Source: Schmidtea polychroa
Taxonomy: Eukaryota
NCBI GenBank assembly: GCA_044892525.1
Contig: CM097885.1
Span: 15,564,001-15,628,000 of the forward strand
DNA: 64,000 bases
Reading direction: 5' to 3'
How positions within the stretch are numbered: position 1 is the stretch's first letter; the number at the start of each line of letters is the position of its first letter. The notes under the pieces are model-generated. The model did not search any database, had not been told where the DNA came from, and saw nothing but the letters and a program-made list of their open reading frames with translations. Shown piece after piece: positions 1 to 64,000 of this stretch. The position numbers and the translations under genes are program-made.

Positions 1-699
1 AAATTAATATTTAAATTCACAAATTTGATAAATTTTATGAATGAATTTTACTTATTAACAAACAACGAAATTTATCTTGAAATCTTGAAAATATTTTGGA
101 ATTATTTGAAAATATTATTCACTTATTTGAAATTATTTTGGAACCTGAATTAATTAGGTACATCAGAAGTTGAAGGTTGTTAAAGTCAAACTTACAAGTT
201 TTGGGATCAGTGGCTTAACCAATGAGGTGGGTTAAGGGGGTTAAACCTCCCATTGGTTTTTAATTGTACAAATATTTGTCGATGTCAAGTGCCTAAAAGA
301 TCATCCATCTACATAAGAAAAAAACAAGACACTTACTATATTTTATTGTAAATATAATACTGTGACATATGTCTGTACTTTGTAGTCTATACTCTCAGTT
401 AAATTTTATTTTGGCTATTTTTTTCTGATGTTCAATACGTATCTCCGTACTTTATGGAGTAAGCGAATGACGTCATTATTACAGACACCCCTATCATGAA
501 GGTCTTAGTGCCTTCGACACCCTCAAAAGTCAACGCTTGAAATGATTGACCATATTATTAATAAATATTTCTCAACTCCAATCCCCTCACATTCATAAAT
601 TCCTGGTTACGTTGGAATATTAAGAGTTTTGGTTGGCAAATAACTCAGAATTTGGCAAGTATGTTTTTTTAATGTCTTAGTAACTGATAGATTTATCAT

Positions 700-3100
700 T
701 AGCTTTTACTTAAACGCCTCAATGGATATTTTACATTTTACCATAAATATACCCATGCCAACCATCTTATTTCGAATGTACACAGTAGTTGAAAATCATT
801 TAGCAGGTGAGCTCAATTTAGAAAGATGGGTTACGAGTTGGGAGAACAATTTATGCTTATCCTTGCAAATGTAGGCCTTTTCCTGCCGTTGCTTACACTT
901 TACCGTATTTCATTCGTAACTCCGCATAACTATTGATTTTACCGCTAAATGCCCATCGCAAGCGACACTGGTGTTTTAATTTAGTTGGTCACCATCAACT
1001 AAAGGTGGAACTTTCACAAAAACTGAAAAAGCACACACTTTAATGAAACAACCACAACTCCTTTGCTCTACGCATTGCAATATCAGTCTGAACCCTTTGA
1101 AGGAATTAATCTCCCTACGGAAGATGTCCGTGTCTGGTACTCTCGATTCGAAAATATATTGTTATCACTAAGTTTAATTCTCCTTTGCTTGTTCTCTCTA
1201 GATTATCTCTTTTCGTTTCTTCGACCTACTGGCGTTTCTGTTTACTTGCAGGTCGCCTTTAAACCCTTCGGGTAATTTGATTGTCCTTGGCAAATTATTT
1301 TGGATCCATTTTTAACGGTGATTGGAAGTCGAATTTTATGAATCAGAGTGAAGGGAAATTTGCAATAGTTGGGGAAAATCGAACATAATATTCCAAATAC
1401 AAATTTATCCTGCATAGTGAAGTGAAATGAGGTATGACATAGAATGGAACCAGATGAGTCAGTAGACAATAGGTTTCAAATAAAATCCAGTACTTCGTTA
1501 TGTCGGCTAATGCAATTAATATCAGTGAAATCGTACTAATTCCAAACGAAGATCGAATATTGCTCCTGCGGGGCTGGAAACCGAGGTAATCAAAAAACTT
1601 TTGTAAATTTAAATTTTCTATAAATTAATTAAGATAACACTGTATTAACATAAATTGAGGTAATCAACCAAATGTAAGGAAAATAAAGAATAAAATAGAG
1701 GAAAAATAATAGAATAAATCAAAAATTAAAACAAGTCACTAAAATAAAATAAATAATAAACAAGTCGCAAACAGACAAAAGTACATAACCATATCCGACA
1801 AGCAAAGAAAAAATAATTAGAAAGAATAAAAATAAATACCAGAAAAACAAAATATTACTAAACGAATAAATTATAATCAAAAAACAAAGAATAAAATACT
1901 AAATCAGGATCCAATAAAAAGCAGGAGAAAATGTGAAAATTAAATTATTTAATAAATTATCAAAAGAAAAAGATAAATAACCTAGAAAAAGAACTTAAAA
2001 ATAAGAAAAAACACAACTTCACACAACAGCTGGATCCTGATTAGACAAAAATTACTATATAACGAAAACACTTTATTGATTCCCTCAGTTCTAACAAACT
2101 TCATACAGGAACCAATTCAGCATCACTCTCATTGATCTATTACTTGATTCTTATATTATATCGCAGCAAATTTTCAGAATTTTTATCAATCAGACAGGAA
2201 AAGAGAAATGTAAATTTTCGTTTATTATTTATGTACAAGTAGCATTATAATTTATTTGGATAAATATTATGATAGTTTTTAAATGTCTCACTTTTATCTT
2301 CACAATACGAATTTTTATGTTGAGATCCAGCGATGACACCGTTCTACGATTATGAGGGTGACTGGAATGACTGAGGAAAATTAAGAGCATACATTGATTC
2401 CACCAGTGAGGAGAAGAGGAGAATGCATAAGTAGGAGAGAGAAATTCGGAAGGATTATATTGAGTCACAGGATTCACGTCAAATAGAAATCAAGGACAGA
2501 TAATATCGAGGCTGGTAGGAGATTGCAGATTGCAGATCGGCAAGCTAAGGAATTACTCCACAAATGCGATGAGATAGGAATTGATTGTACGAATTACGAC
2601 AACTTGGGAATGGAATCATTAGAGGAAACGGAGTATGAGATGTATGGGTAGGTTGAGTAGCAATGGTCGACAAATGAGGAATGAATTGTTATTGAGGTAG
2701 GAAGGAGTGTGAGGTATAATTTCCATTCTGAGGTGTAATCGCTGAATTCTAGAGTCGATTCGATTTATTTTAATTATTCCTGAATTTGAGAGTTGATTGA
2801 ATTTATTATGATTATTCATCTATAAAGATATAGTATGACCCGTTTCTGAGGGTCGTTTGGCAATTGCTGACACTTGTGTCGGTAGTTACCAGATGATTTT
2901 CACAGATGGCGAAAATGACCAAATCGTGTAAATAGAGTTGATTTTTCGTTGAGTGGTAACTCTCCACGGTAGTAATGGGCTCAATTCGCGGATTCGAATA
3001 AGAATAAATACTTCTACCTTTCAACCGGCTACTACGAAAATTAGTCCCGTAATTGAAATCACAATACCGTTATCACATTCGATTTTCTGTTATAGGCACT
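700..3100 (-). mobile_element. Degenerate non-LTR (APE-endonuclease type) retrotransposon relic
   Basis: Minus-strand fragment 2812-3024 contains DLVIFAICENHL, resembling the APE endonuclease D(I/L)xxI(S/C)E(T/N)(W/H)L motif. The surrounding DNA is coding-like but full of stops. Boundaries approximate. Confidence 0.3.
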
Positions 3101-3299
3101 TATATGAACCTAACATCAGTTGAGAAAGCTTTGACATTTCCATCAGTGAATGCCACTTTTAAGCGTTTGATTTCTTTCACTTCGATAGGTCAGTAGCAGT
3201 CCGTTAGACAGTCCGTTAGCATCAACAATTGCGAGAATTTCACGGTGATAGAATAGGCATTGGAATCCTTATCTGTAGGACAACATCCGGTGTACACAA

Positions 3300-4133
3300 C
3301 ACTCCACAAAATTTCACCTTGGCAGACTTGTAGGATCTAAGTTTCTTGCTATCATAAACATTCATAAACAGGAAGTCGACAATTCGTCTCGATAAATCTG
3401 ACACACATAAACAATCAAAGTGAAGTTACGAGACATGACAGACAAATAGTCGAACCCAAGAATTCCTACTGAAACGGCTGCTTTGAATTAATCATAAACC
3501 CATCAGGTTAGTTTACTTTAATTGTCTAAGGCAAGGGTGGCCAACAATTGCATTACATACCCATTATTCCCCCTTACACTACCCCTATGACAATAAGTCG
3601 ATATCGACACACTCTTAAGAAAAAAATTAGATCTTTTATACAGAAAAGCTGGACACCGCTGGTTTAAGTGATTTACTACGACCGCAGTACATGTCAAGTA
3701 TATAAATATAACATAAACATGCAATTTTACAAGATCGACAAATAAATTGACTAAATTAATTAAAGTAAATGCGTGAGAAAAATGTTTTTCGTTATTAAAA
3801 CATATCGAGATGAGAAAGAATCATAAAGGTGTGGCGACGTTTTATCCAAGGGAAGAAACTGCCCAAAATTTCCTTACACCGTTTTTGTTTTCGAAGTAAT
3901 TAAAATTTCTGTCCACGGACCCCTTGTACAAATTCCACCTTGGCAGACTTGTAGGACATTGTAGTCGGCTTCCCATCGTAAAATTTGGTCCCCAAAAGCA
4001 ACTTCCGAGATTTTTTAAATTAAATTTTAATGGATTTTTAAATTTTTTTAAAATAAATGAATTGAAATAAATTTCTTTAATTTGAATCTGTTTACTATTT
4101 CATAAATGGTGCAGCACCGGGTACCCCAGCTAG
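3300..4133 (+). mobile_element. Possible non-autonomous Helitron (3' end)
   Basis: GGTGCAGCACC/GGGTACCC palindromes just upstream of CTAG (4130-4133), followed by T, as at Helitron 3' ends. Internal repeat CACCTTGGCAGACTTGTAGGA at ~3315 and ~3936. 5' end not defined. Confidence 0.35.
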
Positions 4134-4588
4134 TAATTAATATAATATGTTTGATGGGCCTGCATTGAATGTATAAAGTTGCCAGCAATGCTTATATTTT
4201 GAACGACGATAATTTAAACAAAAAGAAAATCCCATAAATTTAAAGATATATTTATGACATGTTAAAAGCTTTAGTTAATTTAAATATAAAATTATTTCAA
4301 TCAATTGTTACAGTCGGAATTCGGTTCAACAATATCAAAAAGAATAAAGTGCAGACGGTACAAACGCGTGTCACTATCTTATCATTTTACGCCTTTATTG
4401 ACACTCCTGGCTAAGGAATTTATATTTGGGAAAAAGATGAAAGTATGAAACTATTTCTATTTTGGGACAGAATTTAGGAACCAAGTTGGTTTTAATATAA
4501 TAATTATCCAGCAAAGGTGAAATAAAAGAACCTAGACAATTATAGGCAATGCGTGACGTTAAACAAACAACAAATTAAAAATATTTAC

Positions 4589-4862
4589 CATTTCAAAGAC
4601 ATTGGTTATTTCGAAATACAATTCATCATTTCTACTATCCTTTTCTTCGGTAATGGAGATCTCTTCAAACTGACCATCAAGGTCCAGCAATTCCTGAGGA
4701 GGTGCAGCATAATTCGGTACATCATCTGTCATAATAGAAAACGATTCAATTAATAAAAATATATTTACCTATTTCTATAGCATAGTTGTAGTGGACTATT
4801 TCTGGCATTGTGACAAATTCAATGTTGAAATTCAATTCTTTGAGTTCCAATTTTAATAGATC
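4589..4862 (-). pseudogene. Two phase-compatible exons of an unidentified gene (fragment)
   Basis: Exons 4862-4769 (DLLKLELKEL...YAIEI) and 4725-4589 (DDVPNYAAPPQ...NVFEM) are joined by a 43-nt GT..AG intron with matching phase. Upstream is the (TAA)n tract. Confidence 0.4.
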
Positions 4863-4893
4863 CTGGGGGATAAATAAAAAAAACAAAATATCA

Positions 4894-5130
<237 letters not shown>

Positions 5131-5183
5131 GTTTCGACCAGTCAGAGGGGAATATTGTTGGTGTGCGCACACAGACGCGAGCA

Positions 5184-5501
5184 ATGGATTGTTGTTTGGA
5201 AGTAGGTTTTGATGTAATTTTTTATTGAATTGATTTTTGATGTATTTTAATTAGAAATTCGAGATTTGAATGGATTGTTTTGTGGTTTAAAAAAGGTAAA
5301 ATTCTGGAAGGGAGGAAACCAGTTTTGTTTATTGAAATAAGTTTTGGAATCGAAATGTTTGAAGAAGAAGATGTTTATTACAAATTTATTAAAGCTTATG
5401 ATGTTCCAAACCAAGATCTTATTTCTTATTTCGATGAAACCCGTGAATTCATTGAAAATGGCAGAAAATTTGGTGGAGTATTGGTTCACTGTCTTGCTGG
5501 A
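5184..5501 (+). pseudogene. DUSP12: DUSP12/YVH1-like dual-specificity phosphatase copy A, 5' part (interrupted by the Polinton)
   Basis: Near-identical to ~21470-21788. Reads ...DVPNQDLISYFDETREFIENG...GVLVHCLAG and is then broken by the element. Confidence 0.85.
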
Positions 5502-6116
5502 AGTAGTGTGGTTATATACCCAACCAAAACAGCCCTCCCAACAAAACATGCCTCCAAATCACTTAAGCTATTAGAAAAACAACCTAAAACTTATACTTTT
5601 ATAGTATTTTAACCCTATATTTTGAAAACAACCACCTTTAATGACTCTAACTGTTTTAATCTTTAAAGCCTCAAACTCAAAAGCTTCAAACTAAAACCAT
5701 AAAGAGAATAGAAAAGAAAATGGTATTATGAAAAAGTTAGAAGGCTACTTGAGGATGCCAACTAGCAAGTTGCTAATTGGCTAATTAAAAAAAATAAATG
5801 AAATCTTAATCTTGATGTCTTGAAGAATAAAAAATTTTATGAAAATAGTAAAACTGCTCTGAGAGGACAGTGGTATTTTTTTTTTCACTGTCCTCTCAAC
5901 AGTTTTTTTGATCCGGATCATTTTTTTTTTATTCAACCTCTTTCGTTTATCAAATCTCTTCCAATATACAAGCTGGCCAGGCTCATAATCAGAATCAATT
6001 CGATAATAGCAGCACACCTTATTATTCGCTTCTCGCTCGAATACGATTTCATCGGCGTTTTAAGTGTGCTGCTCGAAAGTACAAATGAATTCGAAAGCGA
6101 ATCCGAAAGAGGTCCG

Positions 6117-6208
6117 AAAACAACCGAGAAATAAATGTGCACATTATGGGATCGATCCGGGTGTGTTCGAAAGACTGGTGGCGATAATTACCGGTTCGCC
6201 ACCACACC
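6117..6208 (-). ncRNA. Candidate Pol III RNA-2 (left TIR copy)
   Basis: Mirror of 19727-19818: A-box-like TGGCGAACCGG, B-box GGATCGATCCC and strong stems. Confidence 0.4.
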
Positions 6209-6371
6209 CGTTTCAATATTTTTTTTTTCATATTTATGTTTAAAAAATAATTAATTAATAAAAAAATAAAATAAAATAAAATATACAAGTACTTTATAAA
6301 TATAAGATACCCACACTATTTTCAATATTATTTTCAAATTTTTAATATTATTTTATGTTGAAAAAAAACTA

Positions 6372-6443
6372 ACCTCAGATGTGATTTGAACCACTATCCA
6401 TTTGAACCACTGTGCCAGTCTATTCCCACTGCGCCATCAAGGT
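6372..6443 (-). ncRNA. Candidate Pol III tRNA-like RNA-1, variant b
   Basis: Minus strand ACCTTGA-TGGCGCAGTGG-...-GGTTCAAATC-ACAT-CTGAGGT, then TAG and T8 (6361-6368). The central part differs from the other two copies. Confidence 0.5.
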
Positions 6444-6604
6444 TTGAATTTTTGTCATTTTTTAAATTTTTAATTTATAAAAAAATAAAATAAAATAAAA
6501 TAAATAAAATAAAATATACAAGTACTTTATAAATATAAGATACCCACACTATTTTCAATATTATTTTCAAATTTTTAATATTATTTTATGTTGAAAAAAA
6601 ACTA

Positions 6605-6675
6605 ACCTCAGATGTGATTTGAACCGCTAGCATTTTGAACCACTGTGTCAGTCTAGCCCACTGCGCCATCAAGGT
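6605..6675 (-). ncRNA. Candidate Pol III tRNA-like RNA-1, variant a
   Basis: A-box TGGCGCAGTGG, B-box GGTTCAAATC, T8 run at 6594-6601. Near-identical to 19478-19548. Confidence 0.55.
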
Positions 6676-6916
6676 TTGGATTTTTGTCATTTTTTAAAAT
6701 AATCGATTCAAGTTCTTTTATTCTTTCCTGTAATTGTTTTATTTTATCTAATCTTTTCTCAGCTACTTCTACTGCATTCATGTAAAAATGTCGATACTTT
6801 TCATTCTCTACCACCAACTCTTTAATGTATTCTAATGGTTCTTCTTCTCTTCTTTTCATTCTCTTAAGTTTAACTTCATTCAATTCATTTCTCATTCTTT
6901 CAATAAAGTCAATCAT
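6653..6916 (-). CDS. Small charged coiled-coil protein of the Polinton (87 aa), function unknown
   Basis: E/K-rich heptad-like ORF with AAAAATG start context, divergent from MCP. Confidence 0.55.
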   Translation of the reverse strand: MIDFIERMRNELNEVKLKRMKRREEEPLEYIKELVVENEKYRHFYMNAVEVAEKRLDKIKQLQERIKELESIILKNDKNPNLDGAVG

Positions 6917-7001
6917 TTTTATAAATTATTTTTTTATTGAATTCCCTTTTATTTTTATTTTTTTTTTCAACTTTTATTTTTATCAACTTTTATATATAAA
7001 A

Positions 7002-8294
7002 ATGAATAATATAAATCTTAAAATTCAAGAAAAAAATAAATTAAATCTTGATTATAATAAAGAATTTACTCATGAAATCAAGAAAAATGATGTACTTAAA
7101 ATCTCTCCAACTTCAGGATCTATTGCAAACTTAAATCGTAGGGGTGATATAGTTTTTCAATCTCTTCAAACATCAAACCCAATAGATATTTGTAATGCCA
7201 AATTATATTACAAAGTAGAATTAGAAATTGAAGCAAACAAAGATATAACCCTAGAAAATAATTTCTTTCCAAATTTATTCTCCAACATGAGATTAAAACT
7301 AGGATCATCAGAAATTGAAACTGTTTTACATCCAGGAGTATATTCTACAATGTTAAATTTTATTTTGACTGGTTGTGATTATAAAAATGAATATGGTGAA
7401 TTAACAGGTTGGATTCCTGACACTAATAAAGGGGATTTAGATAAAGATGGTTTAGATGTAAACCATGGTTACCATAAAAGAGCTGAACTTTATAAATCTA
7501 AAAAATTTGAAGGTTATTTTGAATTAAAACACTTGTTTGGATTCCTTCAAAACTATAATCGTATACTTCATAATGTTTTTATAGAATTCATCTGTAATAG
7601 AGTAGAAGGTGATAAAAGATTGTTCTATGGAGCTGTAGATACAAAAGCTAAATTAAAATTATCAACACTTGAATTACATATACCTGAATGGACATTAAAC
7701 CCACATTCTGAAATCAAACTCCTTGAAAGATTAAATTCCAACAAGTCTATAAATGTAAATTATTTAAATAGAATCTGTAGTGAATTTAGTATGACAGAGG
7801 GTTCAACATATTCTATAAAGGTAGCAAATTTTGCATACCGACCAAGATATATCTTGATTGGATTCAAAGAAACAGATTCATCTTTCCAAAAAAATAACAA
7901 TCTATTTATTCAAAAGATTGGAGATGATAATTTAAAAACAATCCAAATTCAATTAAATAGTTCTTATTATCCAATAAATAGAATGGAATTTAATATTGAA
8001 AATAATGAAAACATATTCCCATATCTAAATTATATTGAAACATGTTATGATTTCAAAGTTGAACCGCAATTAAGTTTAGAAGATTTCAAAAATTTATATT
8101 CTATATTTTGTATAAATGTATCAGACCAAGATGATCGATTAGCCATAAATAATGTTGATGTTACACTTCATGTAACAAAGGATTCTAATTTTAAAGCTAA
8201 AGTATATACATTAATATTAGAAGAAAAGAAAATAGAAATGAAATTATATGGTGGAAAGATTTCAATTATTGAAAATGTTAGGGGAGATTCTTAA
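7002..8294 (+). CDS. Polinton major capsid protein (double jelly-roll, hexon-like), ~430 aa
   Basis: Likely start MNNINL at 7002 (the upstream part of the ORF is low-complexity). Motifs RPRYILIGF, IQLNSSYYP and YSIFCINVS are typical of Polinton MCPs; size fits. Confidence 0.85.
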   Translation: MNNINLKIQEKNKLNLDYNKEFTHEIKKNDVLKISPTSGSIANLNRRGDIVFQSLQTSNPIDICNAKLYYKVELEIEANKDITLENNFFPNLFSNMRLKLGSSEIETVLHPGVYSTMLNFILTGCDYKNEYGELTGWIPDTNKGDLDKDGLDVNHGYHKRAELYKSKKFEGYFELKHLFGFLQNYNRILHNVFIEFICNRVEGDKRLFYGAVDTKAKLKLSTLELHIPEWTLNPHSEIKLLERLNSNKSINVNYLNRICSEFSMTEGSTYSIKVANFAYRPRYILIGFKETDSSFQKNNNLFIQKIGDDNLKTIQIQLNSSYYPINRMEFNIENNENIFPYLNYIETCYDFKVEPQLSLEDFKNLYSIFCINVSDQDDRLAINNVDVTLHVTKDSNFKAKVYTLILEEKKIEMKLYGGKISIIENVRGDS

Positions 8295-8311
8295 TATTTT
8301 AACATTTTAAA

Positions 8312-9727
8312 ATGTCTTTAAATAAACCCTATTGGAGATGTGAAACTTGTAATTGTCAAGTTACAAGACATCATAAAGCAAGTCGTCTTAAAACTAAAAA
8401 ACATACAGTAGGTGACCTAATTCCACGAGCTGGAGGCGATTTGCAATCTTCAAAAACAACATCTTCAATATTAAAACCTTTTACTACAGAAAAATATCCA
8501 GGTGAAAGACATTTATTTAAACACAACTATACTGGACCAGGAACACGTCTAGATATTAGATTAGATGAAAATAATAATCCCAAACAAGGAGAAGAACCAA
8601 TAAATAGAATTGATCAAACAGCTTTAAAACATGACATTGCATACAATTCAACAAATCTTAGAGATAGACATGTTGCAGATGTGAATTTAATACATGATTT
8701 AAATAGTATCCAAAATCCATCAACCCAAGAAAAGATTCAAAGAGCTCTAGTTAAATTAGCAATGAAAGGTAAGATTTTCATAGGCTTAGGACACAGTCCG
8801 ATCACCATGGGTGCAAGACTTCCTAGGAAAGCAAAAGATGTTGCTAATAAAAAGATTATTGAACAAGCAGATGCTGAAAGATCCCTCGAGAATATATCCA
8901 AGACTAGTTTATTAACCCCAACAGAATCACAAATAAAATATGCCAACGAATTACACCATGAATTTAGAAAAAATAAAAAATATTTAAAAGTTCAAGTACA
9001 TGAAAAAGATCAAACATGGTCTGCAGATTTAGTCTTTATGCCAACCAAATCATCAGACCCTGAAAAATATAAAATAATTTTAACTGTAATAGATTTATAT
9101 ACAAGATTTGCTTTTGCAAGATGTTTAGAAAATAAAACAGGATATTCTATTACAGAAGCATTTGAAAATATATTTGAAGAAAATCAAAGAATCCCAAAAT
9201 ATTTATGGTGTGATAAAGGAACAGAATTTTATAACAAAGTTTTTACAAAGTTTTTAAATGAAAATGATATTAAATTATATTCAACAGAAAACGAAGGAAA
9301 AGCAGTCGTAGTTGAAAGATTAAATAGAACATTAAAAAATAAAATGTGGAAATATTTTACTGCTATTGGAAAACAAAAATGGAACAATGAATTGTTACAA
9401 AAGATTGTAAATGAATATAATAATGATGTACATAGTTCTATAAAATTAACACCTTTAAATGCTTCCATGAAGCCTGAAACCATTAAAGTGGTAAATATTG
9501 AAAATGATGTTATTGAAAAACTAAAGTTTAAAATTGGTGACCGAGTAAGAATATTTAAATATAAAAATAAATTTGAAAAAGGATTCACAGCAAAATGGAC
9601 AAATGAAATTTTTATTATAAATAAAATACATTATACAACTCCAATAACATATAGCATCTTTGATTTAAATAATGAAAAAATATTAGGTAGATTTTATAAT
9701 AATGAACTACAGAAAACAGATTTTTAA
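8312..9727 (+). CDS. int: Zn-finger + parvovirus-type PLA2 domain fused to a retroviral-like (rve) DDE integrase
   Basis: PLA2 motifs HNYTGPG and DQTALKHDIAY. Integrase WSADL..., LWCDKGTEF...VVERLNRTLK, with 33 residues between the second D and E. One uninterrupted ORF. Confidence 0.92.
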   Translation: MSLNKPYWRCETCNCQVTRHHKASRLKTKKHTVGDLIPRAGGDLQSSKTTSSILKPFTTEKYPGERHLFKHNYTGPGTRLDIRLDENNNPKQGEEPINRIDQTALKHDIAYNSTNLRDRHVADVNLIHDLNSIQNPSTQEKIQRALVKLAMKGKIFIGLGHSPITMGARLPRKAKDVANKKIIEQADAERSLENISKTSLLTPTESQIKYANELHHEFRKNKKYLKVQVHEKDQTWSADLVFMPTKSSDPEKYKIILTVIDLYTRFAFARCLENKTGYSITEAFENIFEENQRIPKYLWCDKGTEFYNKVFTKFLNENDIKLYSTENEGKAVVVERLNRTLKNKMWKYFTAIGKQKWNNELLQKIVNEYNNDVHSSIKLTPLNASMKPETIKVVNIENDVIEKLKFKIGDRVRIFKYKNKFEKGFTAKWTNEIFIINKIHYTTPITYSIFDLNNEKILGRFYNNELQKTDF

Positions 9728-9738
9728 GTCGACAAGCC

Positions 9739-10530
9739 CTAAAACAAACTTTTCCATATTTCAGCTTCTTCTCTATCCAAATAAATATAATTATATTTTT
9801 CTTTCCAATGATTATCAACAAACATATCAAACATATTCTTATCAGGTTCAACATTTGAAAATAAATCATTATAAATCATATTCTTATCACGGCGATCTAA
9901 TTTAAAAAATATAAAACAATTGGAATTATTTCTTATTGAATTTTTATCTAAAGCATAATATGTTTGAGATATATAAATAACATTACAATTATTATGTCGA
10001 CCTCGTGTAAAGTAACTCTTTTGAATCTCTTGATTTTTCATATTAACAACATCATCAAATATAACTAGATTCTTTTTATCTTTAGGAAGTAAATCACAAT
10101 GTAAAACATCTTCAGGTTTATTAGAGAATAAAACTTGAATTGCCTCCTGCCCTTCTTCACAAATATAATCATTTTTATTACTAATATCTGATTCTAAAAT
10201 CTTTTCCTTATACCAATCAACCATATCACAAGGTTGATAAACTTCTTCAGGACACCTATGTTGATTTTTAAAAATATCAATTATTGCTTTTTTAGTTAAT
10301 TTATTTTCAAATCCACATTTCAAAAGTTGTAATTCTGGTTGATTTATGGTTGTAGAATAAAAGATTAAATTATTATAATCTAAAAAATCATCTTCAAGTA
10401 ACATTCTCAAAACAAGTACATTCTTTCCACATCCAGAAGAACCAACAATTAATAATCTAAAATTATCAGGAAATACTTTATTATTAAATTTACTCTTATG
10501 TCTATTTAAAATTGGTTTCCAAATATCCAT
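9739..10530 (-). CDS. Polinton DNA-packaging ATPase (A32-like, FtsK-HerA superfamily)
   Basis: Walker A GSSGCGKN, Walker B LVIFDD, TRGRH motif, ISQTYY. Likely start MDIWKP at 10530. Confidence 0.92.
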   Translation of the reverse strand: MDIWKPILNRHKSKFNNKVFPDNFRLLIVGSSGCGKNVLVLRMLLEDDFLDYNNLIFYSTTINQPELQLLKCGFENKLTKKAIIDIFKNQHRCPEEVYQPCDMVDWYKEKILESDISNKNDYICEEGQEAIQVLFSNKPEDVLHCDLLPKDKKNLVIFDDVVNMKNQEIQKSYFTRGRHNNCNVIYISQTYYALDKNSIRNNSNCFIFFKLDRRDKNMIYNDLFSNVEPDKNMFDMFVDNHWKEKYNYIYLDREEAEIWKSLF

Positions 10531-10545
10531 TTTATTTATTATAAA

Positions 10546-11115
10546 ATGACCTCGAAGAGTTCCTCTACTGAAGAATCTTTGCAAGAATTAATAAATTCAA
10601 ATAAAAATAAATCAGTAGTAATTGATGGTAAAAAATATTTTATTGGAAAACATGTAAAAGAACAAGTTAGAGCGAAGCTCCACGAAGCTAAAGAAGGTGG
10701 CATTCTTCCATTAGCTGCTTTAATACCTGCAATCATTGCTGGTTTATCAGGTGCTGCTGGAATAGCTGGAGGAATTGCAACTACAGTTCAAAAAGCTAAA
10801 GAATCTCAAAAGACAGACCTAGAAAAAGAAAAACTACAAACTGAAATCGATTCAATGAAGAAGGTAAGGCAAGCTAAAGGGGGAGTGTCCGTTGGAAAGG
10901 GTCTCTATCTTAATCCATATGAGGGGAGTCGGCAAAAGTCTCAGGGCAAAGGTCTCTATCTAAATGATTTTTTAAAAAATCAAATTTCTACATCTGAATC
11001 TTTATCTTCAAAAGATAAAGAAGATTTAAAAAAGATATGTAAATCTTTAAAGAATGGATGCCTTTGTAAAACTAAAAATGGTAAAGGATTATACTTGAAG
11101 CCCTTCGAACTATGA
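10546..11115 (+). CDS. Putative virion core/membrane-active protein (adenovirus pX-like)
   Basis: EGG-ILPLAALIPAIIAG hydrophobic segment resembles the adenovirus pX C-terminus (GG-ILPLLIPLIAAAIG). Three GKGLYL repeats. Confidence 0.6.
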   Translation: MTSKSSSTEESLQELINSNKNKSVVIDGKKYFIGKHVKEQVRAKLHEAKEGGILPLAALIPAIIAGLSGAAGIAGGIATTVQKAKESQKTDLEKEKLQTEIDSMKKVRQAKGGVSVGKGLYLNPYEGSRQKSQGKGLYLNDFLKNQISTSESLSSKDKEDLKKICKSLKNGCLCKTKNGKGLYLKPFEL

Positions 11116-11137
11116 TACCATTTTTGATACCATTAAA

Positions 11138-12019
11138 ATGGTATATGAAGAAAGATTAGCACTTTTAAAAAAATTACAATCAGAACAAGATAAATATAAT
11201 AAAAAAGATACAACTCAACATGCTGAATCTATAATATTAAATGAGGTAATAACACAACAACAGGGGCCAACAATTAAAGCTATAAAAGAGTTGGAAGATT
11301 TCAATGAGCAAGCAAAATTTAAAGAGTTAGAAGATAAAAAACAAAAAATAAAAGAACTAGAGTGGCAGGATAAAGAAAAAGAATCCAGTGAAAACCATCC
11401 TGAAAGAAATCAAAGAAAACGCAGAAGAATTTCTAATGTGGAAGAAGAAGAAATGTTTTTAAAAACAAAACCTCTTAAAGTTGATCCTAAAATTAGAGAT
11501 GATTTACCTCCTTCAATTAGACCCACATTTAATACTAATACTGAAGGATATCAAATAATAACAATTAATAAACAAAACTTTACTTTATATTCAAATTCAG
11601 AAAATAAATCACGTATTCATTCACAAAATGTTTATAATAATGAATATTTAGACTTTGAATTTACAGATGATTTTTATAGATTACTTTGTGGATATTCTTC
11701 AGATGATGTTGAAGAAATTAAAAAATATTTAAATTTAATAAGATTAATAAGAGCTAGTTCTAAAGCAAAATATATTCAAGATTTAAAGAATTATTTAAAT
11801 AAAAATGAAAAGGGTTATGTTGTTACAGAGGGAGAGGGATTAATTAGTGAAGGTGGTAAACCAAATCCCATCAATCTTTTTATTGAATTAAGAAAACTAT
11901 TAGCTGCAAGGAAAGCAGGACATAATAATTTAGATTCTGATATTTTAAAGATTTCTAAAGATTTGTTAAAACAAGGAATAATTTCAAAAGATAAATTTAA
12001 TAAGTATACGAAGTTATAA
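11138..12019 (+). CDS. Conserved Polinton protein of unknown function (293 aa)
   Basis: Intact ORF in the structural cluster. C-terminal LRKLLAARKAGHNN...DLLKQGII resembles a helical motif recurrent in Polinton ORFs. Confidence 0.6.
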   Translation: MVYEERLALLKKLQSEQDKYNKKDTTQHAESIILNEVITQQQGPTIKAIKELEDFNEQAKFKELEDKKQKIKELEWQDKEKESSENHPERNQRKRRRISNVEEEEMFLKTKPLKVDPKIRDDLPPSIRPTFNTNTEGYQIITINKQNFTLYSNSENKSRIHSQNVYNNEYLDFEFTDDFYRLLCGYSSDDVEEIKKYLNLIRLIRASSKAKYIQDLKNYLNKNEKGYVVTEGEGLISEGGKPNPINLFIELRKLLAARKAGHNNLDSDILKISKDLLKQGIISKDKFNKYTKL

Positions 12020-12041
12020 ATACGAAGTTTTAAAATACAAA

Positions 12042-12506
12042 ATGACTCCTTCAATATTAGATTTTTTAAAAACATTTGGAATAAATGCAAAAACAAATTT
12101 TGATTTAAAAGATTATGCAAATTATTTAAATTTAAAAATTAAAATATTAATGAATGATGAATTATCAAGTCTGGAGAGTCCCCTGAATATAATAATCAAT
12201 TATCAAAATTCAAATGAAAAAGGATCTCATTGGGTTTGTATATATAAGAAATCTATCTACTTTGATTCTTTTGGGATTAAACCTACTAAAGAAGTTGAAG
12301 ATTATCTCTTGAGGGGTTCTCCGATTGATTCCCCAAATGGTTATACTTTTAACTCTTTACAAGTTCAACCTTTGAATACTAAAATATGTGGTATTTTAAG
12401 TTTATATGTTTTGTATAGATTGAATAAGGGAGAGGGAAAGGGGCATACGCAGGATTTTAAATCTATAATTCAAGAAATTTATAATGATCTAGAATCTCTA
12501 CTATAA
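12042..12506 (+). CDS. Adenain-like cysteine (maturation) protease
   Basis: GSHWV (His), YFDSFG (Asp), VQ...ICG (Gln/Cys) catalytic set. Confidence 0.92.
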   Translation: MTPSILDFLKTFGINAKTNFDLKDYANYLNLKIKILMNDELSSLESPLNIIINYQNSNEKGSHWVCIYKKSIYFDSFGIKPTKEVEDYLLRGSPIDSPNGYTFNSLQVQPLNTKICGILSLYVLYRLNKGEGKGHTQDFKSIIQEIYNDLESLL

Positions 12507-12554
12507 GGATTTTTACTATAAGGATTTTTACTATATGAATTTACTACTAAAGAA

Positions 12555-13319
12555 ATGGAGCTTCACAACCCTCCGGAAGATAATTTAAAAAAAATGGTAA
12601 ACATAATGTCAGATAAATATTCAAGAACTTTATCTATAAATTCAAAAGAATCAGACTTTACTATAAACTTTCAAGATTCAATTAAATTAGATCAAAATTT
12701 AAATTATGAATTGGGGCTATTATGGTTTTGTGCTTATAATACTATTTTTAATATAACTAAAGATAATAATAAATTTACTATTCAAACTCGTGATGGGCAT
12801 AAACCAGAAATTATAACAATAGAACCTGGGGCATATGAGATAAAAGATTTAAATGATATACTTTCTAAAAAATCAAATGAAGGTATTAAAATTAAAATGG
12901 ATATACCAACTTCAAAATGTGTAATGACTTTGAAGAATATAAAAATTAGTTTTTTAGATAATTGTTTCTTTCACACAGTTTTAGGATTTAAACCTATGGA
13001 TATAACAATAAAAGAAGATAAAATAATAACATCAGAACATATTATAAAAATAATAAATACAAACACAATAAATATTCATTGCGATTGTATAACAGGTTCT
13101 TATAATAATGGTAAACAAACAAATGTTTTATATTCCTTTCCCTCAAACACAGTTCCTATGGGATATAAAATAGTTGAAAGAATGAATCCTCCAAATTATT
13201 TACCTTTATGTAGAAAATATATAATGGATATTAATTTTAAAATTCTTAATCAAGAAGGAGAATTGATTGATTTTAATGGAGAAGAGATTTCAATGTATTT
13301 ACATTTGAAACAGGTTTGA
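12555..13319 (+). CDS. Polinton minor capsid protein (penton, single jelly-roll)
   Basis: INIHCDCITGSY, VLYSFP, GYKIVE..P.YLPL and NQEGELIDFNGE..S.YLHLK C-terminus are typical of Polinton pentons. Confidence 0.88.
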   Translation: MELHNPPEDNLKKMVNIMSDKYSRTLSINSKESDFTINFQDSIKLDQNLNYELGLLWFCAYNTIFNITKDNNKFTIQTRDGHKPEIITIEPGAYEIKDLNDILSKKSNEGIKIKMDIPTSKCVMTLKNIKISFLDNCFFHTVLGFKPMDITIKEDKIITSEHIIKIINTNTINIHCDCITGSYNNGKQTNVLYSFPSNTVPMGYKIVERMNPPNYLPLCRKYIMDINFKILNQEGELIDFNGEEISMYLHLKQV

Positions 13320-13343
13320 AGATTCATTTTAAATTATTAATAA

Positions 13344-14354
13344 ATGAGTTCTTATATTCCATGTAATAGAGGTGGTGGAACAATAAAAACAGGGTTTAAT
13401 ACAGAAGAAATATTAACTTTAACAGAAAATAAATATATTAATGAAAGAGGTGATTCAATGAAGGGTGATTTAATTTTAAATGGACACAAGATAAAAGAAT
13501 TATCTTTTCCAACTGATGAAGCTGATGCAGTTAATAAGAAATATGTAGATGGTGTTAAAAAATATACTGATTTAACAACAACAAGAATTGAAAGTTCATT
13601 AACAACAAAAATTGATTCAATGGAATCAAAGCTTAATAATATCGAACAACGATTTAATGATAAATTTGACAAGTTACAAAGTCTGTTAACTGAACAAGTT
13701 GTAAAGTTAAATACTGCTATATTAAATTCTAAAGATAAACAAATTATGAATACTAAATTTAATACAATATATAAAATAATAAATGAGATGATTACATCAT
13801 TTAATAAAAGAATTTCAAATTTAGAGTCTCATGGAACACACATTAACACCACACATAGTATTAGAAAAAGAGCTGCTGAATTAGAACAGAATAAAACATT
13901 ATTACCCCATACATATAAACATTTTATAGAACCAAGTTTAATAACAACAAACAGTAAAGAATGGGGTGTTTTTATGGTTGTAAAGATTATTGATCCTTAT
14001 TTCTTTTTGTTTGATGATGATAATGAAAGAATGAAATGGTTTGTGAAATGTGATTATAATAGTAAGCTTGAAAAGGGTGATGTTATAATGACTAGTTATG
14101 ATTTACCACACGGAGATTGGTATGTTAATACTCATTCACATGGACTACATAAAGTTAAAAGTAAGAATATTATTTTTAAAAGCACACTTGTACAATATAT
14201 AGATTTAATATTTTATGAAAAAAAGGTTGATGTTGATGAAGTTCGTAAAGCATTGAGAGAATTGTATAAAGATATCCTCTCAACAAGAGTTTCTTTTGAT
14301 ATCCGAGTATTGGTGCCAGATGGTGCTCAGAAGAATAAAGTCTTATTTTTTTAA
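13344..14354 (+). CDS. Putative fibre/spike protein
   Basis: GDSMKGDL and PTDEADAVNKKYVD resemble trimeric fibre/adhesin stalk motifs. Followed by a coiled coil and a beta-rich C-terminus; adjacent to the penton gene. Confidence 0.55.
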   Translation: MSSYIPCNRGGGTIKTGFNTEEILTLTENKYINERGDSMKGDLILNGHKIKELSFPTDEADAVNKKYVDGVKKYTDLTTTRIESSLTTKIDSMESKLNNIEQRFNDKFDKLQSLLTEQVVKLNTAILNSKDKQIMNTKFNTIYKIINEMITSFNKRISNLESHGTHINTTHSIRKRAAELEQNKTLLPHTYKHFIEPSLITTNSKEWGVFMVVKIIDPYFFLFDDDNERMKWFVKCDYNSKLEKGDVIMTSYDLPHGDWYVNTHSHGLHKVKSKNIIFKSTLVQYIDLIFYEKKVDVDEVRKALRELYKDILSTRVSFDIRVLVPDGAQKNKVLFF

Positions 14355-14362
14355 TTATTAAA

Positions 14363-14959
14363 ATGGAAGAAGTAAGAGAAGAAAAAATTTACCCAGAATT
14401 GAGATCATCAGGATATTATTCTTCCAAGGCCTCGGCTCCCACAGAACTTGAAATTATGAGAGTAAAAGAATTTAAATCAGAAACCTTACATTTACAAGAT
14501 TTATTAAAGCATTATAAAAAAATTAAAAATAGATGGAATAAAGGGAATACAGTTTTAAAAGTTATAGGTTATTCTTTAGGATTTGCATCTGCAATATTAA
14601 CAGTTATTTTACCCATAACTTTACCAGTTGTTACTCTTGCACCTGTAATACTTGGAAGTATTTCTGTGGCTGATGGTTTCTTAACTGAAATAGTTTCATT
14701 ATCTTATACTTCTAAAAAGAAAAGTTTATATAGAGAAGTTTGTTTATCAATAGAATTAGGAATCTCTAAATTATTTTTATTTCAATTAAAAGCTTTGGAA
14801 GATGGAATCCTGACAGACGAAGAAATAATGAAATCAAATCAAATAATACAAGATATAAAGAATGAGGTTATAAGATTAAAAAGGGAGGGCATGGTGGCTA
14901 ATGTTATAAGTAATAAAAAAACATCTCGAGAAAAATGGTTAAAGAATTCTTATTTATAA
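14363..14959 (+). CDS. Polinton membrane protein with a hydrophobic hairpin (198 aa)
   Basis: Long hydrophobic segment VIGYSLGFASAILTVILPITLPVVTLAPVILG between coiled-coil regions; KALEDGILTDEE. Confidence 0.6.
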   Translation: MEEVREEKIYPELRSSGYYSSKASAPTELEIMRVKEFKSETLHLQDLLKHYKKIKNRWNKGNTVLKVIGYSLGFASAILTVILPITLPVVTLAPVILGSISVADGFLTEIVSLSYTSKKKSLYREVCLSIELGISKLFLFQLKALEDGILTDEEIMKSNQIIQDIKNEVIRLKREGMVANVISNKKTSREKWLKNSYL

Positions 14960-15053
14960 AATGGGTTTATTTTTAAAAAAGTAGATCAGGTTGCTATAGT
15001 TGCTTAAATTAATTGTCGACATTTTATTATTAAAAAATTAAATATCGTTGGTT

Positions 15054-18000
15054 TCAGTTATGGTTGAAAGCCAACCTTTGAATCATTAATTTATGATCTT
15101 TAAATTCTTTATCACTTAGACCTTTTATATATTCAGGATCAGTATTAAAATATTTAAGTTCTAAACATATAGGATTAAAAACTTGAGAATATAAAGGCTT
15201 CTCGATTTCTCTCTTGGGATAAATAATTTCAACATTATAAATATCAAGATCAGTAATCTTTGTATCATATAACTTATTCAACTTTTCTAGATTTTTTATT
15301 ATAGGGATTAAATTATTTCCAATAGGTAGAGTTGTCTTTAAATCACTTAGTATGAATCTCTTATCATCATAATTTGATAATGATACTTTTTGAGATTCTA
15401 TCAAGTGAATATCATGGTTTTCACTTTTAAGTTGATGTATTTCATCAATTTTATCTTTATGATTTGGATTCAATGCATCTATATAATCTTGATGAGAAAG
15501 ATTCTTTGCAACCACTCTCGGTATTCCTTTACATCTGTTATCCTTTACAGGTTTTTCTTCTTGTCCCTCTGGTCCTTTAGGAAATATAGGATATCTATGT
15601 GTAATGGTTTCTTCTGTTTCTGGAGTTTTAAATATAAATGATCTAGTTATAAATTCAGGGTTTCTAAATGTTTCGTATGAATATTGTTTAGCACGAATAA
15701 ATATTCCATTTTCTATAGGAGTAAAAGGTTTTTCATCTTTAAACGAAAATAGTTCTCCAGTTGAATTTATTAAATTTGAAAGTATAGGATTTTCAGCTAT
15801 ATCTCTTTGTAAATCATGAGTTCTTATTGTTAAAAACATTGAATCTGTATCCATTGCATGCATTGATATATTAGAACCATATATAGGTTGTAAGATGTTA
15901 TAATATGTTTCATACATTTGTAATTTTGAAAGTTCTAAAATTGAAAACCCTATAAATATTGGTTTGTTGTATGTTTTCTCAAAACTCTTTAGTTCTATTG
16001 CAGTAAGACTTTCAGAAAATACTTGTGCGTTTTTAAATGTAGGCTTTCCTAGCATACGATTATAACGCTTAATATCTTTGGCAGTATTAGTTAGGAGTTC
16101 AATATGAGTATATTTATCAACATTCTCCATTGTCTTCCCAAAGACTGAATTGTTTAAAAGTTTATAATTATTATCTTTAAAAAGGTTACCTTCTCTTTTT
16201 GCAATGTTTCGACACCTAATGTTCTCCTCGATAAAAGCTTTCATGAATGGAGCTTGTTTAAATCTTATGACACTATGAACTTTTTTTAATATCATTCCTC
16301 GTGAGAGATAAAATTGGAGGAGTCTATAGTGACAAAGATAAAACCTTCGATCTGTTTGATCACAAAGAAGTTTCATTGTTGGAGGTTTATCTTGTGAGAT
16401 TTGCCATTCAGAAAGTTCGTTGATATCAATCTTTCTTCTTATGGGAGCTAAAGGAAAATATCTTGTTCCTGATTTTATATCATCTGGATAGTCGAGGTCA
16501 CATTCTATAAAGTAACCTATTGGAAAATCTTTCGACGTTGAAAGTATTTCTTTCATAAGGTCATCTGTTGGGTTCTCTATTCCAGTGAAATCACTCATTG
16601 GTAAATATTGAGTCATAATTCCTGAATATAAAGCTGTTGCATCTATATAAAGTATAAATATAGGATTTTTCATTGTTTCTAATAATTCTTTTAATTCCTC
16701 ATTGTTAATTTTCATATATGGATCATCAGGGTGTTTAGAGAGTCTTCGGCTAGTAGTTATTGCATTTCTAGCTTTTATTTCTCTATTCCCCATTACTGAA
16801 GAGACTCCTCCTCTAATGTTTGTTTTAATTTGGTTAAACATATCGAGGTTAGTTAAAAGATCTATAATTTTATCAGCATCTTCTATATTTGAAGTCCAAA
16901 TGGTATATAACATAGTATCCCAAGCTAAAGAGGGTGCAGTTATATAATTATAAGGTTTAAGAACAAAAGAGTTTGTAAATTCTTCAAAGCAATCTGCTAG
17001 AATATAAACATCTAAGGATAAATACATGTTGGTATATTCTCCTAAAGTTTTACACTTGAATAATTCCCACATTTTTAATGCTCGAGAATATTCTTGATCT
17101 GTAATCCCTGATTGTAGTAAGTTTGAAAAGAAATCTTCTTTGTTAGGAAGACTTGTTTCATTATATCTTTCAAACGAGTCAACATAGTCATAAGGATATA
17201 TTTCCTTTTGCTAAACATGTAGGATATTCTTCTAGAGGAATATTATTTTTTTCCAAGAATTCTCGAGTGATTTTAAAATTTTCTGGTTTCATTGTTTTTG
17301 CTACTGCATCTAAAGACATTTGGAGAAAGTTTAACGAGTCTATAAATTTTAATTTTCCATATTCAATTGATTTATATTTTTCCTTTGTTAAGCCGATAAC
17401 TTTGAAAGAGTTTTTAGCATTTGCTGCGAGGTGTTTAATAAATAGATGTATGTCATATCCAAAAAGATTATGAAATATAACAGGTATAAATTTAGGAGTA
17501 TGACAATTAAGATTGCAATTTTTATGAGCTGCTCCTCGATAATTATTTTCCTTTTTTAAATGATCATGATCTATAACTTTTTCATCAGGAAGAATATTCT
17601 GTTTACACATCCAACAGTTGGAAGTATTTTCATATTCTTGTTGTTGTTGATTAGAAATATTTTTGAGGATACTTTGTTTTTAATATTTTAAATATTTCAT
17701 GTTCTAGATCATTTATATTTTTAGTAAAATGATTCAAGACTTCTGTTTCTGAAATTCCTCGAAATGTATATTCTCTAGATTCTATGAGTTCAGGATAATT
17801 ACTTTTAAATAATAATTTATAAGCAGATGGTAATTGTTTAGTTTTTTTAACACTATTAGGTTTATTTCTTTTTCTTAGAAAGGCTTTCATCCTCTCTGGT
17901 TTCATCTTCTCTCCTGAGGAGTTCCAGGAATCCATGAGTTTATTTTTTTCTATTATTTTTAAATATTGATAAACCAAATCTTGTTTATGGTTTATAGATT

Positions 18001-19410
18001 CAAAGTCACCATAAAGAACTCCAACTGTTTGTAGTAAATTTGAAAAGTTTTTAAAATATATCTTGGGATTATTAGGCATTTTAATTAAAGCTGGATCATC
18101 TTTTTCACAAAGTCTTGTATGTTTAATCATAGAGTTTTAGTTGTTGAATAATGAAGACATCTTTTACATGTTCCTCCTCCACTAGTTGGATTCTCTGGTG
18201 ATGTAAAAGCTTGAAAGTTTTTTATTAAAACATAATATTGATTATTTTGTTGTTCCAAGATTAAAAGATATATCTCCCTAGTGTTATCCTGCGGTTCGTT
18301 ATCTCTAACTTCATAATCTGAAATATAAATTGGAATAATTTCTCTGCTATTAACATGTTTCCCTTTAACACGTTCATAAATATTAATTTTAAGATTATTT
18401 AAACTTTCAAATTTTGGAATGTCTTCTAGTTTCATTGGATGTTTGAATCCTTTGGGAAATATTAATTCATTTTCATATTGTTTGTATTTTGAAACTCTTT
18501 GGGGATTTGTTGCTTGAGGATGTAAATGTGCAAATATTGACCAGATGAAACATTTGTTATCATTATTCTGTACATTTATAACATTTTTAGATTTAAAGGG
18601 TGTAGGAATATAAGATTTAGGATTGGGTGGTAATCCTCTCCAATAATCAATCACTAAAGTTTGGAAAGAGTTGAATACTAAGTTTGAATCTCCTAATTCA
18701 TTTTCTACTTCCTCTTGTTTTGCTTCTGCTGCTTTAATTATTTCTTTGATGGTTTTATCAAATCCTTTAATTGAAAATAAATATTTAAAAGGTATTCCAA
18801 TTTCAACATCTAAGGGTGTTGTCTTTTCTTCTGCTCCTCGCCAGTATTTTGCTTTGATTATAATTTTATATTTTATAACATTATACCTTGTCGGTTTATA
18901 ATTTTTTAAAGCTTCAGTGAAAGAATTTTTAATATTTTTTTTATTTTTATTTATATATTCTCCAGGAGTTGCAGGCCCATTAATTTTTAATTGAAATTCA
19001 TCTATATGATTAAAATTATCCCAGTTATATTTTTCTCTTTCAACATGATCAGGTTCTCCTTCTGAATGACATTCCTCATCGTCAGAATTTTGTTTTTTAT
19101 TTTTACATTCTTTTATATGTTCTAAATAATAGAAATTTAGTTTTGTTGAAAAGTTACAATGAGGACATGTAAATATTTCTCTATTTTTCCCGATACAATT
19201 TTCAAAATGTTTATTATATCCAGAAAATAGAAATCTTCCTTTACATTTAAGACAAAGTTTTGAATTTGTATCATTAAGATTATTTTCTTTTAATAAATGA
19301 GCTTTCGATTTTAAGTGAGAAATTAATCCAGTTTTATTTTTAAAAACTTTATTGCAAATATTACAATTCATTTTTAGAAAAAAAATTTTTATTGGATACC
19401 CTGTTTTCAT
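15054..19410 (-). pseudogene. polB: Protein-primed family B DNA polymerase (pPolB), broken by three frameshifts
   Basis: N-terminal C2H2 fingers, INVQNNDNKCF, exo YGDFES, CWMC..DHDH..YRGAAH..CN, KGIYPY (frameshifted), YIDATALY, KLLNNSVFGK, MDTDS, YDDKR. Frameshifts at ~18130, ~17662 and ~17203. Confidence 0.93.
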
Positions 19411-19477
19411 TTTATTTTTTAAGATTTATATTATTCATTTTTTATAATAAAAATTTAAAAAATGACAAAAAATCCAA

Positions 19478-19548
19478 ACCTTGATGGCGCAGTGGGCTAG
19501 ACTGACACAGTGGTTCAAAATGCTAGCGGTTCAAATCACATTTGAGGT
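19478..19548 (+). ncRNA. Candidate Pol III tRNA-like RNA-1 (right TIR copy)
   Basis: A-box 19485-19495, B-box 19528-19537, 7-bp terminal stem ACCTTGA/TTGAGGT, T9 at 19552-19560. Confidence 0.55.
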
Positions 19549-19726
19549 TAGTTTTTTTTTCAACATAAAATAATATTAAAAATTTGAAAATAATATTGAA
19601 AATAGTGTGGGTATCTTATATTTATAAAGTACTTGTATATTTTATTTTATTTACTTTATTTTATTTTATTTTTTTATTAATTAATTATTTTTTAAACATA
19701 AATATGAAAAAAAAAATATTGAAACG

Positions 19727-19818
19727 GGTGTGGTGGCGAACCGGTAATTATCGCCACCAGTCTTTCGAACACACCCGGATCGATCCCATAATGTGCACAT
19801 TTATTTCTCGGTTGTTTT
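19727..19818 (+). ncRNA. Candidate Pol III RNA-2 (right TIR copy); may extend further
   Basis: A-box-like TGGCGAACCGG (19734-19744), B-box GGATCGATCCC (19777-19787), stems CGGGTG/CACCCG and TGGTGGCGA/TCGCCACCA, first T4 at 19815-19818. Confidence 0.4.
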
Positions 19819-20433
19819 CGGACCTCTTTCGGATTCGCTTTCGAATTCATTTGTACTTTCGAGCAGCACACTTAAAACGCCGATGAAATCGTATTCGAGC
19901 GAGAAGCGAATAATAAGGTGTGCTGCTATTATCGAATTGATTCTGATTATGAGCCTGGCCAGCTTGTATATTGGAAGAGATTTGATAAACGAAAGAGGTT
20001 GAATAAAAAAAAAATGATCCAGATCAAAAAAACTGTTGAGAGGACAGTGAAAAAAAAAAAATACCACTGTCCTCTCAGAGCAGTTTTACTATTTTCATAA
20101 AATTTTTTATTCTTCAAGACATCAAGATTAAGATTTCATTTATTTTTTTTAATTAGCCAATTAGCAACTTGCTAGTTGGCATCCTCAAGTAGCCTTCTAA
20201 CTTTTTCATAATACCATTTTCTTTTCTATTCTCTTTATGGTTTTAGTTTGAAGCTTTTGAGTTTGAGGCTTTAAAGATTAAAACAGTTAGAGTCATTAAG
20301 GGTGGTTGTTTTCAAAATTTAGGGTTAAAATACTATAAAAGTATAAGTTTTAGGTTGTTTTTCTAAGCTTAAGTGATTTGGAGGCATGTTTTGTTGGGAG
20401 GGCTGTTTTGGTTGGGTATATAACCACACTACT

Positions 20434-20533
20434 GCTGGAAGATCAAGAAGTGGAATTATTTTGACGGCTTATTTAATGAAACATTTTAAATTTGGTCCAA
20501 ACGATGCGATTGAGACAATTAAGGAAAAGTCAT
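20434..20533 (+). pseudogene. DUSP12: DUSP12-like copy A, continuation after the Polinton, truncated at ~20533
   Basis: (AG)RSRSGIILTAYLMKHF... matches 21783-21882, then diverges abruptly after AAGGAAAAGTCAT. Confidence 0.88.
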
Positions 20534-21469
20534 AGAATAGGAATAGAGCAAAATCGAGTCAATGAGAACGAGAATAATTATTCTGAATTTGTAAAAAGTA
20601 ATACTGAACTATTAGACAAAGCTTTTGATAAAGGAGACCAAGTTACAGCAGATGAGTTAGAAAATATTGTCAAAAGTCACAATCAAGAAGAAAATTTTGA
20701 AAGTAAATATGATGAAACTGAAGTAGATGTGTCAGACAAGAATGAAAATTATAATAGTCATGTAGGCACAGAGGTTGTCGACATTAATGTTATCGAAAGA
20801 CCGAATTCTTTGGTAGAAGATAATTTTCAAAACATGGAAGACGTAGTTAATGTTCAAACGGATTCTGCTTCTTCAGAAAATCATTTAGAAACTGATCGAA
20901 TTATGCCAGATTCTGAGAGCAATGACAGTGATCTTAGAGTCGATATTGGTAAAGATCATACATCCGACACAGCTAAAGATTCTGAACAAAATACATTCAC
21001 TCAACCAACGTCTGCTTTAGATGATATCATTGAAGACTATTCACCTGGTTCCCCTTTATTAAATGAGATGCAACAGGGAAAAGTGGGGACTATTGAATTG
21101 GTGAAACATGCAGGAAGGATAATGGAGATATTGCAGCGAAACAGAATGAAAAGTGGCAGGGGCTTGGTCGAGTATGGCGATGGTGGGAGGAGAATCCACC
21201 ATGATGTATCCAGAAAGGTGCGTGGTGCGGCGGCCTATACCATAGCAAGATGGGTGTGTGAGGGGTATTGGAGAGAGGCAAAAGGAAAGGTTCCCCTGAA
21301 GTAATTGGGTGTTTGATCCGCTAGAAGGGATCAAGGAGGGGGGAAATGTTTCGACCAGTCAGAGGGGGATTGCCTCTGACTGGCATTTATTCGGTTTCTT
21401 TTTCTATCGCATCTGTGTGCGCGGTCTGGTTAGACTGAATATTGTTGGTGTGCGCACACAGACGCGAGT

Positions 21470-22200
21470 AATGGATTGTTGTTTGGAAGTAGGTTTTGAT
21501 GTAATTTTTTATTGAATTGATTTTTGATGTATTTTAATTAGAAATTCGAGATTTGAATGGATTGTTTTGTGGTTTAAAAAAGTTAAAATTCTGGAAGGGA
21601 GGAAACCAGTTTTGTTTATTGAAATAAGTTTTGGAATCGAAATGTTTGAAGAAGAAGATGTTGATTACAAATTTATTAAAGCTTATGATGTTCCAAACCA
21701 AGATCTTATTTCTTATTTCGATGAAACCCGTGAATTCATTGAAAATGGCAGAAAATTTGGTGGAGTATTGGTTCACTGTCTTGCTGGAAGATCAAGAAGT
21801 GGAATTATTTTGACGGCTTATTTAATGAAACATTTTAAAGTTGGTCCAAACGATGCGATTGAGACAATTAAGGAAAAGTCATTTATATGTCCAAATGATG
21901 GATTCATGAAACAATTAAAGATATATTTCAACATGAATATCAGTGATGAAATCAACAAATGCGCAAATACAGTTTCTCAAGCTCAATTTAAGTTATCAGC
22001 ATCTTCAAAAGATTTAGTTCAATTCAAATGTAGAAAGTGTCGATTTTTATTATTCGACAATTCAAGTGTTGTTGAGCACAGTAAAATGAAAGCTTCGAAA
22101 GCAATAAATGAAAGCACAATTTGCAATGAGGAAATACTTATCGAAGCTCTTCCTTGGAATGATAGCAGCAATGCAGACGGGGAAATGAAAATGACAGTGT
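21470..22200 (+). CDS. DUSP12: DUSP12/YVH1-like phosphatase copy B (catalytic site intact; 5' frame and 3' end doubtful, possibly a pseudogene)
   Basis: VHCLAGRSRS active site, ICPNDGFMKQL, and the start of the C-terminal Zn domain FKCRKCR. The last part of the Zn domain is not seen before the (TTA)n tract. Confidence 0.7.
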
Positions 22201-22240
22201 TAAAGAATAAAATATTAATGATTTATTTGGATCTTATTCA

Positions 22241-22412
<172 letters not shown>

Positions 22413-22679
22413 TAACAGTCTCATATTATATTTTAAACAATTTAAATATTATTTGGAATATTTTATAAGATACAATAATATGAGTTATTTCATTTTATTC
22501 ATATTTGTTTGTGTGCTAAATTTCATCTTTTTACAAAAACATTTTCTCAATAATAAACTATTGTTTAGATTATATTTTCATGTAGTAATATGAAAGCGAA
22601 ACAATTTTTTATTTCTCTTTCATCTGTAACAATAAAGTTAATTTCGACCAAATTATATTAATTATTAATTAAAATTATT

Positions 22680-23000
22680 TTCTTCAATTTATTTAATTTG
22701 TTCTTTCCATTTGCTATACTCATGGCCTCGATAATGTAAGTTGATGTGATAAAGCTGTATTTATCTTATTAAATTTGCATTCATTTAAACAAACTACCTG
22801 ATGAGACATAAATGGACAAAATCATTGTACTAAGTACTAGTCCAGCTTGCTGGAATGCTTTAGGCAATGCCAAAGCTCTAGAGCCAACGATGAGATTGAA
22901 TACAAAGATGCATCCGGTCTGTAACAGAAAGAAAACTCTTCATAAAACCAAAAATAAATGATGCGTAACAAACCCATCTGGAATAAGTGGCTGTCGGCAT
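22680..23000 (-). pseudogene. TMEM104: TMEM104-like amino-acid transporter, 5' exons only
   Basis: Exons 23000-22974 (MPTATYSRW), 22918-22798 (TGCIFVFNLIVGSRALALPKAFQQAG) and from 22754 (FITSTYIIEAMSIAN), with GT..AG introns. Matches the TMEM104 N-terminus (FNLIVGTGAL..PKAF..AG...FVIEAMA.AN). Exon 2/3 phase mismatch; remainder not found. Confidence 0.7.
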
Positions 23001-23102
23001 TTCAATTTATTTTTATTTCGAATATAATTCTAGTCTAAAAAATAAATTTTTGTAAAGTCTTCATTAATAAAATCCTGCTGATTTATATGAACTTTCTCCG
23101 TT

Positions 23103-23344
23103 AAATTTGATGATTTAAACAAAACGGGTAATATAATGATTTAATAAAATTAATTATCTTTTAATAAATAAAATGCAATAATTTGATTAAATAAAATTAG
23201 TTCTCTATTTCTATATATTTTCAAATTTGATGATTTAAACAAAACGGGTAATATAATGATTTAATAAAATTAATTATCTTTTAATAAATAAAATGCAATA
23301 ATTTGATTAAATAAAATTAGTTCTTTATTTCTATATATTTTCAA
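23103..23344 (+). repeat. Two-copy 120-bp tandem duplication
   Basis: AAATTTGATGATTTAAACAAAACGGG at 23103 and 23223. Confidence 0.9.
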
Positions 23345-25055
23345 TTATTTATGAAATTACATAAGTGTTAATTTATTAAATTAAATGGAAGTAAAAAATA
23401 TTTTCTGTTTTAAATTAATTTTAAAATATTAAAAAAAAAGAAATCGAAAATTGTTAATCTGTTGTGGAGAAAATAAAATATTTTACGGATAAATAAAATA
23501 GAATAATTAATAAAATAAAATAAGAAAAAATAAATTCTTCATTATTTTCGATATTTTTATTTTTACGATATATTAATTAATAATAAAAATATTTTTTTTC
23601 AGTTTATAAAAATATATTTATTTTTGTAAGAACTTTTTCCAATTTACCACTGATTATTTTTCCGTTGATTTTATTAAAAAGAGAGCTTGAAGACTATAAA
23701 TCAGTAATATATCGATGTTTTTTGATATTCTCGAATTTTCGGCACTGTCTTTTTATGAATTTCTATATTATAGAATTAAAATCGTATTCTTTAACACATG
23801 GGAAGACAATGAACAAAAGCATAAGAAAAGTAAATTATGTAAATTAACAAAATATGCTTAGAAATATTTTGAAAAATATACTTTATTACAGAAAATTATT
23901 TTAATATCGGAAATCAACTGAATAGGAAATATACAGGAATATTTACAGAAAAACCCTCCAAACTCTAGAAAATTCGCAAATTAAATTTCCCAACTCAAAA
24001 AATTTCCCCAAATTTTTAAAGCTCCTAAAATTAATTTTCGCAAAAAATAACGTAATTTTATATATGGTAAAAATTAGCTTGTAAATTTTTTTTTAAAATA
24101 TTACTTTATTATAGGAAAACAACCGTATAGGAAATATACAAGATTACTACAAGAAAAATTTTCCCAACTCAAATTTTATAATTTTTTTATGTAAAAATTT
24201 TTAAATATAGATTTCACCACAAAACATGTTGTGTACATTTATTAAAAAAATACAAAGAGCAAATAATTCAACAACAATTGAATTTCAATTGGTTAATACT
24301 AGAGAATTTCAGACTATTAATTCCAGAAAATATCTGAATGTGAATTAAATAAATATTTTTTGACTGTTCACGACAGCGTCAGACTTGCATTTTGCTGGTG
24401 TATTTTTGGGTTCAGCATTATGTTATGCGAGCTTAGGTTTCGGATTGAATTTTATTGGTTAACAAGGAAATATTATTCGACCTATCAATTTTATCGTCAA
24501 TGGTAATAAATAAAAAAATTACGGCATTAATTTCTCCCAGAATGGTGTTCTTGTTCCCGTGTTGAGAAATAAAAATTGGATTAAAAAATATAATTTACAA
24601 ATTCAAATAAAATCAAATCAAAATCTGTAAATTCAAAACTAACAAATACAAATATATGATAACACAATATAAAAGAATATAAAATTTTTTCAATATTCCA
24701 GAATTTCCTAGACCAAGAGACATTTTTTGGACCAAACCTTATCAATCCGTATCAATTACAGTAATTGAAACAAAAACTTAATAATAAATTAAAATTTTAT
24801 ATAAATTATACAATTTTTAATTGAATAAATTAAAAAAACAATTTAAAAATAAAAATTATGAATAAAAAATATATAAAACACATCAAATCAAAATAGCCTA
24901 AAGGTACAAAATGTTTTTATAAAAAGTTTTTAAAAATAGTTTTTATATAGTAAATGGCGCCTATGGCAAACACCGATCTTGCGCCCCCTACTTACTTTTT
25001 ATTTTCTAAAAAACTAATTTAGAATTGGGTAAAAAAAGCACATAAGTTAAACCTA

Positions 25056-26144
25056 CAGTTGGGTATTTTCCGAGAAAATCACATTCTCGAGATTCGGGAT
25101 TTCCCGAAGCAAATTCTATAGAATTCTCGAGAAGTCGAGAAAATTTAAAAAACCTATAAAAAATTCTAAAATCAATGTAAAATAAAGAAATTCGAAAAAA
25201 ATATGTTTTTTATTTAAGTAAGAAGTAGTAAACAATTAATTAAAGTAATTAAAGTCATAAACAAAACAGAAGTAAAACAAAAATAGTTCAAAACATTATT
25301 AAAATAGAATAGAGTATTAAAACAAAATTAATTCAAAAATATTATTTACTAAAATAAATTTCAGAAAACACAGACTGTCAATGGCTGCGTCTGCAATCGC
25401 GTACGCTTTTGCGAAACAAAAAAGTTGGCTTAATTGTATTAAAAGCCCAGATCAGTCTTTGAACATTTGTAGTTTTCTGTCCACTTTTTTCATATATATT
25501 TAGTTCGTTTTTAAATATCGGAAAAAGTTCGTTTGACGCATGTTGCGCAATGTTTTCTTTTGGTTTTGAGCATTGCTGGACATAGTTTTCAAGTTGTTTC
25601 GCCATATCTTCTTCTTCAACGCTGTTGTTCACAATCACAGCATCATCGGCAGAATCAGAAACTGCTTGCTCTTCTTGAATGCTTGTAGAAAAAAGACGAA
25701 AGAGGTACGCTTTGGCAGATAAGAAAGATCTGCTAGTTTTCTTTTTAGGCTGGATAGAAACTCGTCGCATAATTCAGTGTGCTGATTCTCCAATTTTGTG
25801 AACAATAGTTTTAGAATAAAATTCGTTGCAAGTAAGTTCACATTTTGGCGGCTGAGAGCTTCGACAGCAACACGAATAAGTTTTAGAGCATTAATGATAT
25901 TCTCACAATGCTTTTCTTCTGCTACAGTAGTTGCCATAACCGTTAAATTGAGCGTGTCGAGTTCCTTACAAACGTGCTTGCTGATGCGAATGAACCTCGT
26001 CAGCATCGATTGAAGGCTGTTCCAACGTGTCTTACAATCCAATAGCAAGATAAGCTCTTTCTGCAAAAGCTCTTTTTGCAAAGTTAAAACTCTTACTCTG
26101 ACTCCAAGCGTGTCTTTGACTAACCCACATATACCACTTGACAA
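25056..26144 (-). mobile_element. Truncated hAT DNA transposon
   Basis: LLLDCKTRWNS (DxxTRWNS motif) and a degenerate C-terminal IKPT...; probable end CAGTTGGG at 25056. Confidence 0.75.
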
Positions 26145-26758
26145 CAGGAATCTTTATTGATGATCACAAATAATTTTCACTTTACTCTGACAATCAATTC
26201 AACACTCCGCTCAGTGACTATACAATACTTATTGAAACACTCAGTGAAGAATAACACTCGAGTAAAACACCGGATTAAAAGATCCTTAACTACTGATTGG
26301 TTTATCGCCTGGGGCTTTGAGTTGGTTGTTTTCTTTGAGATTCTTTGAATTTTTTTTATCATTATCTTTTCTTGTTTGTTTATTTATGATTCTTTCAGTT
26401 TGTTTCACGATTTTTTCTTCTTTCTGTTTTGTTTCTTGACATTTTGATTTTTGTGTCGCTTGTTTTTCTTACCAAAATTTAACCGTTAATTTTAAGGGCT
26501 AAAGGTCAGTGTCAATGTATACCTTGATGTAAATAAATAAATATTACAATATTTGTTTACTATTATCAAGATTTAACTACAAATGGATTAGCATGAATAA
26601 TAATTTTTCAACTTCCTATAATTTCGTAAACATTATATTTATTAAAAAACTTGACCTATTGTGGATAACTCATGGTGCATGTGATGGTGGATGTATAATA
26701 AATATTAATAATAAATATTAATGATTGTTTCAGCCGATTTTGGATGATTTTTTTTGTA

Positions 26759-26786
26759 TCGCGTCTGTGTGCGCACACAGACGCGA
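26759..26786. promoter_or_regulatory. Perfect 28-bp palindrome upstream of the PSMA6-like copy
   Basis: TCGCGTCTGTGTGC|GCACACAGACGCGA; 20 bp of it recur at 5161 and 21448. Confidence 0.35.
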
Positions 26787-26962
26787 GTAATAGGTAATTT
26801 ATATTTTATATGTTATAAGTTATGTTTCTGTAGTAATAGATTTAAATCGATCTTTAATTTGTGGAATTTGGTTTTGATGGTTTGTTAATGGAAGAGCAGG
26901 AATCGTTTGTTTGAACTGGTAAATTGTGTAGAAATTTTGGATTTTTGTTTTTTAGTTGAAAC

Positions 26963-27655
26963 ATGGAAGAAAATGAAGGCCTGAAATGTCGTCTTCCAAT
27001 GAGCAATATAGCGAAGATTATTTTCTCACCTGAAGGGAGATCATTCCAAGTCGAATATGCATTTAAGGCAATTGCATTAGATGGATTGCTTTCCGTTGGT
27101 ATTCGAGGCAATAATGGTGGTGTAGTAGCTACACAAAGAAAAGTTCCAGATAAAATGATTGAGAAGAGTTCAGCTACAAGATTGTTTAATATTACTGAAA
27201 GTACTGAATGGGTTATGACTGGTATGATCCCTGATTGTCGATCTCAAACATGTCGTGCACAAATGGAAGCAGATCGATTTAAATATAAAAATGGATATGA
27301 AATGCCTTGTGACATAACATGTCGTTGTATCGCGGATATTAATCAGCTCTACACCCAATCGGCTGAGATGCGACCATTAGGTTTATCAATGATAGCATTA
27401 TCTTATGATATTGAAATGGATAAACCGTTATTATTCAAAACTGACTCCAGTGGCTTTGTAACTGGACATCGAGCTGTTGCAGTTGGTGGGAAGCAATTGG
27501 AGGCTAAAAGTTATTTGGAAAAGAAACTACGTAAAAATAGAGCGTGTGAAACTATCAAATACATAAAAATCTTTTTGACGTGTTTTAGACGAAAACAAAT
27601 GATAATAATAACAAATAATAATATTAATAATAATGATAATAATAACAAAAAATAA
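26963..27655 (+). pseudogene. PSMA6: Proteasome subunit alpha-1/alpha type-6-like, intronless, with altered N-terminus and truncated C-terminus
   Basis: IFSPEGR.FQVEYAFKAI, TQRKVPDK, VMTGM..D.RSQ, KYKNGYEMP, YTQSAEMRPLG, LEKK; then runs into low-complexity sequence. Confidence 0.8.
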
Positions 27656-29095
27656 ATAATAATAATAAGAATAATAATAATAATATAAAACGAAGATTCC
27701 TTGCCAGTAGCATCGATTAAAAATAAAATAATTAATAAATAAAGTTCTAAGATTTCAGTGCAAATTTCATATTTAATAAAAAAATAAATGAGAATTTTCG
27801 ACTATGAAATAATCTTATTTAATTGATTGAAAAATAAATAATAAAATTCCACTACTGGTCAATGTAGGCAAGGTGATTGCTCGCCATATATTCTCAGGAA
27901 ATGGCCATAGTTTGCCTTTTGATGGACATGAAGGACATTTTGTATCCGGCTATTGCTGGAGGTAATATTTTATATGGATGACACGTGTCAGCTGCCTGAG
28001 AGCCACAGGAATATCCTAGAAGGCCACTATTAGCATAGAAAGGAACTTATTTACTCCTTCACTCACCAATGAGAATGAATAATAATTTAACATTATGCCA
28101 TTTTCGCATCTAATGCTTTACTGATCCATCTCAGCCATGTAGAGGCGCCATTGAAAGCTTGGTCAGACCGCGTGCCAATACTCATGCTCATTGCGGAAAA
28201 TCCAGTCAAATCGCCTTCATTGCCCTCATAAACATTACACAAATGCACTCAGTCTGGGACACATTTCTCGCTATCCGTTCTGAGTAAGCATCCGTTTGTA
28301 CAGCTCCTTTCATGCATGCCATCTGATATGTCAGTGTGGGATCTTGTCTGTGTACAAGTTTCCACACCTTTAAATTGAGGATCTAGAAAGGATAAAATCA
28401 AATTCCTAATAAGTCACGTCACAATGTATCAATGCGTTCGATGAAATAACAAAAAACAATGAAAGATGACCACGACTACTGTTGAATGACATCAGAATGG
28501 TCCTGACAATTGCTCAATGGTGTCCATTAATTGGATTAATATTAAAAAATATAAAACAAATGTTTGATTTTTTGCTGAATCTGCTGTGACCGATTTCTGT
28601 GCCATATTTATGTACATCTATCAAAACATACACTCTCCAGGACATTCACTAGCACAGTGAACTACAATTTGATAGAATCAATTTAATTAAGTGTCAATTA
28701 GGCATTGCATTGATCACAGATTTCATAAAATTATACAAATATTCGTTACAATTTAATTTTTTATTGTGTTAAATCTAATCCAATTTATCAATATTGCTTT
28801 GTGCATTTGATGTTTTATCATTGCAACTATGTCACAATAAAATGTTATAAAATTATAATTTAAATAATTTTGTAATATTTAAAATAAATGAGAAAAAAAT
28901 TAACATTAATAATATTTTGATTTGCGCTAAAAGTTAAAAAACAATATTTATAAAATGTTTGTTTATCTACATCAAAATACAAATTATAAATATTGAAATT
29001 GTCAACGTCAGAGGAAATAATTAATATAATAAGTATGATTTATGATTGTTGTAAAATGTTGAAATATTTTGATAATATTGTTAATTTTAGATAAA

Positions 29096-30955
29096 ATGTT
29101 TGCAATCGTATGGGAAATGATGAAGAGGAATAAATTTGAATTTGATAATGAAATCAGCATTGAATTGATATGCAGAATTTGCAAGTGTTTAATGATAAAA
29201 GCTTGCAATGCTCCTTGCGGTTGTCGCTTTTGTTCTGATTGCATTGAGCAATATTTGGATGGAAAAGATAAATTCTGTCCAGGAGCATCAAAACATTGTG
29301 GAAAGAAAATGATCAATTTCAAAAAAGATGTTTCTGAAGATCATGCAGCCAATTTAAGGATTTCAGAAGTGATAGTGAGATGCCCAATGCAAAATTGTCA
29401 ATTCAAAGATGAATTAGAAGTGATGGAAAGCCACATGAGTACATGCACCAAGAACACTGATCAGATCAGTAATATATGCAATGAGATGCAAGCAATGAGA
29501 GATGAGAATGTGACATTGCGTAATGAAATTATCAATATCAATGTAAAATTTTATTTGTAATTAATTTTATTGATATTTGTGATTGTAGGTGAAACAGAGC
29601 AATATTGAAAGGAAAGAGGCGGAGAACAAAGGAGAAATAGAAGAATTGAATGAGGAAATGGTGGCATTGAAGAATGCGAACCGCTCATTGAGAATGGATA
29701 TGGAGACAAATATTGGATCAATCAGTCAAGTTTGATTATTGGTTTGATTTACTATTGATTTGTTATTGACGCAAAGCAGGTCAGACAGCAAATTGAGGCG
29801 ATTGAATCAAAATGTCAACAGCAAATTGATGAGATGAGAGAGAAATGCGAACAGCGGCTGCAACAAGGGGATGAAAAGGTGATTTATTGATTTATTGAAA
29901 TATTTGATTTTGAGATTCAGTTGCAGCTTGAAATGGCGAAATGCGCCAATGATATACGGCAGAATGAATCAAAATATCAACATCAAATTGATGAGTTGAA
30001 AGAGAAATGCGAGCAACGTTTGCAACAGGTCAGACTGCAAATTGAGGCGATTGAATCGCCTCAAATGAGAGAAATAATTCAATTGGCATTTTTAATTATT
30101 ATCTTGATGCTCATGGCAGCTCAAATTCGGCAGAATGAAACAAAATGTCAACAGCAAATTGATGAGACGAAAGAGAAATACGAGCAGCAGTTGCAACAGG
30201 GGAATGAAAAGGTGATTTATTGATTTATTGAAATGTTTGAATTTGAGATTCAGTCGCAGCTTGAAATGGCGAAATATGTCAATGAAATTCGGCAGAATGA
30301 ATCAAAATATCAACATCAAATTGATGAGATGAAAGAGAAATACGAGCAGCGGTTGCAACAGGGGAATGAAAAGGTGATTTATTGATTTATTGAAATGTTT
30401 GAATTTGAGATTCAGTCGCAGCTTGAAATGGCGAAAAGCGCCAATGAAATTCGGCAGATTGAAACAAAATTAGCAAATGAAAAATATATAAATTATGGAT
30501 TTTTTGAATGGCAAATCGATAAATTTTCACAAGAAAAGAGAAATGAAATTATTTACAGCGAGGCATTTTATTCCGGGCCAATCGGTTACAAAATGTGCTT
30601 GTGGTTGGGGACTAGTGGTGATTTGTTTGGGATTTTTAATTGGGTTAATGTTGGTTTCTGTTTGATGCGTGGGGCAAATGATGAGCAATTGGATTGGCCG
30701 TTCAATCAATCCGTGACAATCGATGTGATCGATCCAGAAAATGGCAACATTTATATGAGCAAGTTTATGAAATATTCAGATCGCCCTCTTGATGCCGGAT
30801 GGAGGAAACCGTCACAAGACAGAAATGATCCAATTGGCATTTATTATGAGTATTATGATGTCAGCTCAATCTATAAATTAGCAGCCAAAAGTGATAAATT
30901 GCTGCTCAGGTGCAGAATTGAAAAATTCTTACAAATTAAAAAAACAAATCAATAA
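29096..30955 (+). CDS. TRAF-like protein (RING, Zn finger, coiled coil, MATH), spliced
   Basis: CRIC...CGCRFC..C...CP RING, VRCP..NC...H..TC finger, short GT..AG introns (e.g. 29543-29588, 29879-29920), MATH FEWQID...YSEAFY..P.GYKMCL...LMRG.ND..L.WPF. Confidence 0.88.
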
Positions 30956-31929
30956 AAATTGATTTATTTTGGCTTTTGATTTGTTTTATTGTTTGCATTT
31001 TTTATTATATTTATTATATGAGATAATTATTGTGGTAATTATTGTCATTCTCGCCTTCCATCCGATATCATCATCACTTGGCGGAGCGCTCACAGCAAAT
31101 TGCCAATTGCAATATCAACATCAATTATATAATTAAATAAAAGCAATTTAATTAAATCAAAACATTTAATATAAATTTGAATAATTATTATAATTAAATT
31201 AATAATTAATTTGAAAGAAATGAAATTAAAATTCACCCGAATATAAGCGCTGACAAATCGCCTCAACAAATCAAACGCTCCTATGACGAGTGGAACTGAC
31301 GAAAAAACCGCCGCTGATGTTATATGAGTTTTGGATAAATTATTGCTGTACTGAATGGCAGTAAAATGCACCTAAATGCAATACTAACACCGCGTTATAT
31401 CAAATTGAATTCTTTGAATTTTACTTATTAACAAACAACGAAATTTATCTTGAAATCTTGAAATTATAAAAAAGGGGATCATTTAGGAAATTTATAAATG
31501 AGGTTTTAAAGTGAAGTTGAGTCCAATACCTAATCTACATCAATACCTTGTGGTGATAAGTGACGGTTATGGAGTTTAAGGCGGGGGGGGGGTTATTTAT
31601 AAAATTTATAAATTATAATCTTAAATTAAACGTAAGTTGAGCATACATAATAAAGTAATTTACATTAGCGAATTTGGTACTTGATTGATGGTCATATTAC
31701 TTGAGGGGCATAAATGAAATTATAATTTTAAAATTCAAAATTTTAATTAGACATTTCTAAGAAAACAATTTACATTAATACATTTAGGATGAGATTAGTA
31801 GCAGTGGCACTTTAAGAGGTCAAAAATAAAATTTGTAAATTAATATTTTAATTCTCAAATACAAGATGAATAAATATATAGATAATCTATATTAGGGAAA
31901 TTCTTAATAAGTAGATGACTCTTAGCAAT

Positions 31930-32795
31930 ATACGAAGCAATCAAACACTTCCAACATTTATTCGAAGGACGAAACTTAAAAATATTCACAGATCACAAAC
32001 CGCTAACTAACGCAATCATAATAAAGAACCCCTCACCAAGTCAAATTACACAATTCAACTTCATTTTACAATTTAACTGCACAATAAACTACGTAGCGGG
32101 AAAATAAACATAGCAGCTGACGCTCTATCAAGAAACGAAAGTGACATAAACTCCCTGGAATTCGAAAACATAATCAAATTGGATCAAATTAAATCCAAAC
32201 AAAACGAAACAATTAACAAACTTCCCACTAAACACAGTTTGAAACTACAAGAACTCAACGGAGTATGGCACGACGTCTCCAACAAAAGCAACAAACGAAT
32301 ATTACTTCAGGAGGAATTCCGTGAAAACTGCATCGAAAAGATACACAAGATTAATCACTCTGGAAACAAAGTAACATTCGAACTAATAAACAACAATTAT
32401 ATATGGCCTAAAATGCGGAAAGACATCAAAAACTACGTCAAGAGAGTTCACAGCTGCCAGTTAAATAAAACAACAAAAAACTCAAACCTCTAAAAGTAAA
32501 CTTCCCAAGCAGCGAAGTCTTCTAAACAATACACACAGATATTGTAGGACCACTACCACCAAAAGACAACTACAAATACCTGTTGACAATTATAGACAGC
32601 AAATCCAACTGGTTCGAAGTAATCCCAATAGAAGAAATCACCGCAAAAAATATATGTGAAATGATCGAATTAAATTGAATAGCTTGTTATGGCCAACCGA
32701 AAACATTCATAACCGATCAAGACAGACAGTTCGAATCAGAAATGTTCAAAATACTCTGCAACAAATACAACATCAAAAAGAACCGAACAACAGCT
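31930..32795 (+). mobile_element. Degenerate Gypsy/Ty3 pol relic (RNase H-integrase)
   Basis: IFTDHKPL, H..NHSG...YIWPKMRKD, HTDIVGPLP, TDQ.RQFES, with stops and frameshifts. Confidence 0.85.
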
Positions 32796-34169
32796 TTCTT
32801 TGCAGTATTGGGCCAGAACGACTGGAAAACCTTTAATTCCCTTGTATATCTCCTCAACTGACTTCTATATATCCAAAACTTCGTAACCTAGAATATCTTT
32901 TTTTCTAACTACAATAATAACTAAAAAAAGGAAAATTACAACACATTTATAACGAACATTCATTTAATTTTTGATGTTGCACAAGTCTAATAAGAATCCA
33001 TAGAGTTACAGAATTACATCAAGTCTGAAATTTGAGTCGTCTAAATCAGCATTAAAGAAAATATAAGGCTGCTGGGCCAGTGTGATGGTGGATTGGGTTG
33101 TACTTGTTGAAGGCATTGGAGGGATTAATTGGAGAATTAATAGCGGCTAACTCGGCTAGCCATCGGGCATTTGCCCGCTGTCGGCGCAGTCTGTGGGTCT
33201 CTGCGTATTGATTTCAATTTGCCGGAGATGGAGTCGCTATTGGTACTGGTACTACGGAAACTGGTTGGGGCGTTGGAACTTGAGTTGTTTAAACAGGTTC
33301 TACTACACCACTGCTGGGAGGTAAGTGATGACTGAAGATCACATCTAAGTTCATTAAGGCCGCTCCTTGTGTGATTCGAGCTTCCAATTATTTTGCCGTG
33401 TACATCTTGGGCAACGGCTCATGTTTTTTTCTAATTACTAACCGTTGCGCCAGACTTTCCGTTACAATTTCCTGTCTAGTCCAGTCTAAGTGAAAGATGC
33501 GCTGATGTAATGTATGGGCCTTATCTGGTGAGAGCCAAGTTGCCTCAAACTGATTTAGTCCTTTTGGTTTTCTTCTCGGTTGCTTCCTTAATTTCTGGAT
33601 TTATTCTGTCAAATGTACCTCTCTGGGTGAAAGAGTTTTATTAGCCTAAGTTGGAAGCTTTTGCCATTTAAAGATGGGAAATTTAACTGATGAAAGTTAT
33701 ACGCTTCACACATTTCAAAGAGGAATTTGAAGTCATCACTCCAACCAGGGTTTTCACTCGGTGTGAGTGTCTCTTCTCTTCTATATTATCGCTCAAGAAT
33801 TTCATATTCGCTGGAAACGGATTAAATAAAACTATAGTTCATATTGGGCTTGACCGAACGTGTCGGGACACAATAATCAAGCAAATGGCGAATAATCAGG
33901 TCAAGTACATGGCTTTGGCAACCGATAAACTGTGGTTTTTCTAATATTTTCCTTTCGAACTCTCTTTGAATTCGAATTACACTCCATTTGTTAACAGATG
34001 TCGTGTCACACGATCATTTGAATATTTTTCCAAGCATCAAACTTGTCTAACAAATTCGTCATTGAATCAAAAATAACGTCTGCTGAGCCACTTTGGCAAA
34101 TGAGAATTCCCAGGTTCAAATAGCGATAATTTAGACCTGACGCTTTCGTTTCGTTGCTGTTGATATAAG

Positions 34170-35824
34170 TGTAGCCATCCAAATATTAAAATATAAAATG
34201 TTTTAATATTAGGATAGTTTGTTTAAATATTCAAACATTGTTATTAAAATATAATTTGAAATGTCAGCGTAACCATGAACGGTGCGATGGAAGCCTTCAA
34301 CCAATATCATTTTTCTCAAGGAAACTCAGCTCAACAGAACAAAAATATTCAACATTTGACAGAGAGCTGCTTGCAGTTTACCTGTCCGTTAAAAATTTTA
34401 AGCACTACCTGGAATCAAACGAATTCTGTCTAAAAACTGATCATAAGCCGCTCATTCACATGAGTTCGATGAAAAACCCTTCAAATCGTCAATGGCGATG
34501 GATCAACTACATTTACCAGTTTAACTTCAACATTCATCACACAAGAGGTCAAGACAATCAAGTTGCTGACTTTCTATCGCGACAAAGGGAGACAGAACCT
34601 CAAGAAGCCATAGTTAATAATATCAAGCTAACAGAATTAATTATCCAACAAAAAGACGAATCCTTTATTAAATCACTGAAATCAACGACTTTGAAGTTAC
34701 AGGAAACTGAAAATGGCGTTCTTGTTGATGTCAACAACAACATCGTCAGGATAATTCTACCCGAAGTCTTTAGACGGCTAGAATTCAACCGTCTACATAA
34801 CAGGCGCCACCCTGGGGCAAATGCGACGATCAAAATGATTAAACAGAAATATGTTTGGCCAAAAATGAGAAGTCAGATACGTAAATGGTGTAAAGAATGC
34901 GAATCATGCCAAAAGAACAAGATAAATAGACATACTAAATCAAAACTAGGACAACTACCAGACAGAGGTAAATTTAAAATAATTCATATTGACATAGTAG
35001 GTCCATTGCCCTCAGTCAACAACAAAAGGTTTCTTTTGACAATCATTGACAGATTCTCCTCATGGCCGGAAGCTTTTGCAATAAATGAAATAAACAGCTC
35101 AAGCATAGTTAATATACTCGAAAAAGAATGGATTCCTCGATATGGAGCGCCAGAAATTGTCATTACTGACAATGGCAGACAATTTGTCTCATCAACTTTC
35201 AAGGAGCTGTGCTCAAAATATGCCATCGAACATCGACATACAACTGCATACCATCCTCAGTGTAATGGCAAAGTCGAAAGATGGCACAGAACATTAAAAG
35301 CAGCTCTTCGAACACATTCCGACAATGCCAATAGAAGTTGGGCTAACGACATACCGGCAGTTATGCTTGGCTTAAGAAACGTCACATCAGAAGAAACCGG
35401 TCTATCACCAATGCAAGCGGTTTTTGGAACCGATTCCAGAATGCCAGGTGACATCGTACTAAAAAAATTGAAGAAACGCAAATGCAACGAAAGGTCATAC
35501 TTTCCGAAAGAATTAAAAACATGCAGTCACGTATGGATGGTCAAAGAATCAAGGTCTTCCCTTCAACCAATATATGAAGGACGCTTCAAGGTCATTAGTC
35601 GCAGTGAAGATTTCAAAACATATCAAATTGAACAAAATTCAAAGATAGTCAGAGTCTCAGTTGACAGACTAAAAGCCGCATTTTCAAGTTAAGATACTCC
35701 ATAATCTACGTTGGGGGTTTATGTAGCCATCCAAATATTAAAATATAAAATGTTTGTTTAAATATTCAAAGTTTGTTTAAATATTCAAACATTGTTATTA
35801 AAATATAATTTGAAATGTCAGCGT
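34170..35824 (+). mobile_element. Internally deleted Gypsy/Ty3 LTR retrotransposon
   Basis: Direct repeats starting TGTAGCCATCC at 34170 and 35722; G-rich PPT TTGGGGG before the second; RNase H-integrase ORF between. Confidence 0.85.
34238..35692 (+). CDS. Gypsy RNase H (C-terminal part) + integrase, open frame without a clear ATG
   Basis: PISFFSRKL, YSTFDRELLA, TDHKPL, HHCC finger, HIDIVGP, TDNGRQF, NGKVERWH, YEGRF (GPY/F-like). Confidence 0.8.
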   Translation: MLLKYNLKCQRNHERCDGSLQPISFFSRKLSSTEQKYSTFDRELLAVYLSVKNFKHYLESNEFCLKTDHKPLIHMSSMKNPSNRQWRWINYIYQFNFNIHHTRGQDNQVADFLSRQRETEPQEAIVNNIKLTELIIQQKDESFIKSLKSTTLKLQETENGVLVDVNNNIVRIILPEVFRRLEFNRLHNRRHPGANATIKMIKQKYVWPKMRSQIRKWCKECESCQKNKINRHTKSKLGQLPDRGKFKIIHIDIVGPLPSVNNKRFLLTIIDRFSSWPEAFAINEINSSSIVNILEKEWIPRYGAPEIVITDNGRQFVSSTFKELCSKYAIEHRHTTAYHPQCNGKVERWHRTLKAALRTHSDNANRSWANDIPAVMLGLRNVTSEETGLSPMQAVFGTDSRMPGDIVLKKLKKRKCNERSYFPKELKTCSHVWMVKESRSSLQPIYEGRFKVISRSEDFKTYQIEQNSKIVRVSVDRLKAAFSS

Positions 35825-37330
35825 GTTCTTCTCCCAACAATAAGTTTAAATGAACTCCCAATTTTGGAAGTTTTTGATAAAGTAATGAGAATGGAATTGA
35901 AAGAGCGAGAAAATAAACATTATTTAAACAACATTCTATAATATAGGATTCCTATATATGACCCAATTAGGTCTTTTCAGCTGAAATCAGAACTTTATTT
36001 TTAAACGTTATTAATCAGATAAATTAAGAATTATCACATTATTGTTACTCTGTTTCCATTATAGAATTGGAGGCATAGAATGGTAAACAACGACAATCTG
36101 GTAGGACAGTTTCTTAAATGTAACATTTAGCTTGGAAATTAGGGTTTTTAAATAGGAATATTAACTAGAAAATCTAAAAAAACACCTAGATCACACTTTG
36201 CCATATAATTTTTAGATCCTTATGAGAGCGCCACGGTTTTTCAAAATTTAATAACCCCGACAGCAAAAATGCGATTTACAAAAAAATGTTTGCTTTACAG
36301 GCAAGCATTGCTATTTTATATACGACTCTATTTAATGATGAGAGCAATTATCTCAACATATCACAATTATAATAGCGATATAGATGTTATTAATATAATA
36401 AAGATATAAATGGCAGAGATCAATTATGATATAAATCGGAACCACAGCCACAATAGAACGACTAAATAACACTGATCGTAATCATACAAAGATGATAGTC
36501 ATGAAAGTGGGAATAATCATAATAGTACTGGTAGGTTTCAGGTAAACTATATTTTACACTCTAGTATTGTAGTAGGAACCCAAAAAGCTTTACCATTCAA
36601 CACCCGTTACGTGAAACTTTGGCAATAAACCGGATAGGAATAAGTCAGAGAATCGGTAACTCCTCCATATTAATTATATAATTTCTGTAAAGTACATTGA
36701 TTTCATAAACATAACAGCCTGTTTCATGTAACTCGTGCGACTGTCAAGCAAACATTAATAAAATCTAAAACCAACAAAAATCAAAAAATACAGAAGAAAC
36801 GTTTATTTACAAATTGTAAGCTTAAATAATCGTTTAAAATATACGCGGCATTTGTACAGATCCAATCGCATCATCCAATAGAATTGTGTATCACCGACAC
36901 AAAATGTGATAATAATAATAATAATAATATATAGAAAGGGCAATAAAAACAGTACAAATCAAAAATATTAAAATTCTATTTAGTTCAATTAAAAATGTAT
37001 ATAATTATTAATAATAATGATAATATCATGGTAACCAGGGAGGAGCATAGATACATATATATGTACACGTACCGCTGCTAGATGATGGTGTAAATATATC
37101 CCAGTGCTAAAAGGCGCTGCTGTCCATACCAGTGATGGGTGATACCGATGTGTTGCTATTACCGTTGCTAATCATCATCATCATCATAATATTAATAGTT
37201 ATTACAAGCACAGATCATTACAACCATATATACATATACATCACAGGCCAAATGGCTTCAATAAATCCACACAAACACATATCATATTATATTATATATT
37301 ATATATCATATCATTCTCTCCGGCAGCCCC

Positions 37331-37438
37331 TCATCTGAATTTCGCTTCGATGACAACCATTTTCTTTTTAGATCTGGACTTTCCAGATTTAGTTTTTGAA
37401 TTGTTGACAGCTGGTGGTGGAGTAGTTTTTTCAATGTC

Positions 37439-37476
<38 letters not shown>

Positions 37477-40400
37477 TAAAAAAAATTAATTAATTTTATA
37501 ATAAAATAATAATTAATTAAATAATAAATAAAATATAAGAAAAATAAATAATAATAATAATAATAATATTTAAAATAATAAATAGTAATAATTAATAAAA
37601 TATTATTAAATAAAAATAATTATGAGCGATTATTAATTAATGTAAAATATATTAAAAGTAATTAATTAATTTTAATAAAATTATAAAAATTTAAATAATA
37701 AAATTTTAATAGTAGAGTAATAATAAAATCGAATTTTTATTATTAAAAAAAATATTAACAAAATTTAAATAATAGAATATAATTGATATTATTCAGTCTT
37801 AATAAAAATAAATAAATAATATTTAAAATAATATTTACAAAAAAATTAATATTAATAATTAATAAAATATAATTAAAATTTTAATTTAAAAATAATATAT
37901 AAAAATAATAAAAAATTAATAATAAAATAAAAAATATTAATAAAAATACATAAAAACTAATAATATTTAAAATAATTAAAAAAAATATTAATAAAATGTG
38001 ATTAAATAAAAACAATTGTTTAAGAAAATTAAATAATAGTAAGATATTGGAATTGAAAATTTTCAGTCTTAATAATAGTAATTAATTGAAAAAAATATAT
38101 ATTAAAAATAATTAATTAAAAATATTACGAACAAAAATTAAATGATAATGGAATTTTTAGTCTTAATAATAATATATTTTAATAATAATTAATTAAATAA
38201 TGAAATGAATAAAGTAATAATGAAATCTATTTTTTCCAGTCTTAATAATAATAATTAATAATAAATAAAATATAATAAAAATTAAAAATAATATATAAAA
38301 ATAATCAAATAATAAAAAATATTATTAAAAAATAAATATTAACAAAAATTTAATAATTAGATGAAGTTGATAAATAAAAATACATAAAAACTAATAATAT
38401 TTAAAATAATACTTACAAAAAAATTAACAAAAATAAAATAATAAAATGTCATAGAAATTAATAATTAATAAATACAAATAATAATAAAATATATGATTAA
38501 ATAAAAATGATATAATAGTGAAAATCGATAGCTAACCTGCCAAGTGTCCGCTGCTTGATAGTCAGAAAGCTCCTGGCGTTTAGCGATAAATTCCAATACA
38601 AAATTGCAGGTGAACTTAGAATCGCCCAGCAACTGGATAGCCATTTCCATAACCTAGAGAAGGAAATCCAAAATCAAATCGAATCGCAACCCCTCGACAC
38701 CCATTACCTCCTCATTTGGCACCTCCTTTAACAACTCGATCACAGTATTTAATTCGAACTCTTCGGAGAATTTAGCGAGCCTTTTCAAGCACCATTTAGT
38801 CAGCTGATCCACTGATCCGATTTCTTGCTTATAATTAGACGCAACTGGCGCTTGATGTTGTCGCTGCTGCTGTCTATGAACCGGATTGATCGATGGCTAT
38901 TTCATATTACAATTCCATTCCCCATAAATATATAACCATTTTACTTCGTTTATTTTGTGGTTCTGTGGTTTAGAATTGCACTCGGCCGTTACCACCGCGG
39001 CTGGCACCACCACCTTATTATGTACAGGAACATCGCTGGGAATCATATCCCAGATCGATTTGCCAACTGGGATCTGTGCGGGTTTGGGTGTCTGCTTCAG
39101 CAATGACTCCTTGAATGACTACAAGAACAGAAATCATCATCTTCTTGTAATTTTATTCAATTCCAATTCATTACTGTCACTTTATTCGTTTCTATTTGAT
39201 TAACTTTCATTGCTTTTTCTATTTCTTTAGTTTTCTTGGCTTTCAATGCTTCTTCGGCTTGGATTTCTACAAGTGATTTGGCTGCAGGAGAAACATTTTG
39301 AGACAAAGTTTGTCCTGATTTCCAAGTGGAAGGAGTTTCAGTTTTATTTTGACTGGTCTTTAAATTATTCCATTATAAAGATTTGTATTATAATTACAGA
39401 ATAATTATTGGATTATTATTGAATTATTATTGAATAATTATTGGATTAATGAATTATTATTGGATTAATGAATTATTATTGGATTAATGAATTATTATTG
39501 GATTAATGAATTATTATTGGATTAATGAATTAATATATGATTAATGAATAATTATTGGATTAATGAATTATTATTGGATTATTGATTTATTATTGGATTA
39601 ATGAATAATTATTGGATTAATGAATTATTATTGGATTAATGAATAATTATTGGATTAATGAATAATTATTGGATTAATGAATTATTATTGGATTAATTAA
39701 TAATTATTGGATTAATGAATAATTATTGGATTAATGAATTATTATTGGATTAATTAATAATTATTGGATTAATGAATTATTATTGGATTAATGAATTATT
39801 ATTGGATTAATGAATTATTATTGGATTAATGAATTATTATTGGATTAATGAATTATTATTGGATTAATGAATTATTATTGGATTAATGAATTAATATATG
39901 ATTAATGGATAATAATTGGATTAATGAATTATTATTGGATTAATGAATAATTATTGGATTAATGAATAATTATTGGATTAATGAATTATTATTGGATTAA
40001 TTAATAATTATTGGATTAATGAATAATTATTGGATTAATGAATTATTATTGGATTAATGAATAATTATTGGAATAATGAATTATTATTGGATTAATGAAT
40101 TATTGAATTAATATTGGATTATTATTGCATTAATAAATTATTAGTGTTATTTTTAGATTATTTAATTATTAGTGTTATTATTGGATTATTGAGCTATTAA
40201 TGGATTAAAGTAATTACTGTATAAAAAGTGCAAATTTAAAATCAATACAGAGAGAAAAATCCTGATATTGCCCATAATTTATTGAAACACGTGGAATTCA
40301 ACATGCATTTAAATTCCCGACCAATCACATGGAATCACGCGAGAATAACAATAATTTTTGCCCAAAATTTAAATAATATGAAAAAAATAAAATCAATTAC

Positions 40401-43295
40401 TTCATTTGATAATTCTAATTTTTTTAAAACTTCATGTTGCTCTTTTGCTATTTTTTCTTTCAAAGTTTCTTCAGCCTGGATTTGCAGCAAAGATTTTGTT
40501 GCAATTACCGGAGGTTTAATCAAAGCTGGCATGTCATTTTTTATAGATTTTTCCTTTTCAGTAAATAACTTAATAAATATAAATTCAATTGAAATTGGTT
40601 CCTAGTTGGTAAATAACAAGATTACTGGAATTTTGTTTGATTCAGACAAATTTGTTGATTTTGATTGCTTGTTTTTTCTATTACCTACTTCTACTATTTT
40701 CGGTTTTACTGTTCCATCAACTTTTACTTTTAACTGAGATTCCTTTAGAGTTGGTAATTGTTCTTTTATTGATTTATCGGAATCTTTCATAACAACAGAA
40801 CTGTCAGACAATTTATTTTCTGTGCCCATTTGATTGGGTGATTTTTGAGCCTGAGGAGCAGCATTCCAAATTGACTTTACCTGTTCTACTTTGCAAGTTT
40901 CTTTTGGCGAAGTATTTCGTACAACCTATTGGAGAAAATGAAAATAATTGAAGAAAAACTATAACTTAATCAATATCTGCCAGTCTATTATAATCAATAT
41001 TTTACGTATTTTAACTGTTTAATCAATATTTCAATATAACGATAATGCCGAGTAATGGATAAATATTGAAACATAAATTCCAACATAAATATCGATCTAC
41101 ACAATTCTAATATCAGATATTGTGCAGATCAGACTTGAATATATATATTTTGATCAGATTTGAAAGTAACTGTGATATAGGAAATAATATAAATCAATAA
41201 TTACATTGGCTAAAATTTAGTTTTGATAAATATGATAAATACTCGACAAAGATTACATTTAAATGGGATTGGTAACTGAAGTACGAGAAAGCAAATATAG
41301 AAATTTTAATTTACTGGTCATTAACACAACACCAAAAAAGATTGCCAAATTCAGATTAAAAATTATTGTGTTGAATAGCGAAAAATAGCGATTTAATTTT
41401 GATCAATAGACGTGATGAAAATAAATGAAATGTTAAAATAAAACAAAAGACAGACTTAAGATTAAATATAATTGTAATAGCACCTGGACACGGATTTATC
41501 TTCAAAATAAAAACGACAACAAGGCAAAAAGTATTTGTTCCAAAGAGAAAATAGTATCCAATTAAAAAATTATCCTTCCAATGCCTATTTTTGGTACAAT
41601 TAATCTTTTTTGTGTTTTCAATTTCAATTATTTTAAAATTTCAATTATTTTCAATGAATTTTATTTAGCAATAAATGAAATTTTGATCTATAATCGTAAT
41701 CAAAATAAATGAAATGTTAAAAAAATAAAAACAGAAAAGGATTTTATAGATAATATCAATAAAATAATATTTTTTAAAAAATTAAAGATAAATATGATAA
41801 ATTGAAAAACCATAAGAAAATAATTGAAATTGCCTCAAATTAATAAATTATCCTTCCAATGCCTATTTTTGGTACAATGAATCTTTTTTTGTATATAATA
41901 AATTATTGGGTAATTTATTAATAAAAAAATTGATTTATTTTAAATATAAATCAATTTTAATTATTTTAAAATTTCATTTATTTTCATTACAACGTCAGAT
42001 CAAAAATTATTGTTGAATAGCAATAAATGAAATTTTGATCTATAATCGTAATCAAAATAAGTGAAATGTTAAAAAAATAAAAACAGAGAAAAGGTGAACA
42101 GAGTAAAGGATTTTATGGATAATAAGAACTTTTTTTTTTCAAATTTCACCACTAATTTATTTTCCATTATATTTATAAAAAGAAGAGCTTGAAGAATATG
42201 AATCAGTAAATTTATCAAAAACATCGATATATTTTCAGGCTTTTTAATAAATATTTTATATAGGGAATGGAATAATGGGGGCATTTCAATTGTAACAATC
42301 TATATCAACACCTGGTATTCTGAGATAATCATTGATGTATATTGTTCCTCTCCTCTTACTTGATTGGTTTCAGTGATTACATAGAAGGGAATATGCATAC
42401 TTTTTAGGATTTTAGTATATTTAGTTATTTCAACAATCAAAAAGTTAATTAAATTCATTTTATGATATTGTTAGAAATTGTTATATAAGTAATAAAGTAA
42501 GGGCAAACTATGGAATATATAATATAAATCATTAATTTTATTGTGTTAGTATAATTTCTTATTGGAGTCAGTATAAAATTCCTACCGTTGGTTGAATTTC
42601 CGGCTCATTGGATTTCTTTTCTTTTTTCATTTTAATACTTTCTTCCGCCTGTATTTGGATAAATGATGTGGAAATTGCGGTTGGAGTGGTTTTCACTGGA
42701 CCCCATATTGATGGTGAATCAGATTTTCGATTTTCCAATTCAATTCTTATTGGTCTAACCTGAACAAACGTAATTTCAATAATGAAATTGAGAAAATGAA
42801 TTCTGGTTTTATGTAACACCTGTGATCGATTAATTAATAGTTCTGACCCTGGAAATAATAGTCACTTTTCAATGCAATCGATGTCCTATCTGACACTTAA
42901 TTTTATAAATGATTTTTATTAAATCAATCATTATAAAAAAGTTATAAGAAAAAATAATATATTGTGATCAGTTATAACTCCTCAAGCTCATTTAATAATC
43001 ATTTAAAATTTAAGCAGTTACTGTCTTAAATTTTAGGTTTAAAAATGCAATTGATACAAGTAAAATTCAATTTATGCCATCAATATTATCAAAATTTATG
43101 AAATTCCTACATTATCAGTTCAATAATTATTGATTTAATTGTGAAAATATTGACAAATTATTAAATTTTTGAAATTCTACATGCTTTTCATATTTGAGGT
43201 TCTTCATTTCCTTCAAATGGTAAAATTTTTGCTAAAATCCTTTTTTTGATTTATTTTCTTAGTACGTAATTTTTAAATTTCTACCTCAAATACAA

Positions 43296-43333
<38 letters not shown>

Positions 43334-45160
43334 AGATTTGAGTTTCTTCATTTCCTTCTTTAAATCGATCAAATGGTAAATTGCTCAATCTTTTTGGTAA
43401 AATCCTTTTTATTGATTTATTTTATTAATACTTAACCCTTTCGCACCGACTTTCCGCTAATGACACTATGCTAAATTTATATATTGGAACTTGTTAATAT
43501 TGACCTAAATATGAAATATTCTCATTTTTGTAATCGTGGCGCTTCTGAATATCCTAGAAAGTCCTGGGATAATAAGTCCCAATAGGCTTTTATGGACCAT
43601 TCAAAATATCCCAGTAGGATCATGATGAAAGTTTCCGGGACGTATTGTCCCAATAGGGGCGAAAGGGTTAATATTTAAATCTCAAATTTATATATTGTTG
43701 TTATAAATCGCTTTCCGTGTTTAATAAAATGGATTAAATTGAACTGCACTAGATTATAATTCTGCACAATTGTTTCCTGTAAACTGTTATTGATTTAATT
43801 TCCATTTGAATCATTTATAAAATCAATCAATTTAGATCAAAATGTTTAATAAATTAATTTGAATGGAAAATTACAAACTGAAAAAAAATTTTTAAATTCA
43901 AAATTAAATCGATTCTTTATGAATTAATTTTACTATATAGAAGTTGTTCTGAGGTCAAACATCATCAGCAAAGACAGGTATGGGAAACCTTTTTATTTTC
44001 ATAGGCCACATTGAAATTTGTGGCCTCCAAATGGGGCCGCAGTCAAAAAGTATTTTAACATTAATTAATTTCATTTTATATACAGTTAGTAATTAAAACA
44101 ATGTTTATAATCAGTCTCCAGATTTGAATAATGCAGTTGTATGAAATATTCTGGAATATGTTTTTTATTTCTGAATCGAAAAGTTGATGCAAATAAGTCA
44201 TCATTTCACAAATAATCTTATTTATTCTTCTACAAACGTTTTGTATTTATGGATGTGAATAATTGACTTTTATATTTCGTTCTTTGTACTCGGTGGCATT
44301 CTTATACAGTACGATATATGCAGTCCAGTAGTTACAAGTATTTTCATTTGTAAATTCTCAAAATTCATGGTTCTTTTTGTAAATTAAGATTTATTTCGAT
44401 AAGGCTCCGTGGGCCGCAGGTTCCAAACCCTTGATCCAAGATATCATTGATATAAAAAATGATTGATTTGTATGAAAAATTGATCAAATAATAAAAATAA
44501 TTAATTTATATAAATATTGATCAATTATTTTATGTAAAAAATTTTATAAATTCATAATTTTTTAATTGATTAATAAATATTGATTCCAAGGAAAAATGTT
44601 AAAAATATTAAATTAAAAGAATATATAATAATTGGATATTGATATTAATAGATATTAGTGGATATCAATCGATATTAATTGATATTATTGGATATTAATA
44701 GATATCAATGAATATCAATCGATATTAGTGGATATTAATTGATATTAGGATAATAAACAATGTAATATCGAGAAATAAAAATCAAATTAAAACTAACTTT
44801 TGATATATTGTCATTTTCTTTTCCAGTTGCAGTTATCACTGAATCCCTTGGTATGATAAGTAACCTGCTGTCTGTTGGCTGTTCAGGTGGTTTTGCTTCA
44901 GGGATGGGAGTTATCTTCTTTTCCTCCTTTACAGTTCTACTGTATTAATCAATTTATATGGATTTTTACACGTTTTAGTATTAATACTTGTTTACTTAAG
45001 CTTTTGTTCTTTTGTTTTACTTTTGAATTTTGGCTTCTTTTGATGAGAACCATTTATTAGATTCATCTGTTACATTCAATATTTGTTCAATGTTAGATTC
45101 ATCGATTTCCCATTTATCAACAACTGGTTCCAACTTCGGTTCCAAGACAACTGGACTCCT
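37331..45160 (-). CDS. GIGYF2: GIGYF-family protein, 3' multi-exon portion (5' part absent)
   Basis: Repeated SxW...KS(L/F)xxIQAEE exons (~42600-42760, 40400-40920, 39200-39360); C-terminal LTKWC..RL...LLGDSKF..NF..EFIAKR...WQ; last exon KKKMVV, stop at 37331-37333. Exon limits approximate. Confidence 0.65.
39405..40110. repeat. 19-bp minisatellite (TTATTGGATTAATGAATTA)n, intronic
   Basis: Direct reading. Confidence 0.95.
43436..43667. mobile_element. piggyBac-type MITE
   Basis: TIR CCCTTTCGC / GCGAAAGGG flanked by TTAA on both sides. Confidence 0.88.
43975..44433. mobile_element. Possible hAT-type MITE
   Basis: Degenerate TIRs CAGGTATGGGAAACCT / AGGTTCCAAACCCTTG and subterminal GGGCCGCAG motifs; TSD only partial. 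Confidence 0.45.
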
Positions 45161-45417
45161 CAAAAAAAATAACAAGCAAAAACCATCAAATTTATACAAT
45201 TAAAAATACTAAAATAGCACTAACTAACGCAGATGACAAAAGGGTTTGGGTGGGGAAAAATACTAGTTTAGCATATGGGCATGTAAGATTAAGTCAATTA
45301 AATGTTGGAGAAGATGATGAAGAATTTGATGAAGAAGATGTTGGAGAAGATGTTGGAGAAGTTGTTGGTGAAGATGATATTGATATTGATGACATTATTT
45401 TATCTGACGAAGATTGA
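45161..45417 (+). mobile_element. 3' fragment of pPolB from a different Polinton family
   Basis: Reads ITSKNHQIYTIKNTKIALTNADDKRVWVGKNTSLAYGH plus an acidic tail; aligns by eye to the pPolB C-terminus SENHDIH...KVSLSNYDDKR...T.P.G. Confidence 0.75.
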
Positions 45418-45538
45418 TTTTATTAAATAAAATTTTATATCTTTACTTTGTTCTTTTTATGTGTTTGGTAAATTTTTATGTTTGTTATGTGTCTAGTTAT
45501 TTTTATGTGTTTAGTTAATTTTTAGGTGTTGCATAGTA

Positions 45539-45766
45539 CACTCATACCTCGCTATACGGCTGCTCTTTATACGGCTTTTCGCTATAACGGCCTACTTTAT
45601 TTACGGCACTTTTTCGATTTACGGCCTAAAATGTTTCGTTATACGGCCAAAAATCCTATTGAATTGTATATGGAATTGTATCAAAATATTTGATTCGTTA
45701 TGCGACGTTTCGCTTTGCGGCCAACTTTCCTGGAACGTATCTAGGCCGTAAAGCGAGGTATGAGTG
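45539..45766. mobile_element. Tc1/mariner (pogo/Tigger-like) MITE
   Basis: 22-bp TIR CACTCATACCTCGCT(A/T)TACGGC with TA on both flanks. Confidence 0.9.
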
Positions 45767-45779
45767 TATTTGGTTGAAA

Positions 45780-45854
<75 letters not shown>

Positions 45855-45856
<2 letters not shown>

Positions 45857-47140
45857 GTGATGTACCGGGTACCCGGAAATTACCCGGCATACCCGGCAAT
45901 ATTTTCAGTACCTGCAATTACCTGGATCTGGTGCTGGGTATTGGGTTTCTTATTTGAAATTTGAAAAGAGGATAACATAATAAATGAATGAAAACAAAAT
46001 ACACAAGATTTATTTTAACTAGACATTTTATTAAAAAAATACAATATAAAAAATTAAATTTAATAATTAAATCTCAATAATGGGAGATTATAATGCAGAA
46101 ATAATAATTTCTCTGCGTTGCGTGGAAGAAGTTTATTTCTTCTCTCCTCGTAAATAATACCAGCCTCGCTGAACATTCTTTCACTGGGTATGCTACTAGG
46201 AGGCGCTGATAGGTATCGTCTAGCCAATTTTGATAGTGTTGGATACATATTTGCGTTATTTGACCACCAAACCAACGGATTTTCGGTACGAGGAATGTTA
46301 GGATGTTTGAGAAAATTTAAAAGTTGAATATTATCTGTTGAACTTCCCACGGTATAGGTTTCTTCTTCAATGGATTTATTTTCAAATAAAATTGATCTGT
46401 GCAAGCCCACACATCTCCATTTTTATCATGATTATTTTTTCCATGTTCTGCAGGTTCTCTCTGTTTATTGTCATTGTTTTAATCAATACTTATAGGAGAA
46501 ACATTATTCATTTCTTCTATAATCCAATTTTTAGCAATAATTTGTGTATCGGGTTTTAAAAATTTAAGTTTGTAACTGGGATCTAATACCGTAGCTATTA
46601 TATACAACTTATTCTTTTCCATATTTTCAAATCGAGCCTTTAAAGATTTTAGCATTTCTTTTTTCATCGTTTGTGTTCTTTTATCGTGTAGTTTTTTACA
46701 GAGAAAGCGCTCTAAGGCAACTACATTTGGTATCACCAACGAAATAAGAGTTTCCTCTCAACTGGCTTCAACTGTAACGATGTAAAATTGCTCCAATAAT
46801 TAATTCAAAATTTGCTGCATTCAAGTTTGATATATTGTAATCTGAGGAATATAGTGTGATGGCATCTTTTTGTTCTAAAGTCCTCTTGAATATATGATAC
46901 GTCGAATTCCATCTAGTGACTACATCTTGTACTAATTTGTGTTGTGGAAGCGAATGTTTGGTTTGTATTTCTTTCAACTTAGTACTACCTACTTGCGAGT
47001 GATTAAAATGGGTTACTATATTGCGACACTTTGCGGAAATAGATTTTTGAGAATATATGTTATCATGAATTACCAATTGGATGCTATGAATAAAACAGGA
47101 CTCATTTCTCAAATGGGCAATATTTGATCCACTGATCATA
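45855..47140 (-). mobile_element. hAT (ZBED-like) transposon 3' portion, degenerate
   Basis: CFIHSIQL, QDVVTRWNST, ATVLDP.YK, hATC domain LARRYLSAPPSSIPSERMFS; end TAGTGATG at 45855. Confidence 0.88.
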
Positions 47141-47766
47141 ATAAGTAGGTAGAAGTGAGCCCACGATGACTTATAGAAAATTTTGAGGTCAACCTAAGGA
47201 CAAATTTAAGGGCAATGTCATTTTCAGGACAATTTAAGCCATTTTAAGGTCAAATTCTGAGGTCAATGTTGATTTTAGGCTATTTTAAGGTCAACTTTTG
47301 AGGCCAAAGTCTAATTTTTTCTCAATTTAAGGTCATAGAAAATTTTAAGGTCAACTCACCTACCTCTAACTTTAAGGTCATAGAAAATTTTAAGGTCAAC
47401 CCCCTACCCTTACCACTTAATTTTAAGGTCAAATTGAGGTCAAAATTAAAAATTTTAAAAATTTTCTTAAGTCCATTTAACGAATTACTTTATAGAGAGT
47501 TTTCAAAGTCAAAACACGTTTTAATACTACGTTTGCAAATGTCTTTGTTGCACATGCATTTGCAAATGTCTTTGTTACTCATGCATTTGCATTGCAAATA
47601 TCTTTGTTACTCATGCATTTGTATTGCATGTCTTTGTATTACACACCGTAAGGATAGAAAAATATTTCTAAGCGAGATCTAAATTGACTGTGTGTAAAGG
47701 GCAATAAATAAGGGTAAAATAAAATTTTTTTAAGAAAATAAATGTAATTTTATTTAAATTTATGAC

Positions 47767-47769
<3 letters not shown>

Positions 47770-47858
<89 letters not shown>
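47770..47858. repeat. (TA)n microsatellite
   Basis: Direct reading. Confidence 0.98.
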
Positions 47859-47861
<3 letters not shown>

Positions 47862-48508
47862 GGTGGGTCGAATGTTAATAAATTTTGAGTTCAAGAAAGG
47901 AAACATGGTTAAAAAGTTGTATTTTGGTATAGAAAAATCGAATCAAACCATTTTACTTAGATTTATGGACATTTACTGCTCCCAACTTTTTTCCGAAAAT
48001 GCAGTTCAACATAAGTGTGAAAACAATGTAATTTGGCTAGTGTCGGAATGTGTTTTGCGCCTTTGTCCATATTTAGATGTAGCTTTCTTAAGAGCTTTAA
48101 GTATATTATTTACTCTCTTGGGCTGAGATAGTATATTCTGTGTCCTCATCCCGCATTGAAATATATCCTGACAACGTCAGTGATTAGGAAGGGCCAAATT
48201 TGAATTATCCTTTTCAAAGACAAAAATCAACTTTCGAAATTATTTTTTATTAAAAACATCCAGCCAAAAGTTTAGAAATGTATTAGCGAGGGCATAAAAA
48301 GAAGTCACATGAAATCAGCTTTGCTTTGCACCTTGGGCAATTCCTTCCTTGATTTTTTACACAGTAGTACCATACCATGTCTGGACTTGTGACCAAACAC
48401 TTTGCAACTGGCAGAAAAAACATCTTTGATGGCTCTTTCAACGGCTTGAGAATGACAGGGAAATTGTTCTAATGTAATTTTCTTATTCATCTTCAATTCA
48501 TGATCCAA
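47859..48508 (-). mobile_element. hATm-like DNA transposon 3' remnant
   Basis: FPCHSQAVERAIK motif (48305-48508) and TAGGGTG terminus at 47859. Confidence 0.6.
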
Positions 48509-48979
48509 TAATGAGATAAAAATTTATGCGTGTCTGTATATGAAAACATTGATAAGAAGCAATAAATATTATATCAAATCTCTTATGTTTTACATAGAAC
48601 TATATTAACCAATCAGAATCATAACCAGTATTAGTATAAATAAAACAGAATATTTAAAATTAATGTACAATGTCAAAATCAAATTTTGCAGAAAACATCT
48701 AAAAAAGTTTGGTTAATGAGAATATCGCACAAAGCCTCAGTTTCCTAGTTAAACAAACTGAGAAAATCATTGACGGAAACCATGTCGACTACCAAACCAT
48801 GCTTGATATGGAATGCCTGGAGACGAAGAAATTTTATTTCAAAAGGATTTTCGACTGTCTATTTGACGACCAAATGAAGCGGACCAGAATAATCATAGGT
48901 TTTACCTATATGAAGATTATTATAGAAAAAAGTCTATACGATGCTGATCATTATTATCTGTGGTCTCAAGAAGTAAATA

Positions 48980-49604
<625 letters not shown>

Positions 49605-51017
49605 ATTAATTTGTAGATAGTCAAATCCAAGTTTTCGCCATGGATCGATGCCAATGGTGGATGGCACACACTAGTCGAACTTGCCCAGAACGTACAAGAA
49701 ATAGAGCAAGCCTAAGCAAAAGTCAAAAGTTATATGCGATTAGCCTTGGGAGTTGTTGTATTATATGTAATGTTTAAATATTTAAATAAAAGTTAATGTT
49801 GTTATTTATAAATATTATACTTTAAATATACACTCAAACTAAAATTTATTAACACATTCACATTCATCATCTCCGCATTTCATAACATTTTCAACGATAT
49901 GATCTATACAATCGTTATATACACGCGGTTCGGTATACTTAATATTTTCAGTTATATAATCCGTAAGTTCCTCCTTAGGTTCATCAATTTCTTGTATGAT
50001 TTCCTCGTCATCTTCTTGTGTGTTTTCTTCATTAATTTGTTCTGTTATTGCCTCATAAGTTTCATCAAATCTTGAATCTTCACTACCCAGTCTATATTTA
50101 ATTCATTTGAAACAGATAATACATCCTCCATTTTTACACAAGATATTTCTGCTAATTTTGCCAACAAAACATTGATTAAATATTCTAAACAATAAATAAT
50201 TCAATCAATAACTGACCATATTAACCTTTTTCTAACGTCATTATTAACACTTTAAAACTATAATGTAAGTTTGTTTATCGAATGTCTTTGTTAAAGTTTG
50301 CATGTATTTTGCATTGATTTTGCAATTTCCTGGTTAAGTAAATGAAAAACAAATAGGACAAAATACATTTATTAAATACATTTATTAAAAACAATAAATA
50401 TAGCAAAATTTATAAAAATAGCTGTGAAAGTCTAGCAGACATAGTTTTCCAAATTGGAGAATATTATCAATATTATCATTATTATCAACTTTATATCCCT
50501 GGATTGCTATTGTTATATACCAATTTTCGTTTTCTTTAAAGCTGATTTCATCAATGGAATCATAAAATCTTGCATATCGGTTGTTGAACCATGCATGTTG
50601 ATTACATGATAGATTCGCATCCAACCGTTTGAAAACCTCAATAGATTTAACATCTATCATTGAAAGTGTGCCGGATAAGAATTGAAATTGAGTAGGAATT
50701 AGCTTGATCGGTGACACCAATTTCATATTGATTTCTTCTTTTAAAAAATGCATTTTGTAGTTGTGGAACATTTGAACAGGTTGTACAAGTTCTGCAACAA
50801 CAACCTTTGGTTTTTCAGTGCTTGATATTTTCTTGGTAATCGTGAATTATGATGGAATTGTAATGGTACAGGGTTTTTATACCTATGGCTATTGTTTATA
50901 AACCAATCAAATTGCAGTATGTCTTTGTTTTAATTACATTCAAAATGCATTGATGTTGCATTGTCATATGTTATATGTGTCATATTATTATTATTGCTTT
51001 TATTACTTCCAAACTAA

Positions 51018-51131
<114 letters not shown>

Positions 51132-51244
51132 AATGATGATTGCTTGGTAGCAGCATTTATTATTTAAAACAATAAAATGATAATTTAAGCCTTTTGCTGC
51201 AAATAATGTATTTAATGAAAGAATTTTCGACTATAAGATAGTCC

Positions 51245-51565
51245 TTGATCAGCAGACATGTTGGTGTAACAGTTATTATCATAACACAAAATCTATTTCA
51301 TCAAGGTGGTGCACATCGAACACGTAATTTAAATGTACAATATTTAGTTATTTTCAAGAATCCTAGAGATGCAACTGTCATTGATTTTCTTGGACGACAA
51401 GCATACCTTAATAACCGTAATTTTCTTATCATTGCATTTCAAGATGCTACTAAAATACCGCATGGATATATATTTCTTGATTTCACACAACAATGTCCCG
51501 ATGATTTACGAGTAAAAACAGATATTTTCAACCCAAAAGGTGCCATGGTTCAAAAACAAAGTTGA
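51245..51565 (+). pseudogene. C-terminal half of a packaging ATPase from another Polinton
   Basis: SRH..VTVIIITQNLF, LNVQYLVIFKNPRD, PHGYIFLDF, LRVKTDIF; Walker A/B missing. Confidence 0.85.
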
Positions 51566-51569
51566 AACA

Positions 51570-54500
51570 TAAGTAGGAAGTTAGTAGCGTACGGCAGCAA
51601 TGACCCCCCCGGTGGGGTCTGCTGCCGTAATTTTTTGCTGCAACTTTTTATTACGCAATTGCTGCAACTCACATTTTTTGCTTTCAGGGATTTTTAGTCC
51701 AATTTTTTTTTATTAGACTATAGTGAGGGGGTCTCGATGGTCCTGGGATTTTCAATACAAAAACTTTCTTTTCAATACAAAAATCCGATTATCACTAGAA
51801 AAGCATAGAAGTTTCAGACTATAGTGAGGGGTCTCCATGGTCCTGGGATTTTCAATACCAAAAAATTTTTCAATAGAGAAAGGCGGTCTTCAATAAAAAA
51901 GGTGGTCTTCAATAAAAAAGCATGGAATTTTCAGACTATAGTGAGGGGGTCTCGATGGTCCTGGGATTTTCAATACCAAAAAATTTTTTCAATAGAGAAA
52001 GGTGGTCTTCAATAAAAAAGCATGGTAATTTAAGGTCTCAGGATATTTTCAATACAAAAATCCGAATATCACTAAAAAAGCATGGATTTTTCTAGTTCAA
52101 TTCAGGTGGGTCTTCTTGGTCCTGAGAATTTTAATAAAAAAAGGTAGTCTACACTAAAAAACGTGGTAAATTTTTTAAAATAAAGCCAATTATGGGTCTA
52201 AAAATTGAATTACAGTAAATTAAGGTCCAAATTTTTAAATTAAAGTAAATTATGGGCTAAGATTTTTGAATTAAAGTAAATGATGGGTCTAATAATTGAA
52301 TTAAAATAATCAATGGGTTCAACTTAGTAAATTAAGGTTCAAATTTTTAAATTAAAGTAATCAATGGTCAAAAATTTAAATTAAAGTAATAATTTTAAAA
52401 TAAGTAACGTAATAAGTGAATAAATGTAAGATTTTTAAATTTATTAACAAAAAGTTGGAATAATAGTAGGTGTTTGAGAATTAAAATTTTTTAATGAAAA
52501 TTTTTATGAAATAATTTTTTAAGTAATTTTTAATAGAAATTTTAATGAAATATTTTTCAATGGTAAATTTTAATGGAAATATTTATGGAATAATTTATTT
52601 AGGATAGTTTTTAATGAAAATTTTTATGAAATATTTTTCAAAGACAAATTTTAATAATAATTCAACAACAAACCAACAACTTAGTACCAACAACCAGTAA
52701 CTTACGAACATGTATTAACAACCAGCTAACAACTAGCTACCACCTACCAAGTACATACAACCAACATCAACCAGGTACTAAGCATTATCAACCAAGTACC
52801 TACAACCATCTACCAAGTACTCACAACCAAAAACAACCAGCTAACAACTAACTACCACCTACCAAGTACATACAACCAACATCAACCAGGTACTAAGCAT
52901 TATCAACCAACTACTAAGTACCTACAACCAACTAGCTACCACCTACCAAGTACTAACAACCGACTACAACCAGGTACTAGGCATTATTAACCAACTACTA
53001 AGTACCTACAACCAACTAGCTACCACCTACCAAGTACTAACAACCCACAACAACCAGCTAACAACTAACTACCACCTACCAAGTACACACAACCGAAAAC
53101 AACCAGGTACTTTGAATTATCAACCAAGTACCTATAACCACCTACTAAGTACTAACAACCAAAAACAATCAACCAACTAGGTACCAGATACCAAGTACTT
53201 ACAGCCAGATGACCACATGAAATCATTGGTTAAATAAGTAAATTAATGTCTAATTTTAAAATTAAGTAATCAATTATCTAAATATTAAAGTCAATTTAAG
53301 ATGAAAGTTTTCTGGGATTTTCAATCTTAACCCTTTCATTCGGGAATTAATTTTTCTTTTTGCGTGTGCTCTTCACAAAATCAACTGAAAAATACTGAAA
53401 ATGTCACTATTTGGCGCCAAAATTATTAAAATGTACTATAACAAATTTCAATTTTCTTAAAAAGTACTTCTCACATTATATTTTCGAAAAGGTACAACAG
53501 ATATTCAGCAAAAAAACTGTGTACAATATATTGTACACTCCGTATAAAAGGGTTAATTTTAGATGCAAATCTTCGTCAATTAATCAATTACCACATGAAA
53601 TTATTGGTTAAATATGAAAATAAGGGTTATAATTAGTTGTTAAGTAAATTATGGTGTAAAATTTAGTAATAAAGAATAATTAGGTACATTAAGGATAAGT
53701 AAATTAAAGTTAAAAATTTTAAATAAGTAAATTAAGAGTTTCAAAATTTTAAAATTAAGTAATGTTTTCAAAAATTAAAGTTAAATAAGTAAATTAAAGT
53801 AATAATTTTTAAATAAGTAATGTAATATGTAAATTTAACTAAGATTTTTAAATTTATTATCAAAAGATTGAATAACCACCAACTTTTTTGAGAAATGTAA
53901 TTTTTAATGAAAATTTAAATGTAAAATTTTTTAAGTTAATTTTTAATGAAAATTTTTATGAAATATTTTTTTAAATTAATTTTTTTATACAACTTCTATA
54001 ATAATTTTAATTACAATCAATAGAAAAACCTTTTCAAAATGTCTAAATTTAATAAAAATGTTGATTTTCATCAAAAATAAATAATTGTCAACTCATCACC
54101 ACGTGGAAATGATGATAATTTAAATTACAATGAAAGACTATAGAATTCTAATTTACAAAGCATTCTTCTTTTAAATGATAACTACTGACTTATTATTGCA
54201 AAGTAAAAATCACATTCAATAAATACTTATTGTTGATCAGTTTTATTATATATTCTCTGAGTTTATCCGACAGGTTGTTTTGACCCTCTAAGGATATTAG
54301 TCATAAAGGTACTAGTCGTAAGGGTATTGGTAACACTCAACCACCACCTACCCATTAACTAGTTACCATGTACTAACAACTAGGTCTCAAACAACTAAAT
54401 ACTAAACATTTACAACCACATACTAACAACCACCATCAAAACCCATCAACCTACAACTTGATACTTACAACCAGATACCTGCTACCAAGTACTTACAACT

Positions 54501-54650
54501 AGATACCAAGTACCAACAATCAACTAACCACACATAAAAATAATAGCAATTAAATACAAAATATTCTTCATCACATACACTATCTTCTTATCAAAATCTC
54601 AAAAGTCAACCAACTACTTACAACCAACTATGTACTAACAAATTGATCTT
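51570..54650. repeat. Repeat-rich block, probably the subterminal/TIR region of the relic Polinton
   Basis: ~100-120-bp repeats (GACTATAGTGAGGG at 51716, 51817, 51934) and C/A-rich ACCAAGTAC arrays (52660-53200, 54330-54640) directly after the ATPase relic. Confidence 0.5.
53331..53552. mobile_element. piggyBac-type MITE
   Basis: TIR CCCTTTCATTCGG / CCGTATAAAAGGG (11/13 match), TTAA on both flanks. Confidence 0.8.
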
Positions 54651-56702
54651 TAAAAGAAAATACTCATCACTTGAAAAATTGGATGAAAAATTAATTGAAC
54701 TCAAGGCATCAATAACTAGCTAAAAATTGATTAAATAATTGTAAAAATTTTAAATTTTCAAAATAAATATTATAAAAATGTAATTAATGGACAAGAAAGA
54801 ATTCTAGTCATTAATCATCCAGTAAATATAAAAATATTGATCATTCAAGTTAATATGAATCAACTAAGATAATAAATTAATAAGAATTTTGAAATAAGAT
54901 CTAGTAGATAATTGATTTAGATTGAATAAATTAGTTGAAATAAAATTAATTTTAATTATTTTTTTAAAAGTAATGCATGTACTCAAATTGATTGACTGAT
55001 TGCTCAATATATTCAAAAAATCATTATAAATTCATTACAATTATCAAAGTCAGCAATCTACAATAAAAATAGTTATCATTAAATTCCAAAAGAAACTAGA
55101 TAACTAATGATAACATCTAACAAACCAGTAAATTCATTTAAATGACAACAATTGGTATATCCAAGTGAATTCTCCAATAAAATCATCTAAAAAGAATCAT
55201 TTTCCCCTAAATATATCAATATTTAAAGATTGGTATTTTAATGATAAATAATTGTTAAAGATCATATATTCACCTCAAACTAATAAGATTCCTTAAAATC
55301 CCTTAAATGACTATATTTCAACCCTTAATTCATATTATTACAAATATCATCTAAAAAGCATCAAATTTCCTTGAAATAACTCTATCCTTAAAGATTGATA
55401 TTTTAATGACAAGTACCCGTAAAAGATCATATATTTCCCTCGGACTAATAGTGACTTTTTCCCTCTTTTGAATTGCAAATTTCATTCGTCGCTTCTTATA
55501 TATTGCTGTAACCAAATTTCACTGCAATTGCATTTTGTAAGTAAATCTCTGATTTCGAGGTTAGTCTGTTCGTTAGCAATGACAGCAAGTTTCTTATTAA
55601 ATGCGATCTGCGAGGAGGATGGTAAGATCATTTTGTTTATTACGGTATAATTGGCGAAATGTTCATTGAAGAGTGGTTCATAATGAACTATGTTAAGCGC
55701 TACAAGTCTGTTTGCTTTTGTTTTATCCATACTCCTGTCACTAGAATAATTTCATACTTGTTCATTTTTTTTAAATGACTTCGCTCTAACACAGTGACTT
55801 TTTCCCTCTTTTGAATTGCAAATTTCATTTATCGCTTCTTATATGTTGCTGTAACCAAATTTCACATAAAATATTGCATACAATACTTTCAAATAATTAT
55901 GGAATGCATTTTTGTGGCTTTCAACAATTTCAAGCTGTTTCTTAATTTTATTTCGTTTTTCTGCGCCACTTTTAAATATTTTCTATGTGCTTACTATAGT
56001 AGATAGAAGTGTCACCGCTGAACCAACCCTCTGGTAAAATCTCAAGGTCGATTAAGAATTTTAGATAAGTGTATATAAAAAATGCTTAGTTTCCATGGAA
56101 ATGAGCTTAAAACTCTCTAAATTAAAATATAGGTTATGCCATAATATAACATTTTCTGTATATTATGAAACAAAGACAAACTTATATTATAGAATTAAAC
56201 TCATATTCTTTAACACATGGGAAGACAATGAACAAAAGCATAAGAAAAGTAAATTATGCAAATTAACAAAATATGCTTAGAAATATTTTGAAAAATATAC
56301 TTTATTACAGAAAATTATTTTAATATCGGAAAATAAATATTACAATAGTTGTTTACTATTATCAAGATTTACCTACAAATGGATTTAGCATGAATAATAA
56401 TTTTTCAACTTTCTATAATTTCGTAAATATTATATTTATTAAAAAACTTGACCTATTGTGGATAACTCATGGTGCATGTGATGGTGGATGTATAAAAAAT
56501 ATTAATAATAAATAATAATGATTGTTTCAGCCGATTTTGGATGGTTTTTTTGTATCGCGTCTGTAAGTTATGTTTCTGTAGTAATAGATTTAAATCGATC
56601 TTTAATTTGTGGAATTTGGTTTTGATGGTTTGTTAATGGAAGAGCAGGAATCGTTTGTTTGAACTGGTAAATTGTGTAGAAATTTTGGTTTTTAGTTGAA
56701 AC

Positions 56703-57330
56703 ATGGAAGAAAATGAAGGACTGAAATGTCGTATTGCAATGAGCAATATAGCGAAGATTATTTTCTCACCTGAAGGGAGATTATTCCAAGTCGATTATGC
56801 ATTTAAGGCAATTGCATTAGATGGATTGCTTTCCGTTGGTATTCGAGGATATAATGGTGGTGTAGTAGCTACACAAAGAAAAGTTCCAGATAAAATGATT
56901 GAGAAGAGTTCAGCTACAAGATTGTTTAATATTACTGAAAGTACTGGATGGGTTATGACTGGTATGATCCCTGATTGTCGATTTCAAGTATGTCGTGCAC
57001 AATGGAAGCAGCTCGATTTAAATATAAAAATGGATATGAAATGCCTTGTGACATAATATGTCGTATCGCGGAGATTAATCAGCTCTACACCCAATCGGCT
57101 GAGATGCGACCATTAGGTTGTTCAATGATAGCATTATCTTATGATATTGAAATGGACAAACCGTTATTATTCAAAACTGATTCCAGTGGCTTTGTAGCTG
57201 GACATCGAGCTTTTGCAGTTGGAGGCTAAAAGTTATTTGGAAAAGAAACTAAGTAAAAATAGAGCGTGTGATACTATCAAATACAGAAAGATCTTTTTGA
57301 CTTGTTTTAGACGAAAACAAACGATAATAA
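56703..57330 (+). pseudogene. PSMA6: PSMA6-like pseudogene (frameshifted copy)
   Basis: Paralog of 26963-27655 with a 1-nt deletion near 57001 and a further deletion near 57222. Confidence 0.88.
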
Positions 57331-59344
57331 TAACAAATAATAAATAATGATAAATAATAATAAAAATAAGAATAATAATAATATAAAACGAAGATTCCTT
57401 GCCAGTAGCATCGATTAAAAATAAAATAATTAATAAATAAAGTTTTAGTGCAAATTTCTTATTTAATAAAAACAAAAATGAGAATTTTCGACTATGAAAT
57501 AATCTTATTTAATTGATTGAAAAATAAATAATAAAATTCCACGAGTGGTCAATGTAGGTAAGGTGATTGCTCGCCATATATTCTCATGAAATGACCATAC
57601 TTTGCCTTTTGATGGACATGAAGGACATTTTGTATCAGACTATTGCTGGAGGTACTGTTTTATATGGATGCCACGTGGCAGCTGCCTGAGAGCCGCAGGA
57701 ATATCCTAGAAGGCCACTATTAGCATAGAAAGGAACTTATTTCACTCCTCCTTCACTCACCAATGAGAATGAATAATAATCTAATGCTTTACTGATCCAT
57801 CTCAGCCATGTAGAGGCGCCATTGAAAGCTTGGTCACACCGCGTGCCAATACTCATGCTCATTGCGGAAAATCCAGTCAAATCGCCTTCATTGCCCTCAT
57901 AAACATTACACAAATGCACTCAGTCTGGGACAGATTCCTCGCTATCCGTTCTGAGTAAGCTTCCGTTTTGTACAGCTCCTTTCATGCATGCCATCCGATA
58001 TGTCAGTGTAGGATCTTGCCTGTGTACAAGTTTCCAAACCTTCAAATTGAGGATCTCATCATTAATTCATATTCATACACAAGGTAACACCACAGGTAAT
58101 ACTTAGCTAAATATTCTATGCGAATGATTCTTCCTTTCCTAATATTGACGTTTGTAGGCTACGGAATAAGTGATATGCAATTATATTTCTGTCATTGTTG
58201 ATATAATCTGTAGCCCCCATTCCCTCCATTTATCATGTCAGTTAGTGTCAAATACTTTATTCAGCAATGGCATAAAATCCTTCATTCAATAAACAAATAT
58301 TGAAAACTAAATAAAACAAGCGTTTCCAAAGCATTTATCACACGGGGCATGGATATAGATGAATGCTACTGACGCCCTGTGATCTATTCCTTCAACTTTT
58401 ACACATTCGCTATTGTAGGAAAAACTCTTGATAGAGTCCCCTAATAAGTCACGTCACAATGTATCAATGAGTTCGATGACACAACAAAGAACAATGAAAG
58501 ATGAACACGGTTACTGCGGAATGGCATCTGAATGGTCCTGACAATTGCTCAATGGTGTCCATTAATTGGATTAATATTAAAAAATAAAAAACAAATGTTT
58601 CATTTTTTGCTGAACCTGCTGTGACCGAATTCTGTGCCATATTTATGTACATGCATCAAAACAAACACCCTCCAGCACATCCACAGTCGCATGCACCAGC
58701 ACATGAACCAGCACATGCACCAGCACATGCACCAGCACAGTGAACTACAATTTGATAGAATCAATTAAAATTAAGTTTCAATTAGGCATTGTATTGATCA
58801 CAGATTTCATAAAATTATACAAATATTCGTTACAATTTAATTTTTTATTGTGTTAAATCTAATCCAATTTATCAATATTGGTTTGTGCTTTTGACATTTT
58901 ATCATTGCACCTATGTCACAATAAAATGTGAAAATGTCAATATGGGGCTCACAGGAACCTTGTACACATTTGAAAATGTCAGACAAATATTTGTAACCAT
59001 AACGAGATCATTAGATCAATATATATGCATTTTATGAAAAATATTTATTTTTATATTTTGATATATTTTTAATTTGTATTTAAATTTGTATTTAAAATTT
59101 TACATTTCGTTATAAAATTATAATTTAAATAATTTTGTAATATTTAAAATAAATGAGAAAAAAATTAACATTAATAATAAGGCTAAAATACAATATTTAT
59201 AAAATGTTTGTTTATCTACATCAAAATACAAATTATAAATATTGAAATTGTCAACGTCAGCGGAAATAATTAATATAATAAGTATGATTTATGATTGTTG
59301 TGAAATAATGAAATATTTTGAAAATTTTGTTAATTTTAGATAAA

Positions 59345-60774
59345 ATGTTTGCAAGCGTATGGGAAATGATGAAGAGGAATAAATTTGAATTTGATAATGA
59401 AATCAGCAGTGAATTGATATGCAGAATTTGCAAGGTTTTAATGATAAAAGCTTGCAATGCTCCTTGCGGTTGTGGCTTTTGTTCTGATTGCATTGAACAG
59501 TATTTGGATGGAAAAGATAAATTCTGTCCAGGAGCAGGAAAACATTGTGGAAAGAAAATGATCAATTTCAAAAAAGATGTTTCTGAAGATCACGCAGCCA
59601 ATTTAAGGATTTCAGAAGTGATAGTGAGATGCCCAATGCAAAATTGTCAATTCAAAGATGAATTAGAGGTGATGGAGAGCCACATGAGAACATGCAACAA
59701 GCAACCAATGAAATGTCCATTCAATAGAATCGGATGCGAAATGAATGAGGTGGTAAAGGATGAAATGAAAGTCCATCTCAATGAGAACACTGAAGGCCAT
59801 AGCAAATTATTGATCGATCAGATCAGTAATCTATGCAATGAGATGCAAGCAATGAGACACGAGAATGTGACATTGCGTAATGAAATTATCAATATTAATG
59901 TAAAATTTTATTTGTAATTAATTTAATTGATATTTGTGATTGTAGGTGAAACTGGCCAATCTTGAAAGGAAAGAGGCGGAGAACAGAGGAGAAATAGAAG
60001 AATTAAATGAGGAAATGGTGGCATTGAAGAATGAGAATCGTTCATTGAGAATGGAGATGGAGACAAATATTGGATCAATCAATCAAGTTTGATTATTGAT
60101 TTGATTTACTATTGATTTTGTTATTGATGCAAAGCAGGTCAGACAACAAATTGAAATGAATGAATCAAAATGTCAACAGCAAATTGATGAGATGAAAGAG
60201 AAATGCGAGCAGCGGCTGCAACAGGGGAATGAAAAGGTGATTTATTGATTTATTGACGTGTTTGAATTTGAGATTCAGCTGCAGCTTGAAATGGCGAAAT
60301 GCGCCAATGAAATTCGCCAGATTGAAACAAAATTAGCAAATGAAAAATATATAAATTACGGATTTTTTGAATGGCAAATCGATAAATTTTCACAACAAGA
60401 GAGGTGAAAATATTTACAGCGAGGCATTTTATTCCGGGCCAATCGGTTACAAAATGTGCTTGAGGGTGAGCATTGAGGGTGATTTGGTTTGGCCTGGTTT
60501 CTGTTTGATGCGTGGGGCAAATGATGAGCAATTGCGTTGGCCGTTCAATCAATCCGTGACAATCGATGTGATCGATCCAGCAAATGGCAGCATTTATATG
60601 AGCAGGTCAATGAAATATTCAGATTGCCCTGGTGCAGCCGGATGGGGGAAACCGTCACAAGACAGAAATGATCCAATTGACATTTATTATGATTATCCTG
60701 ATGCCATCTCAATCAATAAATTAGCAGCCAAAAGTGATAAATTGCTGCTCAGGTGCAGAATTGAAAAATTATGA
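59345..60774 (+). pseudogene. TRAF-like copy 2; frameshift at the start of the MATH domain
   Basis: RING, two Zn fingers and coiled-coil exons are open. TCA CAA CAA GAG AGG TGA (~60391-60408) versus copy 1 TCA CAA GAA AAG AGA AAT GAA indicates loss of 1 nt. Confidence 0.75.
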
Positions 60775-62209
60775 CAAATTTAAAAAAACATTTCAATAAA
60801 GAATTTATTTTGGGTTTTGATTTGTTTTATTGTTTGCCTTTTTTTATTATATTTTTATTATATTTATTATATGAGATTATTATTGTGGTAATTATTGCCA
60901 TTCTCGCCTTCCATCCGATATCATCATCACGTGGCGGAGCGCGCACAGCAAATGCCAATTGCAATATCAACATCAATTATATAATTAAATAAAAGCAATT
61001 TAATTAAATCAAAAACATTTAATATAAATTAATTTGAATAATTATTATAATTAAATTAATAATTAATTTGAAAGAAATGAAATTAAAATTCACCCGAATA
61101 TAAGCGCTGACAAATCGCCTCAACAAATCAAACGCTCCTATGACGAGTGGAACTGACGAGAAAACCGCCGCTGATGTTATATGAGTTGTGGATAAATTAT
61201 TGCTGTACTGAATGGCAGTAAAATGCAGCTAAATGCAATACTAACACCGCGTTATATCAAATTGATAAATGCCTTAACATTTCGCCAGCTATTTGTGAGG
61301 CATTTAAACGGAAATCCGCAACAACAATACTGATCAAATGTTCGAAATTTGCTTTCACATCTGTTTGGGTAAGTTTACCAAAATTAGAGCTGTCGATTCG
61401 ATGAGGGCAATCAATGCTTTCTAAACTCTATAACATTCTGTTACGAATTCTTTTAATAATTAAACGAATTACTTTATTTAATCTTTCATAAAATTTAGAT
61501 TTACTAATAATATTATTGTTAATATAATAATAATAATAATTGCATTTGTACTGAGATCCTTTTCAAGAGCTTTTGACCTGATTTAATATTAAATAATGTA
61601 ACATTTCATAAATTTATTCACTTTTTCATTCGTTAAATTTTCAAATACAATATTATTTAAACAAAAAAAGATTTCATGTAAATTAATATTTAAATTCACA
61701 AATTTGATAAATTTTATGAATGCATTTTACTTATTAACAAACAACGAAATTTATTTTGAAATCTTGAAATTTTAGGAAATTTATAAATTAGGTTTCAAAG
61801 TGAAGTTGAGTCCAATACGTAATCTACATCAATACCTTGGGGTGATAAGTGACGGTTATGGGGTTTAAGGGGGGTCATTTAAAAAATTTATAAATTATAA
61901 TCTGAAATTAAACGTAGTTGAGCATACATAATAAAGTAATTTACATTATTGAAGTTGGTACTTGAATGATGGTCAAATTACTTGAGGAGGTCATAAATAA
62001 ATTATAATTTTAAAATTCAAAATTTAAGCTAGACATTTATAAGTAAACAATTTACATTAATGCATTTAGGATGAAATTAGTAGTGGTAGCACTTTAGGGG
62101 GTGATAAATAAATTTTGTAAATTAATATTTTGATTCTCAAATACAAGATGAATAAATATATAGATGATCTATATTAGTGAAATTCTTAATAAGTAGATGA
62201 CTCCTAGCA

Positions 62210-64000
62210 ATACACGAAGCAATCAAACACTTCCAACAAGGACGAAACTTTAAAATATTCACAGATCACAAACCGCTAACTAACGCAATCGAAATGAAGA
62301 ATCCCTCACCAAGGCAGATTAGACAAATCAACTTCATTTTACAATTCAACTTCACAATAAACTACGTAGCGGGAAAATCAAACATGGCAGCTGTCGCTCT
62401 ATCAAGAAACGAAAGTGACATAAACTCCCTGGAATTCGAAAAGATAATAGCACGACGTCTCTAACGAAAGCAACAAACGAATATTACTCCCGGAGGAATT
62501 CTGCGAAAACTGTATCGAGAAGATGCACAAGATCAATCATTCAGGAAACAAAGTAACATTCGAACTAATACACAACAATTATATATGGCCTAACATGCGG
62601 AAAGACGTCAAAAACTACGTCAAGAGAGTTCACAGCTGCCAGTTAAACAAAACAACAAAAAAACTCAAACCTCAAAAAGTAAACTTCCCAAGCAGCAAAG
62701 TCTTCGAAACAATGCACACAGATATGGTAGGACCACTACCACCAAACGACAACTACAAATACCTGCTGACAATTATAGACAGGAAGTCCAACTGGTTCGA
62801 AGTAATCTCAATAAAAGAAATCACCGCAAAAAATAAATGTGAAATGGTCGAATTAAATTGAATAGCTCGTTATGGTCAACCGTAAACAATTATAACCGAT
62901 CAAGGCAGACAGTTCGAATCAGAAATGTTCAAAATACTCTGCAACAAATACAACATCAAAAGGAACCGAACAACAGCTAACAACCCACAATCAAACGGAA
63001 AAAAGAGCGGTTCCACAGACATTAAAAGAAAGCATATGAACAAAAGCCAATGATCAAAATTGGTTAAATAATCTACTAATCGGACTGAAAAATAGTCCAA
63101 ACTCAATAGATAATGAAAGTCCAGCAGTCAAGGTGTTCGGAAAAGCAACAAATTTACCATTACTCAAAAACAAAACAGCAGATAACACAGAAACAAACAA
63201 ACAAACAACTAACAATAACAAAGGAAAAACAGATAAAAAACACAAAAGGAATTTTAAAAAGGAGACCGGACTCCGAATTGGATGGGAAAACAGTACTAAC
63301 AACATATTTTTATTTCATCATAATAAAGAAACCATTCACAAAAGGTTTCGAATCTAAATACGAAGGTCCATTCAAACTCTTAGAAATTAACAAAAACATC
63401 GCTACAATAATCAAAAAAACAACAAAATGAAAATAAACATATGACGAATAAAACCCTATCCCCTGAACGAAAACCCACAAAACAATCCACCAGAAAACAA
63501 AACACAAACACAAACGAAAACACAACCAATTCATAAAAACATCACATTTAACCACAAAACCTCAATCAAACTATTTGACAAAGATACAATAATTACACCC
63601 TTATACAAAAAACGATACAGCGATTGCCTTAAATAAAACACCCACAAAAAAAGTAAAAATAACAAAACACACTCACAAACAATACTAATTGTACAGTTTT
63701 TTTTATCAATTTCGTTGTATATATAGAGTAAATTGTAAATTTTTTGTTTTATCCAGTTTATAGATACAAAGGAACAGAAACCAAATACATAAAAACATAT
63801 AATACATACTAAAAAAAGGTTATTGAATGTAATTTTTTCGTTACCTTTAATTGATTCATGTTAAGCTCCGGTTTTAAAGGGGGAAGTTGTGTAATGTACA
63901 GTTATATATTTTATTTATTTTTAAACAAGGTTTTGCCACGCCTTGTTATTTTATTGAGTGTAGATCGCAATGGAAAAAGAATAAAAAATACTATATAGCG
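62210..64000 (+). mobile_element. Degenerate Gypsy pol relic with PPT and start of a 3' LTR
   Basis: TDHKPL, HTDMVGPLP, QSNG..ERFH, YEGPF; purine tract AAAGGGGGAAG (63876-63886) followed by TGTAATG at ~63890. Confidence 0.8.

Follow-up and report, generated by a model that had tools for sequence, protein, structure and literature searches.

Parvovirus-type phospholipase A2 (PLA2) is already known from Polintons: the available text of the original accounts describes PLA2X in Alpha (Mayetiola-class) adintoviruses (Starrett et al. 2021, PMC8502044) and 'CAP' in Sf Mavericks (PMC5803895), in elements that also have PolB, ATPase, protease and capsid genes, and a role in entry has been proposed there. 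The adintovirus PLA2 has a protein X-like domain at its C-terminus, and the integrase is separate and bears a chromodomain (PMC8502044). In mavirus, according to the available portions of Born et al. 2018 (PMC6048507), a related cysteine protease cuts GG↓X and GX↓G sites (arrow, position of the cut), and virions contain integrase and cleaved lipase; the two proteins come from separate genes, the lipase belongs to the alpha/beta hydrolases and is not a PLA2, and these portions make no mention of a frameshift. Published accounts, PMC8502044 among them, give PLA2 and integrase as separate genes in the text available. Slippery-site -1 frameshifts have been proposed for adintovirus Penton and Hexon-Adenain only (Buck et al. 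2024, 10.1101/2024.03.25.586562): these concern the same virus group but different genes, and PLA2-integrase goes unmentioned in the available text.

A link between the two genes bears on how Polintons/Mavericks deliver integrase to new cells and on whether particles spread them at all. Two better-known systems offer a comparison. In parvoviruses, the PLA2 of VP1u (PF08398) is tethered to the capsid protein. In retroviruses and LTR retrotransposons, integrase is the C-terminal part of a Gag-Pol precursor that also contains a virion protein and from which the protease releases it; some lineages make this precursor in frame, others by -1 frameshifting. Here we analyze an element in which PLA2 is joined to the integrase itself.

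The PLA2-integrase frame and its host element

The fusion ORF lies in a 14,932-bp Polinton/Maverick (5502-20433; Table 1) within the window, the 64,000-nucleotide stretch of DNA analyzed here, which belongs to an AT-rich genome of 781 Mb. The element displays the features of Polintoviricetes: terminal inverted repeats (TIRs), target-site duplication, PolB, rve integrase, double jelly-roll (DJR) capsid protein, ATPase and cysteine protease. It has a single PLA2. Unlike in the PLA2X and 'CAP' elements, the PLA2 here shares its frame with integrase, a gene of its own encodes the protein X-like product, which has no PLA2 domain, and there is no chromodomain. Measured against the definition of Alpha adintoviruses (Starrett 2021), the element has a pfam03175-type PolB but neither PLA2X nor an integrase chromodomain. 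PolB is broken into four ORFs in the window copy (19410-18127, 18130-17651, 17610-17188 and 17072-15054). The protease is 42% identical to the protease domain of a related locus (L126), and the homologous protease of another (L092) matches Peptidase_C5 weakly, below cut-off. Six GG or GxG motifs occur in the protein X-like ORF, and a search of the ESM Atlas with the ORF at 14363-14959 returned unnamed look-alikes only.

Table 1. Features of the element and of its fusion ORF, in window coordinates
Feature	Position	Strand	Basis or remark
Left 6-bp target-site duplication, GCTGGA	5496..5501	+	
Left TIR of about 1.0 kb, with AGTAGT as the first bases of the element	5502..6514	+	
DJR major capsid protein	7002..8294	+	PF21738, E 1.4e-26
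PLA2-integrase fusion ORF, 471 aa	8312..9727	+	ORF translation, Pfam, AlphaFold model
C2H2-type zinc-finger leader, one ligand missing here	8339..8404	+	Accessory, variable among homologs
GG↓D motif (41-43) before PLA2, candidate protease site	8432..8440	+	Low-confidence loop in model
Parvovirus-type PLA2 domain, Ca loop and HD catalytic motif	8438..8782	+	Pfam, alignment, Foldseek
G-L-G junction motif (158-160), candidate GX↓G protease site	8783..8791	+	Homolog alignment
Variable linker	8792..8938	+	3-73 aa in homologs, median 15
Retroviral-type integrase, D239/D301/E335 core and SH3-like C-terminal domain	8939..9724	+	Pfam, alignment, model
A32/FtsK-type packaging ATPase	9739..10530	-	PF04665, E 3.5e-8
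Protein X-like core protein without PLA2 domain	10546..11115	+	Weak Adeno_PX match, E 0.038
Putative core protein, two glycine motifs near C-terminus	11138..12019	+	Homologs in related loci
Adenovirus/Ulp1-type cysteine protease	12042..12506	+	His, Asp, Cys motifs present
Probable penton (minor capsid protein), identity inferred	12555..13319	+	Conserved in related loci; no Pfam match
Coiled-coil protein, possibly fibre or cement (inferred)	13344..14354	+	
Uncharacterised protein with hydrophobic segments	14363..14959	+	
Protein-primed DNA polymerase B (PolB)	15054..19410	-	PF03175
Right terminal inverted repeat; element ends ACTACT	19405..20433	-	
Right 6-bp target-site duplication, GCTGGA	20434..20439	+	

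The insertion falls precisely within the HCxAG catalytic motif of one copy of a dual-specificity phosphatase gene (5355-5501 and 20434 onward), and an uninterrupted duplicate of this gene lies just downstream (21642-22415). Elsewhere in the window, a multi-kb block is duplicated about 30 kb apart (26943-32774 and 56683-62957) with 90-97% identity; it includes ORFs that are presumably proteasome-like and TRAF-like. A 19-nt tandem array occupies 39282-40113.

A preliminary description of this DNA had reported one ORF with a complete parvovirus-type PLA2 and a DDE integrase but without a chromodomain, and Pfam and the catalytic motifs bear this out. The ORF has no internal stop. PF08398 (parvovirus-type PLA2) matches residues 67-148 (E 1.2e-8) and PF00665 (rve) residues 230-323 (E 6.9e-12), both above cut-off; no chromodomain is matched by Pfam in the 471-aa ORF, which ends after the SH3-like domain. 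The PLA2 signature, a GPG Ca loop with HDxxY...D catalytic residues, is present as YTGPG (73-77), DxxAxxHDxxY (101-111) and ADxxL (122-126), followed by GLG (158-160) and the integrase residues D239, D301 and E335. Across an alignment of 88 fused proteins, consisting of the window ORF and 87 chosen from the 120 best database matches, D101, D108, Y111, D123, K154, G158, D239, D301 and E335 are invariant, and H107 is kept in all but one (87/88).

The AlphaFold model of the whole protein (pLDDT 86, pTM 0.57) consists of separate confident domains, with low-confidence segments flanking PLA2 at residues 34-42 and 161-171. In place of a chromodomain, the C-terminal domain is modelled as a five-strand, SH3-like fold. 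The integrase part has no N-terminal helical/HHCC domain (NTD) and matches the integrases of foamy virus and MELD virus, foamy-virus integrase being its best solved fold. Modelled in isolation (pLDDT 87.5), the PLA2 domain adopts a helical PLA2 fold whose Foldseek matches are viral PLA2/VP1 models; the best solved match, rice PLA2, is middling (Z 6.9, rmsd 4.1, 89 aligned residues). The Ca loop, HD motif and helical fold are common to parvovirus VP1u, but the window PLA2 is tethered to integrase rather than to a capsid protein, and is flanked by glycine motifs.

The zinc finger of the preliminary description exists as a leader, but it is of C2H2 type and lacks one of its four zinc ligands in the window copy. 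Pfam does not detect it, all four ligands are present in 27 of 30 fetched genome copies, and a C2H2-like leader occurs in only 10 of the 88 homologs. Its wrong ligand order, its place before PLA2 and this narrow distribution rule it out as the integrase HHCC domain. Two near-identical copies no more than 0.32 Mb from the window (L002 and L003, G000:C1) have the same zinc-finger defect, which suggests local duplication. A possible internal start, Met166, has a strong Kozak context and is kept in 30 copies of the window's family; because it belongs to a 9-aa insertion that 1 of the 88 aligned proteins has, it cannot be a general separate start of the integrase, although it may serve as one within the window's own family.

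Distribution of the fusion

The full-length protein was matched in all 90 scored genome copies, at 96-100% identity and without a stop in 85, in a set that holds the best-scoring copies and is thus biased toward intact ones. A PLA2-only query from another lineage, which is less biased, placed 110 of 150 matches in frames of at least 400 aa and 16 in frames shorter than 250 aa. Among database proteins, both Pfam domains were found in 107 of the 120 best matches of 993 (116 of the 120 by our own profiles); these 120 reach down to 37% identity, and one is a coral protein. A tree built from 116 integrase rows places the window within a clade (support 100) made up of 39 in-frame fusions. Thus genome copies, PLA2-only matches and database homologs together exclude a one-off mutation; many Polintons have the fusion as a trait of their lineage, and it is not peculiar to the window element. 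Because 9 of the 120 best matches contain PLA2, integrase and chromodomain together, loss of the chromodomain appears to be independent of the fusion.

As for earlier descriptions of Polintons, in the literature searched we found neither a PLA2-integrase fusion nor a frameshift between the two, although figures, bioRxiv supplements, Repbase and subscription papers may show the fusion. This covers the available text of PMC3671162, PMC4642659, PMC5803895, PMC11161782, PMC11131425, 10.1101/341131, PMC8097293, PMC4028283, PMC10748475, 10.64898/2026.10.13.758929, PMC6048507, PMC11296320, PMC8502044, 10.1101/2024.03.25.586562 and 10.64898/2026.06.19.733378. Automatic domain annotation of database proteins already displays the fusion. 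The likely gag-pol-like logic across Polintons is probably the part new to specialists.

Several variants were seen along the way. A divergent variant in the same genome (L152, G000:C4) has a PLA2 that runs almost straight into the first catalytic integrase strand. Fusions of about 650 aa (L075:514-2499, P0097 and P0112) contain an additional long helical stretch that separates PLA2 from integrase and is bounded on both sides by glycine motifs. A single-protein scan of viral contigs found nothing; nine viral contigs of 3.3-3.5 kb (L161-L169) carry a related PLA2 without integrase. Polinton integrase loci also appear in many prokaryotic MAG records (L180-L258), which are probably mis-binned eukaryotic or viral contigs.

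The glycine junction and a candidate packaged precursor

The preliminary description had placed a GLG motif at the domain boundary, where G158 proves invariant. The junction (158-160) reads GX↓G in 74 of the 88 homologs and GG↓X in 5, a total of 79, and the second glycine is absent in the other 9. Before PLA2, GG↓X is found in 43 of 88. Besides the Ca loop, GG↓D (41-43) and GLG (158-160) are the sole GG/GxG motifs of the fusion protein. Within the integrases of the 88 homologs such motifs number 8 against 53.9 expected, a weak test, because the homologs share ancestry and W and P pairs are likewise scarce. The junction motif fits the mavirus-type sites GG↓X and GX↓G, at a domain boundary beside low-confidence loops. 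In contrast, it does not match the adenovirus protease consensus (M/I/L)XGX↓G, whose P4 rule is given in the available text of 10.1101/341131, because P4 is F in the window protein and K in 50 of 88 homologs. The motif also marks where the PLA2 module stops, and many PLA2s encoded alone terminate only a few residues away from it. In several lineages it is tandemly duplicated, up to four times (window 8783-8818, P0004, P0059, P0079 and P0095).

The same motif recurs with a different partner. Four loci have protease and integrase fused in frame (L042:2740-4248, L078:274-1803, L092:128-1471 and L126:1787-3145), a Pro-Pol-like arrangement that occurs in two separate integrase clades, and all four have GxG or GG at the join.

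We consider it fairly likely, with a probability of about 0.6, that the fusion protein is a packaged integrase precursor cut by the element's own protease. The starting point is the single leader-PLA2-linker-integrase protein found family-wide. By analogy with parvovirus VP1u and mavirus MV13, its PLA2 part would be a virion entry factor that directs the precursor into the capsid core. The maturation protease would then cut at GG↓D (41-43) and GL↓G (158-160), releasing PLA2 as a free domain of about 115 aa, together with an integrase that would resemble, at its N-terminus, the NTD-less integrases that stand alone in elements where PLA2X is separate. On arrival, PLA2 would breach the endosome, and the pre-packaged integrase could act without new gene expression. 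As the junction is in frame in the window lineage, PLA2 and integrase would be made 1:1. The suggestion of a packaged polyprotein split by the protease survives in part: the conserved GX↓G/GG↓X sites, the same motif at the protease-integrase joins and the mavirus data favor it, and the unmatched adenovirus consensus does not. The further suggestion that entry is coupled to 'immediate' integration goes beyond the evidence and is unsupported.

No particles are known for the window element's family. A conserved, putatively cleavable precursor would allow a direct test of the virion model, with one protease, one substrate and one predicted cut. If the model is true, such elements would reach a new cell ready to integrate.

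It is unlikely that the fusion instead works uncut, with PLA2 replacing the missing integrase NTD or directing the integrase to a membrane (e.g., the nuclear envelope) and the glycine motif acting as a helix cap. That PLA2 is a required substitute for the NTD, as the NTD-less integrase part might suggest, is weakened by NTD-less integrases that have their own Met beside a separate PLA2X (L034-L039) and by one locus (L095) that joins PLA2 to an integrase retaining its NTD. An uncut protein would agree with the linkers of 8 aa or fewer in 22 of the 88 homologs, with the position of the motif at the end of stand-alone PLA2s and with the unmatched adenovirus consensus, but the protease can be the partner instead, again with a glycine motif, and the model itself has a low-confidence linker and a pTM of 0.57.

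Equally doubtful is the proposal that the fusion is an expression device only, by which the integrase borrows the promoter and start of a late neighbour, with its level set by frame, and is freed or used in the producer cell without being packaged. Both partners, PLA2 and protease, are predicted virion proteins, and no fusion to PolB or ATPase was found among the integrase ORFs screened in 206 loci, which speaks against it. In its favor, the partner gene varies between PLA2 and protease, and 10 of the 12 relatives with a -1 junction described below offer the integrase no start of its own. The stand-alone mavirus integrase is packaged unfused in the account available (PMC6048507), so that fusion is not needed for packaging.

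Split relatives with a -1 junction

We surveyed 206 loci, after dropping 11 duplicates, and obtained an integrase start for 181. PLA2 adjoins integrase in 42 rows, of which 22 have the integrase in the -1 frame, 7 in the +1 frame, 4 in frame with a stop, and 9 fused; 12 further rows have a PLA2 scored as a separate gene, among them L075, which is really a long fusion. Where both ORFs are intact and not fused (15 loci), the shift is -1 in 13, +1 in 2, and in no case an in-frame stop; intact fused loci number 5, window included. The +1 junctions thus comprise 2 intact loci and 5 broken ones. The excess of -1 has a binomial P of 0.013 without L186, and of 0.022 when L032, an ambiguous case with no heptamer and a break further along, is also left out.

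The overlaps of these loci contain slippery sites. In 9 of the 12 distinct -1 loci, against 0.72 expected, the usable overlap contains a canonical heptamer, most often A AAA AAC. Of the Lys-Lys/Lys-Asn dicodons, 9 of 21 are slippery in the overlap vs 10 of 103 elsewhere (P 0.0007); the excess therefore survives this control, indicating a codon choice beyond what lysine content explains. All usable sites lie within an A-run or next to one, and two loci (L033 and L073) have an A-run without a canonical heptamer. No Met precedes the integrase core in 10 of the 12; L033 and L068 have one.

Strong hairpins (z -3.0 to -4.3) lie downstream in L071, L095, L183 and L184, and that of L096 is also strong. 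In four loci the hairpins start 5-8 nt past the heptamer, the spacing expected for ribosomal frameshifting. Strong downstream structure is absent in 8 of the 12 -1 loci, and no downstream RNA structure common to all split loci was found. A 12-bp hairpin is fully paired in three diverged loci (L071, L183 and L184) with two double-sided changes, a covariation among three sequences that does not beat shuffles (98/500).

Protein databases show the short form as well. Among 120 listed of 3808 matches to the PLA2s of these loci, 108 end before integrase and 12 read into it, in a search that covered proteins of up to 454 aa and so overstates the short form. Most short PLA2s among the matches listed stop within 25 residues after a lysine run, and the same holds in both of the largest protein clusters, of 2359 and 918 members, where 14 of the 15 members listed for each stop just after it, counts biased by the same size limit. 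Of nine tail pairs, 5 fit a -1 offset, 2 a +1 offset and 2 neither.

On the integrase tree, the -1 label needs 8 changes, and a single clade of the 13 -1 rows is rejected (p-AU 0.023, with L095 and L032 left out). These several changes indicate that switches between in-frame and shifted junctions have recurred. The window copy has no frameshift junction: its linker holds no slippery heptamer in frame, a hidden -1 site that would yield free PLA2 was not found there, and in-frame loci mostly have no A-run.

In our judgment it is quite probable that the split junctions are programmed rather than products of decay. Sister lineages would then depend on a -1 ribosomal frameshift, a few codons past the glycine motif, to make any precursor, yielding much free PLA2 and little PLA2-integrase, like Gag and Gag-Pol. 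It is very unlikely that only the in-frame fusion is functional and that the split -1 loci are dead copies or A-run assembly errors. These loci do come from metagenome or MAG contigs, in which A-runs are error-prone, and A-runs are hot spots of mutation too; yet about 6200 aa of both ORFs are unbroken in 12 loci, whose sole break falls within a 159-codon zone. Variants with +1 and in-frame junctions exist within the same clades, but -1 exceeds +1 by 13 to 2 and the slippery codon choice is above lysine-content expectation. Strong stimulatory structures are missing from most -1 loci; on the other side stand the 12-bp hairpin kept in three diverged loci, the short PLA2 as the common form in the largest clusters, and the complete absence of the A-run from most in-frame loci. 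Bridging of the junctions by polymerase stuttering on the A-run, splicing or reinitiation is similarly improbable: the confinement of usable sites to A-runs, the two A-runs without a heptamer and the Met in L033 and L068 would suit it, but the splice-acceptor pattern of pyrimidine tract plus AG is absent from all 12 -1 junctions, four hairpins have the spacing of frameshift stimulators, and 10 of the 12 have no Met.

A programmed -1 frameshift before the integrase of a DNA virus would, if real, mark an evident convergence with retroviruses. Integrases now annotated as broken or N-terminally truncated may then belong to intact elements, and counts of active Polintons may therefore be too low. 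At even odds, we propose that animal Polintons have independently reached the retroviral Gag/Gag-Pol solution: an integrase attached to a virion protein, either rationed by frameshifting or made 1:1, with repeated switches between the two, packaged, and freed by protease. The differences are plain: the present element is dsDNA, has a double jelly-roll capsid and lacks reverse transcriptase, the carrier is a phospholipase or a cysteine protease where retroviruses use Gag, and all the steps proposed for it are read from sequences.

Two split relatives have arrangements of their own. In L095 (1395-3007), PLA2 leads through a -1 junction with a 9-bp hairpin into an integrase of the NTD-bearing clade, which suggests an independent origin or an integrase swap. 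In L096, a block of ATPase, PLA2, integrase and protease is tandemly repeated within a 6-kb contig.

Follow-up and report, generated by a model that had tools for sequence, protein, structure and literature searches.

Adenoviruses and many other eukaryotic DNA viruses are believed to descend from Polintons, and to our knowledge nothing is known of how integrated Polintons handle host chromatin and small-RNA defences. The virus-borne VA RNAs I and II of adenoviruses have internal A- and B-box promoters for RNA polymerase III (Pol III) and an oligo-T stop, are often encoded by two tandem genes and, at a length of about 160 nt, act via a long imperfect duplex. The TMERs of murine gammaherpesvirus 68 (MHV68) are viral, non-aminoacylated tRNA-like genes that lie near the genome end and are driven by A and B boxes; their tRNA parts keep the cloverleaf and are followed by pre-miRNA hairpins. 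Box DNA can also act by factor occupancy and not by RNA, as in the insulators formed by TFIIIC-bound tRNA genes and ETC sites, the latter of which lack A boxes and terminators. Published sources describe tRNA-like Pol III genes in MHV68 (PMC8223928) and a scan of 8300 genomes of Polinton-like viruses (PLVs) and of virophages that yielded 558 tRNAs, read there as codon-usage helpers (PMC12220804). Because tRNA genes of Polinton-like viruses are known, Pol III genes in this virus group are not wholly new. In full-text searches of the literature, general reviews aside, we found no description linking Polintons, Mavericks or adintoviruses to Pol III genes or tRNA-like units.

Here we describe a short unit with the layout of a tRNA gene in the terminal inverted repeats (TIRs) of a Polinton, within a 64,000-nt stretch of Schmidtea polychroa DNA (contig CM097885.1, positions 15,564,001 to 15,628,000, forward strand) that we refer to as the window. 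Like eukaryotic tRNA genes, the unit has an A box at position 8, a B box at 52-62, an oligo-T run 3 nt downstream and a body of tRNA-gene-like length (71-72 nt); unlike them, it has no cloverleaf. It shares with the VA genes the internal A and B boxes, the oligo-T stop, the frequent occurrence as two tandem genes and a virus-like carrier, but it is about 75 nt long, folds no better than chance, matches VA RNA in neither sequence nor structure, and lies inside a TIR, at both ends of the element. The TMERs resemble it in being tRNA-like genes with A and B boxes near an element end; we rejected an MHV68-type TMER, as the unit lacks a cloverleaf and its run of T residues starts 3 nt beyond the body. 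Whereas the tRNA genes of PLVs and virophages are detectable as tRNAs, the unit cannot decode, sits in a TIR and is duplicated at both ends. Like the heads of tRNA-derived SINEs, it has kept the boxes, lost tRNA function and reached thousands of copies, but unlike them it has neither body nor tail, is followed immediately by a terminator and has no independent copies among the loci that we sampled. Its placement brackets a coding region, as does that of TFIIIC insulators; unlike ETC sites it keeps an A box and a terminator, and its TFIIIC binding is a prediction.

A tRNA-gene layout at the inner edge of Polinton TIRs

The right-hand unit, which we recognized by its sequence and by a box-pattern match, occupies 71 nt of the forward strand (19478-19548). 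It opens with the 5′ arm ACCTTGA (19478-19484), followed by the A box TGGCGCAGTGG (19485-19495; TAGCGCAGTGG in other copies), a spacer of 32 nt in this copy, the B box GGTTCAAATC (19528-19537), ACAT, TTGAGGT (19542-19548) and TAG, after which a terminator-like run of nine T residues (19552-19560) begins 3 nt past the body. Two more units lie on the reverse strand near the left end of the element: an inner one of the same type as the right one (6605-6675, with eight T residues at 6594-6601) and an outer one of a second type with a different middle (6372-6443, with eight T residues at 6361-6368). Reading the sequence directly placed all three copies where an earlier note on this DNA had put them. 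Its account of the layout stood for the 71-nt body and for the 44-nt offset from T8 to G53, but not for a 33-nt spacer, the spacer being 32 nt in the right copy; the third window copy has a spacer of 33 nt. The 7-bp terminal stem that it described is present in the right copy but is not a general feature: the T at 19542 occurs in one of 65 aligned units, and the C found in the other 64 faces an A, which leaves 6 bp. It had also stressed that all copies point outward; they do, but their orientation is not independent evidence, because it follows from the unit's lying in an inverted repeat together with tandem duplication.

By sequence the unit has the features that define a type-2 Pol III unit, namely A and B boxes that fit the consensus at a spacing of 30-60 nt and at least four T residues downstream. 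The pattern TRGCNNAGTGG-N32-GGTTCRANNC matched twice in the window (the third copy, with its longer spacer, falls outside it) and never in 100 dinucleotide shuffles. The same layout is found in the host genes for tRNA-Lys(UUU) and tRNA-Arg(UCG), which appear typical of animals and have a 73-nt body followed after 3-5 nt by six to seven T residues. The unit is also the GC-rich island that the earlier note saw, with a GC fraction of 0.479 compared to 0.16 and 0.195 in its 200-nt flanks. Within it, a second B-like motif, GTGGTTCAAAA (19511-19521, forward strand), is conserved in the main family and looks like an internal duplication of ~16 nt; 17 nt upstream of the B box, GGTTCAAA is present a second time. 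Immediately before the unit is a conserved A/T-rich block (19453-19477, forward strand) whose position matches the TIR's inner edge.

The carrier is a complete Polinton/Maverick of 14,932 bp and 27% GC (5502-20433), identified by Pfam matches, TIRs, termini and a target-site duplication (TSD); the 6-bp TSD, GCTGGA, was read directly at 5496-5501 on the left and 20434-20439 on the right. A blastn comparison of the two ends, combined with a repeat search, gave a left TIR of ~1.2 kb (5502-6698) with two tandem ~233-bp modules, each holding one tRNA-like unit, and a right TIR of ~0.98 kb (19454-20433) with a single module. Each module consists of the unit and about 150 nt of A/T-rich DNA. In each TIR the unit occupies the inner edge, 25 nt from the inner boundary and about 900 bp from the terminus; the first ORF begins 68 nt away on the right, and the capsid gene is about 150-330 nt away on the left. 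Matches above their own Pfam cut-offs identified a protein-primed PolB (PF03175), an rve integrase (PF00665), a double-jelly-roll (DJR) capsid protein (PF21738) and an A32-type packaging ATPase (PF04665), and this gene set, together with the long TIRs and the 6-bp TSD, makes the element a Polinton/Maverick, in agreement with the earlier placement of the unit in Polinton TIRs. A penton protein and an adenain-type protease are further marks of the group; five ORFs at 10546-14959 had no Pfam match.

The first gene inside the left TIR encodes the major capsid protein (6825-8294, forward strand), which has 17 relatives in the protein collection; because these align from about residue 60, its true start may be near 7002. 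Next to it, the integrase ORF (8312-9727, forward strand) joins an N-terminal PLA2-like domain (PF08398, E 1e-8), of the type that Pfam describes from parvovirus capsid proteins, to the rve core (PF00665, E 7e-12), a fusion that is unusual for a Polinton integrase. The first gene inside the right TIR is a C2H2 zinc-finger ORF (18127-19410, reverse strand) that starts 68 nt from the unit and is probably the N-terminal module of the four-ORF PolB gene region (15054-19410). That region, on the reverse strand, is divided into consecutive ORFs of 672, 140, 159 and 427 aa; the first ORF opens with a C2H2 / U1-JAZ-type zinc finger, and atlas leads for it (below 0.9) are proteins combining zf-C2H2, Endonuclease_7 and DNA_pol_B_2.

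Copy number and conservation of the unit

Counting patterns over this species' own 781-Mb genome, with a reversed-pattern control that returned zero for every pattern, we obtained 1605 matches to the pattern containing both boxes, 2124 to one based on the flanks only and 2861 to one combining the B box, the T run and the sequence downstream. The genome therefore holds at least 2861 units. Relaxing the A box raised the first of these counts only from 1605 to 1611, and the six additional matches brought no new kind of locus. All 30 loci recovered by BLAST with the unit (including the window itself and one 99.9% duplicate) were copies of the same Polinton, with homology stopping at the same terminus, and so were all 20 of the pattern matches that had appeared solitary, two of them rearranged. 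At each of these 50 sampled loci the unit lay between the outer TIR and the interior genes of the same Polinton family, and at none was there a free, SINE-like copy outside Polintons, which the earlier note had raised as a possibility. Among 50 TIR ends, counted with a filter for a near-full 148-nt match, 36 carried one unit, 13 carried two and one carried three; wherever an end had at least two, the inner was of the first type and the outer of the second (14 of 14). The Polinton copies are mostly young, being 95-100% alike. One of them, 314 kb away (L001, G000:C1:15895924-15899041), is 99.87% identical to the window, and because this identity extends past the terminus into the host flank, the whole Polinton locus appears to be a recent segmental duplication.

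The boxes vary little among these copies. In the first 100 listed copies anchored by their flanks, and so not chosen by their boxes, we counted by eye an A box fitting TRGCNNAGTGG in 95 and the B box GGTTCAAATC in 98. The A box had only two common forms, beginning TGG and TAG and both within the consensus, compared to at least 14 versions of the adjacent 5′ arm, and among the first 100 copies listed for the pattern of B box, T run and downstream sequence, nearly all had a run of seven to nine T residues. The B box was invariant in 39 distinct unit sequences, a figure inflated by the fact that part of this sample was found with patterns requiring the boxes. Diversity in these 39 was 0.036 in the two boxes versus 0.161 in the rest of the unit, and only 83 of 20,000 random pairs of blocks had a diversity as low as that of the boxes. 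Across subfamilies, then, the boxes, their spacing and the T run are constant while the middle and the arms change, as the earlier note had seen in a single divergent copy, and its proposed check by TIR alignment found the boxes conserved and covariation in the stem absent. Conservation of the boxes is not unique in the region, because the 35 nt of A/T-rich DNA that follow the T run are at least as invariant as the boxes, if not more so. Moreover, because the Polinton family is young, conservation at the level of copies is weak evidence.

More divergent sequence comes from the one relative examined in context, L071, a 2.4-kb locus. Its zinc-finger protein is 45-65% identical to that of the window (73% in coding DNA), and just upstream of the zinc-finger gene two units stand in tandem, facing outward as in the window and at the corresponding place. 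Its inner unit retains the A box, the 44-nt offset and a run of eight T residues, with a largely different middle and 3′ arm. Compared with L056, which like L063 is another divergent type known from its unit sequence (units at C1:3375576 and C1:16853244 for L056 and L063), the boxes of this inner unit are identical at 20 of 21 positions and the remaining positions at 36 of 55 (Fisher p=0.008); compared with the right copy of the window, the corresponding figures are 19 of 21 and 33 of 55 (p=0.013). The single box mismatch lies in the B box and is private to this unit, five of eight sister loci carrying GGTTCAAATCC. The A/T-rich block upstream is about 90% identical in L071, and the A/T-rich region downstream of the T run is ~80% identical, versus 73% for coding DNA.

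In L071 the outer unit takes a short form, its single B box starting 28 nt past the start of the A box; with boxes this close together, tRNA geometry is not universal among the units. This short form, seen in L066 and at L071:801-915 (reverse strand), has the A box TGGCTCAGTGG, then 17 nt and then GGTTCAAATCC; it has no ~16-nt internal repeat of the kind found in the main family, and its upstream sequence is different. It may have arisen by deletion between the two GGTTCAAA repeats or may be the older form.

Fold, possible role and rival explanations

We rejected a functional tRNA gene, as the earlier note had anticipated. ARAGORN found no tRNA in the whole window and none in eight unit variants at its default, 90% or 80% thresholds; at 70% its calls were inconsistent (Val, Thr, undetermined or on the opposite strand). 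Rfam gave no match at gathering scores, and at E<=10 it gave four chance-level matches for 19400-19650, none of them a tRNA or VA RNA. By manual count the D, anticodon and T stems of the right copy form 5 of 14 non-acceptor pairs, which is the chance level, and no cloverleaf results. Nor did folding energy set the unit apart, the three window copies having z scores of +0.60, +0.72 and +0.15 against shuffles, with none better than its shuffles. The terminal stem showed no covariation and, because types of 5′ and 3′ arm combine freely, it is not maintained. With respect to a tRNA of origin, the two host genes compared, those for tRNA-Lys(UUU) and tRNA-Arg(UCG), were unlike the unit beyond the boxes, the host tRNA search having returned only tandem arrays of a few species.

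Our best reading is that the unit is a decayed tRNA gene that has lost its cloverleaf and become a fixed part of the inner TIR in a very abundant Polinton family. We lean, if only slightly, toward the further view that selection on this tRNA-gene-derived, type-2 Pol III unit acts on its promoter and terminator and not on an RNA structure, a pattern that, as far as sequence goes, suggests a Polinton recruiting the host tRNA transcription machinery for its own purpose. TFIIIC would bind the A and B boxes, TFIIIB would be placed on the conserved A/T-rich block upstream, and Pol III would start near 19475-19478 and stop in the T run, giving a U-tailed RNA of ~75-80 nt with little structure. Because selection is visible on the promoter and terminator and not on RNA pairing, the benefit would lie either in occupancy by Pol III or TFIIIC, which might set up, at each end, a boundary or 'bookend' that separates the outer TIR from the first gene, or in a short RNA acting independently of its fold. 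In this scheme we infer TFIIIC binding, transcription and any function of the unit.

The conservation on which this reading draws could be only apparent and due to the youth of the family, if a host tRNA gene or pseudogene was captured by, or inserted into, one TIR and has since been copied to the other by TIR homogenisation as a functionless, neutral passenger. Such a passenger is consistent with copies that are 95-100% alike and with a sequence that has no stable fold, no covariation and decayed stems (the 5 of 14 pairs). We nevertheless consider it unlikely, as L071 still has the boxes, their spacing and the T run next to a protein only 45-65% identical, with a middle and arms that have diverged to about 50-65%, and as the subfamilies differ at many positions in the arms and not in the boxes. 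Selection might instead act on these motifs as binding sites for something other than TFIIIC, either a Pol II promoter or enhancer of the terminal genes or a replication or packaging signal, with the likeness to a tRNA gene being ancestral. The proximity of the unit to the terminal genes (68 nt on the right and about 150-330 nt on the left), the adjoining A/T-rich blocks that are at least as conserved as the boxes, and the second GGTTCAAA repeat upstream of the B box all fit this proposal, but the constrained positions are exactly those of the Pol III consensus, the only common change in the A box (G9 to A) still conforms to TRGC, and a T run at the distance typical of tRNA genes is kept in both families, which together make it quite doubtful.

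The earlier note had suggested a candidate analogue of VA RNA, which we take as a Pol III RNA, abundant and structured, that inhibits PKR or swamps the RNAi machinery. In its favour, the gene is of Pol III type, its carrier is virus-like and related to adenoviruses, and many ends have two tandem paralogues in a fixed inner and outer order (14 of 14 ends). As a mechanism, however, we found it very improbable. The predicted RNA is about 75-80 nt as compared to about 160 nt, none of the three window copies has a folding energy better than that of its shuffles (z +0.15 to +0.72), the freely combining arms do not preserve a terminal stem, and Rfam at E<=10 offered only the four chance-level matches. 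VA RNAs are marked by a length of ~160 nt and by a stable, conserved terminal stem, apical stem and central domain, and on length, fold, covariation and Rfam search the unit does not belong with them. A structured PKR or Dicer decoy is unlikely because there is no fold above that of shuffles and no covariation in the one stem. Chance insertion of a host tRNA-derived SINE into a Polinton would account for a tRNA-like head with A and B boxes in thousands of copies, but it is scarcely credible given that all 50 sampled loci lie in the same Polinton family at the same position, that a terminator directly follows the head, so that no SINE body could be transcribed, and that a relaxed A box gains no more than 6 matches across the genome.

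Our reading can be extended tentatively to a broader claim, which we regard as possible and would not yet call probable: that this animal Polinton lineage encodes its own Pol III genes, with a pair of paralogous tRNA-derived units at each end whose inner and outer order is fixed, which selection has maintained while at least two element families diverged and which are either transcribed into abundant small RNAs or hold TFIIIC and Pol III at the ends of the provirus, acting against silencing or read-through. If this is true, no Pol III non-coding gene would have been described for Polintons before, and the units would parallel in function the adenoviral VA genes and the herpesviral tRNA-like genes. 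Occurring at both ends of thousands of copies, the unit offers a concrete and cheap handle on the question of how Polintons deal with host chromatin and small-RNA defences. Through it the host genome also gains thousands of potential TFIIIC sites, with possible effects on host chromatin organisation.

Relatives elsewhere and surrounding sequence

Outside this genome, the unit pattern had no matches in viral contigs or metagenome contigs. Relatives of the capsid protein were likewise absent from the viral contigs; 14 metagenome contigs encode them (34-52% identity). These 14 contained no A+B units and no tRNAs, and they are mostly 1-2.4 kb long, with the ends of the element outside view. The capsid gene of one 6.7-kb contig among the capsid relatives is internal and not terminal.

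Around the Polinton itself, the left flank recurs, as a direct repeat of 99% identity, 1 kb past the right end, the repeated pairs being 5150-5503 / 21437-21790 and 4869-5208 / 22192-22466. Both flank repeats carry arrays of mostly 9-15-bp units beside an ORF for a dual-specificity phosphatase (21642-22415, PF00782), and at least 10 of 50 other copies (e.g. L005, L006, L034 and L036) have the same short repeat 0-3 kb from their TIR end. This could reflect either an insertion preference or a host repeat that was co-amplified. Between the right end of the Polinton and the repeated host flank, the 1-kb gap contains a 266-aa ORF (20504-21304, forward strand) with no Pfam match.

Farther along the window, a tandem array with a 19-bp period and at least 39 copies runs from 39282-40113 onward. 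The segments 26943-32774 and 56683-62957 form a direct repeat of about 6 kb, 90-97% identical, with short ORFs and about 30 kb between its two copies; it is probably another repeat family or a duplication. Elsewhere in the genome, host tRNA genes occur in long tandem arrays (G000:C4:76658343-76669437, C333 and C474), as in one example with 23 identical-scoring matches spaced at multiples of 424 bp, of which the one examined was tRNA-Lys(UUU). As a rough count, a loose scan of the genome returned about 112,000 tRNA-like candidates.

Follow-up and report, generated by a model that had tools for sequence, protein, structure and literature searches.

A putative RNA polymerase III gene with a covarying RNA fold in the terminal inverted repeats of Polinton elements

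The terminal inverted repeats (TIRs) of a Polinton in the window, by which we mean the whole 64,000-nucleotide stretch analysed here, carry an outward-facing unit, referred to as RNA-2, that is probably transcribed into an RNA selected for its fold. The reading that we prefer, at a probability of roughly 0.45, is that this unit is an element-encoded RNA polymerase III (Pol III) gene, whose folded RNA of 360-380 nt would act in trans, likely as a silencing decoy. Neither a replication origin nor a SINE is a probable identity of the unit.

Carrier element, promoter boxes and predicted transcript

The carrier is a 14.9-kb element (5502..20433) with AGTAGT termini and a 6-bp target duplication, GCTGGA. 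Pfam matches to DJR, rve, Pox_A32 and DNA_pol_B_2 were found in it; a PolB, an rve integrase, a double-jelly-roll (DJR) capsid, a packaging ATPase, TIRs and the 6-bp target site duplication identify it as a Polinton/Maverick. In this copy, PolB is split over four separate open reading frames (15054-19410), and an 87-aa frame without a Pfam match (6653-6916, minus strand) faces outward at the left end and enters the head of the neighbouring unit RNA-1. The insertion point is apparently a VHCLAG/RSRS motif (5355-5502 and 20434 onward), which we take to be a dual-specificity phosphatase active site. Elsewhere in the window, 5150-5449 is repeated at 21437-21736, a repeat of about 6 kb occurs twice (26943-32774 and 56683-62957, 90-97% identity), and a 19-bp tandem array lies at 39282-40113. 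The host genome is AT-rich, with 781 Mb and four very large contigs.

The predicted full unit occupies 19726..20108 on the plus strand of the right TIR (about 360-380 nt), its start and end being placed by folds and T-runs. The preliminary description had reported an A box and a B box 44 nt apart, and this was confirmed: the A box, TGGCGAACCGG, is at 19734..19744 (plus strand) and the B box, GATCGATCC, at 19778..19786 (plus strand). The spacing is likewise 44 nt in RNA-1 (19478..19556, plus strand; A box at 19485, B box at 19529, T9), which has two copies in the left TIR, at 6668 and 6436. The mirror copy of RNA-2 claimed at 6008-6210 is letter-identical, and the whole mirrored unit lies in the left TIR at 5830..6209 on the minus strand (z -7.1 for the 380-nt mirror). 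Pairs matching the A/B pattern occur only five times in the 64-kb window, all inside the two TIRs, and a pair spaced by 43-47 nt arose in 0-1 of 3000 dinucleotide shuffles. When RNA-2 and RNA-1 were aligned pairwise, the likeness was mostly confined to the boxes.

For a census of the promoter, 60 left ends were chosen by their capsid gene, and 44 of them have the unit. Among these 44 capsid-anchored copies the A box is exact in 39 and carries a tolerated C>T variant in 3, and the B box fits GWTCRANNC in 41. The common B-box variant (22 vs 17 copies) hits only an N position; it breaks the GGATCGATCC palindrome yet keeps the consensus, which speaks for a B box rather than a palindromic site. In older, decayed rows anchored on the 3' part of the unit, conservation of the A box does not exceed that of its flanks (0.82 each). 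Additional A/B-box units with T-runs were seen at the left ends L112, L115-L120, L154, L156, L157 and L162, and an RNA-1-like unit precedes the unit at three loci of subfamily C (L214, L097 and L091).

A loose A-box/B-box pattern has 6816 matches in the whole genome, of which 5385 fit a tRNA-type B box; all 100 listed of these 5385 come from a tRNA-Val array. This leaves about 1,400 box-intact copies of the RNA-2 unit (6816 minus 5385). A tandem tRNA-Val(AAC) array with a 252-bp period runs from G000:C1:177776741 onward (L101). A strand excess in the genome-wide box matches, considered as an RNA-2 signal, was discarded because it stems from the tRNA-Val arrays instead.

Two transcript lengths had been proposed, one of about 90 nt stopping at an internal T4 (19815..19818, plus strand) and one reading through it. 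The T4 is a possible weak stop that is present in 42/44 young copies and not kept in the older subfamilies, 7 of the 13 rows of subfamily B having no T4 anywhere in the unit. Another T4 is found at 20084 in the window copy. The first T6 after the A box, at 20103..20108 (plus strand), is the candidate strong terminator, and the first run of five or more T falls at 20090-20109 in 36/44 copies; a T5 ends the one host tRNA-Val gene examined. Given the absence of the T4 in B rows, the position of the T5+ runs and the T5 of the host tRNA gene, the read-through RNA of 360-380 nt is the likelier main product and the 90-nt form a possible one. Helices under selection downstream of the T4 also speak for the longer form. 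With A and B boxes at tRNA-like spacing and an oligo-T terminator downstream, the unit has the layout of a Pol III type-2 gene, and its earlier description as a Pol III-type unit is supported by covariation, strand asymmetry and box conservation.

Fold of the unit and covariation across copies

The unit is predicted to start with a 5' hairpin, P1/P2 (19726..19776, plus strand), in which GGGU at 19726-19729 pairs with ACCC at 19773-19776. Both 5' stems that had been described are in the minimum free energy (MFE) structure (z -3.3 for 19722-19780), but they covary weakly, with one double-sided cell only. ARAGORN found no tRNA here or anywhere in the unit. Downstream, a four-way domain (19822..19999, plus strand) is closed by the helix 19822-19830/19991-19999 and contains a small hairpin, the stem P6 (19862..19927, plus strand) with an inner junction made of P7 and small hairpins, and the 60-nt hairpin P10 (19929..19988, plus strand). 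P10 is long (23-26 bp) and G.U-rich, with 23 bp in the window copy and 25 uninterrupted bp in the C-type copy L059. A further hairpin, P11 (20030..20087, plus strand), has an A-rich loop and a T4 at its end; its z score is -8.05, and both strands are equally stable. For 19726-20003 as a whole, z is -4.05, and RNA-1 is without a stable fold (z -0.01).

The multibranch fold proposed earlier was therefore right in its outer stem (19862-19927), which folds (z -4.0) and covaries at 7/10 pairs, but wrong in its end at 19927, as the fold goes on to 19999 and includes P10. Its inner hairpins fared less well. The two C-G pairs of the CGAT/ATCG hairpin are kept, but its A-T pair is replaced by T.T or C.T in the majority of older copies; the TATTCG/CGAATA hairpin had to be abandoned, being broken in subfamilies B and C and in 5/12 A rows. 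A helix that changes from CGC/GCG to CAC/GTG covaries at the site of the latter. Two conserved loops inside P6 may be T-loop-like.

Diverged copies were gathered by the box pattern and by a 3' motif, and the alignment consists of the window and 39 of 73 homologues that passed the filters, picked for length with near-duplicates dropped. We assigned the rows to subfamilies A (12), B (13) and C (15). The structure tested is the window's own fold, and it should be noted that the 3' motif fixed parts of P6 and P10 in 14 rows. Across the 51 named pairs and 40 copies, 93% of cells are paired, vs 89.3% in shuffles and 37-44% for control pairs slid along the alignment. Double-sided changes are found in 110 cells, vs 43+/-5 in shuffles, and none of 500 shuffles reaches this number; they trace to about three lineages rather than to 40 events. 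Two measures based on counts of pairs or of pair types gave no excess over the shuffles (331/500 and 413/500). RNAalifold, run unaided, recovers P6 and the base of P10, with double-sided changes at 6/15 pairs.

Covariation is strongest in P6, which is rewritten with its pairing kept, from GCAGCACACT/GGTGTGCTGC in the window to GTAATGCGTG/CACGCATTAC in L085. In P10, 95.7% of cells are paired, and nowhere in the unit is the sequence better conserved than in the loop-proximal arms of this hairpin (0.97 and 0.94, against about 0.8 elsewhere). Double-sided change is almost absent from the 5' hairpin and the closing helix; in the latter 93.5% of cells are paired and none changes on both sides. Among the 44 young copies, the stem variants shared between copies in P6, P10 and P11 are A-U/G.U, G-C/G.U or A-U/G-C switches, P11 having an A-T/G-C switch. 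A helix between the B box and the 3' end and a hairpin like a tRNA T-arm were considered and set aside, as neither clearly covaries. A fourth subfamily of the unit, D, with stem variants of its own, was noticed at L207-L211 and L215.

Several further observations count against our preferred reading. P6 is deleted, with a common junction, in L142, L159, L044, L045 and L047, and its inside is missing in 6/13 B rows; P5 is broken (A.C) in 15/44 young copies; and there is no stem joining the 5' and 3' ends.

RNA-level structure, distribution and dispensability

A preliminary alternative was that the stems are single-stranded DNA (ssDNA) structures of a replication origin; a binding site of the terminal protein is a variant of it. 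The origin reading was tested and is disfavoured by the DNA folding energies, by sister copies with short TIRs and no unit, and by the position of the unit upstream of integrase in other copies. The predicted energy of P10 is -19.9 kcal/mol for plus-strand RNA, against -4.7 for the minus strand and -4.2/-2.3 for DNA, so that the hairpin is unfolded as DNA and on the minus strand. Its z score is -4.85 on the plus strand vs -0.06 on the minus strand (-6.31 vs 0.11 in L059), and the plus strand is the more stable one in 39/40 rows. Of 15 stem changes in contigs of organism B, 14 leave a pair in place on the plus strand and 8 on the minus strand (p about 0.002 given the transition rate, for 15 changes among those listed and without phase). 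The 3' arm of P10 (19963-19972) has no listed change in organism B; the 5' arm does change. The proposal of a fold at the RNA level is thus upheld by covariation and by strand asymmetry, P10 folding as plus-strand RNA only.

Some features do suit an ssDNA origin: the unit is in both TIRs, palindromes are frequent, P6 and P11 show the same stability on either strand and as DNA, and L074 carries an inverted duplication centred on P11. Template switching could, moreover, yield double-sided changes without selection. G.U pairs kept on one strand argue against this, since template switching would perfect Watson-Crick pairs. An origin would also be expected at the terminus of every mobilised copy and in a form that folds as DNA, and the copies show otherwise: L128, L139 and L149 have short matched TIRs without the unit and such copies nest among carriers, C-type copies precede the start of integrase, and other copies have separate AGTAGT..ACTACT fold-back end modules. 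We therefore regard an origin as highly improbable for the unit as a whole, and for P4-P10 it is largely refuted.

In L074, the 3' part of the unit is inversely duplicated at 1400-1850 with P11 at the centre, which suggests a template switch at P11. Copies L128, L129, L139, L149, L150, L154, L179 and L180 end in a module of 190-300 bp between AGTAGT and ACTACT, with inner inverted repeats of about 30 bp that differ in sequence between lineages; judged by sequence, these end modules are a candidate for the real terminal fold-back structure. A palindrome, TAGCAA..TTGCTAG, was seen by eye in the outer TIR of the window (20157-20181), and look-alikes of it, also found by eye, lie just inside the end module of short-TIR copies.

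The unit aligns in 25/25 B and C copies, and the outer TIR in 0/25. C-type copies adjoin Polinton proteins that are mostly 35-66% identical to those of the window, and in L214, L042 and L094 an integrase (38-49% identical) follows immediately after the unit and P11; the C-type loci are fragments whose termini are outside view. The unit is absent from 16/60 capsid-anchored ends. Six of these unit-less ends were traced to the other end of the element: in L128, L139 and L149 the two TIRs match, measure 260-470 bp and contain no A/B unit, and the remaining three are truncated. In a capsid tree of 43 rows, in which 16/40 inner branches are weak, the unit-less copies are scattered among carriers, so the unit has been lost or swapped more than once. 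As far as these comparisons tell, the unit is old and its structure is under selection, and yet an element can do without it in cis; a product supplied in trans should behave in this way, and an origin should not. Distant capsids used as queries returned the same family in the same genome. No relatives were found in viral contigs by searches with the capsid protein, the capsid alignment and the box pattern, nor in metagenome contigs by a search with the P10 motif.

Another possibility is that the boxes work mainly at the DNA level, with TFIIIC/Pol III forming a barrier at both ends by which the inward-directed promoters of capsid and polymerase are held open, the fold only stabilising or releasing a by-product RNA. 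B boxes have boundary activity. The ends carry clusters of one to several A/B units, of which some, such as RNA-1, are without a fold, and silencing of Polintons by Piwi-led chromatin changes in a planarian is described in the available text of one report (PMC8532177). Such a barrier leaves a 180-nt domain with strand-specific covariation unexplained, and a role in cis fits poorly with integrated sisters that lack any A/B unit; we consider it quite unlikely.

Passive cargo, that is a tRNA-derived SINE or a captured host RNA gene inserted in the TIR, is a very unlikely origin of the unit. Such SINEs consist of an A/B-box head, an unrelated body and an A-rich stretch, and the unit likewise has a tRNA-like head followed by an unrelated body and an A-run. 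Around the boxes, the head is similar to host tRNA-Val (the only tRNA compared), but outside them the likeness is marginal (30/500 shuffles). In a few D-type copies the sequence sets in near the predicted 5' end, and the nearest 1.5 kb hold no Polinton protein. On the other side, the copies move with their TIR flanks and give no sign of independent retrotransposition: among about 1,400 box-intact copies, 0 intact young heads have a foreign upstream flank, in a search blind to copies with A at -3 or -4. From the flanks, then, the unit is not an active SINE. It matches no Rfam family, and passive carriage does not predict covariation among element subfamilies.

Comparison with known Pol III RNAs and a possible role in trans

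Rfam gave no match near the gathering score for the unit and no match to adenoviral VA RNA at E<=10. The SRP, 7SK, vault, Y, tRNA, VA and ribozyme families are accordingly without Rfam support as its identity, and motif likenesses to 7SK, Alu and hammerhead RNAs found no backing in the computations. Our best reading of the sequence is that the unit would be VA-like in design, yet a member of neither the VA RNAs nor the TMERs of murine gammaherpesvirus 68.

As far as the available text on VA RNAI and RNAII goes (PMC7589676), the unit shares with them an intragenic box A and box B, an oligo-T stop with read-through forms, a compact multi-stem RNA with a long duplex, a GGGU/ACCC pairing, and a carrier related to double-jelly-roll DNA viruses. 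It differs from what is described there in its length (160 nt for VA RNA, about 360-380 nt here), in lacking in its MFE structure the terminal stem that joins the 5' and 3' ends of VA RNA, in having its B box between domains rather than in an apical stem, and in placing GGGU/ACCC in the 5' stem rather than in a central domain with a pseudoknot. The unit furthermore has no Rfam VA match, sits in the TIR of an integrated element and is known from sequence alone. Adenoviruses are relatives of Polintons.

The likeness to TMERs that had been suggested holds for the layout and fails for the tRNA cloverleaf, with 0 ARAGORN hits and no Rfam tRNA match. According to the portions of the TMER report at hand (PMC4337559), both have a tRNA-type promoter head followed by stem-loops, an internal weak T-run and units clustered near a genome end; the hairpins of RNA-2 lie inside a four-way domain and are not a free series as in TMERs. 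The unit also lacks a 3' acceptor strand, and the partner strand of its 5' end precedes the B box. Polinton-like viruses and MELD viruses are stated, in the passages accessible to us, to carry tRNA genes and other Rfam non-coding RNAs (PMC12220804, PMC8502044). These, too, are non-coding RNA genes on Polinton-related elements; as presented there, they are detectable by ARAGORN or Rfam, whereas neither tool recognises the RNA-2 unit, which is not a tRNA.

The predicted folds include hairpins of a size suitable for pre-miRNAs. The main rival of our reading, though an unlikely one, is that Pol III makes a precursor whose hairpin P10 (or P11) is processed to a specific small RNA regulating host genes, as for TMERs and retroviral Pol III miRNAs. 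At 60 nt, P10 is pre-miRNA-sized; the conservation of its loop-proximal arms and its unchanged 3' arm in organism B would suit a mature product, and its 5' arm, which changes there, would not. Drosha requires a basal stem, and P10 is inside a multiloop without one. No cloverleaf for RNase Z was found by ARAGORN or Rfam, no Rfam miRNA family reached the gathering score, and the hairpin arms have no complement of more than 11 nt in the element body. An A/B head, stem-loops and an internal weak stop also recall TMER1 and TMER5, as these appear in the available text (PMC4337559).

Under our preferred reading of a trans-acting Pol III RNA, TFIIIC/Pol III would start near 19726-19727, read through the T4 at 19815 and stop at 20084-20108. 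The resulting outward-facing RNA would be abundant, and its long G.U-rich duplex would engage host proteins that handle double-stranded RNA (dsRNA), serving, by analogy with VA RNA, as a double-stranded decoy or substrate for silencing proteins. VA RNA engages Dicer and exportin, as stated in the available text (PMC7589676). Given transcription, we see about an even chance that P10 is a binding partner of Dicer, exportin or dsRNA-binding proteins and dampens the silencing of the element. Copies without the unit could still spread if, as we propose, the RNA were supplied in trans by other copies. The accessible part of one study reports that in a planarian Polintons are silenced through piRNAs and Piwi-led chromatin silencing (PMC8532177), so that such pressure exists in at least one animal.

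Traces of expression were sought in run X1, which we presume to be RNA. All contig depth over 19809 in this run represents the alleles of one haplotype, and most depth over four other sites likewise matches the haplotype of 10/44 genomic copies; the contigs of X1 do not reach the 5' head (19726-19767). This skew is a weak hint of expression from one sub-lineage, and a strain difference or contig collapse could also produce it. Cover in organism C consists of one low-depth contig with the alleles of X1, which may be carry-over, and uncovered bins in organisms B and C were not counted as absence.

No Pol III structured RNA was described for Polintons in the literature searched (subscription papers, repeat-library annotations and supplements lay outside its scope). 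Rfam and ARAGORN miss the RNA-2 unit, yet surveys of non-coding RNAs in related elements relied on these tools, to judge from the available portions of their text. If expressed, the unit would make it possible to test how a virus-like transposon evades silencing by small RNAs; it would also represent a novel family of structured RNAs in which covariation occurs naturally, and a point of comparison for the origin of VA-type RNAs. More broadly, and doubtfully on present comparisons, animal Polintons may own an ancient VA-like RNA, retained in lineages with less than 50% integrase identity, that is supplied in trans and jams RNA silencing, helping one family to reach thousands of copies. Were the VA-like reading true, adenoviruses would not be alone among Polinton-class viruses in using Pol III decoy RNAs.
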